Assembly (NCBI GenBank): GCA_964572985.1
Contig: CAZNIC010000005.1
Span: 6,777 to 70,776 of the forward strand
Source of the DNA: an uncultured Oscillospiraceae bacterium
Lineage (GTDB): Bacteria; Bacillota; Clostridia; UMGS1883
Reading direction: 5' to 3'
Length of the DNA stretch: 64,000 nucleotides
Below are positions 1-64,000 of the stretch, one piece after another. The notes below the pieces were generated by a model. It searched no databases, was not told the DNA's origin, and saw only the letters and a program-made list of their open reading frames with translations. The translations under genes were made by a program, and so were the position numbers. How positions within the stretch are numbered: position 1 is the first letter of the stretch; each line of letters begins with the position of its first letter.

Positions 1-117
1 ATCCAGGCTTTGTTTCTCTCATCTCTCGTCGCTTCGTACATTCTGGCAGTAAAGCTTGAAAAAACAAAACTTTTCAAAGGTATGAGCGCGGGCGAAATCA
101 CAGATTACGCAGAATAA
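1..117 (+). CDS. 3' end of a window-truncated CDS, function unknown
   Basis: Frame 1 is open from base 1 to TAA at 115-117 (...LFLSSLVASYILAVKLEKTKLFKGMSAGEITDYAE*). Hairpins follow at 128-198. Too short to assign a function. Confidence 0.35.
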   Translation: MQALFLSSLVASYILAVKLEKTKLFKGMSAGEITDYAE

Positions 118-121
118 AAAA

Positions 122-149
122 AACAGCAGTTGGGTTCCCAACTCGAAGT
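122..149. repeat. Palindromic element, copy 1 (AACAGC-AGTTGGGTTCCCAACT-CGAAGT)
   Basis: The 16-bp core AGTTGGGTTCCCAACT (128-143) is identical to 1451-1466. Its flanks are reverse-complementary to the flanks of copy 2. Confidence 0.8.
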
Positions 150-155
150 GGTATA

Positions 156-198
156 AAGATGGTAGACGCTAAAAAAACAGTGTCTACCATCTTTTTGT
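156..198 (+). terminator. Rho-independent terminator of the upstream truncated gene
   Basis: 12-bp stem AAGATGGTAGAC (156-167) / GTCTACCATCTT (182-193), followed by TTTTT. Confidence 0.7.
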
Positions 199-256
199 AT
201 GCTATGCTTGTGCTACAATAGGGACAAAAAGAAAGCAGGGAACTAACCCTGCTTAT

Positions 257-493
257 TTATATATTTTCATCATCTATATATTGCATAATATCTTCGACAT
301 TGCATTTCAAAATTTTACAAAACATTTCTATTGTATGTGTGCTAACACTTTCATTTCGTTTTAATCGTGTGATTTGACCGGGACTAATATTGTATTTTTT
401 AATAAGGGTATACTGTGTAACACCTTTTTCTTTCATAGTTTGCCATAATTTATCATAGGAAATCATAAATTTTTCAATCCTCCCTATTGACAT
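257..493 (-). CDS. XRE/Cro-CI family helix-turn-helix transcriptional regulator
   Basis: 78 aa. The stretch GVTQYTLIKKYNISPGQITRLKRNESVSTHTIEMFCKILKC is typical of an HTH_XRE domain. The gene is divergent from a consensus promoter with operator-like repeats. Confidence 0.85.
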   Translation of the reverse strand: MSIGRIEKFMISYDKLWQTMKEKGVTQYTLIKKYNISPGQITRLKRNESVSTHTIEMFCKILKCNVEDIMQYIDDENI

Positions 494-539
494 ATTAACC
501 GATTGCGGTGTATAATCATATTAACCAATATCGGTCAAT
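487..539 (+). promoter_or_regulatory. Consensus sigma-A type promoter with three operator-like half-sites (cI/Cro-style switch region)
   Basis: TTGACA (487-492), 18-nt spacer, TATAAT (511-516). Half-sites are TTAACCGAT (495-503), TTAACCAAT (521-529) and the inverted ATCGGTCAA (530-538). There is also a direct repeat CATATTAACCGAT / CATATTAACCAAT. Confidence 0.6.
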
Positions 540-704
540 ATGAAACAGGGAGTGAATCCAAAGAAAAGGGGGGTTAATTTTATTGATAGTGACAAGGAAC
601 TTGTTGATAGGATTATAGAATATCAAAAAGCTCACGGATTATCATCATTTGTTGCGACAGTAAGAAAACTGTGCAAAGATGCATTGGAAATCGAAAAAAT
701 TTGA
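540..704 (+). CDS. Small ribbon-helix-helix (CopG/Arc-like) protein. It is 54 aa, below the ORF-track cutoff.
   Basis: My translation: MKQGVNPKKRGVNFIDSDKELVDRIIEYQKAHGLSSFVATVRKLCKDALEIEKI*. The pattern is a basic beta-strand followed by two helices. It sits downstream of the 487-516 promoter and upstream of the lipoprotein gene. I see no clear SD sequence, which lowers confidence. Confidence 0.5.
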   Translation: MKQGVNPKKRGVNFIDSDKELVDRIIEYQKAHGLSSFVATVRKLCKDALEIEKI

Positions 705-725
705 CATTAGAAGGAGTTTATAATT

Positions 726-1163
726 ATGAAAAAAATTATGACAATTAGCATTATGCTATGTTGTGTTTTGGTTTTCTTTTCTGGTTGTTTTGGAGGAGGA
801 AAAGTTAAAGCGACTGTTGTTACAAATAGTGGCGAAACCAAAGAAATGACGTTTGACGAAATTAAGAAAATTGAAGAATCTAACAGTGTTTTATTTGAGG
901 AAGAATATGTTGGTGCAGATATTTCTGTAACGTCAAAGATTGAAAAAATTGGTGGAGCATATATGTTGCGTTCTTGGTTTGAATGTGATGCTTATCTTGA
1001 ATTAGAATCGGGTAGCACAGGTTATTTTTTCAAACCTATTACTGAAGACGAAGCCAAAAACTATAATGTCGGCGATACAGTTACGGTCAGCGGAAAAATT
1101 GGAATGGCATCTGTCGCTGGGTCTGACATTTATATTATGGCAACTGAAATTTCTCCATATTAA
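726..1163 (+). CDS. Small secreted lipoprotein, function unknown
   Basis: Signal peptide MKKIMTISIMLCCVLVFFSGC with a lipobox Cys. RBS AAGGAG lies 8 nt upstream. Confidence 0.75.
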   Translation: MKKIMTISIMLCCVLVFFSGCFGGGKVKATVVTNSGETKEMTFDEIKKIEESNSVLFEEEYVGADISVTSKIEKIGGAYMLRSWFECDAYLELESGSTGYFFKPITEDEAKNYNVGDTVTVSGKIGMASVAGSDIYIMATEISPY

Positions 1164-1373
1164 AAATAAAGCGATTGTATTTTATAATTTAAGTAAAAAG
1201 TGTAACATCGGGCAATGTTGTATTACACTCCAACTAAAAAGTGTGTGTTTATACCTCTAAAACAACTCTAACTTATCCTTGAATATAATTTTTTGCTGTT
1301 TAATTTTTTAGATTGCTTGAAAATATCATATTCATATTACTTAAATTATGTCCGACCAATCCGAACAAAATGC

Positions 1374-1427
1374 AAAAGAAAACCGCCTGTTCAAGTCTGT
1401 ATTGAACAGGCGGTTTTCTTTTTTTGT
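1374..1427. terminator. Bidirectional rho-independent terminator (lipoprotein operon / recA)
   Basis: 17-bp stem GAAAACCGCCTGTTCAA (1378-1394) / TTGAACAGGCGGTTTTC (1402-1418). An A-tract lies upstream and T8 downstream. Confidence 0.8.
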
Positions 1428-1445
1428 GTCTACAAAGTATTGACT

Positions 1446-1472
1446 ACTTCAGTTGGGTTCCCAACTGCTGTT
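1446..1472. repeat. Palindromic element, copy 2 (ACTTC-AGTTGGGTTCCCAACT-GCTGTT)
   Basis: Same 16-bp core as 128-143. It lies between the recA stop (1482) and the 1374-1427 terminator. Confidence 0.8.
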
Positions 1473-1481
1473 CTTCTTTTA

Positions 1482-2501
1482 TTATTCCGTAACGTTTTCG
1501 TCTGTAGCTCTTTCCTTTTCGATGAGCTTCTGACGGATTTTTTCTTCGATTTCCTCTGCGATTTCGGGGTGTTCTAAAATAAACTGCTTTGCATTTTCTC
1601 TGCCCTGACCGATACGCATATCGCCATAAGCAAACCATGCACCGCTTTTTTGTACTATGCCGAGCATAACACCCATATCAACCAAACTGCCTTCCTTTGA
1701 AATGCCCTTGCCGTACATCATATCAAATTCGGCTTCCTTGAAGGGAGGCGCAACCTTATTTTTAACAACCTTTACTCTTGTGCGGTTACCGACAAATTCA
1801 CTGCCGTTTTTGAGTGTTTCAACCCTTCTTACATCCATACGCACAGACGCATAGAATTTAAGTGCTCTACCACCGGATGTTGTTTCGGGGTTACCGTACA
1901 TAACACCAACCTTTTCACGGAGCTGGTTTATGAAAATACATACTGTGTTTGTCTTTGCAAGCACGCCTGCAAGCTTACGCATTGCCTGACTCATAAGTCT
2001 TGCCTGCAAGCCTACGTGACTGTCGCCCATTTCACCGTCAATTTCAGCCTTGGGTACAAGAGCCGCTACAGAGTCAACTACGATTACGTCAAGTGCACCG
2101 CTTCGTACCAAAGCTTCGGCAATTTCCAACGCCTGTTCACCTGTGTCGGGCTGTGCAACTATTAAAGAGTCAACATCTACACCAATATTTTTTGCATATG
2201 TAGGGTCTAAGGCGTGTTCAGCGTCGATAAACGCAGCTTCGCCGCCTTTTTTCTGTGCTTCGGCAATAATATGGAGCGCAATTGTTGTTTTACCACTGGA
2301 TTCAGGACCGTAGATTTCTACAATTCTGCCCTTAGGCACACCGCCGATACCGAGCGCTACGTCAAGCGCGAGAGAGCCTGTAGGAATAGCATCCACATTT
2401 AAATGTGCGTTGCTGCCCAGTTTCATGACACTGCCTTTACCGAACTGCTTTTCTATCTGACTCATTGCTATCGCAAGAGCTTCTTTTTTTTCAATTGACA
2501 T
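1482..2501 (-). CDS. recA: Recombinase RecA
   Basis: 339 aa. N-terminus [22 protein letters not shown], Walker [10 protein letters not shown], and full-length RecA-like sequence. Confidence 0.98.
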
Positions 2502-2534
2502 TTTAATTCCCTCTTTCTTAGAGAAATATTTGTA

Positions 2535-2578
2535 CGAACATCTGTTCTCATTATACAGTATGTTTTTTTGTTTGTCAA
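2535..2578 (-). promoter_or_regulatory. recA promoter with LexA (Cheo/SOS) box
   Basis: On the minus strand: TTGACA (2578-2573), 17-nt spacer, TATAAT (2555-2550). This is followed by CGAACATCTGTTC (2535-2547), which matches the Gram-positive SOS box CGAAC-N4-GTTC. Confidence 0.8.
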
Positions 2579-2582
2579 TAGG

Positions 2583-4442
2583 TTATTTTAATTTGTACAC
2601 GTTAAAGGAAATCGGAGGCACGGTAAGATTTACTTCCTTGCTTCCGCCTACGGGACGTGTGAGAGATTTGGGTGCAACACGGTTTTTGTCCTGCATTGTG
2701 TTTACGTCAGAGAGATTTTCGCTTGTAAGACTGATTTCCTCTATTGCTTCAACGCCTTCGGGGAGATTTAAAACAACATCCTTTTTACCCGCGCGGTTTG
2801 CTACTTTTAATATATATCCGTCTTTTTCGCTGTAACCTGCACTGATATATACATCGCTGTCGTCCTCGCGTTCAAAAAGAAGTGTATAGTCGGGCAGATT
2901 ATTGCCATACATAGACTGCACATGATATGAGGGAGTAAGCATCACTTCGTGATTGTTAACAAAAATCATATCGGGACGCCACTGGGTATAGTTTTCTCTT
3001 GCAAAAAGCGGAGCATAGCTTGCCAATACAACAACATCGGCGTTTCTTTCAAAGCCTGTCATCATTGCAGCCTCGGCGATTGCTGCCTCTAAATTGTTGG
3101 GCTTTGGCTGTTCGTCGCCAATATGACAAGCGTATTCGCCTGCAAAAACCTTAACCCCGTCACGTGAGTAGTTGTCATAACGGTCAGCGTTGTCAAACAT
3201 CCACTCGCTCTTTACATAGTAGTGCTCGTCAACGGCATATGCAAAGTCCTGCTTTTTACCGTCAAGCCACTTGTAAGCCGCATCAAACTCTTTGCCCTGT
3301 GCAAAGGGACCTGATGATGTGATGAGCTTTATATTGGGATAAAGAGGTGCAATCACCTTTTGGAAAGCTTCGTAGCGTTCAAAGTAGTTTTCTTCCCACT
3401 GCTCGTTGCCGATGCCTAAATACACAAGGTTAAAGGGTTCGGGATGTCCCATGGAGGCACGCATTGCAGCCCACTTGTTTTCCTCGGGGTCACCGTTTGC
3501 AAATTCGATAAGGTCTATCGCATCCTGAATATATTCGTCAAGTTCCTCCAAGGGAGCACATTCGCCTGTTTTGTACTGACAAGCCATGCCGCAGTTGAGT
3601 ACGGGAAGAGGCTGAGCACCTATATCCTCACAAAGGAGGAAATACTCGTAAAAACCTAAGCCGTAGCTTTGGAAATAGTCGCGGGCAGTTACGCCCACGT
3701 TACCATCCTGCCAGCGGTTCCAGTTAATTTTTCTTTCTTCAACAGGACCTATTGTTTCCTTCCATCTGTAGCGGTTTTCAAGGACGGTTCCCTCCACTAT
3801 ACATCCGCCGGGGAAACGGACAAATCCGGGTTTTATATCCTTTAATGCCTGCGCCATATCAGCACGGAGACCGTTTTTTCTGCCCATAAATGTATCACGG
3901 GGGAAAAGAGATACCATGTCTACATCGCACTCGCCCGCCTCTTCAAATGTAAGGTAAAACTTTGCATCATAAACAGTATCAGAGGATTCCATCTCAAAGG
4001 AGTATTTTGTCCAGTCGCCTGCAGTTTTAAAAGTAACCTCTGCACAGCTCACACTATCCGTCTTGATTTCTGCCTTAAGCTTTGCTTCACCTTTTACAAA
4101 AACAGAAAAATCATACTTTTTTCCTTTTTCGCAGAAAATGCCTTCATATGCACGGTTTACTATACCTTCGCCCGCGTTGCCCTTTATGTGAGCATACTGA
4201 GGGTTGATATTATTCATAGGGCTTTCTGTTTCGCTTGTGAATTCAGCCTCGCCAACCGTGTTCCATGCTGTCAGAGGCGAAATATCATCAAACTCCATTG
4301 TGGGGAAAAAGTCAAATGAACGGTTTTCGAGCAGCTCTGCATATAAACCGCCATCTGCACCATAGTTGATGTCTTCAAAGAAAAGACCTATCATATCGGG
4401 ATTAACGTCAACGCCTTTTTTGTTAGTAATTGTTATTTTCAT
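2583..4442 (-). CDS. Alpha-L-arabinofuranosidase-like glycoside hydrolase (GH51-like)
   Basis: 619 aa. N-terminus IGLFFEDINYGADGGLYAELLENRSF, and FPGGCIVEG and GNE motifs that I recognise from GH51 enzymes. Confidence 0.8.
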   Translation of the reverse strand: MKITITNKKGVDVNPDMIGLFFEDINYGADGGLYAELLENRSFDFFPTMEFDDISPLTAWNTVGEAEFTSETESPMNNINPQYAHIKGNAGEGIVNRAYEGIFCEKGKKYDFSVFVKGEAKLKAEIKTDSVSCAEVTFKTAGDWTKYSFEMESSDTVYDAKFYLTFEEAGECDVDMVSLFPRDTFMGRKNGLRADMAQALKDIKPGFVRFPGGCIVEGTVLENRYRWKETIGPVEERKINWNRWQDGNVGVTARDYFQSYGLGFYEYFLLCEDIGAQPLPVLNCGMACQYKTGECAPLEELDEYIQDAIDLIEFANGDPEENKWAAMRASMGHPEPFNLVYLGIGNEQWEENYFERYEAFQKVIAPLYPNIKLITSSGPFAQGKEFDAAYKWLDGKKQDFAYAVDEHYYVKSEWMFDNADRYDNYSRDGVKVFAGEYACHIGDEQPKPNNLEAAIAEAAMMTGFERNADVVVLASYAPLFARENYTQWRPDMIFVNNHEVMLTPSYHVQSMYGNNLPDYTLLFEREDDSDVYISAGYSEKDGYILKVANRAGKKDVVLNLPEGVEAIEEISLTSENLSDVNTMQDKNRVAPKSLTRPVGGSKEVNLTVPPISFNVYKLK

Positions 4443-5329
4443 AATTTCCTCCTTGTTGGTATTTGTGCTAAAATTATTGCCGTAAACATAATCACACAGC
4501 CTGTTATCTGTCTTGAATTCATGCTTTGATTAAGTATGAGCCAGCCCGCAATTACGCTGACACACGCCTCAAGGCTCATAATAAGTGATGCTACAGTAGG
4601 ATTCAAATCCTTTTGTGCAACAATCTGCAGGGTATATGCAACACCGCTGGACAAAACGCCCGCATAAAGAATCGCCACCCATGCGTTAAACGCAAGTGAG
4701 CACCGTATATCGTTTGCCGCAAACCCACACGCAAGACTTATTATGCCTGTGGTTGCAAATTCGATACACGCAAGCTTTACGCCGTCAACCATGGGAGAGT
4801 ACTTGTCTACCAAAAGTATCTGCACAGTAAAAACAAGTGCACATATAAACACCAATACATCGGCACCCTCAACACGGAACCCAACGCCTGCGGGTATGCA
4901 AAGTATATATAATCCCACAGTCGCAAGTCCGGCAGCTATCCATGCAAGCGGCGAGCATTTTCTTTTAACAAATATGCCTGCAATAGGCACAAGCACTATG
5001 TAAAACGCTGTTATAAAACCCGCCTTACCCGCATCAACACCTGCCGCAATACCAAACTGTTGAAAGTTGGTTGCGACACACAACGCAATACCGCAGAGTA
5101 TGCCTCCCACAAGCAAATTTTTGTTGCTCCATTTACACGCCGACTGCCCCTTCTGCCTGTCGCGAATAAATATGAACGGCAAAAGCACCACCGCACCGAT
5201 AATACTGCGTATTCCGTTAAAAGCAAAAGGGCTCCAGTAGTCCATTCCCACATCCTGGGCAACAAAGGCAACGCCCCATATAATCGCTGTAACCAAAAGC
5301 AGAAAAGAGCTTCTTATTTGTTTGTTCAT
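4439..5329 (-). CDS. EamA/DMT-family transporter
   Basis: About 10 TM helices with a duplicated EamA-like organisation. Start moved to MNKQ (5329), which has an AAAGAGG RBS. Confidence 0.8.
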   Translation of the reverse strand: MNKQIRSSFLLLVTAIIWGVAFVAQDVGMDYWSPFAFNGIRSIIGAVVLLPFIFIRDRQKGQSACKWSNKNLLVGGILCGIALCVATNFQQFGIAAGVDAGKAGFITAFYIVLVPIAGIFVKRKCSPLAWIAAGLATVGLYILCIPAGVGFRVEGADVLVFICALVFTVQILLVDKYSPMVDGVKLACIEFATTGIISLACGFAANDIRCSLAFNAWVAILYAGVLSSGVAYTLQIVAQKDLNPTVASLIMSLEACVSVIAGWLILNQSMNSRQITGCVIMFTAIILAQIPTRRKL

Positions 5330-5342
5330 GATTAAACCTCTT

Positions 5343-5375
5343 TCCAAAACAAACAGGCGACCTCAGGTCGCCCCT
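5343..5375 (-). terminator. Terminator downstream of rfbF
   Basis: Hairpin GGCGACC-tca-GGTCGCC (5356-5372), followed on the minus strand by TGTTTGTTTT. Confidence 0.55.
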
Positions 5376-5381
5376 ACTTTT

Positions 5382-6161
5382 TTATTTTTCCCATACGTTC
5401 CACGGAGCCTTGCCGCTATTCCACATAGCCTCCAATGCTTCGTGTTCCTTCTTGGAATCCATCGGTTTCCAGAAACCGTTATGAACATATGCCTTAAGCT
5501 GACCCTCTTCGGAAAGTTTTGTAAGTGTTTTTTCCTCCAAAACAGTTTCGTCCCCATCAATGTAGTCAAAAACCTCGGGGTTAAACACCATATATCCGCC
5601 GTTAATGCGCGCCGCATCATATGCCGCTTTTTCACGGAAAGAATAAATAGAGCTTTCGTTATCAATGCCTAAGATTCCAAACCTTTGCTCCATTGTAACA
5701 GCACTAATTGTAGCAATCTTGCCATGACTTTCGTGGAAAGCTTTCAGTTTGTTTATGTCGATATCGCACAGTCCGTCGCCATAGGTGAGCATAAAGGGCT
5801 CATCGCCAACGTATTTTTGAATTCTCTTCACTCTGCCACCTGTCATGGTATTGTAGCCTGTATCAATAACAGTTACCTTCCACGGCTCAGCGGTCTGATT
5901 ATGCACAACCACCTTATTGCCCCGGGTAAAATCAAAGGTTACATCGCTTGTGTGCAAAAAATAATCCGCAAACCACTCTTTTATCACATGCTGTTTGTAG
6001 CCTGCACAGATAATAAAATCATTGAACCCGTAATGGGAATATGTTTTCATAATATGCCAAAGTATGGGCATTCCGCCGATTTCCACCATAGGCTTGGGAC
6101 GGAAAATACTTTCTTCGCTTATACGTGTGCCGAAGCCCCCTGCAAGTATTACAACTTTCAT
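5382..6161 (-). CDS. rfbF: Glucose-1-phosphate cytidylyltransferase
   Basis: 259 aa. MKVVILAGGFGTRISEES...PKPMVEIGGMPILWHIM is a typical RfbF/DdhA N-terminus. Confidence 0.9.
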   Translation of the reverse strand: MKVVILAGGFGTRISEESIFRPKPMVEIGGMPILWHIMKTYSHYGFNDFIICAGYKQHVIKEWFADYFLHTSDVTFDFTRGNKVVVHNQTAEPWKVTVIDTGYNTMTGGRVKRIQKYVGDEPFMLTYGDGLCDIDINKLKAFHESHGKIATISAVTMEQRFGILGIDNESSIYSFREKAAYDAARINGGYMVFNPEVFDYIDGDETVLEEKTLTKLSEEGQLKAYVHNGFWKPMDSKKEHEALEAMWNSGKAPWNVWEK

Positions 6162-6276
6162 TGCTTTACTCCTTTTTTTGCTATAAATATCTACATTAAA
6201 TTATAGCATCTGTGATATATATTGTCAAACAAAAAAGGTTAATCCCAAAAGGGTCGACATTGTCAACTGTACAAAC

Positions 6277-6308
6277 AAAAAAGCACTCTCTTCCGAGAGT
6301 GCTTTTTT
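6277..6308. terminator. Bidirectional terminator downstream of tRNA-Arg
   Basis: AAAAAAGCACTCTC-ttcc-GAGAGTGCTTTTTT. Confidence 0.75.
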
Positions 6309-6311
6309 GTT

Positions 6312-6388
6312 TGGCGTGCTTGGAGGGATTCGAACCCCCGACCCTTTGGTTCGTAGCCAAATACTCTATCCAACTGAGCTACAAGCAC
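6312..6388 (-). tRNA. tRNA-Arg (anticodon ACG)
   Basis: Reverse complement: GTGCTTGTAGCTCAGTTGGATAGAGTATTTGGCTACGAACCAAAGGGTCGGGGGTTCGAATCCCTCCAAGCACGCCA. It has a cloverleaf, anticodon loop CT-ACG-AA, a GTTCGAATC T-loop and an encoded CCA. Confidence 0.93.
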
Positions 6389-6519
6389 AAAATATTTGTT
6401 TTTCAAACGCAAGGGTTATATTAACATACTTTTTTTGAAAATGCAACTACTTTTTTAAAAAATTTTTAAATTTTTTATATTTATATAGTTTTATGCCGTC
6501 TTCTCCACTAATTAAAACC

Positions 6520-6548
6520 TTTACAGAAATTTTTTTATGTGATACAAT
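6520..6548 (+). promoter_or_regulatory. Promoter of the dnaD-like/dnaI-like operon
   Basis: TTTACA, 17-nt spacer, then an extended -10 TGtgaTACAAT. Confidence 0.6.
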
Positions 6549-6588
6549 TATGCTATATAATTGTCACTTTTTTCAGGAGGCGCTAATT

Positions 6589-7587
6589 ATGGCTAAAATC
6601 GAAATCTCCAACCCGATAGTTCCTATCGAGCTTAATTTTATCAATAAATATCTTCCCCAGGCTAATCCAACCCATGTTATGGTATATATTTATGCTTTGG
6701 GACTTTGTTATTCAAACAAACCTTCCGACAACGCATCTATTGCCGAAGCATTGGACATATTAGAGTCCGATGTTATCAAGGCGTGGAAATACTGGGTAAA
6801 AACAGGGCTTATTGCACTGGGTGAAGACGGCACGGTTACTTTCCTGTCAACTCATTGTGAACCGGCAGGTGAAAAGGATACTCCCAAGCCTCAGACGAAA
6901 GAGCCTGCAAAGGCTGAACAGCCCACTACAACCCGCCGTGATATATCCATGCGTGAAATCACTGCAAAAATGGAAATAGACAAGTCACTGTCAGACACTC
7001 TCAAAATGGCACAGCTTATTTGGGGCAAGCCGCTTACACAAAGCGAAATCAAAGCTCTTTATTCGTTTCTTGAGTGGCATTCGTTCTCTTACGAGGTGCT
7101 CTTGATGCTTATTGAATACTGCGCCGCAGAGGAAAAAACAAAGAATATTAAGTATATGGAAGCAGTTGCCGATGCTTGGGCAAACGACGGCATTACAACC
7201 GTAACCATGGCAGAAAAGGTTATAAAGCGCAAGGAAAAGGAAAGAAGTATGCTCAAAAAATGCTCGCAGATTTTCGGGCTCGGCAGGGCTTTTTCCGAGC
7301 GCGAGGTTGAATATATTTCTGACTGGACAAATAACCTTGGCATGAGCGAAGCCATGATAAAAGAAGCTTACGCGAGGACAACCCTTAACACAGGCAAGTT
7401 AAGCTTTCAGTATATGAACAAAATTCTTATTTCGTGGGCAAAGGACGGCATCAAGACTGTTGCCGCTTTGAAGGAAGCAGACAGCGCACACAAGGGCGCA
7501 AAGCCCTCTGCTACTCAGCAAGACCCGCATTATGACTTTGACGATATTGAACGTCTTGCTCTTGAACGCCGCATGAAGAAAAACTGA
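6589..7587 (+). CDS. DnaD/DnaB_2-domain replication initiation (primosome) protein
   Basis: Start moved to MAKIEISNP (GGAGG RBS at 6577-6581). It carries duplicated DnaD-like C-terminal repeats (LTQSEIKALYSFLEWH..., SEREVEYISDWTNNLGMS...) and precedes a DnaI-like loader. Confidence 0.8.
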   Translation: MAKIEISNPIVPIELNFINKYLPQANPTHVMVYIYALGLCYSNKPSDNASIAEALDILESDVIKAWKYWVKTGLIALGEDGTVTFLSTHCEPAGEKDTPKPQTKEPAKAEQPTTTRRDISMREITAKMEIDKSLSDTLKMAQLIWGKPLTQSEIKALYSFLEWHSFSYEVLLMLIEYCAAEEKTKNIKYMEAVADAWANDGITTVTMAEKVIKRKEKERSMLKKCSQIFGLGRAFSEREVEYISDWTNNLGMSEAMIKEAYARTTLNTGKLSFQYMNKILISWAKDGIKTVAALKEADSAHKGAKPSATQQDPHYDFDDIERLALERRMKKN

Positions 7588-7604
7588 TTAAAGGGAGAAA
7601 AAAC

Positions 7605-8579
7605 ATGTTTTATCAAAACGCTGTTGATGTGATAGACAAGCGTCGCGAAGACCGCGTCGCACTTATAAATCAGAGAAAGAATGAAGTATATACCCGTATT
7701 CCCCGCATAGCAGAGCTTGAAAAAAGGCTGTCCGCTACAGGCATGATGCTTCTTACCCGTGTAGCGGAGGAATCCGCTTCTCCCGAGGAGGCAGTGAGCC
7801 GTATAATGGCCGAAAACCGCGAATATACGGAAGAAATTGAAAAACTTCTTGCAGAAAACGGCTACAGTACGGATTATCTTAACCCTCCTTATATTTGCTC
7901 AGTTTGCCATGACACGGGCTATGTAGATTCCAAACTTTGCAATTGTCTCAAATCCGAAATCACGAACAAAGCTCTCAAAGATGCTAACCTGACCCGCCAT
8001 ATGGCAGGTCAGACATTTGATAAGTTTAATCTTTCGTATTATGATAACTCAATCAAAAACAGCCAGGGTATAGGCGCAAGGGAGAATGCCGCAGTTATAC
8101 TTCGTACTGCAAAGAATTTTGTCGAAAGCTTTGATTCGTCCGATTCAAATCTTCTTTTTTACGGTGCAAGCGGTCTTGGCAAAACGTTTTTATCCTCTGC
8201 CATTGCAACAGAACTCATCTCCCGCGGAAAAGATGTTTTATACATAAGCGCAAATTCACTTTTCCCGATGCTTGAAAATCTTCATTTTGGCAGAGGCGAC
8301 GAGAAGAGTATCTACATTGCCCAAAAGGCACTTGATTCAGACCTTCTTATCTTAGATGACCTCGGTGCAGAATTTATGACCCAGTTTACCGTGTCCGAGC
8401 TTTTCAGGATTATGAACCAGAGGCTTTTAACAGGTAAAAAAATGGTATTCTCCACCAACCTCAATCTCTCCGAGATTAAATCAAGCTATTCAGAGAGGAT
8501 TGTATCTCGTCTTATCGGAAACTTTGATCCTATTCTCTTTTTCGGAGAGGATATCCGCAAGCAAAAAACATTTGAATGA
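7605..8579 (+). CDS. DnaI/DnaC-type AAA+ helicase loader
   Basis: 324 aa. It has an N-terminal Cys cluster CSVCHDTGYVDSKLCNC, Walker A GASGLGKTF and Walker B LLILDDLG. Confidence 0.85.
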   Translation: MFYQNAVDVIDKRREDRVALINQRKNEVYTRIPRIAELEKRLSATGMMLLTRVAEESASPEEAVSRIMAENREYTEEIEKLLAENGYSTDYLNPPYICSVCHDTGYVDSKLCNCLKSEITNKALKDANLTRHMAGQTFDKFNLSYYDNSIKNSQGIGARENAAVILRTAKNFVESFDSSDSNLLFYGASGLGKTFLSSAIATELISRGKDVLYISANSLFPMLENLHFGRGDEKSIYIAQKALDSDLLILDDLGAEFMTQFTVSELFRIMNQRLLTGKKMVFSTNLNLSEIKSSYSERIVSRLIGNFDPILFFGEDIRKQKTFE

Positions 8580-8587
8580 GGTGCGTT

Positions 8588-8890
8588 ATGACTTACAAAA
8601 ATCTTATTGAAAAACATATTGACGAGCTTGGCAAAATACTGATCGCCTTTGAGATGAAATCTCCCGCCGCAATCAGAATGCTCGTAGACGAAAAAAAGGC
8701 GCTTACTTTAAAGTACGACATTGATGACCCTGTTGGGTATGATCTGTATGTTCCCGCTTGCTACAATGCTCTTGCGGTTATCCGCTCGGCTATCGAGCAG
8801 GACAAGCCCAACAGTCAGCTTATAAGCTACATAAAAGACGCAAAGGATGAGCTTACGGCAATATATGAGTATATGTGCGAAGAAGCATAA
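8588..8890 (+). CDS. Hypothetical protein
   Basis: The ORF is translationally coupled to the loader gene (GAGGTG RBS). I recognise no domain. Confidence 0.5.
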   Translation: MTYKNLIEKHIDELGKILIAFEMKSPAAIRMLVDEKKALTLKYDIDDPVGYDLYVPACYNALAVIRSAIEQDKPNSQLISYIKDAKDELTAIYEYMCEEA

Positions 8891-8901
8891 GGAGGCTTTT
8901 T

Positions 8902-10977
8902 ATGTTAGTTGTTGCGCTTGTGCTTATGGCACTGAGCCTTATTTTTGCAAACAAAGTAAAAAGACGCCTTGGCTTATGGGCTCCTGCGTGTCTTTTTCTT
9001 GCAGTTTGTTTTCTGTGTGAATTTTTATGTTTTAATTTTGAATCCATCCGCAGTCACACCTATGACCCTATAGATGATTTCACCATAACAAGCACTGCGG
9101 CAGTTGCATCAAATGGCAGGTATATATTTGATTCAACAGCAGATTTCATCGAAATAAGCGACCTCGACTGTGAGGTTGATAATATTCACATCTCTACGGA
9201 TAACGCTTATCACACTCTTAAGATAATAGCAATCGATGATGCCAATTCAAACTGGTATGTGGCAGGCACTTGCCCCATATCCGGCACGGCAAAATCCACT
9301 GCATTTATTCCCACGCATTTTTCGGGCAATGTTCAACGCATACGTATCTATATCCCCGATATAGAAAAAGAAACCATTGCACTTTCCGATATAGGGCTTA
9401 ATGTTCCCAAGAGTATTCATTTCAGTGCGTTGCGTGTACTTATCTGCTTTGCGCTTTTATCCTTTGTCTACTATTTGATAATACTTAAGGATTTTTGGCA
9501 GATTATTTACAATCCCAAAAGCAACAAGCAAAACACCGTTACAGTCGCTGTGGCTTTTGCGTTGGCAGCGTTGTTTCTTCTTATTCCGTTTACAAATCTG
9601 AGCTTTGTGTTCCCGAAATGGAAACACCACAACCAATATAACGAACTTGCCGAGGCTTTCTTGGACGGACAGTTACATCTTGAAAAGGAAGTCCCCCAAG
9701 AGCTTATCGATATGGAAAACCCCTATGACAGAGCCGAAAGGGCTCAAGTTTTGACAAAAGCGGGGATTCCGTCAGCTGATCAGCCTTGGGATATCGCTTA
9801 TTACGAAGGCAAATATTACGTTTATTTTGGTGTACTGCCTGCAATTATCTTCTATTTGCCCTTCAATTTGCTGGGTATTCCGTTCCCTAATTTCTTGGGC
9901 GTAGTCGCCTTTTCGTGGGTACTGATTGCAGCAATTTTCCTCTTGTACCGCGAATTTATCAAGCACTATAAAAAAGAAGTCCCGTATCTGTTATACCTTT
10001 TGTTGGCGGTTGCTACGGCATTTTCCGGCGGTGTTGTTTACATGATAAAACGCCCCGACTTTTACAGCATACCCATAATGGGTGCATTGGCGTTTACGGT
10101 TATGGGCTTTTATTTCTGGCTGAGTGCCAAGGGTGAAAACGGCATCCTCAAGCCGTCAAGGCTGATGATAGGTTCAATTTTTATGGCATCGGTTATTGCC
10201 CTTCGCCCCAACCTTATTTTCTTCTCCTGTGCGGCTTTCGTGATTTTCTGGAACAGCGTATTCCGTGACCGTGAGCTGTTGAGTATCAATTCACGTCTTA
10301 CTGACAAAAAGTTCCAAGGGGTTAAAAACACTGTCTATTTCTGTATGCCGTATCTTATCATAGGCGGGCTTGTCATGCTTTATAACGCGGCACGTTTCTC
10401 ATCGCCCTTTGATTTTGGCGCAGGCTACAACCTTACTGTATCCGATATGACACTTCGCGGCTTTGAAATAGACCGCTGGGGGCTTGGCATATTTGAATAC
10501 CTCTTCCGTCCCCCCACTATAACATCGGAATTTCCGTTTCTTTCACCCTCTACACCTAAAACAGCCTATATCGGCTACACAAGCCGTGAAAATATGTACG
10601 GAGGCATTTTTGCAACTCATGCGATATTACTTGCGCTTTTCGGTATCTATAAAATCCGCAAGAAAAAGCCATTTAAATTTGCAGTGTTCCTTATTGTGAC
10701 CGCATTTTTGGTTTGTCTTGTGGACATTCAGGCAGGCGGTATTTATCCCAGATATACATCTGACTTTGCAATTTTCTTTGTAATGGCGGCGGTATTGGTA
10801 TTGTTCCTCATCTATGAAGAACATACCCGCTTCACGGGCAAATTTGTGGCGGTGTGCCTTTTGTGCATGATTTTCTACGATATATTGCTCATTGTCGGAA
10901 GCGGTGCGGCAACTACCGCAGATTTACGCGAAAACCTTTATTCTACAGTTTTTTCCGAACTTGTATTTTTCTTGTAA
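8902..10977 (+). CDS. Large polytopic membrane protein, possibly a GT-C-like glycosyltransferase
   Basis: Start at MLVVALV (AAGGAGG RBS). At least 12 predicted TM helices. The loop ENPYDRAERAQ...PWDIAYYEGKYYVYFGVLP is reminiscent of GT-C enzymes, but the assignment is tentative. Confidence 0.55.
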   Translation: MLVVALVLMALSLIFANKVKRRLGLWAPACLFLAVCFLCEFLCFNFESIRSHTYDPIDDFTITSTAAVASNGRYIFDSTADFIEISDLDCEVDNIHISTDNAYHTLKIIAIDDANSNWYVAGTCPISGTAKSTAFIPTHFSGNVQRIRIYIPDIEKETIALSDIGLNVPKSIHFSALRVLICFALLSFVYYLIILKDFWQIIYNPKSNKQNTVTVAVAFALAALFLLIPFTNLSFVFPKWKHHNQYNELAEAFLDGQLHLEKEVPQELIDMENPYDRAERAQVLTKAGIPSADQPWDIAYYEGKYYVYFGVLPAIIFYLPFNLLGIPFPNFLGVVAFSWVLIAAIFLLYREFIKHYKKEVPYLLYLLLAVATAFSGGVVYMIKRPDFYSIPIMGALAFTVMGFYFWLSAKGENGILKPSRLMIGSIFMASVIALRPNLIFFSCAAFVIFWNSVFRDRELLSINSRLTDKKFQGVKNTVYFCMPYLIIGGLVMLYNAARFSSPFDFGAGYNLTVSDMTLRGFEIDRWGLGIFEYLFRPPTITSEFPFLSPSTPKTAYIGYTSRENMYGGIFATHAILLALFGIYKIRKKKPFKFAVFLIVTAFLVCLVDIQAGGIYPRYTSDFAIFFVMAAVLVLFLIYEEHTRFTGKFVAVCLLCMIFYDILLIVGSGAATTADLRENLYSTVFSELVFFL

Positions 10978-10983
10978 GTGCAA

Positions 10984-11031
10984 TTTTTCCCATTGTCAAG
11001 CCACATTTTGCCGATGGGAAAAATTTTTTTG
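10984..11031 (+). terminator. Terminator after the membrane-protein gene
   Basis: TTTTTCCCAT ... ATGGGAAAAA, followed by T7. The loop is large at 20 nt. Confidence 0.5.
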
Positions 11032-11280
11032 AAAAAAATTTAAAATCAATGCAACTTTTCGGCTATCTCAAAAGTATTATAGGTGTAAGGCCGATGAGCC
11101 TTATGCCTACGCAGGGAATTTTGGGCAACATGCAGCCCTCAACGGTGCAGCCGAAAGGCATGCTTTCTGCACAGTTGTTCCATTGCGGTTGTCCTCACGG
11201 GTTCTGCCCTCCTCCAACGCGGAACCCTAAAGGATAACCTTCCCTTTTACATAGATTCAAAAAAGAAAGGAATTAAAATT

Positions 11281-12585
11281 ATGAATATTTTGAAAAGAGG
11301 CGCAGCACTTGCTCTTGCTGCATTAACACTTATCCCTACATATGCTTTTGCAGAGGAAGCGGTTCTCCCCGTAAGAGAAACTCTCGAATCAAAGGGTTAT
11401 GAGGTTTCCTGGATTCAGGAAACAAAAACAGTTGTGATTCGTGACGGAGGTTTTGCGGTTGAAGAATCCGTTGGCGATACAATCACAATTGACTACGATA
11501 CTACATATGCAAACGAAAGCTTCTTTGCAACCATTGATGAACAGAGAAAATCATACGAAGAGTATTCCACAAAGGCTACAGTTAAAGAAATCGGCGAAGG
11601 CTATTTCCTTGCTGATACAGAAAAGATGGGCGAAGTAATGTTCCGCTATGACGACAAAACCCATTTCCACCACGAAATAAACCGTATGCTCTACAAGGCA
11701 AATGACCTTGCAGCAGGCAGTTCTCTCAAGGTTTACTTTGACCAGGCTATGACAGCCTCCATTCCTCCCCAGGTTTATGCAATTGAGGTGGTATTTTTGA
11801 ATAATGTTCAGGCAGAACCTACACGTCTTTCCGCTTCGGGTGAAATCAAGGAAGTAGGCACAGATTATATACTTGTTGATACAGATGAAATGGGCGAAGT
11901 AGAATTCAAGTTTGACGAGAATACAAATCTTCATCACGAAATCAACCGCAGATTTTATGCTTTCACAGAACTTGAAGCAGGTATGCTTGTTACTCTTTAT
12001 CACGACGAAGCTATGACCGCTTCTCTTCCTCCCCAAGTTTATGCGTCAGAAATCGTTATTTTAAACGTTGTAGCGTCTGAAAAGCTCACAACAAAGGCTA
12101 CAGTAACAGAAATTGGCGAAAACTACATTTTGGCTGAAAGCGAAAAGATTGGCGAAGTAAAGTTCATGGTTGACGAAAACACTCTTATCTGCAGTGAAAA
12201 GAACAAAATGCTTTATGTTCTTTCTGATATTATTGTTGGTCTTGACGTAACAGTTTCCTACGCAGATGCAATGACAATGAGTCTTCCTCCCCAGGTTTAC
12301 GCATATGAGGTTGTTCTTCCCGCAGTTGTGGATGCTCCTCTCGGTGAAATCACAACAACAGGCAAGATTACCGAAATCGGCGAGGGGTATTTCCTTGTAG
12401 AAGGTGAAAACGGTACTGTTTGGTTTAACGTAAGTGACGAAACATTTTATCATCACACAATGAACCGTATGCTTTATGTTTTCGAAAGCCTCGAGGTTGG
12501 CATGGACGTTGAAGTAAAGCATGCTGATGCTGCAACATTCTCTCTTCCTCCTCAGATGAGCGCAATCGAAGTTATTATTAAATAA
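11281..12585 (+). CDS. Secreted protein with a copper-amine-oxidase-N-like domain and four tandem ~90-aa repeats
   Basis: Signal peptide MNILKRGAALALAALTLIPTYAFA. The N-terminal domain reads LPVRETLESKGYEVSWIQETKTVVI. Four repeats each end in (S/T)(L/I)PPQ(V/M)(Y/S)AxE(V/I). Confidence 0.8.
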   Translation: MNILKRGAALALAALTLIPTYAFAEEAVLPVRETLESKGYEVSWIQETKTVVIRDGGFAVEESVGDTITIDYDTTYANESFFATIDEQRKSYEEYSTKATVKEIGEGYFLADTEKMGEVMFRYDDKTHFHHEINRMLYKANDLAAGSSLKVYFDQAMTASIPPQVYAIEVVFLNNVQAEPTRLSASGEIKEVGTDYILVDTDEMGEVEFKFDENTNLHHEINRRFYAFTELEAGMLVTLYHDEAMTASLPPQVYASEIVILNVVASEKLTTKATVTEIGENYILAESEKIGEVKFMVDENTLICSEKNKMLYVLSDIIVGLDVTVSYADAMTMSLPPQVYAYEVVLPAVVDAPLGEITTTGKITEIGEGYFLVEGENGTVWFNVSDETFYHHTMNRMLYVFESLEVGMDVEVKHADAATFSLPPQMSAIEVIIK

Positions 12586-12647
12586 GCACACACATAAACA
12601 CATATATGAAAAGGGCTATCTCTCGAAAGAGGATAGCCCTTTTCATT

Positions 12648-15600
12648 TTATGCCGCTGCATTTACATTAATTTGTTCTATAATCTTACGTATACGTGTCC
12701 ATACAGATATGTCTGCAAATATTTCTGCAACGCTGCCTCGGTCAGTAAACGGAGTATCTTGCAGCACTGACAAATCCTTCATCAACCCGTTATGAACAAT
12801 ATATTCGACGATTTGATTAACAAAATAGATTTGCTTTGCATCAAGATTTGTACCGTCCAAAAACTCTGCAAACGCTTCTTTTGCCGCACCCATATCAAGC
12901 CCAACAATTTCGCGCACGAATTCACCCAAAGGCTTTTCACCATACTCTGCAGTATATTCATCCTTTGTACCAATCTCACTCCACAGGATTTTTTCAAGCT
13001 CGCAAACATCAGTTTTTGTAAGCGGAACATTTCCTTTGAGTTTGGCAATCGCATTATTGTCCTGATGTGCTCTCACATAATATTCAGCCTTTGCCCTGTA
13101 GTTTTTGAGATCATCATTTTCAAGCTCCGAGCCTCTCCACTCAGTAGCAAGTATATCATCAACAAAGTCCGTATCATATCTATCAGTATGGACGGGAATA
13201 TATTTCATCAGATTTCGTAATTCCTTACGAATATATTCAAAATCATTTATTCCACACCTTTCCAGATAATCCGTATGTAAGATGCTATTAATAAGGTCTT
13301 TTTTTACAGCAATTTCATTGATGTTTCCCACAGTTGAAATAGCCGAAACTCTTTTTAACAAATCACTTTTGTGTCTGCCATAGCCCTTGCCCGCAAGATA
13401 TGCAACCTCAATTCCATAAACGAGCGCATCAAATCTAACTGCACTTGCCTCGTCCGAATCAGACAGTATCAGTGGTGCAAGTTCGTCACGCATTAAAAGC
13501 GTATCTTCATATGTCAGCGCCGAATAGTTTTCTTCATTAGCGTATAATTCAACATATTTAAGATGTTGTTTTACGGCAAAATTATCACGGTTAAGCTCTC
13601 GAACTTTATTTGCCATATCGCAAACCAGTGTTTTTCTAAACTCTGTCAGTTCATCAGTCTGATAGTTTATATCCTGCAATTTGAATACAAGCTGTGCTTT
13701 AAGGTTGAAAATTGCACCGGGTAAAGCTATTTGATTTGCAGTGGTTTTCCCTTTATTCATTCTAAAAAATTCAAAATTGCCACAAAAATCAAAAATATAA
13801 AACTTTGTTTTGTCTTCACCGTCAATAAGTTTTTTGCATTTTCTGGTTCCGCGACCAATCATCTGCCAAAATTTTGCCTTGCTCATAACCTTTTTGAAGA
13901 AAACCAGATTAACTACCTCAGGCACATCGATACCGGTATCAAGCATATCTACACTAATTGCAATCTGCGGTAGTTTTTTTGAATCTGAAAACTCATCAAT
14001 AAGGCTTTGCGCATAGTTGATTTTGTTATCAATAACCTTGGCAAAACCATTCAGGTGCGGATATTCACTATTGAATACTTCAAGTATTTTTTCGGCATGA
14101 TTGTGATTCTTTGCAAAAATAATTGTCTTGCCTATTTTTGCACCATAATCAATCTTTATACCGTCGGTCATCACAACATTCAAAACTTGTCTTATAGTAT
14201 CACGGTTAAACACCCACTCGTTAAGTGCAGAAGAGCTTATCTTATCGGGTACTTCTCCGTTATCATCTATGAACTTGTTTTCATATTCTTCCTTTTCCGC
14301 ATCCGTCAAGTCCTCGTAGGTAATTCCTTGTTCAATAAACTTAAGGCGTGATTCCACGCTGATATAATCAACTAAAAAGTCATCCTTGACAGCTTGACTG
14401 AGTTCATATCCGTATGTAGGTACGCCGCTTTCAAGCTCAAATATCTCGTATGTATTCTTGTCGATTTCGTCCTTTGGCGTTGCTGTCAACCCCACCAACG
14501 GTGCATCAAAATAATTGAATATATCCTTATACTTGTTGTATATAGAACGGTGCGCCTCGTCACATATCAAAAGGTCAAAATGCCCAATTGTAAAAAGTTT
14601 GCCCTCTTCATCCTTTACATCATCAATGCAATTGTATATTGTCTGATAAGTCGAAAACACACAATGTGCAGAAAAGTTGTCCTTTTCTTCGCAAAGGTTT
14701 GTTACAGATAAATCCGGAAGAAGATTTACAAAAGCTCTTTTCGCCTGTGTCACAAGACTTGTTCTGTCAGCCAAAAACAATATGTTTTTAATCCAACCGT
14801 GTTCAAGCAAAACCTTACACAGTGCAATAGCGGTTCGTGTCTTGCCCGAACCTGTCGCCATAACAAGCAATGCTTTTCTTCGGTTTTTACTGTCAAAACT
14901 GTCACAAACAGCCTTAATAGCACCTTCTTGATAATATCTTCCTGCTATATTCTTATCAACCATTACATTTTTAAGACTTGTTCGCATCCTTCTGAGATTA
15001 AACATCTTTTCCAAATCACGTTTGGAATAAATTCCTGCAACTTTTCTTTCGGGATACTGCCCGTCCTCAATTCTCGTATCAAAACCGTTTGTTAAAAATA
15101 TAACAGGTCTCCTACCGTACTGATTTTCCAAAATATCGGCATAAAGCTTCGCTTGATGCCTACCCTTTGATACATCAACGCAAGTACGCTTGGCTTCAAT
15201 AACGGCAAGCGGCTTATGGGTATCATCATACAAAACATAATCCGCATACCCTTCTTCACTTTTGTTAGGCATGCCCGGCAGTTCAACCTCGTTAATCCAA
15301 TTTTCGCCCTCTGTCCAACCCGCTTCTGTGAGCATTGTATCTATATATATTTTACGCGTTTTATATTCCGATAAATCAAGCGGCTTAGGCACATAAGTCT
15401 GTTGTTGCTCCGTGCGTCGTGCTGTAAGTTCGTCTTTTAAAGCCTTGTTTTCAGCAATAAGCTTTTCAAAATCAAGTTCTTTTTGCTTATAATCAACATC
15501 CTCACCTTGATTTTCAAGAAGCGATTTATCAAACGGTTTTTCTTCGTAGTTTTTTCCGTAGCAGCATGCTACAAAATCCATGAATATATACAGGTTTTCA

Positions 15601-15935
15601 ACACAAAGCTTTGCAACATCCATTGTAAGCTTTTTTGTGCCACCATGTGCAACATTGTTTCCCCAAACTCTGATAAGCTTCATCCTTTGCCACAAATCTT
15701 CGCCTATAATATCACGAAAATCTGCGTTGTCCATAAGCGAGGCGAGTCTGTCATCATACGGCATTTCTAAATCCTTATCAACAGAATACATCCACTTTAT
15801 TGCAAACTCCATTGCCCTGCGGCAGTTAAGTACCGCTGCAGACATATCTATATTCAATATCTTTTCAGCAGAAATAGCCACATCGCTAAATGCGGAAAAT
15901 TGGCTGTCGGATTTTAAGAAATCAAAGTTGGTCAT
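12648..15935 (-). CDS. hsdR: Type I restriction enzyme, R subunit
   Basis: 1095 aa. It has a DUF4145-like N-terminus, a nuclease region, and SF2 helicase motifs MATGSGKT and LICDEAHRS. It lies directly downstream of hsdS. Confidence 0.93.
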   Translation of the reverse strand: MTNFDFLKSDSQFSAFSDVAISAEKILNIDMSAAVLNCRRAMEFAIKWMYSVDKDLEMPYDDRLASLMDNADFRDIIGEDLWQRMKLIRVWGNNVAHGGTKKLTMDVAKLCVENLYIFMDFVACCYGKNYEEKPFDKSLLENQGEDVDYKQKELDFEKLIAENKALKDELTARRTEQQQTYVPKPLDLSEYKTRKIYIDTMLTEAGWTEGENWINEVELPGMPNKSEEGYADYVLYDDTHKPLAVIEAKRTCVDVSKGRHQAKLYADILENQYGRRPVIFLTNGFDTRIEDGQYPERKVAGIYSKRDLEKMFNLRRMRTSLKNVMVDKNIAGRYYQEGAIKAVCDSFDSKNRRKALLVMATGSGKTRTAIALCKVLLEHGWIKNILFLADRTSLVTQAKRAFVNLLPDLSVTNLCEEKDNFSAHCVFSTYQTIYNCIDDVKDEEGKLFTIGHFDLLICDEAHRSIYNKYKDIFNYFDAPLVGLTATPKDEIDKNTYEIFELESGVPTYGYELSQAVKDDFLVDYISVESRLKFIEQGITYEDLTDAEKEEYENKFIDDNGEVPDKISSSALNEWVFNRDTIRQVLNVVMTDGIKIDYGAKIGKTIIFAKNHNHAEKILEVFNSEYPHLNGFAKVIDNKINYAQSLIDEFSDSKKLPQIAISVDMLDTGIDVPEVVNLVFFKKVMSKAKFWQMIGRGTRKCKKLIDGEDKTKFYIFDFCGNFEFFRMNKGKTTANQIALPGAIFNLKAQLVFKLQDINYQTDELTEFRKTLVCDMANKVRELNRDNFAVKQHLKYVELYANEENYSALTYEDTLLMRDELAPLILSDSDEASAVRFDALVYGIEVAYLAGKGYGRHKSDLLKRVSAISTVGNINEIAVKKDLINSILHTDYLERCGINDFEYIRKELRNLMKYIPVHTDRYDTDFVDDILATEWRGSELENDDLKNYRAKAEYYVRAHQDNNAIAKLKGNVPLTKTDVCELEKILWSEIGTKDEYTAEYGEKPLGEFVREIVGLDMGAAKEAFAEFLDGTNLDAKQIYFVNQIVEYIVHNGLMKDLSVLQDTPFTDRGSVAEIFADISVWTRIRKIIEQINVNAAA

Positions 15936-15945
15936 GGTGTGTCAC

Positions 15946-16953
15946 CTACCCAAAATATTTTTGCATTAGTGCATTTTTCATTAGTTCCAATTTGTCTAAC
16001 CCATTTTGTATTTCCTGTTTTGATTTTTCGACTTTCTCTACAAAAACAGCAAATTGATTTTGCAACTCAATAGGAGGTACTGTAAACTTTAAATCTCCTA
16101 AAATTTTCAATGTAATATACCGCGTGTTACTACCTTTTGACTGTTCCTGTAAATAGGTCAGTTTATCCTCCAATTGATGCTTAAACAATTTATAAGACCA
16201 ATCTTGTTTTAAGGATAACACATACGTTCTTTGATAGGCATTAAACTTGCCTTTGTAGTATTTAACATCATATTTCCCCGCGGCATTGTTTCCCGCAAGC
16301 AATAATGCTTCTTGATCAAATGCGTATTTATCTATTTTGAATACTTCTTTTGCACAAGTAAAGAACGGATACGGTCCATCTTCAACCATAGCATTTGAGT
16401 CCAGCTTGCCGGTCGTCGTGTTAAACACATCATTCCACTTATAAGTGGGAAATTCTTTATCCCCAAACATCTCAATAAATTTAGCTTTTACAAGCTCGTC
16501 CAATTTTCCAATTTGACGTTGCCTGTTTTGTATTATATCATCGACCTTGTTAAGAACCTTTACTATCTCTCTTTGTTCGTCAAGGCTTGGGATTGTAATA
16601 TTTGCTTCTGTCAAATTTCCCAGCTTAATATATTTGATTACTCCGCCTATAGCTTGCCTGCGTAATGTTTCAACATATTTGTCGAGAAAACAATACAAGT
16701 ACGGAACTGACAATACCTCTTTATCCTTGCTTTCAATTATATATGTTCTCTGATAGGCATCAAACTTGCCGTTATAATACTTTACATTCAAATCACCGTT
16801 TCCCGCAACCAACACACACTCACAGTCATAGCTGTATGTGTCTATTTTCAGTGGCGTAACTGAGCATGTAAAGAACGGATATTGTCCATTCTCCGATGAG
16901 GCATTAGCATCAAGTTTTCCGGTTCGTATTTTTACATAATCTCCCAACCTCAT
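15946..16953 (-). CDS. hsdS: Type I restriction enzyme, specificity subunit
   Basis: 335 aa. It has two target-recognition domains separated by conserved coiled-coil spacers. Its start overlaps the hsdM stop (TAATG). Confidence 0.9.
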   Translation of the reverse strand: MRLGDYVKIRTGKLDANASSENGQYPFFTCSVTPLKIDTYSYDCECVLVAGNGDLNVKYYNGKFDAYQRTYIIESKDKEVLSVPYLYCFLDKYVETLRRQAIGGVIKYIKLGNLTEANITIPSLDEQREIVKVLNKVDDIIQNRQRQIGKLDELVKAKFIEMFGDKEFPTYKWNDVFNTTTGKLDSNAMVEDGPYPFFTCAKEVFKIDKYAFDQEALLLAGNNAAGKYDVKYYKGKFNAYQRTYVLSLKQDWSYKLFKHQLEDKLTYLQEQSKGSNTRYITLKILGDLKFTVPPIELQNQFAVFVEKVEKSKQEIQNGLDKLELMKNALMQKYFG

Positions 16954-18449
16954 TATAACATTTCCTCCAATTCTGCGAGGTCTTTTGTAATTTCCATTTC
17001 AATCTCGTGAAGGTCAGCCATGATTTCAGTTGTAGAGGGATATTCAACAGGGGTATATTCTACTTCTTTGTATTTGTTGATAGAAAGGTCATAGTCATTG
17101 TTCACTATATCCTGCTTGTCCACCAAGAAGCTTTGCTCTGTTTTTTCTCTGTTTGCCTCTTTTTCAAGGTTGTGAAATCTTTCAACAATATCGGGTATAT
17201 CATTTTCGGCAATGGGTGTTCTCTTATCGTCTAACGAATATCCGTCTGCTTTCATATCATAAAACCAAATTTTATCCGTACCACCATGACCTGTTTTTGT
17301 AAATACAAGTATAGCTGTAGAAACACCTGCATATGGTTTGAATACTCCCGAGGGCATGGATACAACAGCCTCAAGACAGTTGTTTTCAATAATTTCTTTG
17401 CGAATTGCTTTGTGTGCTGTTGACGAACCGAAAAGAATACCGTCCGGGACAATACACGCACATCTGCCGCCAATTTTGAGCATACGAATAAACAGCGCTA
17501 AAAACAAAAGCTCTGTTTTCTTTGTTTTGCACATTTTCAACAGGTCGGTTGATACTATATCATAATCAAGGCTACCCTTAAACGGAGGATTAGCCAATAT
17601 AAGCGTATATTTGTCTCGGTCAGCATTTTGGTCAGACAAGCTATCGCGATATTCAATAAACGGGCGGTCTATTCCGTGCGTCATCATATTCATGGCACCG
17701 ATACGGAGCATTGTTCTGTCCATGTCGTAGCCAAAAAACATAGAGTTCATATAATGGTCTTTTTTTGTTTTGTTAAAGAAAATCTCCTCTTTGTAGTTTT
17801 CTTTTAAGTATTCACCTGCTGCAACCAAAAATCCGCTCGTACCGCAAGCAGGGTCACAAACAACATCATTTGGTTTAGGATTTACCATAGCAACCATCAT
17901 TTTGATTATGTGTCTTGGAGTTCTGAACTGTCCGTTCAATCCCGATTGTGCAATTTTGTTAAGAAGATATTCATACACATCTCCTCGCACATCGGTATCA
18001 TCAGAATTCTTCATCAAATCATAAATTTCATCCAGGCTTGTTACAACCTTATCGAGCACCAAAGGTGTCGGGAGTTTGAAAATAGCATCGTTCATATATT
18101 TTGAATATGCACTGTCTTTATCAGCATGCAAGTTTTTGATAAAAGGAAAAACCAACTCCTGAACGACAGAATACATTTTTCCTGCAGGGAAATCTCGGAA
18201 AGTTGACCACTTAAGTTGTTTTCCGTCTACTACCCGTCCGCTTATTTCAACCTCGTCTGCAAAAATACTTTTGTGGTCAAGCCCGAGCATGGCACACTCT
18301 TTCGCACGCAGGTTATCGGTATCATCAAGGTCACGAATAAACATCAGATATGTAATCTGCTCAATAACATCAAGTGGGTTAACAAGTCCACCCGATGCAA
18401 ATATATCCCAAAGAGAATCTATCTTATTTTTAAGCTCGCCTGTTATCAT
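16953..18449 (-). CDS. hsdM: Type I restriction enzyme, N6-adenine DNA methyltransferase subunit
   Basis: AdoMet motif DPACGTSGFL and catalytic motif NPPF (LANPPFKG). Start moved to MITGELKNKID (AAAGGAG RBS). Confidence 0.93.
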   Translation of the reverse strand: MITGELKNKIDSLWDIFASGGLVNPLDVIEQITYLMFIRDLDDTDNLRAKECAMLGLDHKSIFADEVEISGRVVDGKQLKWSTFRDFPAGKMYSVVQELVFPFIKNLHADKDSAYSKYMNDAIFKLPTPLVLDKVVTSLDEIYDLMKNSDDTDVRGDVYEYLLNKIAQSGLNGQFRTPRHIIKMMVAMVNPKPNDVVCDPACGTSGFLVAAGEYLKENYKEEIFFNKTKKDHYMNSMFFGYDMDRTMLRIGAMNMMTHGIDRPFIEYRDSLSDQNADRDKYTLILANPPFKGSLDYDIVSTDLLKMCKTKKTELLFLALFIRMLKIGGRCACIVPDGILFGSSTAHKAIRKEIIENNCLEAVVSMPSGVFKPYAGVSTAILVFTKTGHGGTDKIWFYDMKADGYSLDDKRTPIAENDIPDIVERFHNLEKEANREKTEQSFLVDKQDIVNNDYDLSINKYKEVEYTPVEYPSTTEIMADLHEIEMEITKDLAELEEML

Positions 18450-18580
18450 TTCAAAACTCCTTTTAGTCGTTGCTACAAACGAGCAACTCAAGTTACAAAT
18501 CACCATAATATTATTATAGTATCTTTCGACTTATTTTGTCAAATTAATTCTAGTTTTTCCAATACGTTGCCCTTTTCATT

Positions 18581-18624
18581 AAAAGACGAAGAGGACTATC
18601 AATTGATAGTCCTCTTCGTCTTTT
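18581..18624. terminator. Bidirectional terminator (36-bp perfect palindrome) upstream of hsdM
   Basis: AAAA-GACGAAGAGGACTATCAATTGATAGTCCTCTTCGTC-TTTT (palindrome at 18585-18620). Confidence 0.7.
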
Positions 18625-18827
18625 AAATGTTGCCGCTGAAAACGGATTGATTTTTTACGCATTATGCGCAAAAGGCAACCGTTGGTCCGGCTTTTGATTT
18701 TTGATGCAGAATTGCCAAAGGCGTAAAATGAATAGGGCTCCGCAAAAACGGAGCCCTACATCTTTAGAATAACTAATATTCTTTTAAATTTTGCCTTTGA
18801 GCGTTCTGCGCTAAAAGCATCGCCGGA

Positions 18828-19058
18828 TTAGTGAGCAGCCTTCCATTCCTTAGCCTTAGCTTCAGACATTCTTGTAATCTTTTCTGTAGGATAGATAGAT
18901 TCTGCACCGCCGTTAGTATAAAGGAAATACTTACCTGTGGGCGTTACATAAAGAATTTCTTCATAACCTGTAGCGTCACCGAATTCACCGCTTGTATAGC
19001 TTGCTACTACTTCAGCTGTTTCTGTGTCGTACTCAACCTTACAAATAATCTGCTTCAT
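18828..19058 (-). CDS. Small hypothetical protein (76 aa)
   Basis: Clean ORF with no recognisable domain. Confidence 0.5.
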   Translation of the reverse strand: MKQIICKVEYDTETAEVVASYTSGEFGDATGYEEILYVTPTGKYFLYTNGGAESIYPTEKITRMSEAKAKEWKAAH

Positions 19059-19326
19059 TGGAGAATCATCCTTTCTTTATAATAATTTTCAAGTCGTTCC
19101 ATGTTGTATAAAGGCAATATACCTTATATACTTATTTTAATACCAATTTTTTAAATATTCAATAGTTTTTTGCTTAAAAAACCTATTATTGGACGTTTTT
19201 TCACCTATTTTTCATCAAAAAATTTCAATTTGTTCATTTTTGTACCGAAAAACCCTATTATTTTCATTTTACATATTACTTTTAATGTATTATAATTAAT
19301 ATATAATATTCAATGGAGGCGACACA

Positions 19327-20016
19327 ATGTTAAGAAAAATAATTAAAATAGACGAATCAAAATGTAACGGTTGCGGTGCGTGTGCGGCAGCCTGTCACGA
19401 AGGTGCAATCGAAATGGTAAACGGCAAAGCAAAGTTGACTCGCGAGGATTATTGTGACGGTTTGGGCGACTGTTTGCCCGCATGTCCCACAGATGCTATC
19501 AGCTTTGAAGAAAGAGAAGCCCCCGCCTACAACGAAGCGGCGGTTAAGGCTGCGCAGGCAAAAAAAGCAGCAGCTCTTCCCTGCGGCTGTCCGGGCACGG
19601 CAAGCAAAGCAATCCAAAGAGAGACCGCATCTTCATCTTCGGCTCAGGTTATAAGCCAGCTCACTCAGTGGCCCGTACAGATAAAGCTTGTGCCCATTAA
19701 TGCTCCCTATTTTGAAGGTGCAAATCTTTTAGTTGCTGCAGACTGCACGGCTTTTGCCTACGGTAATTTTCACAATGAGTTTATTCGCAAACACATAACA
19801 CTCGTAGGTTGCCCCAAGCTTGATGACGTTGACTACTTCGAAAAGCTTACGGCAATCATTAAAAACAACAACATAAAAAGCGTTACCGTTGCACGTATGG
19901 AGGTGCCCTGTTGTGGCGGTATTGAAAACGCTGTAAAACGCGCACTTATGGAAAGCGGCAAGTTTATTCCGTGGCGAGTTGTGACAATCTCTACCGACGG
20001 CAGAATATTAGACTAA
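19327..20016 (+). CDS. 4Fe-4S dicluster ferredoxin-domain protein
   Basis: CNGCGACAAAC and CDGLGDCLPACP cluster motifs. RBS GGAGG upstream. Confidence 0.85.
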   Translation: MLRKIIKIDESKCNGCGACAAACHEGAIEMVNGKAKLTREDYCDGLGDCLPACPTDAISFEEREAPAYNEAAVKAAQAKKAAALPCGCPGTASKAIQRETASSSSAQVISQLTQWPVQIKLVPINAPYFEGANLLVAADCTAFAYGNFHNEFIRKHITLVGCPKLDDVDYFEKLTAIIKNNNIKSVTVARMEVPCCGGIENAVKRALMESGKFIPWRVVTISTDGRILD

Positions 20017-20021
20017 ACAGC

Positions 20022-20050
20022 AAAAAACCGATGCTTTGCATCGGTTTTAT
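20022..20050 (+). terminator. Terminator after the ferredoxin-domain gene
   Basis: AAAAACCGATGC-ttt-GCATCGGTTTT. Confidence 0.75.
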
Positions 20051-20128
20051 TATTTGCAAGGTACCCGTTTGCGGTGCCCGAAGCTCCAAACCGCACTATA
20101 TCTAGCTTTTCTAGCCCTCAACCCCCAA

Positions 20129-20151
20129 ATTGTTCCGCATATTGTTCCGCA
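20129..20151 (+). repeat. Tandem ATTGTTCCGCA iteron pair (left cluster)
   Basis: ATTGTTCCGCA-t-ATTGTTCCGCA. The same GTTCCGCA(AA) motif recurs at 20926-20964. Confidence 0.8.
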
Positions 20152-20521
20152 AATTTAGGGAAAAAATTTTAACAAAAAATTATTAACAAAAATTAAAAAA
20201 ATAAGGGAGCTTTAAGCCCCCTTATCATATATATAATAATTTTAAGGGTTATTAACCTCAATCTGGCTAATAACCCTCATTTTATTCTGTCTTAGTTCCT
20301 ACTGCGCTAGCTGTCTTTTCCAGACTACTACCAAAGTAAAAAGCTATTATAATGTAAAAAATGTCCTAGAAGCTATCTGCGCTTACCGCACCAGTAGCAG
20401 CTAAAAACGCAAACACCCCTGTCAAGGATAATGTAGTTGTTTCTTTATTGTCTAACCCCTAGTAAAAAAGACATATAAAAAGAACACTAGAATCTAATCT
20501 AGTGTTCTTTTAGTTTATCTA

Positions 20522-20701
20522 TTATTCACAACCGTGCTTTCCACATTGTAAGCACATCTTAAAAAGCGCGTCCCTATCTTTTTCTTTTACTAAATTTTCA
20601 TCCTTAAAGTTTCTGTTGGCTATCATAAACATATCATAACACTCAAACTCGTGCACAAGCCTTTTATAATAAGGGCACATATAATATTCATTATATTCCA
20701 T
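20522..20701 (-). CDS. Small Cys-rich hypothetical protein. It is 59 aa, below the ORF-track cutoff.
   Basis: My translation: MEYNEYYMCPYYKRLVHEFECYDMFMIANRNFKDENLVKEKDRDALFKMCLQCGKHGCE*. An AAGGAG RBS lies 8 nt upstream. A hairpin terminator GAACACTAGA/TCTAGTGTTC (20483-20507) lies downstream. Confidence 0.5.
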   Translation of the reverse strand: MEYNEYYMCPYYKRLVHEFECYDMFMIANRNFKDENLVKEKDRDALFKMCLQCGKHGCE

Positions 20702-20705
20702 TGTT

Positions 20706-20909
20706 CTATAGCTCCTTTAATATTTCTTTTATTGCTTCATCAAAATCATCTTTTGAATATGCTGTAACTAACAGCCCTTCTTCTGTTAATACAGACAACC
20801 CTTCTCGTGATAAATAAGCAATTTTTCCATTACTCTATTTAAAACAAATTATAGCATTATCAACATAACTTTGAGCTTCTTTTTCCGTTAAATTTCTTTT
20901 GTTCCACAT
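20706..20909 (-). pseudogene. Small ORF interrupted by an in-frame TAG
   Basis: My translation: MWNKRNLTEKEAQSYVDNAIICFK*SNGKIAYLSREGLSVLTEEGLLVTAYSKDDFDEAIKEILKEL*. The internal TAG is at 20835-20837. Confidence 0.45.
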
Positions 20910-20925
20910 CTTATACCACAACTAT

Positions 20926-20964
20926 ACCGCAAAGGTTCCGCAAAGTCAATACTGTTCCGCAAAA
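20926..20964 (+). repeat. GTTCCGCAAA iteron cluster (right; three copies)
   Basis: ACCGCAAAG, GTTCCGCAAAG and TGTTCCGCAAAA, in the same orientation as the left cluster. Confidence 0.75.
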
Positions 20965-21033
20965 TTAAAAAACTAGAAAACCCTTTATTTCTGGGCTTTC
21001 TAGCTTTCTTTTTTCTGGATTTTTGATAGGTTA

Positions 21034-22020
21034 TTACTCCCACTCAATCGTACCAATGGGCTTGGGAGTGAGGTCAAGAAGAACACGGTTGATGCCGTCT
21101 ACTTCGTGTGTAATTCTGTCTGTGATATGGTGAAGAATACTATAGGGGATTTCTTCGATTGTTGCTGTCATAGCGTCTGTTGTATTGACAGCACGGATGA
21201 TTGCGGGCCAGCCTTCATAGCGCTTAGAATCTTTAACGCCTACGCTCTTGATGTCGGGCACAGCAATAAAGTACTGCCATACCTTGCCTGCAAGACCGTT
21301 CTTGTCGAATTCTTCACGAAGGATTGCATCAGCTTCGCGGAGAGCGTGAAGACGGTCACGTGTGATTGCGCCTAAGCATCTTACGCCAAGACCGGGGCCG
21401 GGGAAGGGCTGACGGTAAACCATTTCATCGGGAAGACCAAGTGCACTGCCTACGATTCTTACTTCGTCCTTAAAGAGGAGCTTTACGGGCTCAACGAGTT
21501 CAAGGTCCATTTCTTCGGGAAGACCGCCAACGTTATGGTGCGCCTTAACACCGTCAGATTCCAATATATCGGGATAAATTGTACCCTGTGCAAGGAACTT
21601 GATATCTGTCATTTTAAGGGCTTCTTCGTTGAACACTTCGATAAATTCGCCGCCGATAATCTTTCTCTTTGTTTCGGGGTCTGCTACATCCTTGAGTTTA
21701 TCGAGGAAACGGTCAGTTGCATCGATATAAATAAGGTTTGCGTCGAGCTGATTTTTGAAAACTTCTATAACGTTTTCGCTTTCGCCCTTACGCATAAGTC
21801 CGTGGTTAACATGCACGCAAACAAGCTGTTTACCGATAGCCTTGATTAAAAGTGCCGCTACTACGGAAGAGTCAACACCGCCGCTGAGTGCAAGAAGCAC
21901 CTTCTTGTCGCCTACCTGCTTTCGTGTGAACTCAACAAGCTCATCAATATAAGCTTCAGCCTGAGCTTTTGTTGTGATTCTTTCCATTGATTCGGGTCTT
22001 ACATTCGAATTCCAATCCAT
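21034..22020 (-). CDS. guaA: GMP synthase ATP-pyrophosphatase/dimerisation subunit (no glutamine amidotransferase domain)
   Basis: PP-loop LLALSGGVDSSV and the C-terminus ...KPIGTIEWE are typical of GuaA. The start at MDWNSN has an AGGAGG RBS. cysK ends only 48 nt upstream, leaving no room for a GATase domain. Confidence 0.85.
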   Translation of the reverse strand: MDWNSNVRPESMERITTKAQAEAYIDELVEFTRKQVGDKKVLLALSGGVDSSVVAALLIKAIGKQLVCVHVNHGLMRKGESENVIEVFKNQLDANLIYIDATDRFLDKLKDVADPETKRKIIGGEFIEVFNEEALKMTDIKFLAQGTIYPDILESDGVKAHHNVGGLPEEMDLELVEPVKLLFKDEVRIVGSALGLPDEMVYRQPFPGPGLGVRCLGAITRDRLHALREADAILREEFDKNGLAGKVWQYFIAVPDIKSVGVKDSKRYEGWPAIIRAVNTTDAMTATIEEIPYSILHHITDRITHEVDGINRVLLDLTPKPIGTIEWE

Positions 22021-22068
22021 AAATCGTTTCCTCCTAATCGGTTTTATTAAATACACTCAAAAAGGGTG

Positions 22069-22995
22069 TTATTCAAACAAAGGTGTTGAGAAATATCTCT
22101 CTGCGGTATCTGGAAGCACAGTTACGACTGTTTTGCCCTTGCCTAATTTTTTCGCCATTTTTATTGCTGCGGCAACGTTTGTGCCACTTGAAATGCCGCA
22201 CATAATGCCTTCACGGCTTGCAAGTTCTTTTGCTGTACGGATAGCCTCGTCGTCATTTATAATACAAATGTCGTTGTAGATTTCGGTATTCAAAATATCG
22301 GGGATAAGACCGTCACCGATACCCATTTGGATATGTGTACCGATAGAGCCGCCCGAGAGTATTGCTGCGTGCTCAGGTTCAACCGCCCATATCTCCATAT
22401 CGGGGTTTTCTTTTTTAAGTGCTTCGCCTATACCGGTGATTGTACCGCCCGTACCTATACCCGAGCAAAATCCGTGAATAGGCTTGCCTACCTGATGAAG
22501 GATTTCCTGTGCGGTTACATTACGCTGGATTTCGGGGTTTGCAGGGTTTTCAAACTGCTGAGGCACAAAAACGTTGGGGTTTTCCCTTTGCATTTTAAGT
22601 GCTGTTTGCAAACATTCGTCGATACAAGCACCGATGTTGCCCGCATCATGAATAAGAATTACCTCTGCACCGTAATGCTCTACCAGCTTGCGTCTTTCTT
22701 CACTCACGGAATCGGGCATAATGATAACGGTTTTGTAGCCACGCACCGCACCGACAAGTGCAAGACCAATGCCCTGATTGCCGCTTGTTGGTTCAACAAT
22801 TATTGTGCCAGGGGTGATTTTGCCTTCATCTTCGGCTTTTTTTATCATATTAAAGGCGGTACGTGTTTTGATTGAGCCGCCTACATTCAAGCCTTCAAAC
22901 TTGACAAGGATTTCGGCGCTGTCGTTATCCGCCAGTCTGTTAAGTCTTATGATGGGAGTATTGCCCATTGCTTCTAAAATATTATTACAAATCAT
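22069..22995 (-). CDS. cysK: Cysteine synthase A (O-acetylserine sulfhydrylase)
   Basis: 308 aa. It has a PLP-lysine context NVGGSIKTR, plus TSGNQG and GIGTGGT motifs. Confidence 0.93.
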   Translation of the reverse strand: MICNNILEAMGNTPIIRLNRLADNDSAEILVKFEGLNVGGSIKTRTAFNMIKKAEDEGKITPGTIIVEPTSGNQGIGLALVGAVRGYKTVIIMPDSVSEERRKLVEHYGAEVILIHDAGNIGACIDECLQTALKMQRENPNVFVPQQFENPANPEIQRNVTAQEILHQVGKPIHGFCSGIGTGGTITGIGEALKKENPDMEIWAVEPEHAAILSGGSIGTHIQMGIGDGLIPDILNTEIYNDICIINDDEAIRTAKELASREGIMCGISSGTNVAAAIKMAKKLGKGKTVVTVLPDTAERYFSTPLFE

Positions 22996-23168
22996 ACTAT
23001 ACCTCCGGGAACATTCTTATACATAATATTCAAAAAACGCCCCCATTGTCTTTATTTAGAAAATTATAGCACAGTTTATTTTTATTTTCAATATTTTTTA
23101 TTTAGTTTCCCGGTTACAAATTCAACAAAAAAACTGCAGCAAAAAAAGTATTTTTACTGCAGTTTATA

Positions 23169-23582
23169 TTACTTTTGTTTTTTTCTTCCGGGACGCTTTT
23201 TCATCATACGGTCTGTGAGTGCAAACAAACAGTCCCATATTACAAACACACCCAAGGATACAAAGCTTGCCGCAGCACCTACGATAATAAGGCTTGTGCC
23301 CATAAGCAAAGGATAAAGGATAATACGCACAACGCCGATGCCACCTATGTATCCGAGGCAGTGATACAGATAATCATACACCTTGCCTTCGTGCAAAATA
23401 GCGTGTGCAATGGATACAACCGCATAGAACATGGGTCCCACAACAACACCTGCAAAATCCAAAACAAGTGCAAAAACAATATTGAGCTCAACATCTTTTG
23501 TGAAACGGAAATAAATCATTGCAATAAATACTGCCGCATGATAAATCGCCGGTATAATCAAAGATTTTTTTAGTTTATCCAT
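23169..23582 (-). CDS. Small integral membrane protein
   Basis: Four predicted TM helices. Start moved to MDKLKK (GAGGTGG RBS). Confidence 0.6.
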   Translation of the reverse strand: MDKLKKSLIIPAIYHAAVFIAMIYFRFTKDVELNIVFALVLDFAGVVVGPMFYAVVSIAHAILHEGKVYDYLYHCLGYIGGIGVVRIILYPLLMGTSLIIVGAAASFVSLGVFVIWDCLFALTDRMMKKRPGRKKQK

Positions 23583-23651
23583 AATCCACCTCAACAAAAA
23601 AGATTGCAGATTTCTCTGCAATCTTGATTATATAATTTAACCGGACTTTTG

Positions 23652-24872
23652 TCAACCTGCAATGTAATCCATGGGGTCGACAAAGACATCGTTGAGAAGC
23701 ACCTCGAAATGAAGATGCGAACCTGTTACTCTGCCTGTTTTGCCTACCGTACCGATTTTGTCACCTACAGAAACCGTCTGACCTTCAACAACGTTGATAG
23801 AATTCATATGCGCGTATGTTGTTGTATAGCCATTGCCGTGATCAATTGTTACATAGTTGCCGTAACCTGATCTTACGCCTGCAAAAGTTACCTTTCCGTA
23901 GCTGGGAGCATATATATTTGTGCCTGTTTTTGCAGCCAAGTCAATGCCGTTATGATTTCTTCCCCATCTGCGGCCGAATTCTGAAGAGAATGTACCGCTG
24001 GTAGGCCAGGGAAGCGAATTTTCGGTAAGACCAACCATTGTACCTGTACCTATATGTACAACACGGTCTTGGGGGGCTTCCACCACGAGAACCGACGGTG
24101 CAACGTCGTGTTTCTTTTCGCCGTTTTCATAGAAAACAACACTTGTTTCAATGCCCTTACCGTTTGAACCCTCCTGTTTAACAACTGTTAAGCCCACAGA
24201 GATAGTGGGGTCTTCAACAACTGTTTCTTTACAAGGGATTGCCACGTCACGCTTTGTTTCGTCCTTATAAACCACACGGATAGTGCCTGTTTCACCTATC
24301 ACCTTTACTGCATCTTCAACGGATAATATACTTGTGATAATATCAGTAGAAGGCACAATGGAGTAACCTGTAAAAATTTCAGCATCTGCACGGTTGAAGC
24401 TTTCACGGAAAAGTCTTAACGCTTCCTCTGCTTCTTCATATGTGCTAAGCTTTACAACCGAACCTTTTTCTGTTTCAATGCTGTAACAACCAACTTCGCC
24501 CTCAGCCGCTACTACAATACTTCTGTAAATGTCGTTTGCATTCATTTGGTTAACGGGTGCAATCGTCATAACAAACTCCAAATCATAATAGAAGCTGTTG
24601 CCGTTAAGCTTTGCTACATCTGTCTGTGCCGCATTATATGCCTTTATCGCCTCGTCCTTATTACCTATTACGCCAACATTAACATCGCCGTAATAAACAT
24701 CGTAACCCAACGTGTAGTATTTTGTAATAATTCCGAAACTTGTCAAAAGCATTACTATAGAAACTACTGCCGAAAGCAGTTTTGTATCAATATTCTTAAT
24801 TATGCCGAAACACTCTTTGGTGGCAGTTTTTACGGACATTATTCTTTTGTAAAAATCCGATTTCTGCATCAA
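23652..24872 (-). CDS. M23 family peptidoglycan DD-metalloendopeptidase
   Basis: C-terminal LytM domain with HNGIDLAA...GSHLHFEV, and an N-terminal TM anchor. A consensus-like promoter lies at 24906-24933 on the minus strand (TTTACA-16-TGtgTATAAT). Confidence 0.88.
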   Translation of the reverse strand: MMQKSDFYKRIMSVKTATKECFGIIKNIDTKLLSAVVSIVMLLTSFGIITKYYTLGYDVYYGDVNVGVIGNKDEAIKAYNAAQTDVAKLNGNSFYYDLEFVMTIAPVNQMNANDIYRSIVVAAEGEVGCYSIETEKGSVVKLSTYEEAEEALRLFRESFNRADAEIFTGYSIVPSTDIITSILSVEDAVKVIGETGTIRVVYKDETKRDVAIPCKETVVEDPTISVGLTVVKQEGSNGKGIETSVVFYENGEKKHDVAPSVLVVEAPQDRVVHIGTGTMVGLTENSLPWPTSGTFSSEFGRRWGRNHNGIDLAAKTGTNIYAPSYGKVTFAGVRSGYGNYVTIDHGNGYTTTYAHMNSINVVEGQTVSVGDKIGTVGKTGRVTGSHLHFEVLLNDVFVDPMDYIAG

Positions 24873-25014
24873 ATTAACACCTCACAATTTTTCTACACGT
24901 TTACTATTATACACAAAATTTCCCTTTTGTAAACCCTTTTTGTAAAACTTTTTTAACAATTGCGTAATTTTTTAAAATTTATTCACAAAACACGGGCATA
25001 ATTTGGCGCTAAAC

Positions 25015-25043
25015 TTGACCCAAAACACAATTTGTGATACAAT
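25015..25043 (+). promoter_or_regulatory. Promoter of the parC-like gene
   Basis: TTGACC (25015-25020), 17-nt spacer, TGaTACAAT (-10 at 25038-25043). Confidence 0.6.
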
Positions 25044-25115
25044 ACAAAGGATTAAGACGATGCCCACATCGCCTTACAAAACCATTTTTGTGGGCAGAAA
25101 GGCGTGCATTTTCAA

Positions 25116-27296
25116 ATGGAATATGAAGTAAACAAACAACATATTACAAAAACACTTGAAGAAAACTATATGCCCTATGCTATGAGTGTTATTGTTTCCC
25201 GTGCAATTCCTGAAATTGACGGTTTTAAACCCTCCCACAGAAAGCTTTTGTACACGATGTACTCAATGGGTCTGCTCAAAAACGGAAGGACGAAAAGTGC
25301 CAACGTTGTAGGTCAGACAATGCGATTAAATCCCCACGGCGATATGGCGATTTATGAAACCATGGTGCGTCTTACCGAGGGTCATGAGGCACTGCTCCAT
25401 CCCTTTGTTGACTCAAAGGGTAACTTTGGCAAGCAGTACAGCCGTGATATGGCGTTTGCGGCTTCCCGTTATACCGAGGTTAAGCTTTCACCCATTGCGG
25501 CTGAAGTTTTCCGCGATATTGACAAAAACACCGTTGAATTTGTTGACAACTATGATTCCACCATGAAAGAGCCTGCACTTTTACCCTCGGCTTTTCCCAA
25601 TATTCTCGTAAACCCCAACCAGGGCATTGCGGTGGGCATGGCATCAAACATTGCGTCCTTCAATCTTAGGGAGGTTTGTCTTGCGGCAAAGGCTCTCATG
25701 AAGGATGACAAGGCTGTTATATCCGATTATATTACGGGGCCTGATTTTTCGACAGGCGGTTTTCTTATCCGTGACGACGAGGCATTCAATCAGATTTATG
25801 AAACAGGACGCGGTAGTGTAAAGCTTCGTGCAAAGTATCAGTACGACAAGAAGAACAACCTTATTGAAATAACCGAAATCCCCTACACAACCTCAACAGA
25901 GGCGATTATTGACAAATTAGCCGAGCTTATAAAGGCAGGCAAGCTTCGTGAAATTAACGACGTGCGTGACGAAACCGACAAGTCGGGTTTGAAGCTCACA
26001 ATTGAATTAAAGCGTTCAACCGACCCGGAAAAACTCATGGTAAAGCTTTTCAAGATGACACCTTTGGAGGAATCCTTCAGCTGTAACTTCAACGTGCTCA
26101 TAAACGGCGAGCCTATGGTTTTGGGCGTGAGAGGTATTCTCCGTAACTGGATTAACTTCCGCATTGATTGTACCAAACGCCGTCTTATCTTTGATGCAGA
26201 GAAAAAAGAAGCTAGACTTCACCTTTTGCTGGGCTTGGAAAAAATACTTTTGGACATTGACAAGGCAATTTATATTGTACGTAACACGGAAGAAGATTCC
26301 CAGGTTGTTCCCAACCTTATGGAAGGCTTCGGCATCGACAAAATTCAGGCAGAATACGTGGCTGAAATCAAGCTCCGTAATCTTAACCGCGACTATATTA
26401 TAAAGCGTATCGACGAGATTGAAAATCTCACAAAAGAAGTCAAGGACCTTCGCGAAGCAAGCGAAAGTACACGTCGCATCAAAAAGATTATTTCCGACGA
26501 GCTTACGGAAATCGCCGACAAGTTTGGTCGCGACCGCAAAACTGTCCTGATTGACTTTGTTGATTCACCTGAGGAGGATTACACGCCCGAAATTCCCGAC
26601 TATAATGTCAAGGTGTTTATGACAAAGGAAAACTACTTCAAAAAGATTACGCTTGTGTCACTGCGTGCAGGCGGCGAACACAAATTTAAAGAAGGCGACA
26701 GCATGATGCTAGAGTTTGACGCTTCCAATAAAATGGAAATGCTGTTCTTCTCGGATATGCAGAATGTATACAAAATGCGTCTTAACGATATTAAAGACAC
26801 TAAAGCCAGTGCCATGGGTGATTATCTTCCCAACCTTCTCAACATGGAAAAGGACGAAAAGATAGTTTATTGCACCCCTGCAAGCGATTATACAGGCTTT
26901 ATGCTCTTTGCGTTTACAAACGGCAAGGTTGCCAAGATTGACATGCAAGGCTACGCCACAAAGACAAACCGAAAGAGACTTACGGGAGGTTATTCTGACA
27001 AAGCTCCCCTTGCAGGCGCATTATATATAAAAGAAGACACCTATGTTGCCGCATTTTCCAACAACGGCAAATGTGTTGTATTTGATACAAAGGATGTGCT
27101 CACAAAGACGAGCCGTACAAGTCAGGGTGTGCAGGTAATGACCCTTAGGAAAAAAGCCTCACTTGAATCTATAGGCATTGCAACCGATGTTCTCACCGAC
27201 CCGTCAGGCTACAAGGCACGTTCGCTCCCCTCTGCGGGATATTTCTTAAAGGATGAAGACTCGGGCAAAAAACAACTGACTTTATTTAGCGAATAA
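25116..27296 (+). CDS. parC: Type IIA topoisomerase subunit A (topoisomerase IV ParC-like)
   Basis: YMPYAMSVIVSRAIPEIDGFKPSHRKLLY and an active-site Tyr context AASRYTE. I see no GyrA-box (QRRGGKG) in the C-terminal domain. The start is ambiguous (25104 GTG or 25116 ATG). Confidence 0.75.
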   Translation: MEYEVNKQHITKTLEENYMPYAMSVIVSRAIPEIDGFKPSHRKLLYTMYSMGLLKNGRTKSANVVGQTMRLNPHGDMAIYETMVRLTEGHEALLHPFVDSKGNFGKQYSRDMAFAASRYTEVKLSPIAAEVFRDIDKNTVEFVDNYDSTMKEPALLPSAFPNILVNPNQGIAVGMASNIASFNLREVCLAAKALMKDDKAVISDYITGPDFSTGGFLIRDDEAFNQIYETGRGSVKLRAKYQYDKKNNLIEITEIPYTTSTEAIIDKLAELIKAGKLREINDVRDETDKSGLKLTIELKRSTDPEKLMVKLFKMTPLEESFSCNFNVLINGEPMVLGVRGILRNWINFRIDCTKRRLIFDAEKKEARLHLLLGLEKILLDIDKAIYIVRNTEEDSQVVPNLMEGFGIDKIQAEYVAEIKLRNLNRDYIIKRIDEIENLTKEVKDLREASESTRRIKKIISDELTEIADKFGRDRKTVLIDFVDSPEEDYTPEIPDYNVKVFMTKENYFKKITLVSLRAGGEHKFKEGDSMMLEFDASNKMEMLFFSDMQNVYKMRLNDIKDTKASAMGDYLPNLLNMEKDEKIVYCTPASDYTGFMLFAFTNGKVAKIDMQGYATKTNRKRLTGGYSDKAPLAGALYIKEDTYVAAFSNNGKCVVFDTKDVLTKTSRTSQGVQVMTLRKKASLESIGIATDVLTDPSGYKARSLPSAGYFLKDEDSGKKQLTLFSE

Positions 27297-27345
27297 ACAC
27301 GTAGGGGCGACCATTGGTCGCCCGTTCTTATACAAGGAGGTTTTT

Positions 27346-28368
27346 ATGTTATATTTCAAAAATGACTATTCAGAAGGTGCTCATCCCAAGGTCTTGGAGC
27401 ATCTTATCAAAACAAACCTTGAAAAGCTGGACGGCTACGGCGAGGACACATATTCCGCATCGGCAAAGGACAAAATCAGAAAAGCAGCAAACTGCCCCAA
27501 TGCAGAGATTTACTTTATCTCGGGCGGTACACAAACCAATCAGGTGGTTATTGCTACAATGCTTTCACGTTTCGAGGGCGTTGTGTGTGCAAAGACAGGT
27601 CACGTTGCATGCCACGAGGCGGGCGCCATTGAATACACAGGGCATAAGGTTATCACGCTTCCCGAATACGAGGGCAAAATCAAAACAGATGACCTTGTCA
27701 CACTTGTAGAAAACTTTTATGCCGACGACAGCCATGAGCATATGGTTTTCCCCGGCATGGTATACATATCTCACCCCACAGAATACGGCACGCTTTACAC
27801 AAAGGGCGAGCTTACAAGATTAAGTGAAGTGTGCAAAAAATATAACCTGCCGCTGTTTTTGGACGGCGCACGACTTGGCTACGCGTTGGCATCAGACACT
27901 GACGTTTCCCTTTCTGACATCGCGTCACTTTGCGATGTTTTCTACATAGGCGGCACAAAATGCGGCGCACTCTGCGGCGAAGCAGTTGTTTTCACAAAAA
28001 ACAATTGCCCCAAGCACTTTGTAAATCTTATAAAACAGCACGGTGCACTTATGGCAAAGGGCAGAATGTTGGGCGTGCAGTTTGATGCACTTTTTACAGA
28101 CAACCTTTACGTTGAGCTTTCAAAAAATGCTATAGAAACAGCACAAATGCTCAAGAACGTATTCCGCGAAAAGGGTTATCAGTTCTTTATTGATTCCCCC
28201 ACAAACCAAATTTTCATCGTCCTTGAAAACGAGCACAAAAAGAAAATTGAAGAAAACGTATGTATAACCTTTTGGGAAAAGTATGACGACAATCACTCTG
28301 TTGTCCGCTTTGCAACAAGCTGGGCGACAAGCAAAGAAGATGTACAAAAGTTAATAGAATTGCTTTAA
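27346..28368 (+). CDS. PLP-dependent threonine aldolase / beta-eliminating lyase family protein
   Basis: 340 aa. N-terminus FKNDYSEGAHPKVLEHL...GYGEDTYS and a PLP-Lys context GGTKCG. Confidence 0.8.
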   Translation: MLYFKNDYSEGAHPKVLEHLIKTNLEKLDGYGEDTYSASAKDKIRKAANCPNAEIYFISGGTQTNQVVIATMLSRFEGVVCAKTGHVACHEAGAIEYTGHKVITLPEYEGKIKTDDLVTLVENFYADDSHEHMVFPGMVYISHPTEYGTLYTKGELTRLSEVCKKYNLPLFLDGARLGYALASDTDVSLSDIASLCDVFYIGGTKCGALCGEAVVFTKNNCPKHFVNLIKQHGALMAKGRMLGVQFDALFTDNLYVELSKNAIETAQMLKNVFREKGYQFFIDSPTNQIFIVLENEHKKKIEENVCITFWEKYDDNHSVVRFATSWATSKEDVQKLIELL

Positions 28369-28370
28369 CT

Positions 28371-28412
28371 AAAAAAGGGAGTAAAAACAGTTAGTTTTTT
28401 ACTCCCTTTTTT
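28371..28412. terminator. Bidirectional terminator at the left edge of the TIR locus
   Basis: AAAAAAGGGAGTAAAAA-cagttag-TTTTTTACTCCCTTTTTT, lying between convergent genes. Confidence 0.8.
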
Positions 28413-28429
28413 AATAACAATTAAATCAG

Positions 28430-28810
28430 TTACTCTTCAATATGATTTTTTGCCCATACTGCTGCCGCTAATGCCGCAATACTAACGCATAACAAAAGTA
28501 TTTCTGCTGCACAAAACACTTTTAATGAAACAGGTAAAATAAGAAAGACTATAGTAATTAAAACGGTCAATATAAGATAAATCAAAGAAATAGTCGTAAA
28601 AAGTCCGTTTTGCATAACGTTTTCCGCCTTATCAAGTGCAGACAAACACAAAGATGAAAACAAAAGAGTATATGGTATAAATACAAATATTCCTGCAAAC
28701 AGCAGTTTCTCTGAGACATTTTCAACAAGAAGTGCTGCTACAACAATAACACCTATCATAATTACACAATATGAAATAAGAATAGGTAAAACTTTTTTTA
28801 AATCAAACAT
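28430..28810 (-). CDS. Small 4-TM membrane protein (last gene of the TIR/SPFH operon)
   Basis: 126 aa, almost entirely hydrophobic helices. It starts 12 nt after the stop of the SPFH gene. Confidence 0.65.
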   Translation of the reverse strand: MFDLKKVLPILISYCVIMIGVIVVAALLVENVSEKLLFAGIFVFIPYTLLFSSLCLSALDKAENVMQNGLFTTISLIYLILTVLITIVFLILPVSLKVFCAAEILLLCVSIAALAAAVWAKNHIEE

Positions 28811-28822
28811 TTTTATAACTCC

Positions 28823-30085
28823 TTACACCTTGATTCCGCACTCAAAGCAGAACTTTGCGCCCTCAACCAACAAGCTGCCGCAATTTATACAACGAACTGC
28901 CTGCTTTGCTCCGCATTCAAAGCAGAACTTTGCACCTCGAGGCAACTTTGCACCACAACTACAAATGACTCCCTCCACTGCCTCTTCTACGACGGGGTTC
29001 GCTACAGTTTCTGTCGGTGGTGTGTGTGCACTTTCCATAGTCTGCGTTGCAGGCTCAACCACATGTTGGACTGTAGACTGAATCGGTTGCGGTGCTGCGG
29101 CAGAATTCATGGCTCCACCTACCATATTTCCTACAACACCACCCATTGTCCCGCCAATTCCTGCTATCATGCCCATGCCAATTCCAAGATTTGCGAACTG
29201 ACCTGAACTCTCGTTTCCGGCAACCTTTTCCGCAACATCAAAGCTTCTTTCATCCTGATATGTATAGCCCTCAAGTCTACGTTTTTCAGCAAGAGACTGA
29301 GCTTCCATAATACGCATCTGCGATTCAGTTTGCTGTCTTATAAGGCTTACCTGCTGCTGTGTCTGCTCTTCAAAGATGTCAGTATATCTACGAGAGGTTA
29401 TTTCCTTAAGCTTACGATATGCAGGGTCGTCATCAGGTCTTACAACAGAGGCTATAAAGAACTGCTTTAAAGAAACACCGTATTCTGCAAAGTCATTAAC
29501 AAGAAGATTTTTTATAGCTTCCGATAAAATATCCAGCTGACTGTCAATTTCAAAAATATTCAGCTGTTGTTCTTTAATTGTTCTCGCAAGATATGATTTC
29601 ACACGACTCATCAAAAGAACTCTAAAGTATTTTATTAATCCTTCAGGTGAAATTGAAGTTTCTGTACCGACCAGTCTTACCAAAAAGCCTGCTGCATCTG
29701 CAATTTGAAGACTCATTTCACCGCTTGCGCCTATTTCCATAGGAAAATTATATGTAGGTTCAATAAATTGCACCTTACTATCTGTTCCCCATTTTAAAGC
29801 CATTTTTTCCACCTTATTTACAAAGTAAACTTCACAATGAAATGTACTTTCGCCTCCGGTGGGTATATTCATCAGCTTTCTTAACAAAGGGATATTTTCT
29901 GTTTTTAAAACATAACGACCTGCCGTGAAGACATCTGCTATCTGCCCGTTTTTCAAGAATATTGCTTCCTGAGATTCGTGTACAATAAGAGTTGATGATG
30001 TGTTAAAATCCTCCGCAGGATGCTTCCATACCAGAGTGTTATTATCCCCCTCATACTTAATTACTTCTAAAAACTTCATTTTCAA
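28823..30085 (-). CDS. YdjI-like SPFH/band-7 superfamily protein with a Gly/Met-rich linker and a C-terminal double zinc ribbon
   Basis: 420 aa. The N-terminal 230 aa resemble my recollection of the COG4260/YdjI family (IVHESQEAIFLKNGQIADVF..., EVYFVNKVEKMALKWGT). The linker reads GIGMGMIAGIGGTMGGVVGNMVGG. The C-terminus reads CSCGAKLPRGAKFCFECGAKQ...CINCGSLLVEGAKFCFECG. Confidence 0.75.
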   Translation of the reverse strand: MKMKFLEVIKYEGDNNTLVWKHPAEDFNTSSTLIVHESQEAIFLKNGQIADVFTAGRYVLKTENIPLLRKLMNIPTGGESTFHCEVYFVNKVEKMALKWGTDSKVQFIEPTYNFPMEIGASGEMSLQIADAAGFLVRLVGTETSISPEGLIKYFRVLLMSRVKSYLARTIKEQQLNIFEIDSQLDILSEAIKNLLVNDFAEYGVSLKQFFIASVVRPDDDPAYRKLKEITSRRYTDIFEEQTQQQVSLIRQQTESQMRIMEAQSLAEKRRLEGYTYQDERSFDVAEKVAGNESSGQFANLGIGMGMIAGIGGTMGGVVGNMVGGAMNSAAAPQPIQSTVQHVVEPATQTMESAHTPPTETVANPVVEEAVEGVICSCGAKLPRGAKFCFECGAKQAVRCINCGSLLVEGAKFCFECGIKV

Positions 30086-30090
30086 ACTCC

Positions 30091-32037
30091 TTATCTATAG
30101 AAATATGTATCAAACTGTTCCACTATAGGTGTCATTGTTTTATCAACCGTACTTCCCAATATCTCATACTTTTCTTTAAGTTCATATACAATATCTTCAA
30201 TACAAGGTTTAACCACATTAGCATAATGCTCATTTCTTTTCACGCCGGCATTTTTTGCTTCACGTCTTATTCCAATATCTCTTAACACCACAACAATCGC
30301 CGACGCACTTGCTATAATAAATAAGATTACAGCTATAATATTTCCGTCAAGCAGTTCAAACACCATAACCGGAATTAATGCGCCAAGAACAACCAAAACA
30401 ACAAAACCTATACATCCGAATGTAATATCCGCGATTTCAAATCTGCTGTTGATAAGCACATACAAAGCTATTGACCATACAAAAGGCATCAGACCACTAA
30501 CATCAACAAAGGGCATCAGCAGTGCAGAAACCAGCAAAATCAGAGCACATACTATATCCTTTTTTTCGCCAAACAAACCTATGCCTTTCTTGCTTTTTTC
30601 ATCAAGCTCAATAAGCTTTTGATATTGTTCTGCATAATTTTGTTTTAGTTTGCCGACCAGATATTTTTCTCCGTCTCTTACATTATGTTGAAACTCTTTT
30701 TGCGTATTTTTATATTCCTGTTTGTGTTGTTGCGCTCTTCGTGCTTTTTCTGCCAACACCTCACTGTCCATATAGCTGCCGAGCGAATAAAAGTGTTGAA
30801 TCGCCTGTTCATAGTCTCCCTGTTCCAAGCACTCCTGTCCTTGTTTGTAAATTCGCTTGTTCAGGGTCATCTGCTCAAACGAATTCAACAAATTTTTCGT
30901 CTCTTCATCGGCAAACTGTTTTGCTCTTTTAAACATCAAGTTGTTTTCCCATACAATGTCAATGGAAAGGTCGTTAAGATTTCGTGCTTCATTATCTGCC
31001 AGCAACGCATAGAAATGTGCCTTTCCGTTTTCCGGCTGTACGTCTAACAGCTTGCTTATTCTGGTCTTAGCCCGAATAAAATTACGTTCCTTTAAATCCC
31101 GCTCAATTTCATCTATAGGATCAATATTATCTACCGGATGCGCTTTTTTTCCTACAACTTTCAATATACCGGCTATCAAATCCTGCATCGCACCGGGCTT
31201 GCTCCAATCTATTGCCGAGGTGTACGGGATTTCCCTGGGCAATCGGTCCTTGTCCATTCCGATACATATCGGATATAATTGTTTTCGTTTGTCCTTTTCC
31301 ATTATTGCCAAATATCGTTTCCACTCATTTTTTACCCAACGGGCATTGATATGATGTGGTTCGTCTGCGATAAGAAGCATTATTTTTGCAGAGTTAAGTG
31401 CCGCATAAATACGTGGCTCGTAGTCTTTTCCCAACATGTTTTCAAGAGTCACTCTTGAAAAGAACACCTTCACGCCTTCTTTTTCCAGTTGCGTATATAT
31501 TTCTTGCGCCTCAATACTGCCTCTTGTTCTCTCCCCATTATCTTTTTCAGCTTTGAAGCATATGAACACATCGTACGGCTTTTCTTTTCTTGATATTTCT
31601 AAAAATTTTTGTTGGATATCGGCAATTCTCATTGCCTCTTTACGATAAATATCCCTCTGATATTCATCTGCATATTTTAACGCATTAAGATAGTCTGAAT
31701 CATCTAATACGTTTTTGTCACTCAATCTGCTGCATGTAGGCAAATATTCTCCTTTTCGCACATCCTTCTCGTACTCAATACCATATCTGCACAGCATCAA
31801 ATTCCAGTAGGCCTCTGCTTCGCTGCTATCTTCCGCTATGATTTGTTGATATGCCAAGTATGCCTCGTCAAATGAACCCATTTGCCTAAAAGTATTTCCT
31901 CGATTGTAAAAATACGCTTTCTTGTCATCATCAATTTTCGGCAGTGTTACCTCGCAACCGCAGCTATCACAGATGCCATGAGTTTCACCGCTTATCTGAA
32001 TACTGCCCCCGCAAATTTTACATTTTAATATTGTCAT
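30091..32037 (-). CDS. Zn-ribbon / TPR-like / TIR-domain / C-terminal 4-TM protein (paralog B)
   Basis: 648 aa. CxxC...CxxC at aa 6-26. TIR-like core at aa ~154-297 (YDVFICFKAEKD...VFFSRVTL...SAKIMLLIADEPHHINARWVKNEWKRY). Hydrophobic helices at aa ~495-600. Confidence 0.75.
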   Translation of the reverse strand: MTILKCKICGGSIQISGETHGICDSCGCEVTLPKIDDDKKAYFYNRGNTFRQMGSFDEAYLAYQQIIAEDSSEAEAYWNLMLCRYGIEYEKDVRKGEYLPTCSRLSDKNVLDDSDYLNALKYADEYQRDIYRKEAMRIADIQQKFLEISRKEKPYDVFICFKAEKDNGERTRGSIEAQEIYTQLEKEGVKVFFSRVTLENMLGKDYEPRIYAALNSAKIMLLIADEPHHINARWVKNEWKRYLAIMEKDKRKQLYPICIGMDKDRLPREIPYTSAIDWSKPGAMQDLIAGILKVVGKKAHPVDNIDPIDEIERDLKERNFIRAKTRISKLLDVQPENGKAHFYALLADNEARNLNDLSIDIVWENNLMFKRAKQFADEETKNLLNSFEQMTLNKRIYKQGQECLEQGDYEQAIQHFYSLGSYMDSEVLAEKARRAQQHKQEYKNTQKEFQHNVRDGEKYLVGKLKQNYAEQYQKLIELDEKSKKGIGLFGEKKDIVCALILLVSALLMPFVDVSGLMPFVWSIALYVLINSRFEIADITFGCIGFVVLVVLGALIPVMVFELLDGNIIAVILFIIASASAIVVVLRDIGIRREAKNAGVKRNEHYANVVKPCIEDIVYELKEKYEILGSTVDKTMTPIVEQFDTYFYR

Positions 32038-32055
32038 ATTATTACCACCTTTTTA

Positions 32056-34053
32056 CTAATTTGCTTTTTCAATATCCAATGTCATCTTCCATGTATCCCA
32101 GGGTTTCTTTTCTTCTGTTCCGATTAAATCGCTATACTCTGTCTGTAATTTTTCTTTTACTTTTGCGCTTAACGGAGCAATAACTTTTTTCTGATACCCC
32201 GCACATTTCTTTGCGGCAGCTCTCCATCTTTTTCCTCTGATTGTCGAACTGATGATATTAAACAGGCAAATCAATGTGTGTATCAGCATCAAAAGAAAAA
32301 CAATGATTGCCACAACGCTCCTTAAAGGTTGTATAATATAAATAAAAGCAAGTATCAGTCCCGGAACTCCCGCAACAAAAGCGCTTACTACAATTTGCAG
32401 AATAATGCCAAAAAAACTTTCGTTGTACATTTCTGTTATATCCGCATATTCGTTGCTCATCCACGCCAAGGACGCTACAAGTCCTCCGCAGAAAATAAAG
32501 GGACTTAACAAGTAGATTATCGTCAGCGGCAACGTCATATTGTCGGGCAAATCCAGATTCATTAAATCTCTGCCGAACAATACACTGCCCAATATTATCG
32601 AATAATAGAGCCCGCTTAAAAAAACTGTTATCATTGCAATTACAGGCATTTTCAAACAACAAATACCCTTTGTGCCGGCTTCTTTTGAATATTCCGCATA
32701 CAAATCCGTATACTCTTTGTATTCTTTAGGATATGTACTTGCAATTTCTTCCCTGAGATATTTTGTAGAATTTTTACAAATCTCTATGTAATTTTTTTTC
32801 GCCTGAGCTTTTTCTGTGTATTCCAGCTGGCAACGAATTTTGCTTTCATATTTTTTCAGATATTCAAGCAAAATGTTACGAACAGCATTTCCACCATATT
32901 CTGCCAACATTTTAAAGCTCATATCGTTTACAAGCGCATTTTCATCAACAGTTTTCTTGAAAATATCATCCAATGATTTCAAATCATACTTTAGAAGCAA
33001 CATTTTAATATGAATTTTTTCCTCATTCATATATTCATGCACATAACTTTCAAGCAGTGCCAAGGCGTCCTCTTTTTTCCCGTCTTCCAAATATTGATCC
33101 GCTCTCATCATCAGCAAATCAATATTGCTTCCAATCGTTCCTAACGCCTTTCCTGTTTGATTTTTACCCAAATGACTAAGTATGTTTTCAGTCAAAGTTT
33201 CAATCGCACCCGGGTTATTTAATTCAATCGCCTGAATTCCTCGCGGGATTTCCGCAGGCAATTCCTTTGGTGAAACATCAACACATACTGGAATAAAAAG
33301 CTTTCCGGGATCTTCGTCGCACATTGACAAGTATCTTTTCCACTCACTTTTGACCCAGGGAGAATTTATGTTTCCACTCTCATCAGCAATCACCAACATT
33401 ATCTTTGCTGATTGCAGTGCCGCAAAAACAAGTGGTTCATATTCATCAGAGGAAGGCTTTGGTTCTACTCTTGAAAAAAACGCATGTACTCCCTCGCATT
33501 GCAGTCGATTATATATTCCCTGTGCACTTGCGTGGGCTCTTGATGTTTTTTGTGCACTGAATTTATTATTACAGCATATGAACACATCGCAAGGACCGCC
33601 TCGGTTTAATGCATCCATACTCTTTTCCCTAATATATTCAATTTTATCTGCTTCGGCACGATACAATTCTTTATTATAATAGTCGGCATTATCCACTGCG
33701 GCAAGGTAATCTATATCATCATAAATAGGTTTATTGTTTACTTTGCAGCAGGTCGGAATATATTCTCCATTTTCAACATCTAATACGTATTCAACCCCAT
33801 ATCTACACAGCATCAAACACCAATGCGCCTCTGCATCCTCCCTGTCCATTGCGATAAGATGTTCATAGGCAGACTCTGCTTTTTGATAGTTTCCTAACAT
33901 TCTGAAGTGATTTGCTCTATTATACATTTCCACTCTTTCATTGTCAGTTTTTTTCGGCAGACTTATCTCTCCTCCACAGCTGTCACATACGCCATGAGTT
34001 CCCCCTACAATCCGGATATTGCCTCCGCACATTCTGCATTTTAATATTGTCAT
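32056..34053 (-). CDS. Zn-ribbon / TPR-like / TIR-domain / C-terminal multi-TM protein (paralog A)
   Basis: 665 aa with the same architecture as paralog B. TIR-like core at aa ~154-296 (CDVFICCNNKF...AFFSRVEP...SAKIMLVIADESGNINSPWVKSEWKRY). The N-termini of the two paralogs are nearly identical (MTILKC[KR][IM]CGG). Confidence 0.75.
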   Translation of the reverse strand: MTILKCRMCGGNIRIVGGTHGVCDSCGGEISLPKKTDNERVEMYNRANHFRMLGNYQKAESAYEHLIAMDREDAEAHWCLMLCRYGVEYVLDVENGEYIPTCCKVNNKPIYDDIDYLAAVDNADYYNKELYRAEADKIEYIREKSMDALNRGGPCDVFICCNNKFSAQKTSRAHASAQGIYNRLQCEGVHAFFSRVEPKPSSDEYEPLVFAALQSAKIMLVIADESGNINSPWVKSEWKRYLSMCDEDPGKLFIPVCVDVSPKELPAEIPRGIQAIELNNPGAIETLTENILSHLGKNQTGKALGTIGSNIDLLMMRADQYLEDGKKEDALALLESYVHEYMNEEKIHIKMLLLKYDLKSLDDIFKKTVDENALVNDMSFKMLAEYGGNAVRNILLEYLKKYESKIRCQLEYTEKAQAKKNYIEICKNSTKYLREEIASTYPKEYKEYTDLYAEYSKEAGTKGICCLKMPVIAMITVFLSGLYYSIILGSVLFGRDLMNLDLPDNMTLPLTIIYLLSPFIFCGGLVASLAWMSNEYADITEMYNESFFGIILQIVVSAFVAGVPGLILAFIYIIQPLRSVVAIIVFLLMLIHTLICLFNIISSTIRGKRWRAAAKKCAGYQKKVIAPLSAKVKEKLQTEYSDLIGTEEKKPWDTWKMTLDIEKAN

Positions 34054-34079
34054 TCTTTCTTCTCTCCTAATACAGTATT

Positions 34080-34134
34080 GTTTGATTTTGATATATTCAC
34101 AAATTAATGCTTTACAAACACATCAAAATCAAAC
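34080..34134. promoter_or_regulatory. 13-bp perfect inverted repeat bracketing a weak promoter-like sequence upstream of TIR paralog A
   Basis: GTTTGATTTTGAT (34080-34092) and ATCAAAATCAAAC (34122-34134), 29 nt apart. Between them, on the minus strand, is TTGTAA-16-TATATC. RBS GGAGAG lies at about 34063-34068. Confidence 0.4.
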
Positions 34135-34139
34135 ATGTT

Positions 34140-34178
34140 TTAAAAAGATAGTGTGACATAAAACGTCACACTATCTTT
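34140..34178 (-). terminator. Terminator/attenuator-like hairpin between the first membrane-protein gene and TIR paralog A
   Basis: 14-bp stem AAAGATAGTGTGAC (34144-34157) / GTCACACTATCTTT (34165-34178). On the minus strand it is followed by TTAAAAC. It begins 8 nt after the stop at 34186. Confidence 0.5.
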
Positions 34179-34185
34179 ACAACCG

Positions 34186-34683
34186 TTATTTTGTCACTTT
34201 TATATAAGACTTTCTGTCCGCGGAAGCTTCGCCAACGTATTCACCGTTTGCGTTATATACCTTTGTGCCGTCAATATATAATATTTCTCCGTTTTCACCA
34301 ACAACTTCAGTTGGGCTCATTAACGTCCAAACTGCACCGATAAAGAATACCGCAATCTTGAATGTAATACCCAATCCAGATATAAGTATAGATATAAACA
34401 ACCTGCTCTTTAAAAAATCAGGACATTTACGATATATATTCCACCAGCAGAATGCACTTATAGCAGCTACTATTAAAGCACCCAACGCGGACGCAAACTC
34501 ACCACGGATTATACATGCTACTGTAGCAGCTACCCCCACAGGCAGACAGAGACACAAATATGCACTGACGCGTCCGTATACGCCAAAAGCTTTAAAAAGA
34601 CCGGTTGTCTTGCTTTCTTTAAATGCGCAGATTATTCCAAGAATCAACAAAACCAGTGCTGCAACAATCATTACGCCTTCCAT
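34186..34683 (-). CDS. Small membrane protein (4 TM plus a ~45-aa soluble tail); first gene downstream of the invertible segment
   Basis: Start moved to MEGVMIVAALV (34683), which has a GGAGG RBS at 34692-34696. The longer track ORF (to 34737) would run through inverted-repeat site IR-L. Confidence 0.65.
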   Translation of the reverse strand: MEGVMIVAALVLLILGIICAFKESKTTGLFKAFGVYGRVSAYLCLCLPVGVAATVACIIRGEFASALGALIVAAISAFCWWNIYRKCPDFLKSRLFISILISGLGITFKIAVFFIGAVWTLMSPTEVVGENGEILYIDGTKVYNANGEYVGEASADRKSYIKVTK

Positions 34684-34709
34684 TTTTATTCCTCCTTCCC
34701 TGATAATAC

Positions 34710-34732
34710 ACCACATAATAACAATTATGTGG
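34710..34732. repeat. IR-L: lox-like recombination-site candidate ACCACATAATAACAATTATGTGG
   Basis: It is the exact reverse complement of 34939-34961. It has 9-bp palindromic arms CCACATAAT/ATTATGTGG around an asymmetric AACA core. Confidence 0.8.
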
Positions 34733-34876
34733 TGCATTTAACTTACCAAATAATATTTTAATAACAGCGTATCTGTATTATGACACAACAAAAAAGACCA
34801 ATGTGCCTAAACTTTTTCATTGGTCCTTTTGTTGTACTTCTCTTTCATCAAAAACCACTTATATTGTTTGAAATTA

Positions 34877-34904
34877 TTGACATTTTGATATTTTATGCTA
34901 TAAT
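34877..34904 (+). promoter_or_regulatory. Consensus sigma-A type promoter inside the IR-flanked segment (currently facing away from the operon)
   Basis: TTGACA (34877-34882), 16-nt spacer, extended -10 TGcTATAAT (34896-34904). Confidence 0.7.
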
Positions 34905-34938
34905 TATTACCAATGGGATATATGTATTTCCCAAAGTG

Positions 34939-34961
34939 CCACATAATTGTTATTATGTGGT
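34939..34961. repeat. IR-R: lox-like recombination-site candidate CCACATAATTGTTATTATGTGGT
   Basis: It is the exact reverse complement of IR-L, with core TGTT. It lies 10 nt downstream of the recombinase stop codon and is followed by TCTTTTTTATTTT. Confidence 0.8.
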
Positions 34962-34971
34962 CTTTTTTATT

Positions 34972-35811
34972 TTAACACCTTAGCAATCCCAGCTTCTGTA
35001 TTTGGTTGCGGTGAATTTCGCCGCTTTCCATTGTATATATTCGGGTTGTATTTACATTTGAGTGACCTAAAATATCTGCAAGCCTTACTACATCCCTTTG
35101 AATGGAATAATACGTTCTTGCAAACAAATGTCTCAAATTGTGCGGAAACACCTTTTTCTCTGATACGCCTGCTTTCTTACAGAGTTTTTTCATATCTTTC
35201 CATATATTTGAACGGTCAAGCGGATTTCCGTTTTTGCTCACAAAAACAGGTCCTTTCTTAATCTTCTCTTTTTTTATAAAGTTTTTCAGCATCTTACACA
35301 ACATTACAGGCAATATAACTACCCTCAACTTCCCTTTGCAGTTAATTGTTGCCTGCCCTCTTTCCACAGCCTCTACCGTAATACATTTCAATTCCGATAC
35401 TCGTATCCCGGTAGAGCATATTGTCTGCATCAAAAAGAAAAGCTTTCTGTTTTTCTTTTTCTTTGCTGTGTCAATAAGCATTTCATACTCCTTTTTTGTA
35501 AGCTCTTTTTCTTGATTTATAAATATCTGTTTTTGAATTTTTACAAATTTTACTTTTAAGTTATTCCACCCTTTAAATAAAAAAAACGAGTTTATCGAAG
35601 AGAGCATTGAATTCACACTAACGGGAGCATATTGTTCAATTAATAAATTTTTGTATTCAAGCATAACCTCTTTATCAATTATTTTACCCTTGCTATATTC
35701 CGCAAATGCCTTAACATCCCGAATATATTTATCAGTAGTTGCTTTTGATTTTTCCTCCGCTATAAGAAACGTTTTAAATTCTTTTATCATGTCATCTGTA
35801 ATTTCTCTCAT
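34972..35811 (-). CDS. Tyrosine-type site-specific recombinase (short, Xer/invertase-like)
   Basis: About 279 aa. Catalytic signature: STGIRVSEL (Arg), HNLRHLF (His-x-x-Arg) and LGHSNVNTTRIY (His ... Tyr). It has an N-terminal SAM-like core-binding domain and no large arm-binding domain. The ATG at 35811 is preferred over the TTG at 35820. Confidence 0.88.
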   Translation of the reverse strand: MREITDDMIKEFKTFLIAEEKSKATTDKYIRDVKAFAEYSKGKIIDKEVMLEYKNLLIEQYAPVSVNSMLSSINSFFLFKGWNNLKVKFVKIQKQIFINQEKELTKKEYEMLIDTAKKKKNRKLFFLMQTICSTGIRVSELKCITVEAVERGQATINCKGKLRVVILPVMLCKMLKNFIKKEKIKKGPVFVSKNGNPLDRSNIWKDMKKLCKKAGVSEKKVFPHNLRHLFARTYYSIQRDVVRLADILGHSNVNTTRIYTMESGEIHRNQIQKLGLLRC

Positions 35812-35861
35812 ATATGTCAAATCCTTTCCGACAATTTTTTCATAATCATTTTATCACCAAT

Positions 35862-35905
35862 AAAACAAAACCACACTGTGCAAAAAACAAGTGTGGTTTT
35901 GTTTT
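35862..35905 (-). terminator. Terminator of the nucleotidyltransferase-fusion gene (right edge of the AT-rich locus)
   Basis: AAAACAAAACCACAC ... GTGTGGTTTTGTTTT. Confidence 0.75.
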
Positions 35906-38261
35906 ATTTCAGTATTTCATCTATGCAAAAATCGCACAGCTCTCTTGCTGTTTCATAGTTTGTGCTCTCTCCGACGACATGGCACACCTCTTTGTTGCCG
36001 TCGGGCATTACCACAACCCAGCCTTTATCAAGGGTTATTTTTACGCCCTCGGAGCTTTCGGCATTGTTGCGGCTAAGATGCTTTATTTTTCCCATTACCT
36101 TTTCTATTTCGCCTTTTGGTATCTCGATAACCGTTTTTGCAATTGTAATCGGTGGTATTTGGTTTATAAGGGTTTCGATATCCTCTCGGGCAAAATAATC
36201 CACAAGCTTTATTACCGAACCTACAGCATCATAGCGGAATATATATTCATCCGAGACAATTTCTTTTCCTTTTATGCTGTCATCCGGAACAAGAGGCTCC
36301 CGCACTATTTCGCAGCCGTGTTTTTCTGCCAGCATATCTATTGCAGAGGAGGCTGTTAACGGAACGTGTATTGTTGCGCCTTTGTGCTTTTTCATTATTA
36401 CAAGACAGGTGAGTGCCATATATGCCTCATCGTCAAGTGTGCGTCTTTTAGGCAGCACCACGGTAAGTTTTTCGCATTTTGCATCTATAACAAAGCCAAT
36501 GTCAAAGCCGCCTAAATCAACGCTTTGCTCAAAAGCCTTCTTTTGGGCGACGGATATTACCTCGTACGGCATATACATACTTATCGAGCAACCAAAGTCT
36601 GCCATTGCTGAGCTTATCAGCCTTCTGCCCCATATGGCAGGACAGGCGAGGAGTATTTTGAGGGGTTTGCGTTTTTTATCGGTGTATCCTACCAAGCTTT
36701 TGAGATAATGTATTTTATATTCAAAAAGGTATTCGCTCTCTGTAATTTTTTTGCTCTCAGGATAAAGAAAATCTCCTTTTTCAAAATAGTCTTCCATTCT
36801 TCCGCGTACAGTTTCCCCAACCTCTGCTCCGTCGCTGCCTATTATATCAATCATTGCCACATCTTCGCCGTCTTTTTCAACAACGCTTATACTAATTGCA
36901 CCTTTAAGCATGTAAAAAAGAACTCCGCGCCGTGTTATTGGGAGCGGCTGTTCGCCGAAATCCTTCACACGACACCCCATGCCCAAAAGCCCTGCCACAA
37001 CGGCATCTCTTACCATTATCCCTGCCGCACTGCCATCGGTTGCAACACCTATTTCTCCACCGTCAAAGCCTGCACCCGCACACTCCCCCAGCATAGTGCA
37101 AAACCTTGGCGTTATGTCTGCATTGATAACGCCTTCAATAACACCTTTTTTATACAGTCTCGTCCTTTTTTTCTGTCCCCACAAAACGTTCTCCGAGACA
37201 GTTATGCAATCCTCAAGTGTTTTTTCGGGCCATATTTTCACAAAGGAGCGTACCGTAACAGCCTCGCCTATTTTGGTGCTTTTTCCTATCACCGCCTGTT
37301 CAAGCACTGTTGTATTATCGCCTATTATTACCCCTTCGTCTGCGATACATCCTCTGAGAGATACGTTTTTTCCGATACGGCAACCTTTCAAAACTATGCT
37401 TCGTTTAAGACTTGCGCCCTCTTTTACAACTGTGCCTTCACCTATGTGAGAATACGCTCCCACCTTTGCGCCTTTGTGTATGTGCGCGTTTTTTCCGATA
37501 TAACACGGTGCTTCCAACAGTGCACCCTTTTCAACAATTGCTCCTTCACTAACCATTATGCCCTTTGCCCGTTTCTTTTTTAAACACTCTAAAAAGCTGA
37601 AGCCCGCACGCATAAATGAGGGGATATCCTCGACGCTTATGACGGTTTCCGAGGTACTCATTGCATATATGCTTTTGCCTGCCCGAACAAGAGAAGGAAA
37701 AACATTTTCAAAAAGGTCGGTGCTCATATCTTCGGGGATGAAGCGGATTATGTCTCTGCTAAGCATATATACTCCCGCACCCTTTTCGTCGCCGGTAATA
37801 CTGTTCCAAAGGCGTTTTTCCTCAATGCGGTTGATCCTGCAGTCGCCTCCGATTGAAATTCGATTTCCCGAATTTTTTGCCACAAGGATTGTTGCATATG
37901 CCCCTCTTTGGTGATGAAATTTAACAAGACGTGAGAAATCCGCTTCACTGTAAATAAGTTTTGAAAAATACAAAAACTCCTTTGCAAGTACATCACCATG
38001 GGTTTTAAGTCCGCCGTCCTCAAAGTCAGTTTTTGCATATTGTATTTTGATTCCGTCATAGTCATTCCCGAGGCTTTTTTCTACTTCGTCGCCCATGTAA
38101 CCGGTTATGATGACAACCTCCGTAACGGAGTGTTTTTTCAAATTTTCTATAAGCCTTTGTATGAGATATTTATCTCCCATGGTTATCAGTCCCGCCGGCT
38201 TGGTACAGCTTAATGGTCTGAGTCTCGTTCCTTCTGAGGATATATTTATAACCGCCTGCAT
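35904..38261 (-). CDS. Sugar-phosphate nucleotidyltransferase / left-handed beta-helix / phosphohexomutase-like fusion protein
   Basis: Start at MQAVINISS. The N-terminus is NTP-transferase-like (SEGTRLRPLSCTKPAGL). The middle carries hexapeptide repeats. The C-terminal ~400 aa follow the PGM/PMM four-domain pattern, ending GWVVVMPDGNKEVCHVVGES. Confidence 0.75.
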   Translation of the reverse strand: MQAVINISSEGTRLRPLSCTKPAGLITMGDKYLIQRLIENLKKHSVTEVVIITGYMGDEVEKSLGNDYDGIKIQYAKTDFEDGGLKTHGDVLAKEFLYFSKLIYSEADFSRLVKFHHQRGAYATILVAKNSGNRISIGGDCRINRIEEKRLWNSITGDEKGAGVYMLSRDIIRFIPEDMSTDLFENVFPSLVRAGKSIYAMSTSETVISVEDIPSFMRAGFSFLECLKKKRAKGIMVSEGAIVEKGALLEAPCYIGKNAHIHKGAKVGAYSHIGEGTVVKEGASLKRSIVLKGCRIGKNVSLRGCIADEGVIIGDNTTVLEQAVIGKSTKIGEAVTVRSFVKIWPEKTLEDCITVSENVLWGQKKRTRLYKKGVIEGVINADITPRFCTMLGECAGAGFDGGEIGVATDGSAAGIMVRDAVVAGLLGMGCRVKDFGEQPLPITRRGVLFYMLKGAISISVVEKDGEDVAMIDIIGSDGAEVGETVRGRMEDYFEKGDFLYPESKKITESEYLFEYKIHYLKSLVGYTDKKRKPLKILLACPAIWGRRLISSAMADFGCSISMYMPYEVISVAQKKAFEQSVDLGGFDIGFVIDAKCEKLTVVLPKRRTLDDEAYMALTCLVIMKKHKGATIHVPLTASSAIDMLAEKHGCEIVREPLVPDDSIKGKEIVSDEYIFRYDAVGSVIKLVDYFAREDIETLINQIPPITIAKTVIEIPKGEIEKVMGKIKHLSRNNAESSEGVKITLDKGWVVVMPDGNKEVCHVVGESTNYETARELCDFCIDEILK

Positions 38262-38280
38262 ATATTTTTTCAGTACCCTT

Positions 38281-38661
38281 CTATAATATATTTGAAATTT
38301 TGATTTTGTTCCTTTTGTATATATGCTCAAACTGCAACCTGAGTTTACCAATTGTCATCAAAGAGCTTTCAACGTTATTTTGCCTGATATTTTCACCAAG
38401 CTCCGTCAACAGCAGATTTACCGCGTCAGTATCTTCATGGGAAGTAATAGCATCAAGAATGTCTTCATTCTGTGTCCATTTTTTCTTAAGAAGAGAAAAT
38501 TTTTCTTTTGCCCCGTCCAAATCGTTCTCCTGTACGTTGGCAGTGATTTCATCCAGCTCATTAATATTGGATGAAATCACCTTTTCAATTTTTCCGCTCT
38601 CATACAGACACAAGGCAACTATCAAAAAAAGTAATACTGCCGCAACAGTCATTCTACGCAT
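38281..38661 (-). CDS. DUF4363-like small membrane-anchored protein
   Basis: 126 aa with an N-terminal TM helix followed by a helical domain. It is paired with a DUF421 gene, a pairing I recall as common in spore-formers. Confidence 0.6.
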   Translation of the reverse strand: MRRMTVAAVLLFLIVALCLYESGKIEKVISSNINELDEITANVQENDLDGAKEKFSLLKKKWTQNEDILDAITSHEDTDAVNLLLTELGENIRQNNVESSLMTIGKLRLQFEHIYKRNKIKISNIL

Positions 38662-39340
38662 GTTTTTTTCCGTTCCTTTCCTGTACGCATATTATTTTTG
38701 AATCAAGGGCACTCAGATACAGGATGTCTCTCATATGCTTGATTTTTCTTTTTCGCATTTCTTTTTCAATATCCTTTAGGGTAAGCTTCGCCTCATCAAG
38801 GTCCTTTTTTCTTATTTTGCCGTCTGCAACAACAATGAAGGGTGTTATGTTTTCTTCGCCTTCTATGTCTACATCACCTATTTTAACGGGCGACGCTTCT
38901 TTTTTTGCAATCACCGACACCTGTCCGTTTGTTTCGATTACGATTTCTGATATTTCGTTCAGACTTGTATAGCCGTTGATACGTATTTGTTCTTCGATAT
39001 CATCCACAGTAACCCTGAGCTGTTGCATCTGTTTTTCGCAGAGCTTTCCCTCCCTCACAAGTCTGCAGCTGTGCCCTACCAGAATACGGCGTATAATCCT
39101 GCTTTTAAGTATGAGATACGCAAACAAAAGCTCAAGTATTACAAGCGTAAAAATAGGGATTATTCCGTCTGCCAACGGAGCCGCCTTTGACTGCATGGGA
39201 ACAGTGGCAAGGTCAGATATCATAATCGAAACAACAAGCTCTGTAGGGTGCATTTCACCTATAGTACGCTTGCCCATAATCCGCATTGCAAGTATTACCG
39301 AAATATACAGTATTATAGTTCTTATAAATGACAGACCCAT
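38654..39340 (-). CDS. DUF421 (YetF-like) membrane protein
   Basis: Start at MGLSFIRT (GGAGG RBS). The motif RIMGKRTIGEMHPTELVVSIMISDLA is typical of DUF421. Confidence 0.8.
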   Translation of the reverse strand: MGLSFIRTIILYISVILAMRIMGKRTIGEMHPTELVVSIMISDLATVPMQSKAAPLADGIIPIFTLVILELLFAYLILKSRIIRRILVGHSCRLVREGKLCEKQMQQLRVTVDDIEEQIRINGYTSLNEISEIVIETNGQVSVIAKKEASPVKIGDVDIEGEENITPFIVVADGKIRKKDLDEAKLTLKDIEKEMRKRKIKHMRDILYLSALDSKIICVQERNGKKHA

Positions 39341-39419
39341 CTTTTTGCCTCCAAACGGTAAATTCACTATATATTGTGTCCTTATGGCAAAAATTTATTC
39401 TGCCCGCGATGCCTTTATG

Positions 39420-39449
39420 TTGACATTTTGTGCATTTTCGGGTTATAAT
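39420..39449 (+). promoter_or_regulatory. murA promoter
   Basis: TTGACA (39420-39425), 18-nt spacer, TATAAT (39444-39449). Confidence 0.6.
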
Positions 39450-39503
39450 ATACTGTGTATGTGTATATACCTATTTCTTTAAGAAAGTGGTGTTTTTATA
39501 TAA

Positions 39504-40769
39504 ATGGAAAATTTACGTGTGTGTGGCGGTAATCGTTTGTACGGTGAAATAGTGACCGGCGGTGCAAAGAATGCAGCCGTTGCTATCATCCCTGCGGCAC
39601 TCCTCGTTGACGGCGTTTGCCGCATTGAGAACGTGCCCGATATCCGCGACGTTAATCTTATACTTGAAATGCTCTCCTTTTTGGGGGCAAAAGTCACAAA
39701 GGTGGACACCAATACTGTTGAAATTGACTCCTCCTGTGTATCGACCTACAAGGCTCCTTATGACCTTGCAAGCCGTATGCGTGCGTCCTATTATCTTTTA
39801 GGCGCGCTTTTGGGCAGATTCGGCAAGGCTGAGGTTGCGCTCCCGGGCGGTTGCAATTTTGGTGAAAGACCCATTGACCTCCACATAAAAGGTTTCCGTG
39901 CTTTAGGCGCGGAAGTTGACATAGTCCGCGGTCAGGTTGAGGCGAAAGCAGATTCTCTCCACGGTGCGAGCGTTTACCTTGATAAGGTGAGCGTAGGTGC
40001 CACTATGAATATTATCTTAGCTGCAACACTTGCAAACGGCAGAACGATAATCGAAAATGCCGCAAAAGAGCCTCACATTGTTGACCTTGCAAATTTCCTT
40101 AATGCTATGGGCGCGAGAATTCGCGGTGCAGGTACCGACACTATCCGTATTGACGGTGTTGAACGTCTTTCGGGCGGCAGCTATGCGATTATCCCCGACC
40201 AGATTGAAGCGGGTACTTTTATGATTATGGCTGCAGCGGCAGGCGGTGACGTTCTTGTTAAAAACCTTATCCCCAAGCATATGGCATCACTTGTTTCCAA
40301 GCTTGAGGAAATGGGCGTCGAAATTGAAGAATATGATGATGCTATCCGCGTCAGACGCGAAAAGCCTCTTCGTCCCTGTGATGTACGCACAATGCCTTAC
40401 CCCGGTTTCCCCACTGACTTACAGCCTCAGATTGTGGCACTTTTGTCCCTTGCAGAGGGTACAAGCAAAGTAACCGAGGATGTGTGGGATAACCGTTTCC
40501 AGTACGTTGGTGAGCTTAAAAGATTGGGTGCGGATATTTCCGTACAGGGCAAAACTGCCATTATTGAAGGCGGCAGTACCCTTTATGGTGCGCCTGTAAG
40601 GGCGACAGACCTCCGTGCAGGTGCCGCACTTATTATTGCTGCTCTTGCGGCAGAGGGCATCACTGTTATTAATGACCCCATCTATATCGACCGAGGCTAC
40701 GAAAACATCGAGGGCAGACTTTCCCGCATAGGTGCATCGATAGAAAGAGTGTATATTTCCAATGGTTGA
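39504..40769 (+). CDS. murA: UDP-N-acetylglucosamine 1-carboxyvinyltransferase
   Basis: 421 aa. N-terminus LRVCGGNRLYGEIVTGGAKNAAVAIIPAALL, with an active-site loop containing GGCNFGERPIDLH. Confidence 0.96.
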   Translation: MENLRVCGGNRLYGEIVTGGAKNAAVAIIPAALLVDGVCRIENVPDIRDVNLILEMLSFLGAKVTKVDTNTVEIDSSCVSTYKAPYDLASRMRASYYLLGALLGRFGKAEVALPGGCNFGERPIDLHIKGFRALGAEVDIVRGQVEAKADSLHGASVYLDKVSVGATMNIILAATLANGRTIIENAAKEPHIVDLANFLNAMGARIRGAGTDTIRIDGVERLSGGSYAIIPDQIEAGTFMIMAAAAGGDVLVKNLIPKHMASLVSKLEEMGVEIEEYDDAIRVRREKPLRPCDVRTMPYPGFPTDLQPQIVALLSLAEGTSKVTEDVWDNRFQYVGELKRLGADISVQGKTAIIEGGSTLYGAPVRATDLRAGAALIIAALAAEGITVINDPIYIDRGYENIEGRLSRIGASIERVYISNG

Positions 40770-41553
40770 AATTTGTAGTCTTTTCTCAGGCAGCAGTGGC
40801 AACTCGAGCTTTGTCAAAGCAGGCAACACCAATATTTTGGTAGACTGCGGTGACAGTGGCAGTCGCGTTGAAGACTCTCTTAAACAAATCGGCGTTGACC
40901 CCGGAAGCCTCCACTGCATTTTTATAACACATGAGCACATTGACCACATCAAAGGCGCAGGCATAATGTCAAGACGATACAATCTTCCCATTTATGCCTC
41001 CTACGGAACGTGGCAAAAAATGATATCAAAAATCGGCAAAATCAATATTGACAATATCCGTTACATACAAGGCGGTGTTCCCTTTGGGGTTCGTGACGCA
41101 GTCGTAACACCGTTTTCCACACCTCATGACAGTACGGAAAGCGTAGGCTTTACCATTGAGCACAACGAAAAGAGGGTATCTGTCGCAACAGATATAGGCG
41201 TTATGAACAAAACTGTTTATGACAATATACGTCACAGCGACATTGTTCTTTTGGAGTCAAACCATGACGTTGACATGCTCCTTAACGGACCTTATTCTCC
41301 CGATTTAAAAAGACGTGTCCGCTCAAGCGTGGGACATTTGTCAAACGATGACTGTGCACTTACCTGCGCACATCTTCTCAATGAAGGGGTAAAGCATATC
41401 ATATTGGGTCACTTGAGCCTTGACAACAACACCCCCCGCATTGCATATTCCACAACGGAGGAAAGCCTTGTAAACATGGGTGCAAAAATAGGCAGTGACG
41501 TGACGCTTGAGGTTGCCTCCCGCTACACGCCCTCTGCAAAATACTCTGTATAA
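40762..41553 (+). CDS. MBL-fold metallo-hydrolase (YycJ/WalJ-like)
   Basis: FITHEHIDHIKG metal-binding motif. 263 aa. Confidence 0.85.
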   Translation: MVEICSLFSGSSGNSSFVKAGNTNILVDCGDSGSRVEDSLKQIGVDPGSLHCIFITHEHIDHIKGAGIMSRRYNLPIYASYGTWQKMISKIGKINIDNIRYIQGGVPFGVRDAVVTPFSTPHDSTESVGFTIEHNEKRVSVATDIGVMNKTVYDNIRHSDIVLLESNHDVDMLLNGPYSPDLKRRVRSSVGHLSNDDCALTCAHLLNEGVKHIILGHLSLDNNTPRIAYSTTEESLVNMGAKIGSDVTLEVASRYTPSAKYSV

Positions 41554-41566
41554 AAGGTGTGACAGT

Positions 41567-42046
41567 ATGCCAAACGTAACTGTTATCTCGGTAGGTAAAA
41601 TTAAAGAAAAGTTTATCAAAGACGCTCTTACGGAATACGAAAAGCGTCTTTCGCGTTTTTGCAAGTTCAAGACGATAGAAATCAATGACCGTCCTATCCC
41701 CGACAATGCCTCATGTGCAGAAGAAAACGCCGTCCTCACAAAGGAAGGCGGCGATATACTTGCAAAAATTGACAAGGGTGATTATGTCATCAGCATGTGT
41801 ATTGAGGGCAAAAAGCTTTCAAGCACTCAATTGGCAAAAAAGCTGTCGGATGCTTTCATGTCATCATGCAACATCACTTTTATTATAGGCGGGTCACTCG
41901 GCTTATCCGACACTGTTAAAGCACGCAGTGATTTTCGTCTTAGTATGTCAGACATGACGTTTCCCCATAATCTTGCCAAATTAATGCTCACAGAGCAGAT
42001 TTACCGCGCATTTAAGATAAATGCTAATGAAAACTATCATAAGTAA
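41567..42046 (+). CDS. rlmH: 23S rRNA (pseudouridine1915-N3)-methyltransferase
   Basis: Start at MPNVTVISVGKIKEKF. 159 aa, SPOUT/RlmH-like, with a C-terminus ...LMLTEQIYRAFKI. Confidence 0.9.
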   Translation: MPNVTVISVGKIKEKFIKDALTEYEKRLSRFCKFKTIEINDRPIPDNASCAEENAVLTKEGGDILAKIDKGDYVISMCIEGKKLSSTQLAKKLSDAFMSSCNITFIIGGSLGLSDTVKARSDFRLSMSDMTFPHNLAKLMLTEQIYRAFKINANENYHK

Positions 42047-42081
42047 AAGAAAGAGAACCGCAGTGCGGTTCTCTTTCTTTT
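42046..42081. terminator. Bidirectional terminator between rlmH and dnaE
   Basis: AAAGAAAGAGAACCGC-agt-GCGGTTCTCTTTCTTT. Confidence 0.8.
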
Positions 42082-45000
42082 ACTTTATCTGACTTCTTTC
42101 TTCGCCGAAGTACTTATCGATAAGTACTTTTGTTTCGTCAGCATTTGTTCTAATTGTAGAATGCGTGTCGATTGCTCTTTCGGGGAAAACAAGCCTTACT
42201 TTATCGATACCCTTTTTTGAGAGAATGATACGTCTTAAATCATCAAGACGATTTATGTCGCTCTCGTTAAGCGTAATTTCCAGCGTTTTGCCCGCACCGC
42301 CGTCTGTGGCGCGGTTGCCCTCTTTTTCAATGGGTGCAACAGTGTCCATGATAAGCTTGGGTTGTGCTTCTTCCTTGGCATCAATCCTTGCAGCAAGCCT
42401 TAAGATTGCACCTTCCTTCAATATGCTGTCGCATTTTGAAAGTGTTTTCGGGAAAACTATTGTCTCAACACTGCCCGTAAAGTCTTCAATTACGATAAAG
42501 CTCATGAGAGTGTTGTTCTTAGTTATTTTATCACGTCTTGATGTAACGATACCTGCAATTGTGACGTTATCGCCGTCAGCGTAATCACTCTCGTCACCGC
42601 CTGCGCCCATTACCTCTGCAATGCGTGTATAGCGCGAATCTGATATGACAGCGCGGTATTCGTCCAAAGGATGACCCGAAAAATACATGCCTGCCCATTC
42701 CTTTTCCATTTCAAGCACGATAGCCTTGGGAAGCTCAGGCGCATTGGGAAGCTCGTCCTTTTGTTCCTCACTCATGCCCAAAATATCGCCGAAGAGATTA
42801 ATCTGACCTTCGATATTACTGCGTTTTTCGCTCATGGCAGAGTCTATCATATCTTCAAAGCCTGAAATAAGCTTGTTGCGCTCGGGCACAACAGAGTCAA
42901 ACGCACCAACACGGATAATGCCTTCAACTGCACGCTTGTTAAGCTCATGCTTGCTCATACGCTTTGCAAAGTCGGAGAAAGATTTGAAATTGCCGTTTTG
43001 TTTTCTTTCGTTAACGACCTTGTCCATAAACGCAATACCCACGTTTTTGACAGTGCCGAGACCAAATCGGATGTTGGTTCCCTCAACGCTGAAGGAGGAC
43101 AAGCTCTTATTAATATCGGGAGGCAAAATATCAATGCCCATCATGCGACATTTTTCCACATAAAGAGCAACCTTTTCGCTTTCGTCCATAAAGCCCGTAA
43201 TAAGTGCCGCCATAAAGTATACGGGATAAAAGCACTTAAGATAAGCTGTCTGATAAGCTATTACCGCATATGCTGCCGCATGAGATTTATTGAACGCGTA
43301 TTTTGCAAAAGCGTCCATATCATCAAATATGCTTATTGCTGTTTTTTCGTCAATTCCGCGTCTTAAGCAACCGTCGATTATAACATTGCCGTTTTCGTCC
43401 TCTTCGCCGTAGATAAACCTCTTGCGGGCTTTTTCCATTTCGTGAGCTTTTTTCTTACTCATAGCTCGTCTAACCATGTCGGCACCGCCCAAGGAGAAAC
43501 CTGCAAGCTCTCTTACGATTTCCATAACCTGCTCCTGATACACTATACAGCCGTATGTATCTCGAAGGATTTTTTCCAGAGCAGGATGCTTGTATGTGAT
43601 AAGCTCAGGGTTCTGCTTGTTGCGGATATACTGGGGGATAAAGTCCATGGGGCCGGGTCTGTAAAGAGAAATGCCTGCGATAATATCCTCCAGATTGCCC
43701 GGTTCAAGCTTACGCATGAAGTTTGTCATACCGCCGCTTTCAAGCTGGAACACACCCTCGGTATCGCCCTGAGAAATCATGCGGTACACCTCGGGAGAAT
43801 CATAGGGAATTTTTTCCAGGTCAATATTTATGCCCTGTGCCGATGCAATCTCAAGACAGTTGCGGATAATGGTCAGGTTCTTAAGACCCAAAAAGTCCAT
43901 TTTAAGAAGACCAAGCTCCTCAACGGTATCCTTTGTAAACTGCGTTACAACTACGTCGTCATTTTTTGACAGGGGGATGTTTTCGTCCAGTCTTTCGCCA
44001 CAGATAACAACGCCTGCCGCGTGAGTACCGCTGGATTTAGGCAGACCTTCAATGCTCATGGCGGTATCAACAAGCTTTTTCACCTGCTCGTCGGATTCAT
44101 AAGCCTCTTTAAGCTTGGGGGTTTTGAGCGCCTCCTCCAATGTTACGTTCAAAGTTTTGGGCACGGCTTTTGCCACAAGGTCAACATCAGAGTAGGGTAT
44201 GCCCATTACTCTGCCTGAGTCGCGGATTGCACCGCGCGCCTTCATCGTGCCAAAGGTTACAATCTGGCACACGTTGTCCTTGCCGTACTTGTTGACAACG
44301 TAGTCGATAACCTCGCCACGTCGTTCGATACAAAAGTCTATATCAATATCGGGCATGGATACTCTTTCGGGGTTTAAGAATCTTTCAAAAAGAAGATTGT
44401 ATTTTATGGGGTCAATATCGGTAATGCGGAGAGAATAGGAAACCACGCTACCTGCCGCACTGCCTCGTCCTGGACCTACATAAATACCGTTTCGCTTTGC
44501 GTAGCCCACAAAGTCCGACACTATCAAAAAGTAGTCGGTAAAGCCCATGGAGTTGATTACGGAAAGCTCGTATTCAAGCCTTCTCGTTACATCCTCCGCG
44601 GGGTTTTCACCATAGCGGGATTTTAAGCCCTCGCGACACAAATGCTCAAGATAGCCTTCCTTTGTGAAACCTTCGGGTACATCAAACTGGGGAAGGAGCT
44701 TTTTGTGGAATTCAAACTCAAAGTTGCACATATCGGCAATTTTTTGTGTGTTATCAATTGCCCGGGGTGCAAAGGCGAAAAGCGATTTCATTTCCTCTTC
44801 GCTTTTTACATAAAATTCGTCCGTTTCGAACCGCATACGGTTTTCGTCGGAAAGGTTTTTGCCTGTTTGTATACAGAGGAGCACGTCCTGATATGTTGCA
44901 TCCTCTTTTTTTACGTAGTGTACGTCGTTTGTTGCAACAAGCTCTGTGCCCGTCTCTTCCGCAAGCTTCAACATCTGAGGCATAATATCTCTCTGCTCTT

Positions 45001-45529
45001 GGATATTGTGGTCCTGTATTTCGAGGTAAAAATCTTCAAATATTGATTTATACTCCAAAAGTGCTTCCTTTGCACCTTTATAGTCACCGTCTACAAGACG
45101 TGACGGAATAACGCCTGCAAGACACGCAGACAGTGCCACAAGACCTTCGGAATACTTTTTAAGCTCGCTTATATCTGTTCTGGGGCGGTAATAAAATCCG
45201 TCCACAGCCGCTTTTGACACAATTTTGCACAGATTTTTGTAGCCTGTCGCATTTTTTGCCAAAAGCACCAAATGAAAGTTGTTTGCATCTTCTTTTGTGG
45301 ATTTGTCATAAAGAGAGCGTGGCGCAACATAAACCTCACAGCCTATGATGGGTTTTATACCTTCTTTTTTGCACGCCTTATAAAAATCCACGGCACCGTA
45401 CATTACGCCATGGTCGGTAAGCGCCATAGCTGTCTGCCCCAGTTCTTTTGCCCTTTTCGGCAAATCACTGACTCTGCCTGCACCGTCAAGAAGGCTGTAT
45501 TCACTATGTACATGTAAATGTGTAAACAT
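42080..45529 (-). CDS. dnaE: DNA polymerase III alpha subunit (DnaE type)
   Basis: 1149 aa. PHP N-terminus FTHLHVHSEYSLLDGA, and polIII alpha core motifs PDIDIDF. Confidence 0.97.
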   Translation of the reverse strand: MFTHLHVHSEYSLLDGAGRVSDLPKRAKELGQTAMALTDHGVMYGAVDFYKACKKEGIKPIIGCEVYVAPRSLYDKSTKEDANNFHLVLLAKNATGYKNLCKIVSKAAVDGFYYRPRTDISELKKYSEGLVALSACLAGVIPSRLVDGDYKGAKEALLEYKSIFEDFYLEIQDHNIQEQRDIMPQMLKLAEETGTELVATNDVHYVKKEDATYQDVLLCIQTGKNLSDENRMRFETDEFYVKSEEEMKSLFAFAPRAIDNTQKIADMCNFEFEFHKKLLPQFDVPEGFTKEGYLEHLCREGLKSRYGENPAEDVTRRLEYELSVINSMGFTDYFLIVSDFVGYAKRNGIYVGPGRGSAAGSVVSYSLRITDIDPIKYNLLFERFLNPERVSMPDIDIDFCIERRGEVIDYVVNKYGKDNVCQIVTFGTMKARGAIRDSGRVMGIPYSDVDLVAKAVPKTLNVTLEEALKTPKLKEAYESDEQVKKLVDTAMSIEGLPKSSGTHAAGVVICGERLDENIPLSKNDDVVVTQFTKDTVEELGLLKMDFLGLKNLTIIRNCLEIASAQGINIDLEKIPYDSPEVYRMISQGDTEGVFQLESGGMTNFMRKLEPGNLEDIIAGISLYRPGPMDFIPQYIRNKQNPELITYKHPALEKILRDTYGCIVYQEQVMEIVRELAGFSLGGADMVRRAMSKKKAHEMEKARKRFIYGEEDENGNVIIDGCLRRGIDEKTAISIFDDMDAFAKYAFNKSHAAAYAVIAYQTAYLKCFYPVYFMAALITGFMDESEKVALYVEKCRMMGIDILPPDINKSLSSFSVEGTNIRFGLGTVKNVGIAFMDKVVNERKQNGNFKSFSDFAKRMSKHELNKRAVEGIIRVGAFDSVVPERNKLISGFEDMIDSAMSEKRSNIEGQINLFGDILGMSEEQKDELPNAPELPKAIVLEMEKEWAGMYFSGHPLDEYRAVISDSRYTRIAEVMGAGGDESDYADGDNVTIAGIVTSRRDKITKNNTLMSFIVIEDFTGSVETIVFPKTLSKCDSILKEGAILRLAARIDAKEEAQPKLIMDTVAPIEKEGNRATDGGAGKTLEITLNESDINRLDDLRRIILSKKGIDKVRLVFPERAIDTHSTIRTNADETKVLIDKYFGEERSQIK

Positions 45530-45532
45530 AGG

Positions 45533-46414
45533 TTACTCTCCTAATTCCTCTGCTATTTTGATCAGCTTGTTAAGTCTGTTGTTTAGTGTGCTTTTGGGGA
45601 TAGGCGGGTCAAAAAGTGCCGCCAATTCTTTTAGTGATGCACCTTCGTTTTCGAGACGCATCTGAGCCGCTTGTCTGAGCTTTGGTTTTAAAAAGTCAAG
45701 ACCTGCTGTTTTTTCGATAAATTTGATTGCCTGTGTTTCGCGGTAGGAGTTTTCGCTTGCTCTGTCAGCGTTTGCCATGTCACAGTTTATGACACGGTTT
45801 GTTTCGTTGCGTTTGTCTTTGATTACTCTCGCTTCCAAAATCTTGAAAACAGCCTGTGACGATTCTGTCACCTTGAGCATATCGGAAACCGACTCACTTT
45901 TATTGGTGTACACAACAAACAAGTTTTTGCGTTTGGTTTCTTTTGCGTCAACACCCACAACGGACAACACGGCTTTCAAATAATTTGCCGCTTCTTCGTT
46001 TTCGGTAAATATCTCCATTCGGTAGGATTTTTCGGGGTTTGACAAGCTGCCCGCCACCAAAAAAGCACCTCTTACGAATGCTTTTATACAGCAGACAGAA
46101 AGCTCTGTCTCTCCAACAATGCTGACTGAATTTTCCGCTTTAAGGCTAAGCTCTTTCAAGATATCGTCGGGGATTAAAAATTTGTACCCCTCGGCGTTTT
46201 CGCTTAATCGGTCAGGGTAGTCGATGTGACAGGTTTTTCTGAGAAAACTGCTCACACGCTTTGCAAGCAAAAAGCTTTCGGTACCGAATATGACATTGCC
46301 CTCATAGGGCACGGAACCAAACAAAAGCACCCCTTGAAGCTCTGCTATCATACAACAGCGGTTTTTTATTCGAATGTTTAAAAGCTCGTCTTTTACCTCT
46401 TCAAGAAATGTCAT
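45533..46414 (-). CDS. whiA: DNA-binding protein WhiA
   Basis: 293 aa. LAGLIDADG-like core plus a C-terminal HTH. It sits in the canonical rapZ-whiA context. Confidence 0.9.
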   Translation of the reverse strand: MTFLEEVKDELLNIRIKNRCCMIAELQGVLLFGSVPYEGNVIFGTESFLLAKRVSSFLRKTCHIDYPDRLSENAEGYKFLIPDDILKELSLKAENSVSIVGETELSVCCIKAFVRGAFLVAGSLSNPEKSYRMEIFTENEEAANYLKAVLSVVGVDAKETKRKNLFVVYTNKSESVSDMLKVTESSQAVFKILEARVIKDKRNETNRVINCDMANADRASENSYRETQAIKFIEKTAGLDFLKPKLRQAAQMRLENEGASLKELAALFDPPIPKSTLNNRLNKLIKIAEELGE

Positions 46415-46429
46415 TTGTTTTCCTCATTA

Positions 46430-47299
46430 TCACTTACGTTCAATATCACGGTGTGAGCTCTTTGCTTTGATACCGTTTTTTTCAAAAATCTGCCTGAGAA
46501 GCTCGCATATTGCAACACTGCGGTGCTTGCCTCCCGTACAGCCTATGGAAATCGTAATCTGTCGTCTGCCGTCACGGATGTAAAGAGGGATAAGATAAGT
46601 TATCATGTCTGAGTATCTTTTCACAAATTCTTTGCACTCTTCGTTGTCAGTAACAAACTTGTATATATCCTCCTCAAGACCTGTCCTGTGGCGCATGTTT
46701 TCGTTGTAATAGGGATTTGGTAAAAACCTTACGTCCATAACAAGGTCGGTAGAGTTGGGTATACCGTACTTGAATCCAAAGCTCATGATATTTACCGAGA
46801 AAAATTCCTTTTCCTCTCTGCCGTCGCCAAATTTTTCTCTGACGATTTCGCCAAGCTCACGTGTCAAAAGATTTGATGTATTAATAATATGGTCAGCCTT
46901 TTTGCGAATGGAGGAAAGTATTTCCTTTTCAAGGGTAATACCTTTTTCCACGGGGCCATCGGGAGCAAGGGGATGCGCACGTCTGGTCTCCTTATAGCGT
47001 CGTACGAGCGACGGGTCGTCAGCCTCTAAGAAAACTATTTCATACGGGCACTTATCCTTTGATATTTTTGACAATTCTTCATCAATATTTGAAAACATTT
47101 CGCCGCCGCGAATGTCGGTAACAACTGCCACATTATCCGCTTTTATTTTTGAGTCTGCACACGCAGTTGCAAAAGCCGACAGAAAAAGCACAGGCATATT
47201 ATCAATGCAATAATAGCCCATATCCTCCAAGAAGTGGAGTACCTGTGTTTTTCCCGCACCGGAAACGCCTGTTAAGATTAAAAACCTCATATTCCTCAT
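46430..47299 (-). CDS. rapZ: RNase adapter / nucleotide-binding protein RapZ (YvcJ)
   Basis: P-loop GVSGAGKT and C-terminal CTGGKHRSV. Confidence 0.93.
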   Translation of the reverse strand: MRNMRFLILTGVSGAGKTQVLHFLEDMGYYCIDNMPVLFLSAFATACADSKIKADNVAVVTDIRGGEMFSNIDEELSKISKDKCPYEIVFLEADDPSLVRRYKETRRAHPLAPDGPVEKGITLEKEILSSIRKKADHIINTSNLLTRELGEIVREKFGDGREEKEFFSVNIMSFGFKYGIPNSTDLVMDVRFLPNPYYNENMRHRTGLEEDIYKFVTDNEECKEFVKRYSDMITYLIPLYIRDGRRQITISIGCTGGKHRSVAICELLRQIFEKNGIKAKSSHRDIERK

Positions 47300-47303
47300 C
47301 CTT

Positions 47304-48185
47304 TTATTTCCACAGCTTTACCTCTGCTTCGAGTTCAACCCCGAAGGTATCGTAAACTGTTTTTTTCACTTTTTCCATTAATTGAAGCACGTCATCAGTT
47401 GTAGCGTCGCCTGTATTGATAATAAAACCCGAGTGCTTTTCGCTTACACATGCACCGCCAACCCTCTCGCCTTTAAGGTTTGCCTCTTCAATAAGCGCCG
47501 CGGCAAAATACCCTTCGGGGCGTTTGAACGTACTGCCCGCAGAGGGATACTCCAAGGGCTGCTTTGAACGGCGTTTTTCGCCGAGTTCTTTCATCTTGGC
47601 AAGGATTTCGTCACTGTTTGCTTTATTCAGTTTGACGCACACGGCTGTCACCACATAGTTTTTGTCCGAAAAAAAGCTTTTGCGATAACCAAACGAAGCG
47701 CTGTCGTTATCCATTCGGTAAACCTCGCCCGAGGGAGAGGCATAGTCAATCCAATCGACAATGTCCTTCATTTCGCCACCATAAGCGCCTGCATTCATGC
47801 ACACAGCGCCGCCTATTGAGCCGGGAATACCATGAGCAAATTCCATTCCGCCGAGCGAGTTTTTGTATGCAACCTGACTTACATAAGACAAAAGTGCTCC
47901 CGCCTGACAAATAATTCTGTCGCCGTCCACCCTTACCTCGCTCATTTGTTTTCCGATATGGATGATGGGTTTTTCTATCCCCTCATCGGAAACGAGAAGG
48001 TTGCTGCCGTTGCCCAGCACGTATGGTTCTACGTAATTTTCGTGCAATACTCTGAGGGCACGTGCGGTAGCTTGTGCGTCCAATGGCTCTATCATTATTT
48101 TTGCAATACCTCCTGTTTTAAAAGAGGTATATTCTTTCATATTTACATTTTCTCGTATTGTGCAGTTTTCAAGATTATACACCAT
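47304..48185 (-). CDS. murB: UDP-N-acetylenolpyruvoylglucosamine reductase
   Basis: Start at MVYNLEN. It has an FAD-binding domain (LGNGSNLL) and the catalytic region GSTFKRP. Confidence 0.93.
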   Translation of the reverse strand: MVYNLENCTIRENVNMKEYTSFKTGGIAKIMIEPLDAQATARALRVLHENYVEPYVLGNGSNLLVSDEGIEKPIIHIGKQMSEVRVDGDRIICQAGALLSYVSQVAYKNSLGGMEFAHGIPGSIGGAVCMNAGAYGGEMKDIVDWIDYASPSGEVYRMDNDSASFGYRKSFFSDKNYVVTAVCVKLNKANSDEILAKMKELGEKRRSKQPLEYPSAGSTFKRPEGYFAAALIEEANLKGERVGGACVSEKHSGFIINTGDATTDDVLQLMEKVKKTVYDTFGVELEAEVKLWK

Positions 48186-48198
48186 TATCACCGCCAAA

Positions 48199-49110
48199 TT
48201 ATTTTTGTGTATAAAGAAAGCTTGCTCCCACGACACCCGCATCATTAAAAAGCTTTGAAACCTTAATCTCCGTCTGAGGAAGAGAATCAAGCTTGCCTGT
48301 CATGGAATTTTCCTTAACAAATTTTTTCACAGGATTTAAAACCTTGTCGCCTTCACGGCTTACACCGCCGCCTATTATAATAAGCTTGGGTTGGAATATG
48401 TTGACCATGTCGCAGATACCCTCCGCCACGTAACCCAGCCATTTATCCAGAACATTTTTAGCTCTCTCGTCACCTTTTTCGGCGAGTTCAAAAGCCGTTT
48501 TTCCGTTTACTTCGCCATCAATGCCGGCGTTCCGGGTTTGTCTTACGAGTGCCGACACAGAGGCGTACCTTTCCCAGCATCCGCGTCTTCCGCAGTTACA
48601 TTCCTCGCCGTCCTTTTCGATTACAATGTGACCGATTTCGCCACCGCCAAAGTTAACACCGCGAAGGATTTTACCCGATAAGATAATGCCGCCGCCTACA
48701 CCCGTGCCGAGCGTTACAAAAATAAAGCTTTCGGGTTTGTCATCGGACACGATATATTCACCCAACGCGGCACAGTTTGCATCGTTATCAAGGAAAGTAC
48801 TCTTACCGAGTGCATTTTCTATTTCATCGCATATATGGGTATTGTCGTAGTTTTCAATATTGGCAGAGCTTACAACAATGCCTTGCTTACTGTCACAAAT
48901 ACCCGTTGTGCCTATGCCTATGGAATTTATCTCCTCCCATGTGATGTTGGATTTTGAGACAAGTTCACGGCAGGCTGTTATAACCACGCCCGGGATATCC
49001 TTACCGTTTTTAGGGGTAGGGGTTTTTGATGATATTACAAGTTTTCCTTTTTTGTCAACTATTGCGCTTTTGATAAAAGTGCCACCAATATCTATACCAA
49101 TATTTTTCAA
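48199..49110 (-). CDS. glcK: ROK-family glucokinase
   Basis: IGIDIGGT N-terminus and ROK zinc motif CNCGRRGCWE. Confidence 0.85.
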   Translation of the reverse strand: MKNIGIDIGGTFIKSAIVDKKGKLVISSKTPTPKNGKDIPGVVITACRELVSKSNITWEEINSIGIGTTGICDSKQGIVVSSANIENYDNTHICDEIENALGKSTFLDNDANCAALGEYIVSDDKPESFIFVTLGTGVGGGIILSGKILRGVNFGGGEIGHIVIEKDGEECNCGRRGCWERYASVSALVRQTRNAGIDGEVNGKTAFELAEKGDERAKNVLDKWLGYVAEGICDMVNIFQPKLIIIGGGVSREGDKVLNPVKKFVKENSMTGKLDSLPQTEIKVSKLFNDAGVVGASFLYTQK

Positions 49111-49121
49111 ATCAATCTTCC

Positions 49122-49835
49122 TTATTTTTCAACTTTTAAATAATCACACAGCTTTTTGAGAGATGTGTTAAGTATTAATTCTTCGGGATAATCAATGTCC
49201 TCCAAAAGCTCTGCGCTTTTTGGAACAATACCTATCTCACCCGAAAAGTGAGCATCTGTGCTGAGAACAACAGGCACCGAATACTTTTTACACAAAAGTG
49301 CAATCTCCCTGCAATTTTCATTGCTACCCTCTCTTACGCGGAAAGAGTGATTATTGATTTCTATTATCTTGCCCGTTTCTTTTGCTTTTTTTACAACAGC
49401 TTCGTAATCACATTTATACCTGCCGTCGCCCATATGACCAAGTACATCAACATGAGGGTTGTCAAGAGTGTTTAGCCATGCTTTGGTAACATCCTCCAAA
49501 CTTTGATAGGGCGCAAAGCAAGGTGTGTGAAAGCTTGCTATTACCAGTTCAAGGTTCTGAAGATATTTATCCTCGATATCAAGTGTTCCGTCAGTGTCCA
49601 TAATGTCAACCTCTGCCCCTGTGAGAAGCCTCACACCGTTTATATATTTTGGCAGATGCCTTGCCGACTTAAAATGAAACCATACCGCACCGTCGCCAAG
49701 CAGCGGTCCGTGATTTGTCATGGCAATGCCTTCAAGCCCCATTTTTGCCGCCGCGGCAATGTTTTCCTCCAGTGTGGAAAACGCATGGGCACTTACATTT
49801 GTATGCGTATGTGTGTCTACCGTAATTTTAATCAT
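49122..49835 (-). CDS. PHP-domain phosphoesterase (YcdX-like)
   Basis: DTHTHT N-terminal metal motif. 237 aa, PHP fold. Confidence 0.8.
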   Translation of the reverse strand: MIKITVDTHTHTNVSAHAFSTLEENIAAAAKMGLEGIAMTNHGPLLGDGAVWFHFKSARHLPKYINGVRLLTGAEVDIMDTDGTLDIEDKYLQNLELVIASFHTPCFAPYQSLEDVTKAWLNTLDNPHVDVLGHMGDGRYKCDYEAVVKKAKETGKIIEINNHSFRVREGSNENCREIALLCKKYSVPVVLSTDAHFSGEIGIVPKSAELLEDIDYPEELILNTSLKKLCDYLKVEK

Positions 49836-49917
49836 AGGTTATCTCTCCAATGGAAAGAAACTCGCTCGCGAGTTTCCGCCTTAATCATTCACTATTCAAG
49901 CACAATTTAAGCTATGC

Positions 49918-50874
49918 TTAAATTATGCTTGTCGCGTCCATATTAATCTGCTTGCTGAGTCTTTCGCTCAGTTCTTCGGCAGCATTGTAGCCCATCTTTT
50001 GTTGACGATAATTCATTGCCGCAATTTCGATAATAACAGCAAGGTTTCGGCCGGGACGAACAGGGATAGTAACAGAAGGCACATCAATACCAAGTATATT
50101 CGTATACTGCTTATCAATGCCCAGTCTTTCGTAGTTTTTGCCTTCCTTCCAAAGCTCAAAATTAACTACAAGATTAATGTTTTCGGTGTCTTTAACAGCA
50201 CCCATACCAAAAATCTTTTTTACGTCAATAATACCTATACCGCGCAGTTCAATAAAGTGGCGGATAATTTCGGGAGATGAGCCTACGAGTGTTTTGGACG
50301 AAACACGTTTAATTTCAACAGCGTCATCTGCTACAAGACGGTGACCGCGCTTTACAAGCTCGACAGCTGTTTCGCTCTTACCTACGCCGCTTTCACCCAA
50401 AAGGAGTACACCTTCGCCGTAAATCTCCATCAGAACGCCGTGACGTGTGATGAAAGGAGCAAGGATAACATTCATTGTGGAAATATATGACGACACAAAC
50501 TGGCTGGTGTTTTCCTCTGTACGGAGTACTGCCACGCCGTTTTCCTTTGCCGCATTGACAAGCTCAGGGAAAACATCAAATTTTCGTGTTACAACAATCG
50601 CAGGCACTTTCTTTTTGCAAAGATTTGAAAGGATGCGGTATCTCTCCTCAGAGGACTTTTCCATAAGATAAAAGATTTCCGCTTTACCGAGCACCTGAAT
50701 TCTGTTTTGGTCAAAATATTCGTAATAATCTGCCGCAAACTGAATACCGGGACGGTGAATATCTGAGCAGTCAATCCAGATTTCATCCATTTTGTCGGGC
50801 ACATATACAATCTCGAGCTTGAACTCGTCAATAACTCTTTGCAATAAAACTTTTTCTTTTGATTTTGAATACAT
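49918..50874 (-). CDS. hprK: HPr kinase/phosphorylase
   Basis: P-loop GESGVGKSE and signature LVADD. Confidence 0.95.
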   Translation of the reverse strand: MYSKSKEKVLLQRVIDEFKLEIVYVPDKMDEIWIDCSDIHRPGIQFAADYYEYFDQNRIQVLGKAEIFYLMEKSSEERYRILSNLCKKKVPAIVVTRKFDVFPELVNAAKENGVAVLRTEENTSQFVSSYISTMNVILAPFITRHGVLMEIYGEGVLLLGESGVGKSETAVELVKRGHRLVADDAVEIKRVSSKTLVGSSPEIIRHFIELRGIGIIDVKKIFGMGAVKDTENINLVVNFELWKEGKNYERLGIDKQYTNILGIDVPSVTIPVRPGRNLAVIIEIAAMNYRQQKMGYNAAEELSERLSKQINMDATSII

Positions 50875-51965
50875 TAACCGTTCTCTCCCTTCAGCTTTTC
50901 GCTCTGATAAAATGTGGCAAGAGAATCCACCAATTCATCGATTTCACCGTTCATGATAGAATCTATTTTGTACAGCGTAAGATTTATTCTGTGGTCTGTA
51001 ACTCTTCCCTGAGGGAAATTGTAAGTTCTGATACGTTCGCTTCTGTCTCCCGAACCTACCTGGCTTTTTCTTTCTGCCGCAATGGACGCATTTCGCTCAG
51101 CTTCCATAAGCTCGTAAAGACGGCTTCTCAGAACTTTCAAAGCCTTGTCTTTGTTTTTGTGCTGGCTTTTTTCATCCTGACACGATACCACCAAACCCGT
51201 GGGGAGATGTGTAATTCTTACAGCGGAGTCTGTGGTATTAACGCACTGACCGCCGGGACCACCTGCACGGAAAACATCTATTTTTAAGTCGTTCTGATTA
51301 ATCTCAAGCTCAACCTCTTCAACCTCGGGCAATACCGCAACGGATGCAGCAGAGGTCTGAATTCTGCCTTGGGACTCTGTTTCGGGGACGCGCTGTACAC
51401 GGTGCACGCCGCTTTCGTATTTAAAACGGCTGTATGCCCCCTGCCCGTTAACGGAAAAGGATATTTCCTTATATCCGCCAAGCTCGGTAGCGTTTGAGTT
51501 CATGATTTCAATTTTCCAACGTTTTTTCTCTGCATACATAGAATACATACGGAAAAGTGCCGCTGCAAAAAGTGCCGCTTCTTCACCGCCCGTACCGCCA
51601 CGGATTTCCACGATAACGTTCTTGTCATCGTTGGGGTCCTTGGGGATAAGCAGGATTTTGAGTTCTTCCTCAATTGACGGAATTTTTGCCTTGGCGTCGT
51701 TCATTTCGTCCCTGAGAAGCTCTTCAAATTCTGCATCCTGTTTTTCAGAAAGCATTTCTTCCGCATCGCTTATGGTTTGTCTTACGTCCTTATACTCGCG
51801 ATACTTTTCGACTATAGGCGTCATATCGCTATGCTCTTTCATCAGCTTACGCCATGTGTCGATATCGGCAATAACATCAGGGTCGGATATTTTGAGGGAA
51901 AGCTCCTCGTATTTTTCTTCAATAAATGCAAGTTTGTCAAACATATTACGATGCCTTTCTGTCAA
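50874..51965 (-). CDS. prfA: Peptide chain release factor 1
   Basis: PET tripeptide ([10 protein letters not shown]) and GGQ motif (GPGGQCVN). Confidence 0.95.
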
Positions 51966-51976
51966 TGTGATTTAAA

Positions 51977-52432
51977 TTATACAAAATAAAAGAAAAGTCC
52001 AATTACAAAGCCAAGCAAGCAACCCATGGCAACCTGGAACGGACTATGACCAAGGATTTCCTTGAGTGCTTTTTCTCCACCCATCTGCGGGTCTTCCTTT
52101 AATGCTTCGATAATGTTGTTAAGAACCTTAGCCTGCTCGCCTACCGCACGGCGTACGCCGCAAGCATCGTACATTACAACAAGTGCAAAAGCCGCCGCAA
52201 CAGCAAAGGGCGCACTGCCAAGACCATACTGTGCACCGACTACAACCACAAGTGCCGTTACAAAGGCGCTGTGAGATGACGGCATGCCACCCGATGCAAA
52301 AATACTTTCCCAAGCAAATTTGCGCGCCATAACCGAGTTAAAAAAAACTTTTATTATCTGCGCTATTGCCCAACCTGTTATTGCCGCCACAAGAGGTTCG
52401 TTGCCAAGTAAGCTCATTATATGTTTCATCAT
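51977..52432 (-). CDS. Divergent PAP2 family (DUF212/YuiD-like) membrane protein
   Basis: The GGMPSSHSA motif is typical of this family. Confidence 0.8.
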   Translation of the reverse strand: MMKHIMSLLGNEPLVAAITGWAIAQIIKVFFNSVMARKFAWESIFASGGMPSSHSAFVTALVVVVGAQYGLGSAPFAVAAAFALVVMYDACGVRRAVGEQAKVLNNIIEALKEDPQMGGEKALKEILGHSPFQVAMGCLLGFVIGLFFYFV

Positions 52433-52462
52433 TAGGTTATCTCACCTTTCTTCTTAGGTTAA

Positions 52463-53332
52463 TCAGTTTTCTCTTTCGAGAAGCAAAACAGCAAGTTCTT
52501 TCAAAAATGTACCGTTTTCACCAAAAGCGTCACACGCACATATTGCGTTGTCGGTTTCGCGTCGGAGGGCTTTTTTTGCCTCGTCAATACCCAATATTGT
52601 AACAAACGTGGATTTCTCAGAGTCAATATCTTTCATGAGGGTTTTACCCATCTTGTCGGCTTCACCCTCAACATCTAAAATATCATCTTTTATCTGAAAA
52701 GCCAGACCGACGCTCTTTGTGTAATCCTCGCAAAATGCACCGTCCTTGCCTGCCGCTATCGCACCTGCAGCACCTGCACAGTTTATAAGTGCACCTGTTT
52801 TACGCGCATGAATGCTTTTCAACTCGTCAAGGCTTGCCCTGACGGTTTCTGCCTTGATATCATCCGTTTGCCCGCCTACCATGCCGTCAATTCCTGCGCC
52901 ATAGGCAAGATATTTTATAAAACTGAATGCTTTTTCCGCATTTTTAACCTTTTTTGTAATGTAACAAAAAGCATATGCGAGAAGTCCGTCCCCGGCTAAA
53001 AGTGCATACGCCTCACCGTACTTTACGTGGCAGGTAGGCATGCCTCTGCGGAGAGTGTCGTTATCCATACAGGGCAAATCGTCGTGTATGAGTGAATATG
53101 TGTGTATCATCTCAAGCGCACAGCCAAAATAAAGCGCCTCTTCCATATTTCCACCCAAAGCGTCACATACTCCCAGCGCAATCACGGGACGTATTCTTTT
53201 ACCGCCTGCCAACAGCGAATATGCCATAGCTTCCGACACTATATTGTCTTTGGGAAAATCCCGAACCGCATTTTCAAGCTCGGCATTGATTTTTTCGGTA
53301 TAATCTTTGAGCTTTTCATTAAAAGTCATCAT
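52463..53332 (-). CDS. ispA: (2E,6E)-farnesyl diphosphate synthase / polyprenyl synthetase
   Basis: DDxxD motifs LIHDDLPCMDND and QIKDDILD. It sits in the canonical xseB-ispA context. Confidence 0.9.
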   Translation of the reverse strand: MMTFNEKLKDYTEKINAELENAVRDFPKDNIVSEAMAYSLLAGGKRIRPVIALGVCDALGGNMEEALYFGCALEMIHTYSLIHDDLPCMDNDTLRRGMPTCHVKYGEAYALLAGDGLLAYAFCYITKKVKNAEKAFSFIKYLAYGAGIDGMVGGQTDDIKAETVRASLDELKSIHARKTGALINCAGAAGAIAAGKDGAFCEDYTKSVGLAFQIKDDILDVEGEADKMGKTLMKDIDSEKSTFVTILGIDEAKKALRRETDNAICACDAFGENGTFLKELAVLLLEREN

Positions 53333-53535
53333 GCGTCTCCTTCCGCGAAATCCTCGCTACCGTCCTCTGTGACCTTTTTAATCTTAAGCTGTGCTTCGTC
53401 AAGCATTTTGCGACAGTCCTTTGTAAGGCTGACACCTTTTTCAAAAAGAGTCATCGATTCTTCAAGTGTTGTTTCGCCGTTTTCAAGCTTTTTAACGATT
53501 TCTTCAAGCTCTTTTAAGCTTTCTTCAAAAGTCAT
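53329..53535 (-). CDS. xseB: Exodeoxyribonuclease VII small subunit
   Basis: 68 aa. FEESLKELEEIVKKLE is a typical XseB sequence. Confidence 0.92.
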   Translation of the reverse strand: MTFEESLKELEEIVKKLENGETTLEESMTLFEKGVSLTKDCRKMLDEAQLKIKKVTEDGSEDFAEGDA

Positions 53536-53549
53536 GATTAATCCCTCGC

Positions 53550-54752
53550 TTATTTATCTATTCTTACAACCTGCGCTTCGGCACTGCCATCACAAAGCAC
53601 AAGGGTGATATTGTCCTTTTCATTAAGCTCGTTTACGCTCTTTATTGCCTTGTCTCCCTTATATGATATGCTGTAGCCTCTTTCAAAAACTTTAAGTGGG
53701 CTGAGAGCCGAAAGCTTTGCAGCATTTTCCTTAAGCTCATTAAGCTTTTTATCGCATTTTGTGCTGTAAGACTTCACCAAAAAATCAAAAGTGCGGTCAG
53801 TTATCTGCATAAGGTTTTCTATTTTGCGGTTAAAGCTTTCGGGCGACACTCGCTCTGATATAAGTCTGAGCTTTGTTTCCCGGTCTTCCGCCTTGGCTAC
53901 GAGAAGACTTTTAAGTCTTTGGCGGTATTTTTGTAAAGACACGTTTATCTCGCCTGCATCGGGCACCGCAAGCTCTGCTGCTGCCGACGGGGTGGGTGCT
54001 CTTAAATCTGCCACCGCATCGGATAAGGTAAAGTCGGTTTCATGACCGACTGCCGAGATAACAGGGATAGCAGATGCAAAAATTGCCCTTACGGTAGCCT
54101 CTTCGTTAAACGCCCACAAATCCTCAATGCTGCCGCCACCGCGACCCACAATCATCACGTCAACCATGTTTTCGCGATTAAAAAATTCAATGCCCTTTAC
54201 TATGCTTGGTACTGCACCAACGCCCTGTACCAATGCAGGGTACAAACAAACCTCGCAAAGAGGATATCGGCGTTTTAGGATATTGAGTATATCCCTCACT
54301 GCCGCGCCCGTGGGGCTTGTGACAACGCCCACCTTTTTCGGAAAGCGCGGTATGGGCTTTTTGTACTTATCGTCAAAAACACCTTCCTCGGAAAGCTTCT
54401 TTTTTAATTCCTCAAGCTTTTTGTATAAGTCGCCTTGACCTTCCTGCTCCATGTTTTCTATGTAGAGCTGATAAGCACCGTCGCGTTCAAAAACACCTAT
54501 GCGTCCGTTGGCGGAAACTTTCATGCCGTTTTCCATTTTAAAGGGGAGACGCATGACAGCACCCTTGAACATTACTGCTTTGAGCGCTGCCCCCTCGTCC
54601 TTTAAAGTGAGGTACACATGACCCGAGGAATGATACTTGAGGTTACTTATCTCGCCTTTTATCCAAATGTTTTGTAAAACCTCGGTTCGCTCAATAATGG
54701 CTTTGATGTAGTTATTAATTTGTGTTACGGTTGCTTCGCGTCTTTCTGCCAC
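53550..54752 (-). CDS. xseA: Exodeoxyribonuclease VII large subunit
   Basis: 400 aa with an OB-fold N-terminus and a catalytic core (GRGGGS). The start codon is GTG at 54752-54750. Confidence 0.93.
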   Translation of the reverse strand: MAERREATVTQINNYIKAIIERTEVLQNIWIKGEISNLKYHSSGHVYLTLKDEGAALKAVMFKGAVMRLPFKMENGMKVSANGRIGVFERDGAYQLYIENMEQEGQGDLYKKLEELKKKLSEEGVFDDKYKKPIPRFPKKVGVVTSPTGAAVRDILNILKRRYPLCEVCLYPALVQGVGAVPSIVKGIEFFNRENMVDVMIVGRGGGSIEDLWAFNEEATVRAIFASAIPVISAVGHETDFTLSDAVADLRAPTPSAAAELAVPDAGEINVSLQKYRQRLKSLLVAKAEDRETKLRLISERVSPESFNRKIENLMQITDRTFDFLVKSYSTKCDKKLNELKENAAKLSALSPLKVFERGYSISYKGDKAIKSVNELNEKDNITLVLCDGSAEAQVVRIDK

Positions 54753-54770
54753 TATTGACCACCTTCTCTC

Positions 54771-54883
54771 CTAAAACCCACAACACGGGACAGCGGGCGA
54801 CAGACATCCGCAGATGTCCTTTTACAAATCGCCTCCCGATTTGTAAAAGCAGCCCTGTCCCTGTTCCTTTAAAAATTGTTGCA
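54771..54883. repeat. Structured intergenic element, copy A (nusB-xseA spacer)
   Basis: The conserved ends CTAAAACCCACAACACGGGACA ... TGTCCCTGTTCCTTTAAAAATTGTTGCA are shared with 59753-59871. The interior differs but is closed by a long stem. Confidence 0.75.
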
Positions 54884-54916
54884 ATTACCTAATCAAAGTA
54901 AACTGCAACCCACGAC

Positions 54917-55342
54917 TCAACGAGCATTTTTCAAATATTCTGCCAATACGCCGTTAATGAACTTATACGTATCATCTTCACCGTATTTTTTCGCAAGCTC
55001 AACAGCTTCGTTTACTGCAACGCGATCGGGAACATCATCCATTGTATCGATTTCATAGATTGCGAGCTGCAAAATTGCAAGGCTTACCTTGGGAAGTCTG
55101 CTAACATCCCATTTCTTGAGGAGAGGAGCAATTTTTTCGTTGAGCTCATTTTTTGCTTCTGCGGCACCAAACACAACACTTTTCATGTATTCGATATCCT
55201 TTTTGCTCATAGACTCCTCTGCCCATAATTCATCCTTCATTGTTTCCTCAAAATATTCGCACATATCATGAGGAGGCTCTTTCATAAGAGCGCAGTTATA
55301 TATAATTTTGAAAGCATTTTCTCTTGCTGATGATCTACTCAT
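54917..55342 (-). CDS. nusB: Transcription antitermination factor NusB
   Basis: 141 aa. N-terminus RSSARENAFKIIY and C-terminal ...FINGVL. Confidence 0.93.
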   Translation of the reverse strand: MSRSSARENAFKIIYNCALMKEPPHDMCEYFEETMKDELWAEESMSKKDIEYMKSVVFGAAEAKNELNEKIAPLLKKWDVSRLPKVSLAILQLAIYEIDTMDDVPDRVAVNEAVELAKKYGEDDTYKFINGVLAEYLKNAR

Positions 55343-55357
55343 TTGTATCGTCCTTTC

Positions 55358-56383
55358 TTAAAAAAGCTTCGTAATATCAGAATACATTACAAATATACCA
55401 AGTCCCAGGATAAGTGCCAGACCTATAAGATTTATATAACCTAAAACCTCTTGTTTGAGTTTTTTACGCGTTACAAGCTCAATTGCCGCAAAAATTATAC
55501 TGCCACCGTCAAGTGCGGGGAAAGGCAAAAGGTTGAATACACCTAAATTAACACTTATCATGGCAAACAGATTGAGTATATTCAAGAACACGCTCAGTCC
55601 TCCGTACTCTTTGGACTGCTCTGTCGTGTCGTCCACAACCTGCACAATACCCACAGGGCCTGACATGTCGCTGACCTTTGCTTCGCCCGTAAATAACATC
55701 TTTATCGATGCAAATACAGCTTTTACAACAAAGCGCGTATCGTAATATGATTGTTCAAAGGTATCTGTAAAGCTGAGTTTTTTAATACCCGGGCTAAAGC
55801 CCAAAAGTTTACCGCCATTAACGGTTTCGGGCGTAACATTAACGGTGTGTTTTTCACCGTTACGAACATATTCCACCTCGATGTTTTCGGGAGCGGACAT
55901 CATGAAAAGCTTGATGTCTGCATAGGTGTTGACCTTTGTATTGTTAAGCTTTACGATTTCATCACCGACCATTAAGCCCGCCTCGGCTACTTTGGATGTA
56001 TCGGTGAATGAGCCTATATTGTTGGTATAAACATAGCCACCAACATTATTGATAACAACAAAGCACAAAAAGCCCAACAGAATATTCATAACAGCACCCA
56101 TAACAAGGATAACCATCCTCTTTATGGGCGATATGTTTGAAAACGCTCTGGGGTTGTCGCTTTCTTCATCTTCACCTTCAAGTTTCACATAACCACCTAA
56201 TGGTAAAAGCCTTAACGAATACTGTGTCTCGCCTTTGCCCCATTTAAAAATGCAAGGCCCCATTCCGATGGAAAATTCGTGCACGGTTACGCCGAATTTT
56301 TTTGCTGTTATAAAATGCCCAAGCTCGTGGAGTATGACCATTACTCCAAACGCAAGTATTGTAACTATAATGGAAAAAGCCAT
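55358..56383 (-). CDS. rseP: RIP metalloprotease RseP/RasP (M50 site-2 protease)
   Basis: HELGHF zinc motif, a PDZ region and an NLLPFPALDGG motif. Confidence 0.93.
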   Translation of the reverse strand: MAFSIIVTILAFGVMVILHELGHFITAKKFGVTVHEFSIGMGPCIFKWGKGETQYSLRLLPLGGYVKLEGEDEESDNPRAFSNISPIKRMVILVMGAVMNILLGFLCFVVINNVGGYVYTNNIGSFTDTSKVAEAGLMVGDEIVKLNNTKVNTYADIKLFMMSAPENIEVEYVRNGEKHTVNVTPETVNGGKLLGFSPGIKKLSFTDTFEQSYYDTRFVVKAVFASIKMLFTGEAKVSDMSGPVGIVQVVDDTTEQSKEYGGLSVFLNILNLFAMISVNLGVFNLLPFPALDGGSIIFAAIELVTRKKLKQEVLGYINLIGLALILGLGIFVMYSDITKLF

Positions 56384-56401
56384 CAGAAAACCTCCGAAAA
56401 A

Positions 56402-57550
56402 TTATACGCCTGCCGCTTCTCGGACCATACGTCTTGCAAAGCGGTCTGCTTCTTCAATATTCGAAATAGTGGTTTCGTACACTATATTATGTTTTTCCAT
56501 TGCGTAGGAAATATACTCCGTAATATCACCAAAACGGCATTTGCCGTTAAGGAACATTGCCACAGCCTCTTCATTTGCACCGTTGAAAACTGCAGGCATT
56601 GTACCGCCCTTTTTAGCTGCCCATTTTGCCATATTAACAGCAGGAAACGCCTCGTGGTCAATCTCGGAAAACGTGAGTGTGCCAATTTTTGCCAAATCAA
56701 GCTTTTCGCTTACTTTGATGCTTCTGTCGGGATAATGAAGCGCATAGCTTATGGGGAGCTTCATGTCAGGAACACCAAACTGACCTATAACAGAGCCGTC
56801 GCAGAATTCAACCAAGGAGTGCACTATGCTCTGACGATGAACAACGGGGATAATATTATCTACATCTACACCAAAAAGGTGCATAGCTTCGATAATTTCG
56901 AGACCTTTATTTACAAGAGTTGAGCTGTCGATTGTTATTTTTGCCCCCATAGACCAATTGGGGTGTTTTAAAGCATCCTGTGCTGTTACGTCACGGAGCT
57001 CTTCTTTTTTCTTGCCGAAAAACGGACCGCCCGATGCTGTAATAATAATCTTTTCCAAAAACTTGCCCTGGTCGGCAATAGACTGGAATATTGCGCTGTG
57101 CTCTGAGTCAACAGGCACAATTCGTACATTTTTTTCCTTTGCATAGTTCATCACATAGTCGCCTGCTGTAACAAGGGTTTCCTTGTTGGAAAGAGCAATA
57201 TCGCTGCCTGATTCAATTGCCGCCAAGGTGGGTCTAAGTCCTGCTATGCCTACAATGGCAGTAACAGCCATCTCACCTTGCCTTGCACATTCGCATACGC
57301 CCTCTTCGCCCACAAGCACCTTTGTATTAGTATCCTTCACTCTGTCGCGAAGGTCCTTCGCACAGTTTTCGTCGTACATAGCCGCATAGGTGGGGTTGTA
57401 TTTTCTTATCTGCGCTTCAAGTAAATCAGTATTTTTGTAAGCCGTCAATGCGGCAACCTTTAATTCACTGTCTTTATCTACTACGTCAAGGCTCTGTGTT
57501 CCGATAGACCCTGTTGAGCCTAAAATTGCAATGTTTTTCATATCAATCAC
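56402..57550 (-). CDS. dxr: 1-deoxy-D-xylulose 5-phosphate reductoisomerase
   Basis: ILGSTGSIG NADPH motif, with full-length Dxr similarity. Confidence 0.96.
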   Translation of the reverse strand: MIDMKNIAILGSTGSIGTQSLDVVDKDSELKVAALTAYKNTDLLEAQIRKYNPTYAAMYDENCAKDLRDRVKDTNTKVLVGEEGVCECARQGEMAVTAIVGIAGLRPTLAAIESGSDIALSNKETLVTAGDYVMNYAKEKNVRIVPVDSEHSAIFQSIADQGKFLEKIIITASGGPFFGKKKEELRDVTAQDALKHPNWSMGAKITIDSSTLVNKGLEIIEAMHLFGVDVDNIIPVVHRQSIVHSLVEFCDGSVIGQFGVPDMKLPISYALHYPDRSIKVSEKLDLAKIGTLTFSEIDHEAFPAVNMAKWAAKKGGTMPAVFNGANEEAVAMFLNGKCRFGDITEYISYAMEKHNIVYETTISNIEEADRFARRMVREAAGV

Positions 57551-57560
57551 CTTTATTTTA

Positions 57561-58394
57561 TCAGCCTACAAGCGTGAACCATTCATTCATATAATATACA
57601 AAAGGCGCTGTAAGCAGAATACTGTCAAATCTGTCAAGCACACCGCCGTGCCCGGGGAACAGATTACCGAAATCCTTTACACCGAATTCGCGTTTGATTG
57701 CGCTGGTTGCAATATCGGATATGGGCCCGAGCACTGCGCAACCTATTCCTGTCAAAAGCATACCAATGAAATTAATCTTCAACTGAAGTATAACCCCTGT
57801 TATAAACGCCAAAATAAGCATACCTACAATACTTCCAAGCAGTCCGCCGAATGCACCTTCAACGGTTTTTTTAGGGCTGAGCTTGGGTGCAAGCTTTGTT
57901 TTGCCGAACCTTATACCGATAAAATATGCACCGCCATCACCGCACCATGTGCCCGCAAAAAGGATAAGAATGAGATATATGCCCCATGTGCCCTCGCGCA
58001 AAGGTATGAGGAAAGAATACAACAGTCCTATGAAAACAGACATAAAGAACCCTGTTGCTGCATCGCCCAGCTTTACATCCTTATGACAAAACACCATCAG
58101 TGCAAGACAAGTTGCCGCATGGAGTGTTATGCACAAAAGGCAAATATCCATGGATATTGCAAGGCTGTTAAGGTGCATGCACCCTAACAGTGCACACCAC
58201 AACACACCAAAGCATCCTGTTATTGCCAAGGGCACTTTTTTTATAATACCTGTTACAGAGTATGCCTCATACGTCGCAATACCCGCAACAATAATCACCG
58301 CTGCCTGAAAGACAATCGGAGACGAAAAAAGCACCGTTAAAAACAATATTGCACCTACAAGTGCTGTTATAAGTCTTGTTTTCATAAAACTCAA
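57561..58394 (-). CDS. cdsA: Phosphatidate cytidylyltransferase
   Basis: Polytopic protein with the C-terminal signature SAIKREFGVKDFGNLFPGHGGVLDRFDS. Confidence 0.94.
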   Translation of the reverse strand: MSFMKTRLITALVGAILFLTVLFSSPIVFQAAVIIVAGIATYEAYSVTGIIKKVPLAITGCFGVLWCALLGCMHLNSLAISMDICLLCITLHAATCLALMVFCHKDVKLGDAATGFFMSVFIGLLYSFLIPLREGTWGIYLILILFAGTWCGDGGAYFIGIRFGKTKLAPKLSPKKTVEGAFGGLLGSIVGMLILAFITGVILQLKINFIGMLLTGIGCAVLGPISDIATSAIKREFGVKDFGNLFPGHGGVLDRFDSILLTAPFVYYMNEWFTLVG

Positions 58395-58424
58395 GCCTTT
58401 CTTTGCGCCAAGACAGGCGGCGTA

Positions 58425-59177
58425 TTACACACCGCCAAAGCGTCTTGTACGTTTCTGATAATCATATATAGCCTGCAGCAAATCTTCGTTTGAAAAATCA
58501 GGCCACAATATATTGGAAAACCATAATTCGCTGTATGCACCCTGCCAGAGGAAAAAGTTACTTAACCGATACTCACCCGAAGGACGGATAATGAGGTCGG
58601 GGTCAGGCTGAGATGCGGTATATGTTCTATTGGATATTTCTTCCTCGGAAATATCTTCAATATTCATACTGCCGTCCTTAACCAGCTGTGCAATCTCACG
58701 CACTGCTTTAACAACCTCATCACGACCACCGTAGTTCAAGGCAACATTAAGCAAAAGACCACTGTTTTTTTCAGTGGCCTTTTCCATGTAGAGCTGTTTT
58801 TCGCGGAACGACTCAGAAAAGGCACTTCTGTCCCCTATAAAGTGAATCTGTACGTCACGACCTGCAAGACGCTGCAGACCGTGGTCAAGATAATCCTCAA
58901 GGATATTCATCAGTGCATCCACCTCTTCTTTGGGGCGGCGCCAGTTCTCGGTTGAAAACGCATACACGGTAACAACCTTTATGCCGATATTACCTGCATA
59001 CTCAACAATTCGCTCAAATGTTTTTGCCCCCACTGCGTGACCGGATGTACGGGGCAGACCGCGCTTTTTTGCCCATCTGCCGTTTCCGTCCATAATAATA
59101 CCGATATGCCGGGGTAAGTTATCAAAGTCCACTTTTTGCTGTAATGCTTTTTTTCGGAAAATGTCCTTTAATTTCAT
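58425..59177 (-). CDS. uppS: Isoprenyl transferase (undecaprenyl diphosphate synthase)
   Basis: HIGIIMDGNGRWA and the RLSNFFLWQGAYSE motif. Confidence 0.96.
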   Translation of the reverse strand: MKLKDIFRKKALQQKVDFDNLPRHIGIIMDGNGRWAKKRGLPRTSGHAVGAKTFERIVEYAGNIGIKVVTVYAFSTENWRRPKEEVDALMNILEDYLDHGLQRLAGRDVQIHFIGDRSAFSESFREKQLYMEKATEKNSGLLLNVALNYGGRDEVVKAVREIAQLVKDGSMNIEDISEEEISNRTYTASQPDPDLIIRPSGEYRLSNFFLWQGAYSELWFSNILWPDFSNEDLLQAIYDYQKRTRRFGGV

Positions 59178-59716
59178 ATGGACATAATTTCCTTCTGCTT
59201 CTTATCTGTGACAGCATCGATTTCCTTAATCTTCATATCGGTAAGATCCTGGATTTCCTTTTCTGCCGCCTTTAAATCATCTTCTGTGATTTCGTTCTTT
59301 TTCTTTAATGCCTTGTATTCGTCCATCGCATCACGACGAACGTTTCTCACGCTTACCTTTGCTTCTTCACCCTTCTTGGAAACAGTCTTGCTAAGCTCTT
59401 TACGTCTCTCTTCTGTAAGCTGAGGGAAGCTAAGACGGATAACCTTACCATCGTTCTGAGGTGTGATACCAACTTCAGAAGCTAAGATAGCCTTTTCGAT
59501 AGCCTTAAGAAGGCTTGAGTCCCAAGGCTGAATCATGAGTGTTCTGGGGTCGGGTGTGGAAATTGTACCAACCTGTGCTACAGGTGTCATTGTGCCGTAG
59601 TAGTCAACTGCTACTCTATCAAGCACTGCAGCATTTGCTCTGCCCACTCGGATTGTGTTCAAATCGTCCTTGTAATAGGCAATAGCCTTATCCATTCTTG
59701 CTGTAATTTCTTTCAT
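59174..59716 (-). CDS. frr: Ribosome recycling factor
   Basis: 180 aa. DLNTIRVGRANAAVLDRV is a typical Frr sequence. Confidence 0.96.
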   Translation of the reverse strand: MKEITARMDKAIAYYKDDLNTIRVGRANAAVLDRVAVDYYGTMTPVAQVGTISTPDPRTLMIQPWDSSLLKAIEKAILASEVGITPQNDGKVIRLSFPQLTEERRKELSKTVSKKGEEAKVSVRNVRRDAMDEYKALKKKNEITEDDLKAAEKEIQDLTDMKIKEIDAVTDKKQKEIMSI

Positions 59717-59752
59717 AGTTTTATATTCCTTTCTTAATTAAGTTTAATCTTA

Positions 59753-59871
59753 CTAAAGCCCACAACACGGGACACTCCCTATCCACAGCCAACCCTCATT
59801 TTCGTATTTTCACAAGCTAAATGAAAAATGAATGAATGGGAGTGTCGCTGTTCCTTATAAAAATAGTTGCA
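59753..59871. repeat. Structured intergenic element, copy B (pyrH-frr spacer)
   Basis: The conserved ends CTAAAGCCCACAACACGGGACA ... TGTCGCTGTTCCTTATAAAAATAGTTGCA are shared with copy A at 54771-54883. A 9-bp closing stem GGGACACTC/GAGTGTC(g)C flanks a different interior. Confidence 0.75.
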
Positions 59872-59909
59872 GTGATCCCGGATAATAGTAAAATAATATA
59901 ATGTGGTCT

Positions 59910-60626
59910 TTATTCTGTAACAAGTGTGCCTACAGCTTCGCCCATTACTGCACGATAAATGTTTTCGGGGTCATCAAGACCAAACACCTGAATGGGCATT
60001 TTGTTGTCACGGCAAAGTGCTGTTGCTGTGGAGTCCATAACCTTCAAGTCACGCGCAAGCACTTCGGAGAATGTAAGCTGTTCAAATTTCTTTGCATCGG
60101 GGTTAACCGCAGGGTCAGAATCGTAAACGCCGTCAACTTTCTTTGCAAGGAGAATTACCTCTGCGTTAATTTCAGCCGCTCTGAGTGCTGCAGCAGTATC
60201 AGTGGAGAAGAAGGGGTTACCTGTACCGCATCCGAAAATAACTACTCTGCCACGGTTAAGATGACTGTTAGCCTTACCACGGATGTAGGGCTCAGCAATC
60301 GCGCGCATTTCAATAGCTGTCTGTACTCTTGTTGTAACGTCCATTGCCTCAAGCGCAGAGCAAAGCGCAAGGGAGTTGATAACAGTTGCAAGCATACCCA
60401 TATGGTCAGCACGAGACCTATCCATATTTTCGCCGCTTCTGCCTCTCCAGAAATTACCGCCGCCTACAACAACGGCGATTTCAACACCTGTTTCGGCACA
60501 TTTTTTGATTTTTTCACAAATAGCATCAATAGTAGGCTGATCAAGACCAAAGCCTTTATCTCCGGCTAAAGCCTCACCGGATACCTTCAGAAGAACTCTT
60601 TTGTACTTGGGTTGCATATACGTCAC
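59910..60626 (-). CDS. pyrH: UMP kinase
   Basis: [13 protein letters not shown]-terminus. 238 aa, in the canonical pyrH-frr context. Confidence 0.96.
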
Positions 60627-60711
60627 TCCTTATAAATAAATTCGCATAGTTATATACTTTAATTGTATCAAATAAATGCCGTTTTGAAAAGAGGTTTTTA
60701 TAAATTTATGC

Positions 60712-60746
60712 AAAAAAAGAGAGGATTTTTAAGTCCTCTCTTTTGT
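60712..60746. terminator. Bidirectional terminator between hydG and pyrH
   Basis: AAAAAAAGAGAGGA-tttttaag-TCCTCTCTTTTGT. Confidence 0.7.
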
Positions 60747-60750
60747 CCGG

Positions 60751-62193
60751 TCAAAATCTGAAATCTCTTGTACCATTTTCGATATCCACAAGGTTTTGCT
60801 TTGCTCTTGCCTTTACCTTTTCATTTGTGATTTTTTCTATTTCTCGGGCAATTATTTCTTCGCCTTTTTTCTTTGTATCTTCGCTTGCATAGTCCATAAG
60901 ATACTCCTTAAGCGTCATGAGCGCATTGGGATGACAGCAGTTGATAATCTGTCCCGACTTAAGAAGGCTCATAAATCTGTCACCGGTTCTGCCTTCGCGA
61001 TAGCACGCCGTACAGAAGCTGGGCACATGACCCATATCAATAAGCCAGTTAACCACCTGATCAAGAGTACGGCGGTCGGAGAGGTCAAACTGACTTGTGG
61101 ATTCGTCATAAACCTCCTCATCGGTATAGCCGCCTACGCTTGTTCGGCTACCGCCCGAAATTTGACTGATGCCAAGCTCAAGAACTCTTTCTCTTACCTC
61201 TTTTGATTCGCGGGTAGATATAATCATACCGGTGTACGGTACTGCAATACGTATGATAGCAACAATCTTTTCAAAAATTTCGTTGGAAATTGCGTTGGAA
61301 AAGTCGTTTACATCAATATCGTCAGCGGGACAGATACGGGGCACGCTGATTGTATGCGGACCTACGCCCTTTGCTGCTTCAAGATGCTCTGCGTGCATTA
61401 TGAGACCCACCAAATCATAACGGTAAAGGTTGAGTCCGAAAAGCACACCCAATCCAACATCATCAATACCGCCGTCCATCGCTCGGTCCATTGCCTCGGT
61501 ATGATACGCATAATTGCTCTTGGGGCCCGTGGGATGAAGAGCCTCATAGTTTTCTTTGTTGTATGTTTCCTGAAAAAGGATGTATGTGCCGATGCCTGCA
61601 TCCTTTAACTTTGTGTAGTTTTCAACACTTGTTGCCGCAATATTTACATTGACACGACGGATTGCACCGTTCTTGTGCTTTATGGAGTAAATAGTCTTGA
61701 TGCTCTCTAAGATATATTCAAGCGGATTGTTGACGGGGTCTTCGCCTGCTTCTAACGCGAGACGTTTGTGCCCCATGTCCTGAAGAGCTATAACCTCCTG
61801 CCTGATTTCCTCCTGGGTAAGCTTTTTGCGGGGAATAGTTTTGTTCTGTCGGTGATAAGGACAATAAACACAGCCGTTTACGCAGTAGTTTGACAAATAA
61901 AGAGGCGCAAACATAACTATGCGGTTGCCGTAAAATTTGTCCTTGATTTCTTTAGCGAGGGAATAAATCCTCTCGTTTGCTTCGTCGATTTCACACTCTA
62001 ACAAAACTGCCGCTTCGCGGTGAGAGATACCTTTCATTTCTTCAGCTTTTTTTATAATAGAATCTATGAGTTCTTTGTTGTTTTTATTCTTCTGTGCGTA
62101 ATCCAAAGTATCGAGAATTTCTTCATGGTTGATAAATTCCTCCGCTTTGGAGCTTTTTACGTCATATTTAAACATTTTCATGCCCTCTTTCAA
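60751..62193 (-). CDS. hydG: [FeFe]-hydrogenase maturase HydG (radical SAM tyrosine lyase)
   Basis: Radical-SAM CVNGCVYC motif. The C-terminal auxiliary-cluster region SFCTACYREGRTGDRF...CC and the ~475-aa length fit HydG better than ThiH. Confidence 0.8.
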   Translation of the reverse strand: MKEGMKMFKYDVKSSKAEEFINHEEILDTLDYAQKNKNNKELIDSIIKKAEEMKGISHREAAVLLECEIDEANERIYSLAKEIKDKFYGNRIVMFAPLYLSNYCVNGCVYCPYHRQNKTIPRKKLTQEEIRQEVIALQDMGHKRLALEAGEDPVNNPLEYILESIKTIYSIKHKNGAIRRVNVNIAATSVENYTKLKDAGIGTYILFQETYNKENYEALHPTGPKSNYAYHTEAMDRAMDGGIDDVGLGVLFGLNLYRYDLVGLIMHAEHLEAAKGVGPHTISVPRICPADDIDVNDFSNAISNEIFEKIVAIIRIAVPYTGMIISTRESKEVRERVLELGISQISGGSRTSVGGYTDEEVYDESTSQFDLSDRRTLDQVVNWLIDMGHVPSFCTACYREGRTGDRFMSLLKSGQIINCCHPNALMTLKEYLMDYASEDTKKKGEEIIAREIEKITNEKVKARAKQNLVDIENGTRDFRF

Positions 62194-62374
62194 TGGTCTC
62201 TTTTCATTATATCACTATGATTTTTTTTGTCAAGAAAAGACCCCCCACCAATATTTACATAAAAGATATTACAATTTTGTGACGAAAATCAATAGTGAGG
62301 GCAAACCACACCTCATCCACCGCAAACGCGGTCCCCCTTCTCCTCAAGGAGAAGACTAAGAAAGGAGAATTTTT

Positions 62375-63421
62375 ATGAAACTGAAAAAGACCATGGCAAT
62401 TTCACTTGCCGCACTTACAATGTCCACCACTGCGCAGGCGGCAAACCACACTGTGGTAAAGGGTGATACCTACTGGACGATTTCAAAGCAGTACGGGGTT
62501 GATTTCAACACGCTTTTAAAAGCAAACGGTGCAACAACCTCGTCCTGGCTTGAGATTGGCGATATCGTATATGTGCCCACGGAAACGGTTCATACCGCAG
62601 TAAAGGGCGACACGTATTGGCTGATTGCAAAATGGTACGGGGTTGACTTTAATACGCTCTTAAAAGCCAACAATGCTACAACATCCTCCTGGCTCGAAGT
62701 GGGAGACAAGGTAATAATCCCCTCCACTTCCTCCTCAAACTCGTCAACTTCTTCTTCAACACAACCATATGTGACCTATACTACATATACGGTTAAATCA
62801 GGCGATACATACTGGAATATTGCAAACAACCACGGTATTCCCATGAGTGAGCTTTTAGAGGCAAACGGACTTACGGAGTCCAGCTCAATTTATGTGGGCA
62901 AAAAGCTCACAATCCCCGTACATCACGTGCCTGTAACAAGCACTCCGGGCAGTCAGTACGGAGAATATCTCGACTGGTGGGACGCGGCGCAGTATGTTAT
63001 TCCTGTCGGCGCAACCTTTACCGTGCAGGATTTTTACACAGGGGCAACCTTTACAGCCAAGCGTACGACGGGTTCCGGACACGCGGACTGCGAACCCCTT
63101 ACCGCTTCCGACACTGCCAAAATGAACTCTATTTTCGGCGGACAGAACTGGACAAGCCGTCCCGTACTGATAATTTATAACGGCAGAAAAATTGCCGCCT
63201 CTGCCGCAAGTATGCTCCATGCAGGCAACGACAGCGCGGCAGGCGGGGTATGGACGTCGTGGCGAAGTAACGACTACGGCGCAGGCTACAATTTCGACTG
63301 GGTCAAGGGCAACGATGCCCACGGCGTTTTTGACATCCACTTTTTAAACTCCATCCGCCACAGCGACGGTCAAGTTAGTTCAACGCATCAGAAAAACATA
63401 AAAATCGCGGCAGGAAGATAA
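62375..63421 (+). CDS. Secreted protein with three LysM repeats
   Basis: Signal peptide, then three HTV(V/A)KGDTYW..I(S/A)K.YGVDFNTLLKAN repeats (LysM). The C-terminal ~170-aa domain is of unknown function. Confidence 0.85.
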   Translation: MKLKKTMAISLAALTMSTTAQAANHTVVKGDTYWTISKQYGVDFNTLLKANGATTSSWLEIGDIVYVPTETVHTAVKGDTYWLIAKWYGVDFNTLLKANNATTSSWLEVGDKVIIPSTSSSNSSTSSSTQPYVTYTTYTVKSGDTYWNIANNHGIPMSELLEANGLTESSSIYVGKKLTIPVHHVPVTSTPGSQYGEYLDWWDAAQYVIPVGATFTVQDFYTGATFTAKRTTGSGHADCEPLTASDTAKMNSIFGGQNWTSRPVLIIYNGRKIAASAASMLHAGNDSAAGGVWTSWRSNDYGAGYNFDWVKGNDAHGVFDIHFLNSIRHSDGQVSSTHQKNIKIAAGR

Positions 63422-63422
63422 C

Positions 63423-63450
63423 AAAAAGGCGGTCAGTGACCGCCTTTTTT
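63423..63450. terminator. Bidirectional terminator between the LysM gene and the M16 peptidase gene
   Basis: AAAAAGGCGGTC-agt-GACCGCCTTTTTT. Confidence 0.75.
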
Positions 63451-64000
63451 ATCTGTCTGTGGGCAAAAGCACGCCGCGGGCAAATTCTTTTTCAAAAATC
63501 ATATGCGCCGCCTGTTCAATGTCATGCTTTGTAACAGAATCAATATCCTTTACGATTTCTTCAATGGGCTTTACCTCGTTATAGATAAGCAAATCCTTGC
63601 CCAGTGCACTCATACGACTGGAGGGGTTTTCCATATCCATAAGAATTGCCGCTTTTAACTGTTCCTTGCCCTTTGTGAGCTCATAATCGGTTATACCGTC
63701 CTTCAAAAGGTCGCCGATGCAGTTATGTATAACATCCTGCGCATCATCAAGGCAGGTTACGTTAAGCCCTGTATAAATACTGAAAAGACCCGAAACTTCC
63801 GTCTGGGATGAATAGGAATAAACACTGTAACAAAGGCCTCGCTCTTCCCTTACTTTAGAAAAAAGCCTACTTGACATACTGCCGCCAAAAATGTTACTAA
63901 GCGCAGATAAAGTGTAGCTTTCCTTATCGCATCCAAGCTTTACCGACGGGAACGACAGGCACAGATGCGCTTGCTCGATATCTTTTTTCCATATTTCGTT
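63449..64000 (-). CDS. M16 (pitrilysin/insulinase) family peptidase, C-terminal part; truncated by the window end
   Basis: The frame stays open to base 64000. The sequence ...LSNIFGGSMSSRLFSKVREERGLCYSVYS is typical of the M16 inactive-domain region. Confidence 0.8.
   Translation of the reverse strand, partial: NEIWKKDIEQAHLCLSFPSVKLGCDKESYTLSALSNIFGGSMSSRLFSKVREERGLCYSVYSYSSQTEVSGLFSIYTGLNVTCLDDAQDVIHNCIGDLLKDGITDYELTKGKEQLKAAILMDMENPSSRMSALGKDLLIYNEVKPIEEIVKDIDSVTKHDIEQAAHMIFEKEFARGVLLPTDR

What the first reader, a model, noticed from the sequence alone, without database searches (positions are those of the whole stretch)
28430..35811. Candidate undescribed membrane-associated TIR system: two ZnR-TPR-TIR-TM paralogs, a YdjI-like SPFH zinc-ribbon protein and two small membrane proteins
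Five co-directional genes are tightly packed. The gaps among the last four are 18, 5 and 12 nt. In order they encode a 4-TM protein, TIR paralog A, TIR paralog B, an SPFH/YdjI-like protein with a double zinc ribbon, and a second 4-TM protein. TIR domains are NAD+-consuming or signal-generating effectors in Thoeris, in CBASS/Pycsar effectors and in 2TM-1TM-TIR type systems. As I recall, the YdjI homolog in Bacillus subtilis is encoded with PspA and the zinc-ribbon/membrane proteins YdjG and YdjH, in an envelope-stress operon reported to respond to phage and membrane damage. Here the zinc-ribbon membrane partners carry TIR domains. That suggests a module coupling membrane perturbation, for example phage entry or lysis, to TIR activity. 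I know of no named defence system with this gene set.
Basis: partly seen in the sequence, partly recalled or inferred. Interest (0 to 1): 0.85.

Follow-up and report, generated by a model that had tools for sequence, protein, structure and literature searches.

The report
Phase-variable membrane TIR–SPFH gene cassette
A strain-specific 7.5-kb cassette in an uncultured gut Clostridia genome puts two membrane-anchored TIR (NAD-cleaving type) proteins, a flotillin-like SPFH scaffold protein and a small membrane protein behind a flip-flop promoter; the gene combination is widespread in Clostridia but appears undescribed, and its suspected role in phage defence is unproven.

Summary
In detail: the genes, domains and spacings are as described. 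Profile and fold searches confirm TIR (catalytic Glu invariant), TPR, N-terminal zinc ribbon, 4 C-terminal TM helices, and an SPFH/Band_7_1 protein with a C-terminal double zinc ribbon.

Three things change the picture.
- The adjacent tyrosine recombinase belongs to the unit. Its two 22-bp sites, inverted relative to each other, flank a 206-bp segment carrying a perfect sigma-70 promoter. That promoter points away from the operon, so the assembly shows the OFF state.
- The conserved core is SPFH-ZnR + 4TM protein + ZnR-TPR protein(s). This triad recurs across Lachnospiraceae, Blautia, Enterocloster and Oscillospiraceae. The third component carries TIR in 12 of 20 well-sampled loci and lacks it in most others. 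This supports the YdjG/H/I analogy. The upstream 165-aa 4TM gene is not a conserved member.
- The cassette is absent from four closely related genomes. However, neighbourhoods of homologous loci are mostly housekeeping, there are no PADLOC hits, and the module is almost absent from viral contigs.

Best reading: a phase-variable membrane TIR effector module built on a YdjI-type scaffold. A defence or abortive-infection role is plausible (about 0.45) but unproven. I found no description of it in the searchable literature.

The parts
34972..35820 (-). Tyrosine site-specific recombinase (279 aa from ATG 35811; 282 aa from TTG 35820), the putative invertase of the adjacent promoter segment
   Evidence: Pfam Phage_integrase 1.2e-28 and SAM-like N domain. 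NCBIfam Xer-type hits, with weak hits to tyrosine-type DNA invertase models. HxxR and the catalytic Tyr context (LGHSNVNTTRIY) are visible in the translation. 62-67% identical orthologs sit in the same position in L001 and L003.
34939..34966 (.). Recombinase-proximal inverted-repeat arm; core site CCACATAAT-TGTT-ATTATGTGG at 34939-34960
   Evidence: 28-nt inverted repeat, 93% complementary, 206 nt between arms. Each arm is itself a 9-4-9 palindrome. The two sites differ only in the central 4 nt, which are reverse complements (read). Equivalent sites occur in L001 and L003.
34733..34938 (.). 206-bp invertible segment
   Evidence: Lies between the two inverted sites. Segments of 233 and 246 nt lie between perfect 21- and 26-nt IRs at the same place in L001/L002 and L003.
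34877..34904 (+). Consensus sigma-70 promoter TTGACA-16-TG-TATAAT inside the invertible segment. It points away from the operon (OFF state). After inversion it would map to about 34794..34767 on the minus strand and read into 4TM-1.
   Evidence: The only 12/12 match in 7.8 kb. The best promoters in L003 (11/12) and L001 are also on the strand opposite to the operon. An independent assembly, L017, has the same orientation.
34705..34732 (.). Operon-proximal inverted-repeat arm; core site CCACATAAT-AACA-ATTATGTGG at 34711-34732
34186..34683 (-). 4TM-1: 165-aa membrane protein (about 4 TM helices plus a 40-aa tail). Lineage-specific passenger, not a conserved member of the module.
   Evidence: RBS GGAAGGAGG upstream of ATG 34683. 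Hydropathy. No Pfam, NCBIfam or PADLOC hit. Absent from L001, L003, L015, L076, L079 and L080. Only 5 homologs found.
34079..34178 (-). Two strong RNA hairpins between 4TM-1 and TIR-A. The first (34144-34178) is terminator-like. The second (34079-34135) is a 19-25 bp stem just upstream of the TIR-A RBS.
   Evidence: Inverted repeats I15 and I7. Fold energy -46.8 kcal/mol against -24.7 for shuffles, z = -6.9. No Rfam family.
32056..34053 (-). TIR-A (665 aa): ZnR (C6, C9, C23, C26), TPR, beta-hairpin/helix, TIR (about 155-295, putative catalytic E237), helical region 310-460, 4 TM (about 468-606), C-terminal helix
   Evidence: Pfam. Invariant columns across 54 homologs. AF2 models. Foldseek TIR hits. 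Alignment to L6 TIR places WVKSEW on WCLMEL.
30091..32037 (-). TIR-B (648 aa): paralog with the same architecture; Glu retained (WVKNEW)
28823..30085 (-). SPFH (Band_7_1) protein with a Gly-rich low-complexity linker and a C-terminal double zinc ribbon; no TM. YdjI/COG4260-type architecture.
   Evidence: Band_7_1 2.7e-40, DZR 1.7e-9. No TM. 64-72% identical orthologs in L001, L003 and L015. More than 7,300 homologs at E<=1e-10.
28430..28810 (-). 4TM-2 (126 aa): conserved small 4-TM partner encoded immediately after SPFH
   Evidence: Orthologs of 125-144 aa directly downstream of SPFH in L001, L003, L015, L018, L076, L079 and L080. Profile-profile match to the 4TM part of the about 235-aa '4TM + RYSDP helical' family that follows SPFH in more distant loci (prob 78.6%, E 1.7e-5). 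Negative control against the TIR TM domains: prob 0.3%.
28370..28413 (.). Perfect 18-bp hairpin flanked by A/T runs; bidirectional terminator between the operon and the convergent aldolase gene
   Evidence: I5.
28359..35896 (.). Limits of the strain-variable cassette
   Evidence: blastn to related genomes L071 and L075 is continuous to 28358 and resumes at 35897-35910. Those genomes carry about 720 bp with an HTH_26 gene instead. GC is 34-40% against 42-47% in the flanks. No direct repeats at the borders.

Best explanation
The locus is a strain-variable, phase-variable operon. A tyrosine recombinase flips a 206-bp promoter segment, and the assembly captures the OFF state.

When ON, the promoter would drive 4TM-1 and, by read-through of two hairpins, TIR-A, TIR-B, the SPFH protein and 4TM-2.

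The last four genes encode a membrane complex modelled on the Bacillus YdjG/YdjH/YdjI module:
- The soluble SPFH-zinc-ribbon protein is held at the membrane by the 4TM protein and by the two ZnR-TPR proteins.
- Here the ZnR-TPR proteins have acquired a TIR domain with an intact catalytic glutamate and their own 4-TM anchor.

Proposed mechanism (inferred):
1. Perturbation of the membrane, most plausibly by phage infection, reorganises the SPFH lattice.
2. This clusters the TIR domains.
3. Clustering switches on NAD+ cleavage or signal production, causing growth arrest or abortive infection.
4. Phase variation limits the cost.

What is shown: gene content, domains, conserved residues, synteny, accessory status and inverton anatomy. 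What is inferred: physical interactions, the trigger, NADase activity and the defence role. Confidence is about 0.9 for the anatomy, about 0.8 for phase variation and about 0.45 for the defence or abortive-infection function.
For: Domains and fold.

Catalytic glutamate: Glu and Trp of the WxxxE motif are invariant in 54 and in 19 homologs. They align to the L6 TIR motif SKWCLMEL.

Inverton:
- 28-nt IR with 9-4-9 half-site structure, next to the recombinase, enclosing the only perfect promoter.
- The same arrangement, with related core sites, occurs in L001/L002 and L003.
- An independent serine-recombinase version sits upstream of an SPFH-4TM-TIR module in L082: 22-nt IRs, 145 nt between them, and an 11/12 promoter in the OFF direction.

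Conserved linkage:
- In 20 loci retrieved by SPFH similarity alone with at least 3 kb on both sides, 12 have ZnR-TPR-TIR proteins.
- In a wider set of 23 non-redundant loci (these plus three retrieved through TIR), 20 have the 4TM partner.
- TIR-less loci carry a ZnR-TPR protein in the same slot.

YdjGHI precedent for membrane recruitment of a TM-less SPFH protein: PMC8581546, PMC9239133.

Signatures typical of conflict genes:
- The cassette is missing from four related genomes.
- TIR and 4TM proteins are 31-43% identical where SPFH and the recombinase are 62-67%.
- Tandem TIR paralogs are common, up to 5 in L004.
- There are about 3,000 50%-identity clusters of the N-terminal module, with highly variable C-termini.
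- Some copies lie next to R-M genes (L015) or phage lysis genes (L082).
Against: - No PADLOC model matches any protein.
- Neighbours of 10 homologous TIR+SPFH loci are mainly housekeeping. Only a few proteins (not enumerated in the output; mad3/mad6/mad8, PD-T4-6, MkoA and a kinase model among those listed) of 122 give PADLOC hits, and no complete system is evident.
- Several close relatives (L076, L079, L080) are single-TIR operons with no recombinase, in core-gene contexts.
- The module is virtually absent from 2.9 M viral contigs.
- TIR-less versions show that the scaffold works without TIR.
- No second orientation of the invertible segment was seen: L017 is identical, and all four assemblies are OFF.
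- The hairpins after 4TM-1 could stop transcription before TIR-A.
- No downstream effector (ThsA-like) is present, so a signalling role for the TIR domains has no obvious receiver.
- No experiment of any kind exists.
Confidence: 0.45

Rival explanations
1. This is an envelope-stress or membrane-organisation module, a Clostridial elaboration of ydjGHI, with no immune role. SPFH, the 4TM protein and the ZnR-TPR proteins organise or repair membrane domains. The TIR domain tunes NAD+ or nucleotide levels, or merely oligomerises, in response to membrane stress.
For: - Architecture parallels YdjG/H/I.
- TIR-less triads are common.
- Neighbourhoods are housekeeping and there are no PADLOC hits.
- The SPFH family is very large, with more than 7,300 hits.
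- Regulators such as an ECF-sigma-like protein (L015) and Crp-like proteins (L008, L012) sit beside some modules.
Against: - No PspA or other repair effector is in the cassette.
- The cassette is dispensable: it is absent from four close relatives.
- It is phase-variable.
- The invariant catalytic Glu, fast-evolving TIR proteins and tandem paralogs fit conflict genes better than housekeeping stress genes.
Confidence: 0.3
2. The proteins are transmembrane receptors for signals from outside the cell. The wider ZnR-TPR-TIR family has one TM helix followed by LRR, RCC1, DUF6273 or WG domains, which is a TLR-like layout. On this reading the TIR proteins transduce extracellular cues (phage receptor-binding proteins, host or competitor molecules) on an SPFH platform. 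The window's 4-TM versions would be ligand-domain-less co-receptors.
For: - A TM helix lies between TIR and the C-terminal LRR, RCC1 or DUF6273 domains in L005, L007 and L009.
- C-termini are very diverse across about 3,000 clusters.
- DUF6273 occurs in phage receptor-binding proteins (PMC10743442, listed).
- Phase variation is typical of surface-exposed functions.
Against: - TIR-A and TIR-B have only short extracellular loops, so nothing in this window can bind an external ligand.
- No downstream signalling partner has been identified.
- The topology is predicted only.
Confidence: 0.15
3. The recombinase is the integrase of a small mobile cassette rather than an invertase. On this reading the inverted repeats are incidental or are its attachment sites, so the operon is not phase-variable.
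For: - The whole 7.5-kb block, including the recombinase, is an indel relative to related genomes.
- The Pfam family is the phage integrase family.
Against: - The repeats flank only 206 bp containing a perfect promoter, not the cassette.
- The sites are in inverted orientation, differing only by a reverse-complemented 4-nt core.
- There are no direct repeats at the cassette borders.
- The same recombinase-IR-promoter-operon layout is conserved in L001 and L003 in other genomic contexts.
Confidence: 0.05

Closest known systems
Bacillus subtilis pspA-ydjGHI (YdjI SPFH protein with YdjG and YdjH membrane partners)
   Same: - A TM-less SPFH/Band 7 protein with a low-complexity linker and a C-terminal zinc finger.
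- It is encoded with a multi-TM protein and with a protein that starts with an N-terminal zinc ribbon.
- TIR-less Clostridial triads bridge the two.
   Different: - No PspA.
- The zinc-ribbon partner has TPR + TIR + 4 TM and is duplicated.
- Gene order differs.
- Control is by an invertible promoter rather than sigma-W.
Thoeris and other TIR-effector defence systems (ThsB, TIR-SAVED, TIR-STING, SPARTA TIR-APAZ, SpbK)
   Same: TIR fold with the conserved catalytic Glu position. Oligomerisation-driven NADase activation is a plausible mode of action; that rests on established knowledge of these families, not on a test here.
   Different: - No ThsA, SLOG, SAVED, STING or Argonaute partner.
- No PADLOC hit at E<=0.1 for the window's proteins.
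- A distant relative gives only a weak ThsB-type TIR hit (E 0.0012).
- The TIR domain is embedded in a ZnR-TPR...TM protein and linked to SPFH.
Rst_2TM_1TM_TIR (three-gene membrane/TIR system from P2/P4 hotspots; recalled from memory)
   Same: Small membrane proteins encoded together with a TIR protein.
   Different: - No profile similarity detected in PADLOC-DB. That the database holds this system's models is my recollection.
- Here TIR and TM are fused in one protein.
- An SPFH protein is present.
- The host range is Clostridia.
Invertible promoters (invertons) of gut bacteria, e.g. C. difficile RecV switches (cwpV, flgB) and Bacteroides capsule promoters
   Same: A short IR-flanked promoter segment beside a site-specific recombinase, giving ON/OFF expression of an operon.
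   Different: The cargo is a TIR-SPFH module. No paper in the searchable library pairs 'inverton' with 'TIR domain'. The switch has not been shown to flip.
Animal Toll-like receptors (architectural analogy only, and for the wider family)
   Same: Relatives have a cytoplasmic TIR, a single TM helix and an LRR or other repeat ectodomain.
   Different: - Opposite polarity: TIR is N-terminal.
- An added ZnR-TPR module.
- The TIR is of the enzymatic type.
- The window's own proteins have no ectodomain.

Membership tests
TIR domain superfamily (Pfam TIR_2, PF13676) | Profile match above the curated threshold | tested here: met
   41.0 and 39.5 bits against a cutoff of 28
TIR domain superfamily (Pfam TIR_2, PF13676) | Flavodoxin-like TIR fold | tested here: met
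   AF2 pLDDT 83. Foldseek top hits are TIR domains (L7, SPARTA, SARM1, AbTir, SpbK, MyD88) with target-normalised TM 0.6-0.7.
Enzymatic (NADase) TIRs | Conserved catalytic glutamate in the WxxxE / SxWCxxEL motif | tested here: met
   E237 of TIR-A (WVKSEW) and the equivalent in TIR-B (WVKNEW) are invariant in 54 homologs. They align to the Glu of L6 SKWCLMEL. That this is the catalytic residue of L6 rests on published knowledge.
Enzymatic (NADase) TIRs | NAD+ cleavage or cADPR-isomer production | not testable with these tools
   Needs a biochemical assay
YdjI / COG4260-type SPFH proteins | Band_7_1 SPFH domain plus C-terminal zinc ribbon, no TM segment | tested here: met
   Band_7_1 2.7e-40, DZR 1.7e-9. 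No hydrophobic segment. Matches the description of YdjI in PMC8581546.
pspA-ydjGHI-type operon | Co-encoded multi-TM protein and N-terminal zinc-ribbon protein | tested here: met
   4TM-2 and TIR-A/B. The triad recurs in most of about 40 informative loci.
pspA-ydjGHI-type operon | PspA/IM30 gene in the operon | tested here: not met
   None of the six cassette proteins hits PspA_IM30, and there are no other ORFs in the cassette.
Thoeris | ThsB-type TIR plus a ThsA effector (SIR2, TM or Macro with SLOG) | tested here: not met
   No PADLOC ThsA or ThsB hit for any cassette protein. No such domain in Pfam.
CBASS / Pycsar | Oligonucleotide or cyclic-nucleotide cyclase gene | tested here: not met
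   No cyclase domain among the cassette proteins
Rst_2TM_1TM_TIR | Profile similarity to the system's three proteins | tested here: inconclusive
   No PADLOC hit at E<=0.1, but I could not verify that the library contains these models. The architecture differs: TIR is fused to TM, and an SPFH protein is present.
Inverton (invertible promoter) | Inverted repeats flanking a promoter, adjacent site-specific recombinase | tested here: met
   Conserved in L001/L002 and L003.
Inverton (invertible promoter) | Both orientations present in a population | not testable with these tools
   Only assemblies are available. The window, L017, L001, L002 and L003 all show the promoter facing away from the operon. 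Raw reads are needed.
Defence-island resident | Homologs enriched next to known defence genes | tested here: not met
   Only a few of 122 neighbours of 10 loci give PADLOC hits at 1e-8 (models mad3/mad6/mad8, PD-T4-6, MkoA, a kinase). The rest are housekeeping. The sample is small and no background rate was computed. Isolated adjacencies exist to R-M (L015; window type I R-M 10 kb away) and to prophage lysis genes (L082).

The most novel reading that the evidence does not exclude
The ZnR-TPR-TIR proteins are a large family of bacterial transmembrane TIR receptors, with about 3,000 clusters at 50% identity. They are TLR-like in layout: a cytoplasmic enzymatic TIR, a TM region and, in many members, LRR, RCC1 or lectin-like ectodomains. 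On this reading they assemble on an SPFH/flotillin-like platform and convert events at the cell envelope (phage adsorption or injection, membrane damage) into TIR activation. That would be a previously unrecognised membrane-surveillance immune pathway of gut Clostridia. In some lineages it is kept under stochastic ON/OFF control by two unrelated kinds of DNA invertase.
Probability: 0.22. Interest if true: 0.9.

Novelty: new variant of a known kind. Interest (0 to 1): 0.62.

Why it matters
TIR enzymes are central to immunity in bacteria, plants and animals. How bacterial TIRs are switched on at the membrane is largely unknown, and no defence or signalling system that uses an SPFH (flotillin/stomatin-like) scaffold turned up in the searched library or in PADLOC.

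A conserved TIR-SPFH-4TM module gives a concrete, testable link between membrane-microdomain scaffolds and TIR activation. It occurs in abundant gut Clostridia and has natural TIR-less controls. Relatives carry receptor-like ectodomains.

The invertible promoter adds a case of phase-variable control of a potentially suicidal enzyme. It is found with a tyrosine recombinase here and with a serine recombinase in another lineage. It also offers a simple handle, locked ON versus locked OFF, for experiments.

If the module turns out to be an envelope-stress device rather than an immune one, it would still extend the poorly understood YdjGHI/Psp network.

Tried and rejected
- **Direct proof of inversion.** An independent assembly of the same locus (L017, SRR14307658) has the identical OFF orientation. 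L001 and L002, from two samples, are also identical. Searching viral contigs for the L082 repeat gave only unrelated single-site matches with no SPFH, TIR or recombinase nearby.
- **Mobile-element borders.** No direct or inverted repeats at the cassette ends.
- **Are the TM domains of TIR-A/B related to the standalone 4TM proteins?** No: hhalign probability 0.2-0.3%.
- **Are 4TM-1 and 4TM-2 paralogs?** No.
- **Is 4TM-1 a system component?** Rejected. It is absent from all homologous cassettes. Its only long-contig homolog sits at a contig end beside an HTH gene.
- **Structured RNA or riboswitch in the intergenic regions.** No Rfam match above noise.
- **Sequence search of solved structures.** Only weak L6/L7 TIR and designed TPR hits for TIR-A, and nothing for the SPFH protein.
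- **Serine-recombinase loci L020, L022 and L024.** Their inverted repeats are weak (71-76% complementary) or too close together (18-50 nt) to call invertons. Only L082 is convincing.
- **Literature.** Searches for TIR+SPFH, inverton+TIR, Band_7_1+TIR and SPFH+anti-phage found no description of such a system.
- **Thoeris-like partner.** A weak SIR2_2 hit in L011 has no PADLOC support.

Full report
**1. Observation**

- Gaps between TIR-A, TIR-B, SPFH and 4TM-2 are 18, 5 and 12 nt. The second is 11 nt if SPFH starts at ATG 30079, as gene callers chose in L017.
- The first small membrane gene really starts at ATG 34683 (165 aa, RBS GGAAGGAGG). The longer mechanical ORF begins inside a recombination site.
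- This gene is separated from TIR-A by 132 nt that fold into two very stable hairpins (z = -6.9).

Pfam supports every domain call:
- TIR_2 above threshold in both paralogs.
- TPR in both paralogs.
- Band_7_1 at 2.7e-40.
- A double zinc ribbon at 1.7e-9.

Other protein-level checks:
- The paralogs are 33% identical end to end.
- An alignment of 54 homologs shows four invariant Cys (C6, C9, C23, C26) forming an N-terminal zinc ribbon.
- AF2 models (pLDDT 83 for residues 1-320; 76 for the full length) give ZnR, TPR, a beta-hairpin, a TIR fold, a helical region and four TM helices.
- Foldseek against the PDB returns TIR domains only: L7, SPARTA TIR-APAZ, SARM1, AbTir, SpbK, MyD88.
- The motif WVKSEW in TIR-A (WVKNEW in TIR-B) aligns to SKWCLMEL of flax L6. 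This puts an invariant Glu (E237) at the position of the catalytic glutamate of NADase TIRs. The role of that L6 residue is taken from the literature, not tested here.
- The SPFH protein has no TM segment.

**2. The recombinase and invertible promoter are part of the unit**

Immediately upstream lies a tyrosine recombinase (Phage_integrase 1e-28). Between it and the first gene there is a 28-nt inverted repeat, 93% complementary, with arms at 34705-34732 and 34939-34966 and 206 nt between them.

Each arm is itself a 9-4-9 palindrome:
- CCACATAAT-AACA-ATTATGTGG
- CCACATAAT-TGTT-ATTATGTGG

The two sites differ only in a reverse-complemented 4-nt core. That is the layout of a tyrosine-recombinase site pair in inverted orientation (read).

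Inside the segment is the only 12/12 sigma-70 match in 7.8 kb: TTGACA-16-TATAAT with an extended -10 TG. It is on the plus strand and so points away from the operon. This assembly therefore shows the OFF state.

Two homologous cassettes from other samples have the same layout: recombinase (62-67% identical), perfect 21- or 26-nt inverted repeats with a related core (ACATAAT-N-ATTATGT) 233-246 nt apart, and the best promoter again on the opposite strand (L001/L002 and L003).

I could not show flipping. The one independent assembly of the same locus has the same orientation.

**3. The cassette is accessory**

Four genomes or metagenome contigs with at least 90% identical MurA share the flanking synteny but lack the cassette. 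Homology is continuous to window 28358 and resumes at 35897-35910. In between, the relatives have about 720 bp with a small HTH gene.

The cassette has lower GC than its flanks and no terminal repeats. The organism is an uncultured Clostridia bacterium.

**4. What is conserved elsewhere**

Using only the SPFH protein as bait, I retrieved 10 loci from species-representative genomes and 53 from metagenomes. A few more came via protein look-ups.

Self-built profiles show a recurrent triad:
- SPFH-ZnR.
- A 4-TM protein immediately downstream. It is 125-160 aa as here, or about 235 aa with an extra helical domain carrying an RYSDP motif.
- One or more proteins with the N-terminal ZnR-TPR module.

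The window's 4TM-2 matches the 4-TM part of the longer family (hhalign 78.6%, E 1.7e-5). The TM domains of the TIR proteins do not match it (0.2-0.3%), which serves as a control.

Among 20 SPFH-retrieved loci with at least 3 kb on both sides, 12 carry TIR-containing ZnR-TPR proteins. Seven of the 15 TIR-bearing loci in the wider 23-locus set have two or more. Most of the rest carry soluble, TIR-less ZnR-TPR proteins in the same slot.

The module is a Clostridial relative of the Bacillus ydjGHI arrangement, in which a soluble SPFH protein with a C-terminal zinc finger depends on a zinc-ribbon membrane protein and a second membrane protein (PMC8581546, PMC9239133). In roughly half of the lineages the zinc-ribbon partner has acquired a TIR domain. 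Homology to YdjG and YdjH themselves was not tested.

The upstream 165-aa 4TM-1 protein is not part of this. It is missing from every other cassette and has five homologs in 5.8 billion proteins.

**5. The wider TIR family**

The 300-residue N-terminal module defines about 3,000 clusters at 50% identity (E<=1e-30). It is almost always at residues 1-300 of proteins of 480-1,500 aa.

C-termini vary. Some are multi-TM as here. Others have a single TM helix followed by DUF6273, RCC1, LRR or WG repeats. The latter layout places a cytoplasmic TIR opposite a probable ectodomain. Tandem arrays occur, with five paralogs in L004.

Within the inverton cassettes, TIR and 4TM proteins are 31-43% identical where SPFH and the recombinase are 62-67%.

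**6. Is it a defence system?**

For:
- Invariant catalytic Glu.
- Accessory status.
- Rapid divergence and paralog expansion.
- Phase variation.
- Occasional adjacency to R-M genes (L015; a type I R-M lies 10 kb away in the window).
- One copy beside prophage lysis genes (L082).

In L082 a small serine recombinase and 22-nt inverted repeats enclose a 145-nt segment with an 11/12 promoter. That promoter again faces away from an SPFH-4TM-X-TIR operon. So an unrelated invertase family appears to control the same module.

Against:
- No PADLOC model hits any component.
- The 122 genes flanking ten TIR+SPFH loci are overwhelmingly housekeeping. Only a few give PADLOC matches at 1e-8, to the models mad3/mad6/mad8, PD-T4-6, MkoA and a kinase.
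- Close relatives sit in core-gene contexts without a recombinase.
- 2.9 million viral contigs contain no close SPFH homolog and only two TIR relatives.
- TIR-less triads show that the scaffold has a TIR-independent function.

**7. Mechanism I commit to**

An invertase-controlled promoter switches the operon ON in a subpopulation. The TM-less SPFH protein is recruited to the membrane by 4TM-2 and by TIR-A/TIR-B. Disturbance of the membrane, most plausibly during phage infection, reorganises the SPFH assembly and brings the TIR domains together. The clustered TIRs then cleave NAD+ and stop growth.

Only the parts list, residues, synteny and switch anatomy are shown. Every functional step is inferred from what is established for YdjI and for oligomerisation-activated TIR NADases.

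Confidence:
- About 0.9 for the anatomy.
- About 0.8 for phase variation.
- About 0.45 for the defence or abortive-infection function.
- About 0.3 for the main rival, a non-immune envelope-stress module.

An open technical point is whether transcripts from the flipped promoter pass the terminator-like hairpin after 4TM-1. In L001 and L003 the switch abuts the first TIR gene directly.

**8. Novelty**

Full-text searches found no paper that links SPFH and TIR in one system, or invertons with TIR domains. The library is limited to open-access papers and bioRxiv.

It fails membership tests for Thoeris, CBASS/Pycsar and (as far as testable) Rst_2TM_1TM_TIR. I class it as a new variant of a known kind: a TIR-effector module on a YdjI-type SPFH scaffold under inverton control.

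Interest is moderate to high because the module is widespread, has natural TIR-less controls and is easy to test. It is tempered by the lack of defence-island signal and of any functional data.

Noticed in passing
L082:4234-10463 (IMGVR_UViG_3300031555_010668): A small serine recombinase (Resolvase, 6e-27) is followed by 22-nt inverted repeats (5201-5222 / 5368-5389, 91% complementary) enclosing 145 nt. That segment carries an 11/12 promoter facing away from an SPFH-4TM-153aa-TIR operon. Phage lysis-like genes lie just upstream. This looks like a second, unrelated invertase type controlling the same module.
   Followed up: partly
L020:258-935, L022:1978-2595, L024:9244-9867: Small serine recombinases (YxRVSSxDQ motif; Resolvase + HTH_7 in L024) sit directly upstream of SPFH in three TIR-less SPFH-4TM-ZnR-TPR loci. 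The intergenic inverted repeats there are weak (71-76% complementary) or too closely spaced (18-50 nt) to call invertons.
   Followed up: partly
window 12648-18506 (-): A complete type I restriction-modification system (HsdR 1095 aa, HsdS 335 aa, HsdM 517 aa) in a low-GC stretch. It lies about 10 kb from the cassette, with housekeeping genes in between.
   Followed up: partly
window 34054-34185 (-): Two unusually stable hairpins between 4TM-1 and TIR-A (-46.8 kcal/mol, z = -6.9). The first is terminator-like. The second has a 19-25 bp stem abutting the TIR-A ribosome-binding site. No Rfam match. They could gate read-through from the invertible promoter.
   Followed up: partly
L015:4075-5937 (GCA_022792885.1): A 620-aa protein with ECF-type sigma-70 regions 2 and 4 at its N-terminus heads a TIR-TIR-SPFH-4TM operon that lacks a recombinase. 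A type IIG R-M gene pair lies 2 kb upstream.
   Followed up: no
L008:7077-7700 and L012:12272-12877 (Blautia): A roughly 205-aa cNMP_binding (Crp-like) protein (5e-6 and 5e-5, just below the Pfam cutoff) is adjacent to the TIR-SPFH-4TM module. It lies on opposite sides in the two genomes, which hints at a functional link as regulator or nucleotide receptor.
   Followed up: no
L004:3-8518 (GCA_965343555.1): Five ZnR-TPR-TIR-multiTM paralogs in tandem fill an entire 8.5-kb contig.
   Followed up: no
L011:9009-9995: A 328-aa protein with a weak SIR2_2 match (E 0.002, below cutoff) lies between the 4TM gene and the TIR gene. It has no PADLOC hit. If real, it would be a Thoeris-like effector candidate.
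   Followed up: partly
window 38281-39367 (-) and L080:5582-6639, L081:2-993: A DUF421-DUF4363 gene pair lies next to the TIR-SPFH module in L080 and L081. In the window it lies near the module, separated by one gene. This may reflect a shared insertion region or be coincidence.
   Followed up: no
L026:14699-18881: An 889-aa HerA/FtsK-like ATPase (DUF87, 4e-10) and a 502-aa protein directly follow the two TIR paralogs of an SPFH-4TM-TIR-TIR locus.
   Followed up: no
L055:2654-8042, L056, L060: A TIR-less variant of the module: SPFH-4TM followed by a 666-aa soluble ZnR-TPR protein and two membrane proteins of about 580 and 533 aa. One of these has weak DUF2207_C and ZorA-like hits. The arrangement is conserved in three metagenome contigs.
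   Followed up: no

Follow-up and report, generated by a model that had tools for sequence, protein, structure and literature searches.

To our knowledge, the catalytic TIR domains of bacteria have so far been linked to immunity, as in Thoeris, CBASS, SPARTA and AbTir. In plants, TIR proteins also exist as sensor/helper pairs, for example RRS1/RPS4, which offer a model for one of the readings weighed below. Invertible promoters that are switched by tyrosine recombinases are a separate theme, and include fimS of E. coli (FimB/FimE), cwpV of C. difficile (RecV) and the "invertons" of gut bacteria. A further described system is that of YdjI, a soluble protein that the zinc-ribbon/TM proteins YdjG and YdjH bring to the membrane (PMC8581546, PMC11237479). 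The locus analyzed here lies in a window of 64 kb, by which we mean the whole stretch of DNA that was studied. It encodes members of a very large, unstudied family of membrane-anchored TIR proteins, and our literature search found no paper on this ZnR-TPR-TIR family or on the pairing of TIR and SPFH proteins.

The tandem TIR proteins and their family

The pair is encoded on the minus strand by an upstream, divergent gene (paralog A, 32056..34053, 665 aa) and a downstream gene (paralog B, 30091..32037, 648 aa). Tandem TIR paralogs had been proposed by the original prediction, and both are real, as minus-strand ORFs at exactly the coordinates it gave. Common to both is the domain order zinc ribbon, TPR, beta-hairpin, TIR, helical region and four TM helices. 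In the downstream copy, the zinc ribbon is at 31939-32037, the TPR, beta-hairpin and helices at 31585-31938, the TIR domain at 31150-31575 (E238 codon 31324-31326), the helical region at 30583-31125, the four TM helices at 30268-30573 and a cytosolic tail at 30094-30267, all on the minus strand. The TIR domain of the upstream copy, on the same strand, spans about 33166-33591 (E237 codon 33343-33345). Both copies open with MTILKC[KR][IM]CGG and have Cys at 6, 9, 23 and 26, giving a CxxC-N13-CxxC ribbon. Pfam TPR models match residues 42-80, and the motifs AEA[YH]W.LMLCRYG[IV]EY...GEY[IL]PTC, [YC]DVFIC, [VA]FFSRV, SAKIML[LV]IADE and WVK[NS]EW occur in both. The ribbon, TPR-like module and TIR-core motifs that had been claimed are thus each seen in the two copies, and the numbering of the WxxxE Glu as E238 in the downstream and E237 in the upstream copy was correct. 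About 180 aa of helices (residues 307-483) and then four TM helices follow, by hydropathy and the AlphaFold model, where ~170 aa and four or more TM helices had been expected. The full-length model has a pTM of 0.47 and does not fix the relative placement of the domains. The C-termini of both proteins are TM bundles only.

This architecture had been called unusual, but it is not rare, since the same layout defines a family of thousands. Clustering at 50% identity gives at least 3,784 clusters, and the family is near-ubiquitous in gut Clostridia, with at least 593 species loci. The first 300 residues hardly vary across the family, and the C-termini are hypervariable. In 121 members the CxxC pairs, W78, LCRYGIEY, DVFIC, FFSR, E207-P208 and W234-V-K-N-E238-W-x-R show no or almost no variation, and the motifs shared by the two copies are therefore not due to chance. 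The usual C-terminus consists of one TM helix and an ectodomain of 200-900 aa, while some members end in a bundle of 3-5 TM helices, as the window pair does. DUF6273, RCC1, RHS and ankyrin are found among the variable C-termini. There are 1-4 tandem copies per locus, and we found no copies of the family on phages or plasmids. Housekeeping genes make up most of the neighbors of 80 related loci, and the defense genes among 148 neighbor proteins amount to one R-M pair, two AbiH and two ATPase-Toprim. Thus, there is no clear defense-island signal.

Both copies score above the Pfam TIR_2 cut-off of 28 bits (downstream, 39.5 bits; upstream, 41.0 bits). The AlphaFold model of the TIR domain (pLDDT 89.8, pTM 0.86) runs betaA, alphaA, betaB, alphaB, betaC, alphaC in a flavodoxin-like alternation of beta and alpha elements, and as modeled the fold is that of a true TIR. 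The best Foldseek matches are SARM1 (E = 1e-5), TIR-1, L6, RPV1, AbTir and SPARTA TIR-APAZ, with TM-scores of 0.75 for AbTir (target-normalised) and 0.72 for SPARTA TIR-APAZ (query-normalised). PDB ranks 1-24 are TIR domains without exception. A non-TIR flavodoxin-like fold, which the original prediction had named as the contrary outcome, is not what these neighbors indicate. The nucleoside 2-deoxyribosyltransferase-like DNPH1 appears only from rank 25 (E = 4e-3).

In the model, E238 is placed in alphaC, immediately past betaC. Profile alignment superposes W234-x-x-x-E238 on WCLDE of RUN1 and RPV1 and on WCLEE of ROQ1, and pairs E238 with ROQ1 chain residue 86, in agreement with the proposal that this residue corresponds to the catalytic Glu in WxxxE. 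The catalytic Glu of plant TIRs is E86 in ROQ1 and E100 in RUN1. The Glu and the Trp of the motif are invariant in 121/121 homologues, and the motif is found in 117 of the 119 copies from 80 genomes. This invariance and retention argue for catalysis rather than a pure scaffold. Judged by alignment and model, the TIR domains appear to be of the catalytic, NAD+-cleaving type.

Operon partners and the promoter switch

The downstream TIR gene is followed, 5-11 nt past its stop, by the gene for a YdjI/SamI-like SPFH protein (28823..30085, minus strand), in which a Band_7_1 domain (Pfam, E = 2.7e-40) is joined by a Gly/Met-rich linker to a C-terminal double zinc ribbon (DZR, E = 1.7e-9). The final gene of the operon encodes a 4-TM protein of 126 aa (28430..28810, minus strand), and the four operon genes are spaced 5-18 nt apart. 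This partnership is general, as 32 of 37 well-flanked loci have an SPFH and zinc-ribbon homologue adjacent to, and co-oriented with, the TIR genes. Homologues of the 126-aa protein come after the SPFH gene in L002 and L027, and most other loci have a 4-TM protein of ~230 aa within about 15 nt after it. A perfect 18-bp hairpin (28370..28413, repeat I6) between the operon end and a convergent aminotransferase gene probably terminates transcription from both sides and marks the edge of the cassette. A similar perfect hairpin (35859-35908, repeat I4) is found at the other cassette end, and the GC content is 0.35-0.39 within the cassette against 0.42-0.45 beyond. No PADLOC defense model was matched by any cassette protein. 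Thoeris was considered and rejected on this ground and because the partners are SPFH plus zinc-ribbon and TM proteins, not ThsA; the relatives gave only weak ThsB-like TIR matches in PADLOC (E = 3e-4 to 2e-3). The SPFH and 4-TM partners, like the switch described next, were absent from the earlier reading of the sequence.

Ahead of the TIR genes lies a predicted invertible promoter element, 34705..34966, in which two 28-nt inverted repeats (34705-34732 and 34939-34966) enclose 206 bp. The repeats form the longest inverted repeat of the region. Their core sites, ACATAAT-AACA-ATTATGT (34713-34730) and ACATAAT-TGTT-ATTATGT (34941-34958), are the only two occurrences of the core in the 64 kb, where 0.04 would be expected. 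Beside the element is the gene for a Xer-like tyrosine recombinase of 282 aa (34972..35820, minus strand), the candidate invertase, which matches Pfam Phage_integrase (E = 1.2e-28) and, under the equivalog cut-offs, NCBIfam XerA/XerD-like models. In all five recombinase-linked TIR loci an inverted-repeat pair with the conserved ACATAAT-N4-ATTATGT core adjoins the recombinase, and four other TIR loci have the same site architecture. In L002, L023, L042 and L055 and in 58 metagenome loci, these sites likewise have a close recombinase homologue next to them. Within the segment, a consensus promoter, TTGACA-16-TGcTATAAT (34877..34904, plus strand; 12/12 hexamer matches, extended -10), is aimed at the recombinase, and its position and orientation are identical in L002 and L023. 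As read from the assembly, it is in the OFF orientation, away from the TIR operon.

Both orientations occur among metagenome loci of this switch type (42 OFF, 16 ON), and between L095 and L146 the flanks are collinear (88-90% identity) and the interior is inverted. Inversion is documented only in these related switches, which carry other cargo; the ON orientation was not seen among the TIR-linked switches, as those of the window, L001, L002, L023, L042 and L055 all appear OFF. The first gene past the switch encodes a multi-TM protein of 165 aa (34186..34683, minus strand; an ORF with RBS, GGAAGGAGG). This gene is also called in L001, and its product had no Pfam, PADLOC or NCBIfam match. Between it and the first TIR gene, the interval 34079..34178 (repeats I25 and I9) holds a 19-nt inverted repeat (34079-34135) and a T-run hairpin (34144-34178), and could act as a terminator/attenuator or as an operator. 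Because of this T-run hairpin, control of the TIR genes by the switch assumes read-through.

Proposed mechanism and alternative explanations

We infer that the most likely function, and the best explanation of the locus, is membrane-triggered, oligomerisation-activated cleavage of NAD+ under phase-variable control, with a probability of roughly one half. One operon would provide the TIR pair, a soluble SPFH/zinc-ribbon scaffold like B. subtilis YdjI/SamI and the small 4-TM protein. Both TIR proteins would reside in the inner membrane, each anchored by its four-helix bundle, with the zinc ribbon, TPR, beta-hairpin, TIR and helical stalk facing the cytoplasm. The membrane C-terminal part, which is extracellular in relatives, could be the sensor. 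When the envelope is perturbed, for instance by a phage attack or by damage to the membrane, the packing of the TIR proteins within or by the SPFH assembly may change, so that the cytosolic TIR domains would assemble and form composite active sites. NAD+ would then be cleaved, and its depletion or its conversion to a signaling nucleotide would stop the growth of the affected cell. Phase variation would arise when the Xer-like recombinase flips the 206-bp segment bearing the sole strong promoter. The main enzyme is probably the downstream copy. The upstream copy, which is fast-evolving and has changed substrate-gate loops, more probably serves as a specialised partner or as an alternative sensor.

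A tentative alternative is an asymmetric hetero-oligomer, where the downstream copy is the enzyme and the upstream copy a catalytically weak regulator or sensor and obligate partner. The copies share 33% identity overall (BLASTP E = 8e-99), with 47.5% across residues 1-300 and 23% beyond residue 300, and none of the 121 family members diverges more than the upstream copy. It is altered at 31 of 111 family-conserved columns, and these changes cluster in the betaA-alphaA loop (K162N, R170T, T171S, S174H), the BB loop (T197E, L198P, E199K, K201S) and alphaE (Q285E, D286T, G290N, K293S/D). The family consensus is gone in the first two loops, whereas the downstream copy matches it there, K201M excepted. 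The alphaE changes are common to the upstream copies P0026 and P0030, the closest homologues of the window's upstream copy. Bit scores show positional orthology, so the duplication is old and both copies were retained. The multi-pass type also often occurs in tandem arrays. However, W233 and E237 are kept in the upstream copy, the BB-loop changes are absent from P0026 and P0030, and a lone TIR gene is the commoner state in the family (23 of 37 well-flanked loci). Two suggestions of the original prediction can be judged from this. That both copies are enzymatic fits the invariance of the Glu but is not secure, since the upstream copy has lost its loop consensus. A hetero-oligomer is not a general requirement, given the single-gene loci, and the other option, different sensor specificities, is favored by tandem arrays with hypervariable C-termini.

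We consider it rather unlikely that the cassette is an envelope-stress module and not a system of anti-phage immunity. In this reading the SPFH, 4-TM and ZnR-TM proteins form a membrane-surveillance complex like SamGHI/YdjGHI and the TIRs couple stress at the membrane or cell wall to NAD+ metabolism or a nucleotide signal, leading to adaptation or dormancy without a specific tie to phages. The Band_7_1 domain with a C-terminal zinc ribbon equals the architecture of YdjI/SamI, whose partners YdjG (zinc ribbons and TM) and YdjH sit in the membrane, recruit it and signal stress. The near-ubiquity of the family, its mostly housekeeping flanks and the zero PADLOC matches also favor such a role, and some related switches drive Band_7_1 and zinc-ribbon operons without TIR. 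Against it, the cassette has no pspA and its 4-TM protein no TPM domain; hypervariable C-termini, tandem paralogue arrays and phase variation are commoner in conflict or surface-recognition systems; and the immune link of bacterial catalytic TIRs argues the other way.

It is improbable that the TIRs are non-enzymatic and serve at the membrane purely as adaptors for homotypic assembly, like those of animal TLR/MyD88. The TIRs of MyD88, TIRAP, TRIF and TRAM are among the Foldseek matches and the upstream copy's loops are degenerate, but those matches have weaker E-values, the top structural and profile matches are all catalytic TIRs, the WxxxE Glu and Trp are family-invariant, and the operon encodes no downstream effector domain for a scaffold to recruit. 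A polymorphic toxin or secreted effector, with the conserved N-terminus for trafficking and the variable C-termini as delivered toxins, is very improbable: the constant N-terminus, variable C-termini and tandem arrays are toxin-like in pattern and one relative has RHS repeats, but there is no signal peptide, the zinc ribbon at the N-terminus points to the cytosol, the conserved and variable parts have a TM helix between them, the window C-termini hold nothing beyond TM bundles and the cassette has no immunity or secretion-system genes.

Comparison with known systems

The window TIRs share the fold of the catalytic TIRs SARM1, AbTir, RUN1, RPV1, ROQ1, L6, SPARTA TIR-APAZ, TIR-STING and ThsB, together with the Trp-x-x-x-Glu in alphaC whose Glu aligns with the catalytic one. 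Oligomerisation-gated activity is presumably shared as well. They differ in that sequence identity is just 14-22%, and in that the TIR follows a family-specific zinc ribbon/TPR/beta-hairpin module and is TM-anchored. In place of SAM/ARM, NB-ARC, STING, SAVED, Argonaute or ThsA partners, the pair has an SPFH scaffold and a 4-TM protein. Such a scaffold, soluble and made of a Band_7_1 SPFH domain and a C-terminal zinc ribbon, is common to the locus and to the B. subtilis PspA-YdjGHI (SamGHI) system. In both, it is co-encoded with membrane proteins that have the zinc ribbon first and the TM segments last. However, the membrane partners in the window bear TPR and TIR domains where YdjG bears an NTF2-like domain, and, unlike in PspA-YdjGHI, no PspA or TPM match was found in the cassette ORFs or in the 230-aa 4-TM proteins of the relatives.

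In most family members a cytosolic TIR is linked through one TM helix to a variable domain outside the cytoplasm, as it is in animal Toll-like and IL-1 receptors. The order is reversed, with the TIR N-terminal (type II topology), the TIR appears to be of the catalytic type, and the window pair has a 4-TM bundle and no ectodomain. This likeness is one of topology and is no evidence for a common descent of the receptor architecture. With the known invertible promoters, the switch shares an adjacent Xer-like recombinase, short inverted repeats, a segment of 116-246 bp, a strong promoter and the occurrence of both orientations among related loci. What differs is the cargo: where those switches act on a fimbria, capsule or surface protein, the one in the window precedes a putative cytosolic-enzyme/membrane-scaffold operon.

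Domain layout and putative catalytic glutamate of the tandem TIR proteins

The original prediction described two tandem TIR paralogs of unusual architecture, and both open reading frames are found on the reverse strand, the upstream copy at 32056-34053 (665 aa) and the downstream copy at 30091-32037 (648 aa). Every motif quoted for them is present in both copies. Each starts with MTILKC[KR][IM]CGG and has the predicted CxxC-N13-CxxC ribbon, with cysteines at positions 6, 9, 23 and 26. The TPR-like module is matched by Pfam TPR models at residues 42-80, and Pfam TIR_2 matches the downstream copy with 39.5 bits and the upstream copy with 41.0 bits (cut-off 28). NCBIfam has no family model for either protein; its match to ThcB4 (E = 0.033) was disregarded. 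AlphaFold models the downstream copy over its full length with a mean pLDDT of 86.8. In this model, the zinc-ribbon strands (residues 12-31) are followed by TPR helices (38-84), a beta-hairpin made by the LCRYGIEY...PT motif (87-102), helices (114-151), the TIR domain (157-295), a helical region (307-483), four hydrophobic helices (~492-590) and a cytosolic helical tail. Hydropathy is consistent with this layout in both copies. The pTM of the model is 0.47, and the relative placement of the domains is not fixed by it. In a Foldseek search the full-length model matched known structures through its TPR and TIR parts only; neither the TM bundle nor the zinc ribbon-hairpin module was matched.

It had also been proposed that a Glu in each copy (E237 upstream, E238 downstream) occupies the catalytic position of the WxxxE motif of NADase TIRs. 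This assignment is supported by fold, by alignment and by conservation. A model of the TIR region alone (residues 140-300, from 75 sequences) reaches a pLDDT of 89.8 and a pTM of 0.86. Its elements run in the order betaA (DVFIC), alphaA, betaB (VFF), alphaB, betaC (IMLLIA) and alphaC, which starts from R233-W234, and E238 sits in the first turns of alphaC. When this model is compared with the PDB by Foldseek, catalytic TIRs rank first, including the SARM1 TIR (E = 1.2e-5), C. elegans TIR-1, flax L6, RPV1 and TIR-STING, while adaptor TIRs and DNPH1-type nucleoside hydrolases rank below them. AbTir in complex with 3AD is matched with a target-normalised TM-score of 0.75 and an rmsd of 3.4 Å, and SPARTA TIR-APAZ with a query-normalised TM-score of up to 0.72. 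A single-sequence search of PDB sequences returned TPR proteins only, and we then turned to a profile made from the TIR regions of 24 diverse family members. Against the PDB sequence set this profile matches RPV1, RUN1 and ROQ1, with W-V-K-N-E aligned on W-C-L-D/E-E. The residues aligned with the family Glu are chain residue 86 in ROQ1 and chain residue 81 in the RUN1 construct, which we take to be the catalytic E86 and E100, respectively. The Trp and Glu of WxxxE are invariant in all 121 homologues aligned. The extended motif WxxxEWxR is present in 117 of the 119 copies from 80 genome loci, the two exceptions being truncated open reading frames. The domain thus belongs to the TIR superfamily and, by the criterion of the Glu, to its catalytic class.

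A large family with variable C-termini and conserved partner genes

At least 1,836 of the 8,000 candidates scored in the first protein search match the family. An exhaustive search with residues 1-300 gave 3,784 clusters at 50% identity (E <= 1e-30), in which the matches always begin at residue 1 of proteins 480-3,073 aa long. At least 593 species loci came out of a genome scan, the majority of them from Clostridia of the gut and rumen (Lachnospiraceae, Oscillospiraceae, Ruminococcaceae and Christensenellales). The databases name these proteins "TIR domain-containing protein" only, and we found no description of the family in the literature on TIR with SPFH or band-7, TIR with invertible promoters, or TIR in Lachnospiraceae. 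Within the N-terminal 300 residues, 111 columns are at least 90% identical among 121 aligned members; beyond the helical stalk the sequences are wholly dissimilar. Most members have one TM helix and then a domain of 200-900 aa, and these variable domains include DUF6273, RCC1 propellers, RHS repeats and others without an assignment. One relative, in which the hydrophobic segment is only marginal, has ankyrin repeats. A bundle of 3-5 TM helices, as in both window proteins, is the C-terminus of a minority. Because there is no signal peptide and the protein begins with the zinc ribbon, the conserved N-terminal module is predicted to be cytosolic and the variable domain extracytoplasmic. Members of 390-600 aa that lack a predicted TM segment occur at six loci (L019, L017, L031, L044, L061 and L070). 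These may be a soluble sub-class with the same zinc ribbon-TPR-TIR module, or truncated open reading frames.

Full-length identity between the two window copies is 33% (E = 8e-99); it is 47.5% in residues 1-300 and 23% beyond residue 300. By bit score, the downstream copy is closest to P0002 and P0003, the downstream copies of L002 (a related locus in another species) and of a related contig, and the nearest relatives of the upstream copy are their upstream counterparts, P0026 and P0030. Because this positional orthology holds for full-length and for C-terminal comparisons, the duplication is old. Among the aligned members the greatest divergence is that of the upstream copy, which deviates at 31 of the 111 conserved columns, compared with 12 for the downstream copy and a median of 1. 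Its changes are concentrated in three places, with K162N, R170T, T171S and S174H in the betaA-alphaA loop, T197E, L198P, E199K and K201S in the BB loop, and Q285E, D286T, G290N and K293S in alphaE, the last four being common to P0026 and P0030. In known TIR enzymes, the NAD+ pocket is lined or gated by the betaA-alphaA and BB loops, which also make up the assembly interface. Since these pocket-gating loops are changed, the upstream copy may be a weak enzyme or a specialised partner, though it keeps the Trp and Glu. The number of tandem TIR copies per locus ranges from one to four. Among 37 well-flanked loci (those of the 80 genome loci with 2.5 kb or more of sequence on each side), 23 carry one copy, nine carry two and five carry three. 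Thus, the hetero-oligomer that had been proposed from the duplication is possible for this pair but is not a family-wide rule, since most loci have one TIR gene.

The TIR genes have conserved partners. In the window, the gene for an SPFH protein with zinc ribbons (SPFH-ZnR; 28823-30085, reverse strand, 420 aa) starts 5-11 nt past the stop of the downstream TIR gene. The Band_7_1 domain of its product (E = 2.7e-40) is followed by a linker rich in Gly and Met and, at the C-terminus, by a double zinc ribbon. Another 12 nt beyond it lies a gene for a 126-aa protein with four TM helices (28430-28810, reverse strand). L002, whose TIR proteins are ~43% identical, has the same order of recombinase, TIR, TIR, SPFH-ZnR and a 125-aa TM protein. 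A same-strand SPFH-ZnR homologue adjoins the TIR gene or genes in 32 of the 37 well-flanked loci. In most loci a 4-TM protein is encoded within ~15 nt after the SPFH-ZnR gene; its usual size is ~230 aa, and the shorter form is found in the window, L002 and L027. Pfam has no family for either form. At one locus (L009, 13609-14196), the SPFH gene is followed by a gene for a 195-aa soluble protein, not a 4-TM protein, which starts with the same type of zinc ribbon (MKQLKCEMCGS...).

Cassette borders and a predicted invertible promoter

The genes lie in a cassette of ~7.4 kb (~28414-35858) between two perfect hairpins, one of 18 bp (28370-28413) and one of 19 bp (35859-35908). Its GC content is 0.35-0.39, as against 0.42-0.45 outside. 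The flanking genes are housekeeping genes, namely a nucleotidyltransferase/PGM fusion at one end and an aminotransferase and a GyrA/ParC-like gene at the other, and the flanks of L002 are different. The hairpin borders, the low GC content, the housekeeping surroundings and the different flanks of L002 suggest that the cassette is an acquired, horizontally mobile island. No copy of it was found in the phage and plasmid collections searched. The sole Rfam match in the window, a tRNA gene (6315-6388, reverse strand), is distant from the cassette.

A Xer-like tyrosine recombinase (34972-35820, reverse strand; Pfam and NCBIfam matches) is separated from the operon by two inverted repeats of 28 nt (34705-34732 and 34939-34966), which a repeat search showed to be 93% complementary and to enclose 206 bp. 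Each arm is a near-palindrome, ACATAAT-N4-ATTATGT, with the centre AACA in one and TGTT in the other; therefore, the two sites are in inverted orientation. This core site occurs twice in the window, where 0.04 occurrences are expected. The only perfect promoter of the region, TTGACA-16-TGcTATAAT, lies within the segment and is directed to the recombinase, away from the operon (the OFF state). All four other recombinase-linked TIR loci (L002, L023, L042 and L055) have the same arrangement and core site, with 116-246 bp between the arms. A promoter scan found a strong extended -10 promoter directed to the recombinase in L002 and L023, and reading by eye found weaker -10-like elements in the same direction in L042 and L055.

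A metagenome scan for a promoter -10 element plus the site gave 84 loci, 58 of them with an adjacent recombinase. Of these, 42 are OFF and 16 are ON, with the promoter at the far repeat and directed to the cargo. Two of the loci, L095 (ON) and L146 (OFF), have conserved gene order and share 89.7% DNA identity in the recombinase and 87.6% in the cargo. Because their between-repeat segments are oppositely oriented between collinear flanks, this family of switches truly inverts. The recombinase and site family (L083-L162) is a widespread phase-variation module in gut metagenomes. The cargo of the other switches is diverse and includes surface proteins, polysaccharide genes and R-M-like genes, and in some cases Band_7_1 SPFH proteins (with GYF_2), several zinc-ribbon proteins and DUF6591, without TIR.

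No ON copy of the TIR-linked switch was found among six assemblies; the window and the related locus L001 are identical and both OFF. An identical contig is present in the sample SRR14307658. The first gene behind the switch encodes a 165-aa multi-TM protein with no family assigned (34186-34683, reverse strand), and it is absent from the otherwise syntenic L002. Between the switch and the first TIR gene, and directly upstream of the latter, are a hairpin with a perfect stem of 14 bp that carries a T-run (34144-34178) and an inverted repeat of 19 nt whose spacer has the same length (34079-34135); both are also present in L001. These elements may be a terminator/attenuator or an operator. Since only the OFF state is seen, and the TM gene and the T-run hairpin intervene, we can only infer that the switch controls the TIR genes.

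Proposed function and comparison with known systems

Known catalytic TIRs are activated by assembly, as in the SARM1 octamer, AbTir, TIR-STING and TIR-SAVED filaments, SPARTA tetramers and plant resistosomes, and SPFH proteins are classic organisers of membrane microdomains. For these reasons we favor a sensor-effector model. A TM-anchored TIR would naturally be regulated by lateral clustering. The C-terminal membrane part or ectodomain would detect an envelope event, the SPFH-ZnR and 4-TM proteins would hold back or nucleate the TIR proteins, and clustering would switch on NAD+ cleavage. Because none of the operon genes encodes a recognisable receptor for a TIR-made nucleotide, the TIR itself is probably the effector.

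Two triggers are possible for this sensor-effector model. The first is phage attack, in which case the outcome would be abortive infection. The hypervariable C-termini, the tandem arrays and the predicted phase variation speak for a role in conflict or recognition. However, a classical defence system is disfavored by the lack of PADLOC matches, the mostly housekeeping flanks and the near-ubiquity in the clade. For the cassette proteins and their relatives, PADLOC returned no system, only weak ThsB-like TIR matches and one PDC-S66 match in a relative. In a defence-island test the 148 neighbour proteins are mostly housekeeping, and thus we claim no support from defence islands. The second trigger is general envelope stress. 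A reading as polymorphic toxins was rejected because of the topology.

With a probability that we put at only about three in ten, the zinc ribbon-TPR-TIR-TM family could be a bacterial counterpart of Toll-like-receptor logic, in which a catalytic TIR in the cytosol is linked across the membrane to a hypervariable sensor, either extracellular or in the membrane, and its clustering is governed by a scaffold of SPFH microdomains that is dedicated to it. With one to four receptors per locus, some of them phase-variable, it would then be an unrecognised system of envelope immunity or surveillance in gut Clostridia. In bacteria, plants and animals alike, TIR NADases have a central part in immunity; those known from bacteria are, to our knowledge, cytosolic and act as sensors or effectors. 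The present family has thousands of TIR proteins with a membrane anchor, is abundant in Clostridia of the gut and rumen, and is tied to an SPFH scaffold. This pairing offers a testable hypothesis for how membrane events might lead to TIR oligomerisation, and SPFH/flotillin-like proteins would gain a concrete client. The invertible promoter is an experimental handle, since locked-ON and locked-OFF strains can be built. A further implication of the phase switch is that gut commensals may hedge their bets, at the level of the population, on an enzyme that is costly or toxic.

There is a resemblance in design to the YdjGHI proteins of B. subtilis. Their SPFH member YdjI/SamI is soluble and is recruited to the membrane by YdjG, which has zinc ribbons and a TM segment, and by YdjH, and YdjGHI acts within the PspA envelope-stress module (PMC8581546, PMC11237479, 2026 preprint). 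YdjI/SamI has the same architecture as the SPFH-ZnR protein of the window. However, the cassette has neither pspA nor a TPM domain, so it is not a Psp/SamGHI module, and the resemblance is one of design, not of membership. Nor is it Thoeris, because ThsA is absent. The likeness of the family to Toll-like receptors is in topology only. Beyond the TIR domain, the system has no counterpart among those described. TIR-based sensor-effectors are known, and what is new here is the domain context, the conserved set of partners and the predicted phase-variable expression.

Follow-up and report, generated by a model that had tools for sequence, protein, structure and literature searches.

Based on the analysis of a 64-kb stretch of DNA (hereafter, the window), the region between positions 34710 and 34961 is in all likelihood an inverton, that is, an invertible promoter driven by a tyrosine recombinase, which was assembled in the OFF orientation. 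The locus is very probably a real flip-switch. The type of switch is known and its class was probably catalogued earlier; the new part is the cargo of TIR and SPFH genes. An earlier note on this DNA had read the region as a pair of lox-like core sites that recombine by inversion. The sites have reverse-complementary, non-palindromic centres, a recombinase gene adjoins one of them and inversion was found in four groups of sister loci, all in agreement with this reading; the features that the note had described were confirmed throughout.

The cargo-proximal core site, IR-L (34710-34732, (A)CCACATAAT-AACA-ATTATGTGG), and the recombinase-proximal core site, IR-R (34939-34961, CCACATAAT-TGTT-ATTATGTGG(T)), are exact reverse complements over 23 nt, as had been claimed, and a repeat search agrees. 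A repeat finder lengthens the pair to 28 nt (93% complementarity) and puts 206 nt between the arms. The invertible segment of 206 bp (34733-34938) has exact inverted repeats at both ends, and its homologues in sister loci occur in both orientations; sites and segment are features without strand. The pattern CCACATAATNNNNATTATGTGG has exactly two matches in the 64-kb window, with 0.02 expected, and two or more matches were obtained in 0 of 100 shuffles. Since each site is almost a perfect palindrome, its polarity is carried by 4 nt, and these centres are indeed asymmetric, AACA versus TGTT. In the assembled OFF state the junctions are AACAATTATGTGG joined to TGCATTTAACTTACC and TTTCCCAAAGTG joined to CCACATAATTGTT. 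The junctions predicted for the ON state are AACAATTATGTGG joined to CACTTTGGGAAATACATATATCCC and GGTAAGTTAAATGCA joined to CCACATAATTGTT, also given as AACAATTATGTGGCACTTTGGGAAATAC and GGTAAGTTAAATGCACCACATAATTGTT.

Promoter, hairpins and cargo genes

The segment carries the promoter TTGACA-16-TGcTATAAT on the plus strand (34877-34904). It scores 12/12, has an extended -10 element and is the sole 12/12 match within 33900-36100. As the earlier note had stated, this promoter is currently directed at the recombinase gene and away from the operon. Building the inverted sequence reproduced the position given for it after inversion, 34794-34767 on the minus strand (-35 from 34794), facing the cargo, so that the regulated genes are faced in one orientation only. 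A near-consensus promoter is common to the related segments and lies about 35 nt from one of their ends. In 57 aligned segments TTGAC and TAnAAT show little or no variation; the distance from the -10 element to the repeat has a median of 35 nt in related segments and is 34 nt in the window. Both directions occur across the loci listed, with the promoter pointing toward the recombinase in 75 and toward the cargo in 28. The window therefore represents the commoner orientation, the OFF state that had been assigned to it.

Upstream of the promoter there is a conserved hairpin or palindrome (34785-34835, without strand), the core of which, GACCAATG-N14-CATTGGTC (34796-34825), is extended by an A-run and a T-run. 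Its halves, GACCAATG at 34796-34803 and CATTGGTC at 34818-34825, with the A-run before and the T-run after, were found as described. The fold has an energy of -18.3 kcal/mol on the plus strand and -20.6 kcal/mol on the minus strand. Across segments the hairpin takes the covarying form AGACCAATG-N14-16-CATTGGTCT. In the 57 segments, 88.9% of cells are paired, compensatory changes are present in 9/9 pairs, and the score was reached by 0 of 500 shuffles. The loop is unusually long and tightly constrained (13-18 nt in 50 of the 57 segments). The covariation was not accepted as proof of an RNA terminator, since the symmetric half-sites of a protein-binding palindrome covary alike and the loop length is oddly constrained; such a constraint would suit a protein-binding palindrome as well as a terminator. 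Judged from its sequence, the element is probably a two-way transcription insulator. Thus, of the proposal that it blocks read-through, the hairpin itself stands as present, conserved and covarying, while a terminator is not told apart from a protein-binding palindrome.

Between the recombinase stop codon and IR-R, a T-run (34962-34973, plus strand; an A-run on the recombinase strand) was matched by the terminator scan. The IR-R hairpin, which folds at -11.9 kcal/mol, is followed by CUUUUUUAUUUU. Among 128 non-redundant loci, 82% have A in at least five of eight positions on the recombinase-side border, compared with about 10% for the remaining three borders. IR-R and the T-run probably form an intrinsic terminator for plus-strand (OFF-state) transcripts, and for this reason transcription from the OFF-state promoter probably stops short of the recombinase gene. 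When the OFF and ON transcripts were folded, the results were in line with this model of a flank-dependent terminator.

We suggest the following mechanism for the switch. The Xer-like recombinase (34972-35811) would bind both core sites, each consisting of inverted arms of about 10 bp and a central region polarised by its inner 4 nt (AACA or TGTT), and strands would be exchanged inside the centre. Because the two centres are oppositely oriented, the outcome would be inversion of the 206-bp segment with its single, presumably strong sigma-70-type promoter, 34 nt from the end, and the putative insulating hairpin upstream of it. In the OFF state, a transcript toward the recombinase would probably stop after about 55-60 nt at the IR-R hairpin and the U-run supplied by the flank. 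In the ON state, the transcript would cross the identical repeat, here with a flank lacking the U-run, and then pass the ribosome-binding site and enter the membrane-protein gene at 34683. With read-through of the hairpin at 34144-34178 it would go on into both TIR genes, the gene for the SPFH/zinc-ribbon protein and the final membrane gene. Most cells of such a mixed population would leave a probably costly cassette silent.

The genes on the minus strand correspond to their earlier description: a membrane protein, two zinc-ribbon/TPR/TIR_2/transmembrane proteins, an SPFH protein with a double zinc ribbon and a second membrane protein. The ribosome-binding site and the first cargo gene occupy 34186-34699 (GGAGG at 34691-34695 within GGAAGGAGG at 34691-34699; ATG at 34683). 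This gene 1 (34186-34683) encodes a four-helix membrane protein of 165 aa, which has no match in Pfam, NCBIfam or PADLOC. The same exact protein is present in locus L001, and a tblastn search against all fetched loci gave no homologue outside L001. TIR1 (32056-34053, minus strand, 665 aa) is, based on Pfam, a zinc-ribbon/TPR/TIR_2 protein with a C-terminal transmembrane segment. It has more than 2500 homologues, and the glutamate of its WxxxE motif (SPWVKSEW) aligns weakly to the plant L6 TIR. TIR2 (30091-32037, minus strand, 648 aa) is a paralogue with the same Pfam domains, 31% identity to TIR1 and the motif ARWVKNEW. Next come the SPFH (Band_7_1) protein of 420 aa with a C-terminal double zinc ribbon (28823-30085, minus strand; Pfam E=3e-40) and a membrane protein of 126 aa (28430-28810, minus strand), the last of the cassette; L241 and L242 have a 125-aa gene in this place. 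For the cargo proteins NCBIfam returned no match, and 0 of 6 cassette proteins matched PADLOC-DB v2, Thoeris models included, at E<=0.01.

The cassette of recombinase, switch, two TIR genes, SPFH gene and 125-aa gene recurs in L241 and L242/L243. The distance from the switch to the TIR start is 35 nt in L241 and similarly short (within about 40 nt) in L242/L243. In L203 the order is recombinase-switch-SPFH-...-TIR, and SPFH homologues adjoin related switches in L033, L195, L203, L241 and L242. The recombinase-switch-TIR-TIR-SPFH-membrane cassettes of other genomes were OFF in each one found. It should be noted that many TIR/SPFH cassettes have no switch.

Two strong hairpins lie between gene 1 and the first TIR gene (34079-34178, minus strand; -46.4 kcal/mol, z = -7.6). 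The one directly after gene 1 (34144-34178) resembles a terminator, with a U-run behind its 11-14 pairs; about 25 pairs make up the second (34079-34135). Rfam had no match for these hairpins or for the switch. The proposal that the switch gates the TIR operon is supported by the three other recombinase-switch-TIR/SPFH cassettes and weakened by the hairpin at 34144-34178. Because this hairpin separates gene 1 from the TIR genes, we only infer control of the whole operon. A real switch that controls gene 1 alone, with the TIR/SPFH genes insulated by the hairpin and independently expressed or silenced, is a plausible but unlikely arrangement. The sister cassettes L241, L242 and L203 lack gene 1, which could therefore be a later insertion with its own terminator. 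Against this, there is no good promoter for the TIR genes between 34186 and 34053, the best minus-strand match being 9/12 and located upstream of the hairpin. Furthermore, the five genes lie on one strand with short gaps, the switches of L241 and L242/L243 are next to the first TIR start as given above, and internal hairpins are tolerated in many operons as attenuators or processing sites.

Recombinase and orientation of the segment

The ORF next to the switch (34972-35811, minus strand, 279 aa) encodes a tyrosine recombinase of the Phage_integrase family (Pfam E=1e-28), as the first reading of the sequence had it, and is the presumed invertase. The gene is intact and ends 10 nt from IR-R. All six catalytic residues (R-K-HxxR-H-Y) are kept in the alignment with XerD (1a0p) and XerA (5hxy), and the enzyme is predicted to act on the repeats. 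The search gave more than 8000 homologues, and a large number of these have a length of exactly 279 aa and an identity of about 70%. The protein is most similar to XerA/XerD/XerC-like proteins, with NCBIfam scores that are all below the cut-offs (XerA, 142 against 220; XerD, 121 against 330; XerC, 105 against 335). It is Xer-like in fold and catalytic residues only and is probably not an equivalog of XerC, XerD or XerA. The NCBIfam models for FimB/FimE-type "tyrosine-type DNA invertase" gave 35 and 27 bits, far below their cut-offs of 221 and 222, so the recombinase is not a member of the FimB/E family.

An exact-protein look-up of the recombinase returned two contigs, identical and both OFF, the second possibly from the same sample as the window; the exact locus is carried by SRR14307658. 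The ON orientation of the window locus was not seen in its two contigs, and inversion at this locus is predicted from its sequence and from its relatives. Across assemblies, both orientations of the segment between matching flanks were observed in 4 of 23 sister locus groups, and a single orientation in 19 of 23, with few assemblies each. In the AAAC group, L011, L016, L068 and L182 are opposite to L035, L055 and L092. L189 and L220 have identical flanks, and their segments are 99.6% identical as reverse complements. Further opposite sets are L041 versus L096 and L007 versus L082 and L115.

It is improbable that the window holds a locked relic, i.e., an inverton in anatomy that lost flipping in this strain, for example through an unexpressed or inactive recombinase. 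The uniform OFF orientation of the window locus and the single orientation of most sister groups would fit such a relic, but assemblies show the majority orientation only, and uniform OFF is expected even of an active switch. Likewise, no convincing promoter was noticed on reading 35812-35858 upstream of the recombinase gene, but weak promoters are the norm for invertases. The repeats are perfect over 23 nt, and the recombinase has kept its reading frame and catalytic residues, which also speaks against the relic.

The site family in gut and rumen Clostridia

The site signature CCACATAAT-NNNN-ATTATGTGG (22-23 bp) marks a large family of at least 240 loci in gut and rumen Clostridia. Among the loci listed there are 176 inverted pairs, and their 4-nt centres are reverse-complementary in 176 of 176. 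There are 57 different centres among them, and none is palindromic. When only the arms were used as the criterion, the listed loci gave 162 reverse-complementary pairs, 17 closely spaced tandem duplicates and 7 others, all in one unrelated locus. In the listed loci one of the sites usually has, only a few bases away, the end of a gene for an Xer-like tyrosine recombinase (45-100% identical); in 151 listed pairs a recombinase homologue ends less than 250 nt from a site, mostly within a few tens of nt or less. In a scan of viral contigs the motif was present in only 2, and the module is therefore not phage-borne.

In the four sister groups the breakpoints of the natural inversions fall exactly at the repeats. 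In L041 and L096, the inner-arm variant GTAG/CTAC switches side along with the segment, while the outer arms stay. As the variant moves with the segment, the crossover took place between the arms, in the centre; it is in this pair of loci only that strand exchange inside the central region was observed.

It is very improbable that the palindromes are operators or terminator hairpins without strand exchange, next to an unrelated recombinase. The sites are near-perfect palindromes which fold as RNA hairpins, and the first gene in many related loci encodes a TetR regulator. Also, L009 has 15 similar palindromes between small genes in no paired arrangement, which turned out to have no relation to switches. 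However, operators do not predict centres that vary among loci but without exception match as reverse complements within a pair and are in no case palindromes. Nor do they predict segments inverted between matching flanks, an arm polymorphism that travels with the segment, or the presence of a recombinase gene directly beside one of the sites in 151 listed pairs. The pairing of the centres, the inversions in sister loci and the moving arm variant come close to refuting this model. A miniature transposable element, 252 bp long and inserted at random between operon and recombinase gene, can hardly be credited: a short segment with perfect terminal inverted repeats, in a cassette which as a whole is a low-GC island, would suit such an element, but there is no target-site duplication around the unit in the sequence, it is single-copy within the 64-kb window, in the related loci surveyed the unit is usually located at the 3' end of a gene for a homologous recombinase, and sister loci differ by inversion rather than by presence or absence.

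Relation to known systems and significance

The closest counterpart of this invertible promoter is Clostridia inverton group 139 with tyrosine invertase group 35, reported in the PhaseFinderDC survey of hCom2 (Microbiome 2025; PMC11892184). According to the accessible part of that survey, 32 of 33 members of group 139 belong to the class Clostridia (17 strains), a tyrosine recombinase adjoins nearly all of them, and orientation shifts were seen in culture (PMC11892184). An example from Clostridium sp. D5 has 26-nt repeats and an inner segment of 205 nt (3525576-3525601-3525807-3525832), and one from Intestinimonas has a spacing of about 240 nt (PMC11892184). Taxon, sizes and recombinase adjacency agree with the window, which may be equivalent to this published class (PMC11892184). 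The TIR/SPFH cargo, the covarying centre, the A-run of the flank and the internal hairpin are features of the window family which the accessible text on group 139 does not contain (PMC11892184). A literature search for the repeat motif string gave only chance matches, e.g., primers.

The resemblance to the Clostridioides difficile switches, which the earlier note had pointed out, holds for the kind of switch, and homology is not demonstrated. The RecV switches of C. difficile (cwpV, flagellar flgB and cmrRST) yield ON and OFF subpopulations. Like the window, they are Firmicute inversions by a tyrosine recombinase of a segment of about 150-200 bp, with repeats of about 20 bp, upstream of an operon. 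RecV is one enzyme which acts in trans on several distant sites, whereas in the window family a dedicated recombinase gene abuts each switch. In addition, cwpV and flgB act after initiation, via terminator formation or Rho, with a fixed upstream promoter, whereas the promoter of the window is inside the segment. To our knowledge, the repeats of the RecV sites are unrelated to those of the window.

The fimS switch of Escherichia coli is also an invertible promoter with the tyrosine recombinase gene(s) immediately adjacent and an operon driven in one orientation only. Unlike the window, it has a 314-bp segment, 9-bp repeats, two directionally biased recombinases (FimB/FimE) and a dependence on IHF/Lrp. 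Xer/dif, loxP and FRT share with the window sites the inverted recombinase-binding arms, the short asymmetric centre for strand exchange and an outcome decided by orientation. In contrast to Xer/dif, the window sites have only four free central positions and are paired for inversion, not for chromosome dimer resolution. Invertons of Bacteroides capsule loci and other gut invertons were reportedly described by Jiang et al. in 2019 (PhaseFinder). Bacteroides invertons likewise carry promoters, occur in gut bacteria and serve surface or defence heterogeneity, but differ in phylum, repeat motifs, promoter type (sigma-AB type) and recombinases; Mpi, the master invertase of Bacteroides, is a globally acting serine recombinase. 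With Thoeris and other TIR anti-phage systems the cassette shares TIR_2 domains with a putative catalytic glutamate. It differs from Thoeris in having no ThsA-like partner and no PADLOC model match, and its TIR proteins are anchored in the membrane, carry TPR and an N-terminal zinc ribbon, and have an SPFH/zinc-ribbon partner.

Invertons are a main source of heritable yet reversible cell-to-cell differences in gut bacteria; those of Bacteroides have been described well, those of Clostridia far less. The present design is compact and apparently autonomous: its parts are a single small recombinase, a 22-bp site whose 4-nt centre can be programmed freely, and a consensus promoter with insulation. 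It could be reused as a genetic tool for Firmicutes, and the 57 centre variants suggest how many switches could coexist per genome without cross-talk.

We tentatively propose a wider reading, which is possible but doubtful. The invertase gene, the A-run flank, the 22-bp core site doubling as a flank-dependent terminator, the insulating hairpin, the consensus promoter and the second core site may form a portable, self-contained phase-variation module attached to hundreds of operons in gut Clostridia. Here and in at least three other genomes it would gate an undescribed membrane-anchored multi-TIR/SPFH-zinc-ribbon cassette, OFF in most cells, as a bet-hedged NAD-consuming conflict or abortive-infection system. 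If this is true, it would be the first TIR-based system under the control of DNA inversion. None of the annotation libraries searched had a match for the conserved cassette, in which two or three membrane TIR proteins are combined with an SPFH/zinc-ribbon protein. That a switch keeps it OFF suggests a costly module of conditional use, of the kind expected for immunity or suicide, and the same arrangement makes its function experimentally approachable.

Probable promoter switch and recombinase of the window

The two repeats that the earlier note described as exact reverse complements, IR-L (34710–34732, ACCACATAATAACAATTATGTGG) and IR-R (34939–34961), were found to be so, and a repeat finder lengthened both to 28 nt (93%), leaving 206 nt in between. 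The motif CCACATAATNNNNATTATGTGG occurred exactly twice in the 64-kb window, against 0.02 occurrences expected, and none of 100 shuffles contained two. The proposed consensus promoter, TTGACA-16-TGcTATAAT (34877–34904, plus strand), is present in the segment, and the region has no second perfect promoter match. The segment also holds the proposed hairpin GACCAATG/CATTGGTC (34796–34825), with an A-run on one side and a T-run on the other.

The neighbouring ORF (34972–35811, minus strand) encodes a two-domain tyrosine recombinase, as had been assumed, and its R, K, HxxR, H and Y residues align to XerD/XerA. The protein is Xer-like, yet it falls under every XerA/C/D and FimB/E cut-off of NCBIfam. 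Its family gave more than 8000 matches, numerous ones being exactly 279 aa long and about 70% identical. Only two recorded contigs carry the identical recombinase; one of them, L001, is identical to the window and has the same orientation.

Core sites and inversion in related loci

The arms with any centre were scanned in metagenome contigs (at least 120 matches) and in a set with one genome per species (at least 119 matches). Among the matches listed, the named sources were nearly all gut or rumen Clostridia, including Oscillospiraceae, Lachnospiraceae, Faecousia, [Clostridium] symbiosum ATCC 14940 and Lacrimispora, and several genomes had more than one site locus. The 240 loci listed contained 176 inverted site pairs, whose inner segments had a median length of 232 nt. 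The 4-nt centres were mutually reverse-complementary in 176 of the 176 pairs, and 57 different centres were found between loci, none of them palindromic. Because the first pairing criterion took in the centre, pairing was re-run on these loci from the arms alone. The outcome was 162 reverse-complementary pairs, 17 identical-centre pairs, all of which were tandem duplicates 32–113 nt apart, and 7 other pairs, all in one unrelated contig. Tyrosine recombinases require this combination for strand exchange: conserved arms and a centre that is free, yet matched within the pair and never symmetric. The window core sites have the anatomy of the dif/loxP type. The reading of the palindromes as operators was rejected, since an operator does not need pair-matched asymmetric centres.

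In 151 pairs of the loci listed, a homologue of the window recombinase (44–83% identical) had its 3′ end at most 250 nt from one site, mostly at tens of nt or fewer. The flanks and inner segments of all pairs were compared, and both orientations were present in 4 of the 23 near-identical locus groups sampled more than once. Between L016 and L092, loci with AAAC/GTTT centres, the flanks are 100% identical, and the 177-nt segment, also 100% identical, is inverted exactly at the repeats. L189 and L220, whose recombinases are 66% identical to that of the window, have identical flanks and a 251-nt segment that matches (99.6%) only as the reverse complement. Between L041 and L096, a variant inner arm (…ATTATGTAG) of the left site appears in the right site (CTACATAAT…) after inversion, while the outer arms are unmoved, which places the crossover between the arms, in the centre. 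The comparative evidence from related loci argues for the earlier reading of a recombinase-flipped promoter switch, and the region is very probably an inverton that is functional or was so until recently.

In some switches the core site is duplicated as tandem direct copies 32–113 nt apart (L183, 6311–6416; L175, 6607–6980; L099, 5231–5365; L109, 2910–2974; also L090, L114, L184–L186, L190, L192, L204, L216, L228 and L234). There are three copies in L183 and doubles at both ends of L175. With such duplicates, inversions could be nested and produce more than two states, or small deletions could arise. The 10-kb contig L009 (Ga0222685_1000446), which looks phage-like, has 15 palindromes CCACATAA-N6-TTATGTGG in the gaps between small genes on the same strand. 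These palindromes have unrelated centres and the contig yielded no recombinase homologue, so the palindrome alone is not diagnostic of a switch. In a scan of viral contigs the site motif was almost absent.

The same core sites were found in MAGs labelled Gastranaerophilales/Gastranaerophilaceae, a non-photosynthetic cyanobacterial lineage (L153, L214, L221), and L153 also has a recombinase 68% identical to that of the window. Either cross-phylum transfer or a binning error would account for these loci. Many whole metagenome contigs have an end no more than about 100 nt from a core site (L005, L021, L024, L025, L054, L057, L081, L086, L089, L104, L105). Such ends would be expected of assemblers that stop wherever a sample contains both orientations; some of these contigs, especially the soil ones, are probably chance matches.

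Segment design and predicted transcription stops

Segments were oriented by the adjoining recombinase. Among the loci listed, a near-consensus promoter pointed toward the recombinase in 75, toward the cargo in 28 and was ambiguous in 48. The median distance from the −10 end to the repeat was 35 nt (34 nt in the window). When 57 diverged segments were aligned, two conserved blocks emerged, ...ATTGACAAA-N-TGnTATAAT and AGACCAATG-N-CATTGGTCT, the second being the hairpin of the earlier note. In this hairpin 88.9% of cells pair, all 9 pairs show changes on both sides, and the covariation score was reached by none of 500 shuffles. Of the 57 segments, 33 have a T-run after the stem, 27 have an A-run before it and 45 have one or the other; the window hairpin has both. 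We read it as a putative transcription insulator that would keep recombinase read-through from the cargo. It may instead be a protein-binding element with two half-sites. The loop, variable in sequence, is 13–18 nt in 50 of the 57 segments, which for a terminator is a great length and a surprisingly uniform one, and a palindromic protein site would covary just like an RNA hairpin.

An A-run lies directly before the recombinase-side repeat, on the recombinase strand, in 82% of 128 non-redundant loci, compared with about 10% at the other three repeat borders. This feature is absent from the earlier note. On the opposite strand the border reads as the repeat hairpin followed by a U-run. In the window, 34938–34961 followed by CTTTTTTATTTT was flagged by the terminator scan and folds at −11.9 kcal/mol. 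In the OFF orientation, the one found in the window, the transcript of the switch promoter would therefore end after about 55–60 nt, at this hairpin and U-run, rather than continue in antisense across the recombinase gene. Once the segment is inverted (ON), the same hairpin would be followed by UGUAUUAUCAGGGAAGGAGG, and read-through is expected. Conservation and folding are the basis for proposing this flank-dependent terminator. Within the recombinase 3′ end lies another terminator-like hairpin, GCGGTGAATTTCGCCGC followed by TTTCC (35008–35024, plus strand), antisense to the gene and about 45 nt past IR-R. It may serve OFF-state transcripts as a reserve stop, or may be there by chance.

Cargo genes and their probable control

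Beyond the switch, the minus strand carries five cargo genes. Gene 1 (34186–34683) encodes a 165-aa membrane protein and has GGAAGGAGG ahead of its ATG at 34683. It is followed by genes for two paralogous zinc-ribbon/TPR/TIR_2/transmembrane proteins (32056–34053 and 30091–32037), an SPFH protein with a double zinc ribbon and, last, a 126-aa membrane protein. A weak alignment to the plant L6 TIR indicates that the WxxxE glutamate is kept in the TIR domains. None of the cargo proteins matched PADLOC or NCBIfam models, and a defence or suicide function of the cassette is proposed only tentatively. The GC content of the cassette is 34–40% (window 28430–35811) versus 43–48% in the flanking housekeeping genes (topoisomerase subunit A, beta-eliminating lyase, sugar-nucleotide enzyme, MurA, DnaE). 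This compositional difference suggests horizontal acquisition of the whole recombinase-switch-TIR/SPFH unit. More than 2500 relatives of the N-terminal zinc-ribbon/TPR/TIR module occur in gut Clostridia (including matches P0123–P0241), and their C-terminal parts are highly variable, among them LRR, RCC1 and DUF6273. By analogy, this recalls a receptor-like architecture, with the TIR inside and a variable domain outside.

The window cargo also has counterparts elsewhere. In L241 (GCA_037193545.1) and L242/L243, the order is recombinase, switch, TIR, TIR, SPFH/zinc ribbon and a 125-aa protein, with TIR proteins 33–34% identical to those of the window. The switch end is 35 nt from the first TIR start codon in L241 and similarly close in L242/L243. 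In L203 (Oscillospiraceae), recombinase and switch are followed by SPFH/zinc ribbon, a 233-aa protein, DUF4365 and TPR/TIR. By promoter direction, all of these loci are OFF.

Gene 1 stands between the switch and the TIR genes in the window only, and the switch certainly faces it. The sister cassettes and the arrangement of the operon make control of the TIR/SPFH genes likely, and we somewhat favour the view that the switch gates them. Two very stable hairpins separate gene 1 from the first TIR gene (34079–34178, minus strand; −46 kcal/mol together, z = −7.6). The first is followed by a U-run, like an intrinsic terminator, and the second, of about 25 pairs, ends just ahead of the TIR ribosome-binding site. 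They had no match in Rfam and could be an attenuator, a processing site or a terminator. Their strength and the U-run speak for a switch that controls gene 1 alone, but the promoter scan found no good promoter ahead of the TIR genes, and we regard this arrangement as unlikely.

Further TIR/SPFH cassettes occur without a switch, so cassette and switch are separable modules. The cargo varies across the family. Among ten sampled loci (L189/L220, L088, L099, L112, L109, L051 and L232 among those named), the first cargo gene encoded a TetR regulator in seven and a YpsA/SLOG protein in three. In several loci the TetR gene is followed by genes for very large, probably surface, proteins; those sampled include surface proteins with SLH, fn3, dockerin, InlB-type repeat or collagen domains. 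SPFH/zinc-ribbon proteins are cargo in other related loci as well.

The closest published class is probably the Clostridia 'inverton group 139', which has an adjacent tyrosine 'invertase group 35' and members that flip during passaging (PMC11892184). The likeness lies in taxon, sizes and recombinase adjacency. Like fimS/FimBE, the window switch has an adjoining tyrosine recombinase and a promoter within the segment, but its recombinase is outside the FimB/E family. It also differs from the RecV switches of C. difficile. These are served by one trans-acting recombinase and act after initiation. As a switch, the window locus is of a kind already known, a promoter inverted by a site-specific recombinase. 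It is of interest for how good the comparative evidence is, for a compact design that appears to be portable and for the unusual cargo.
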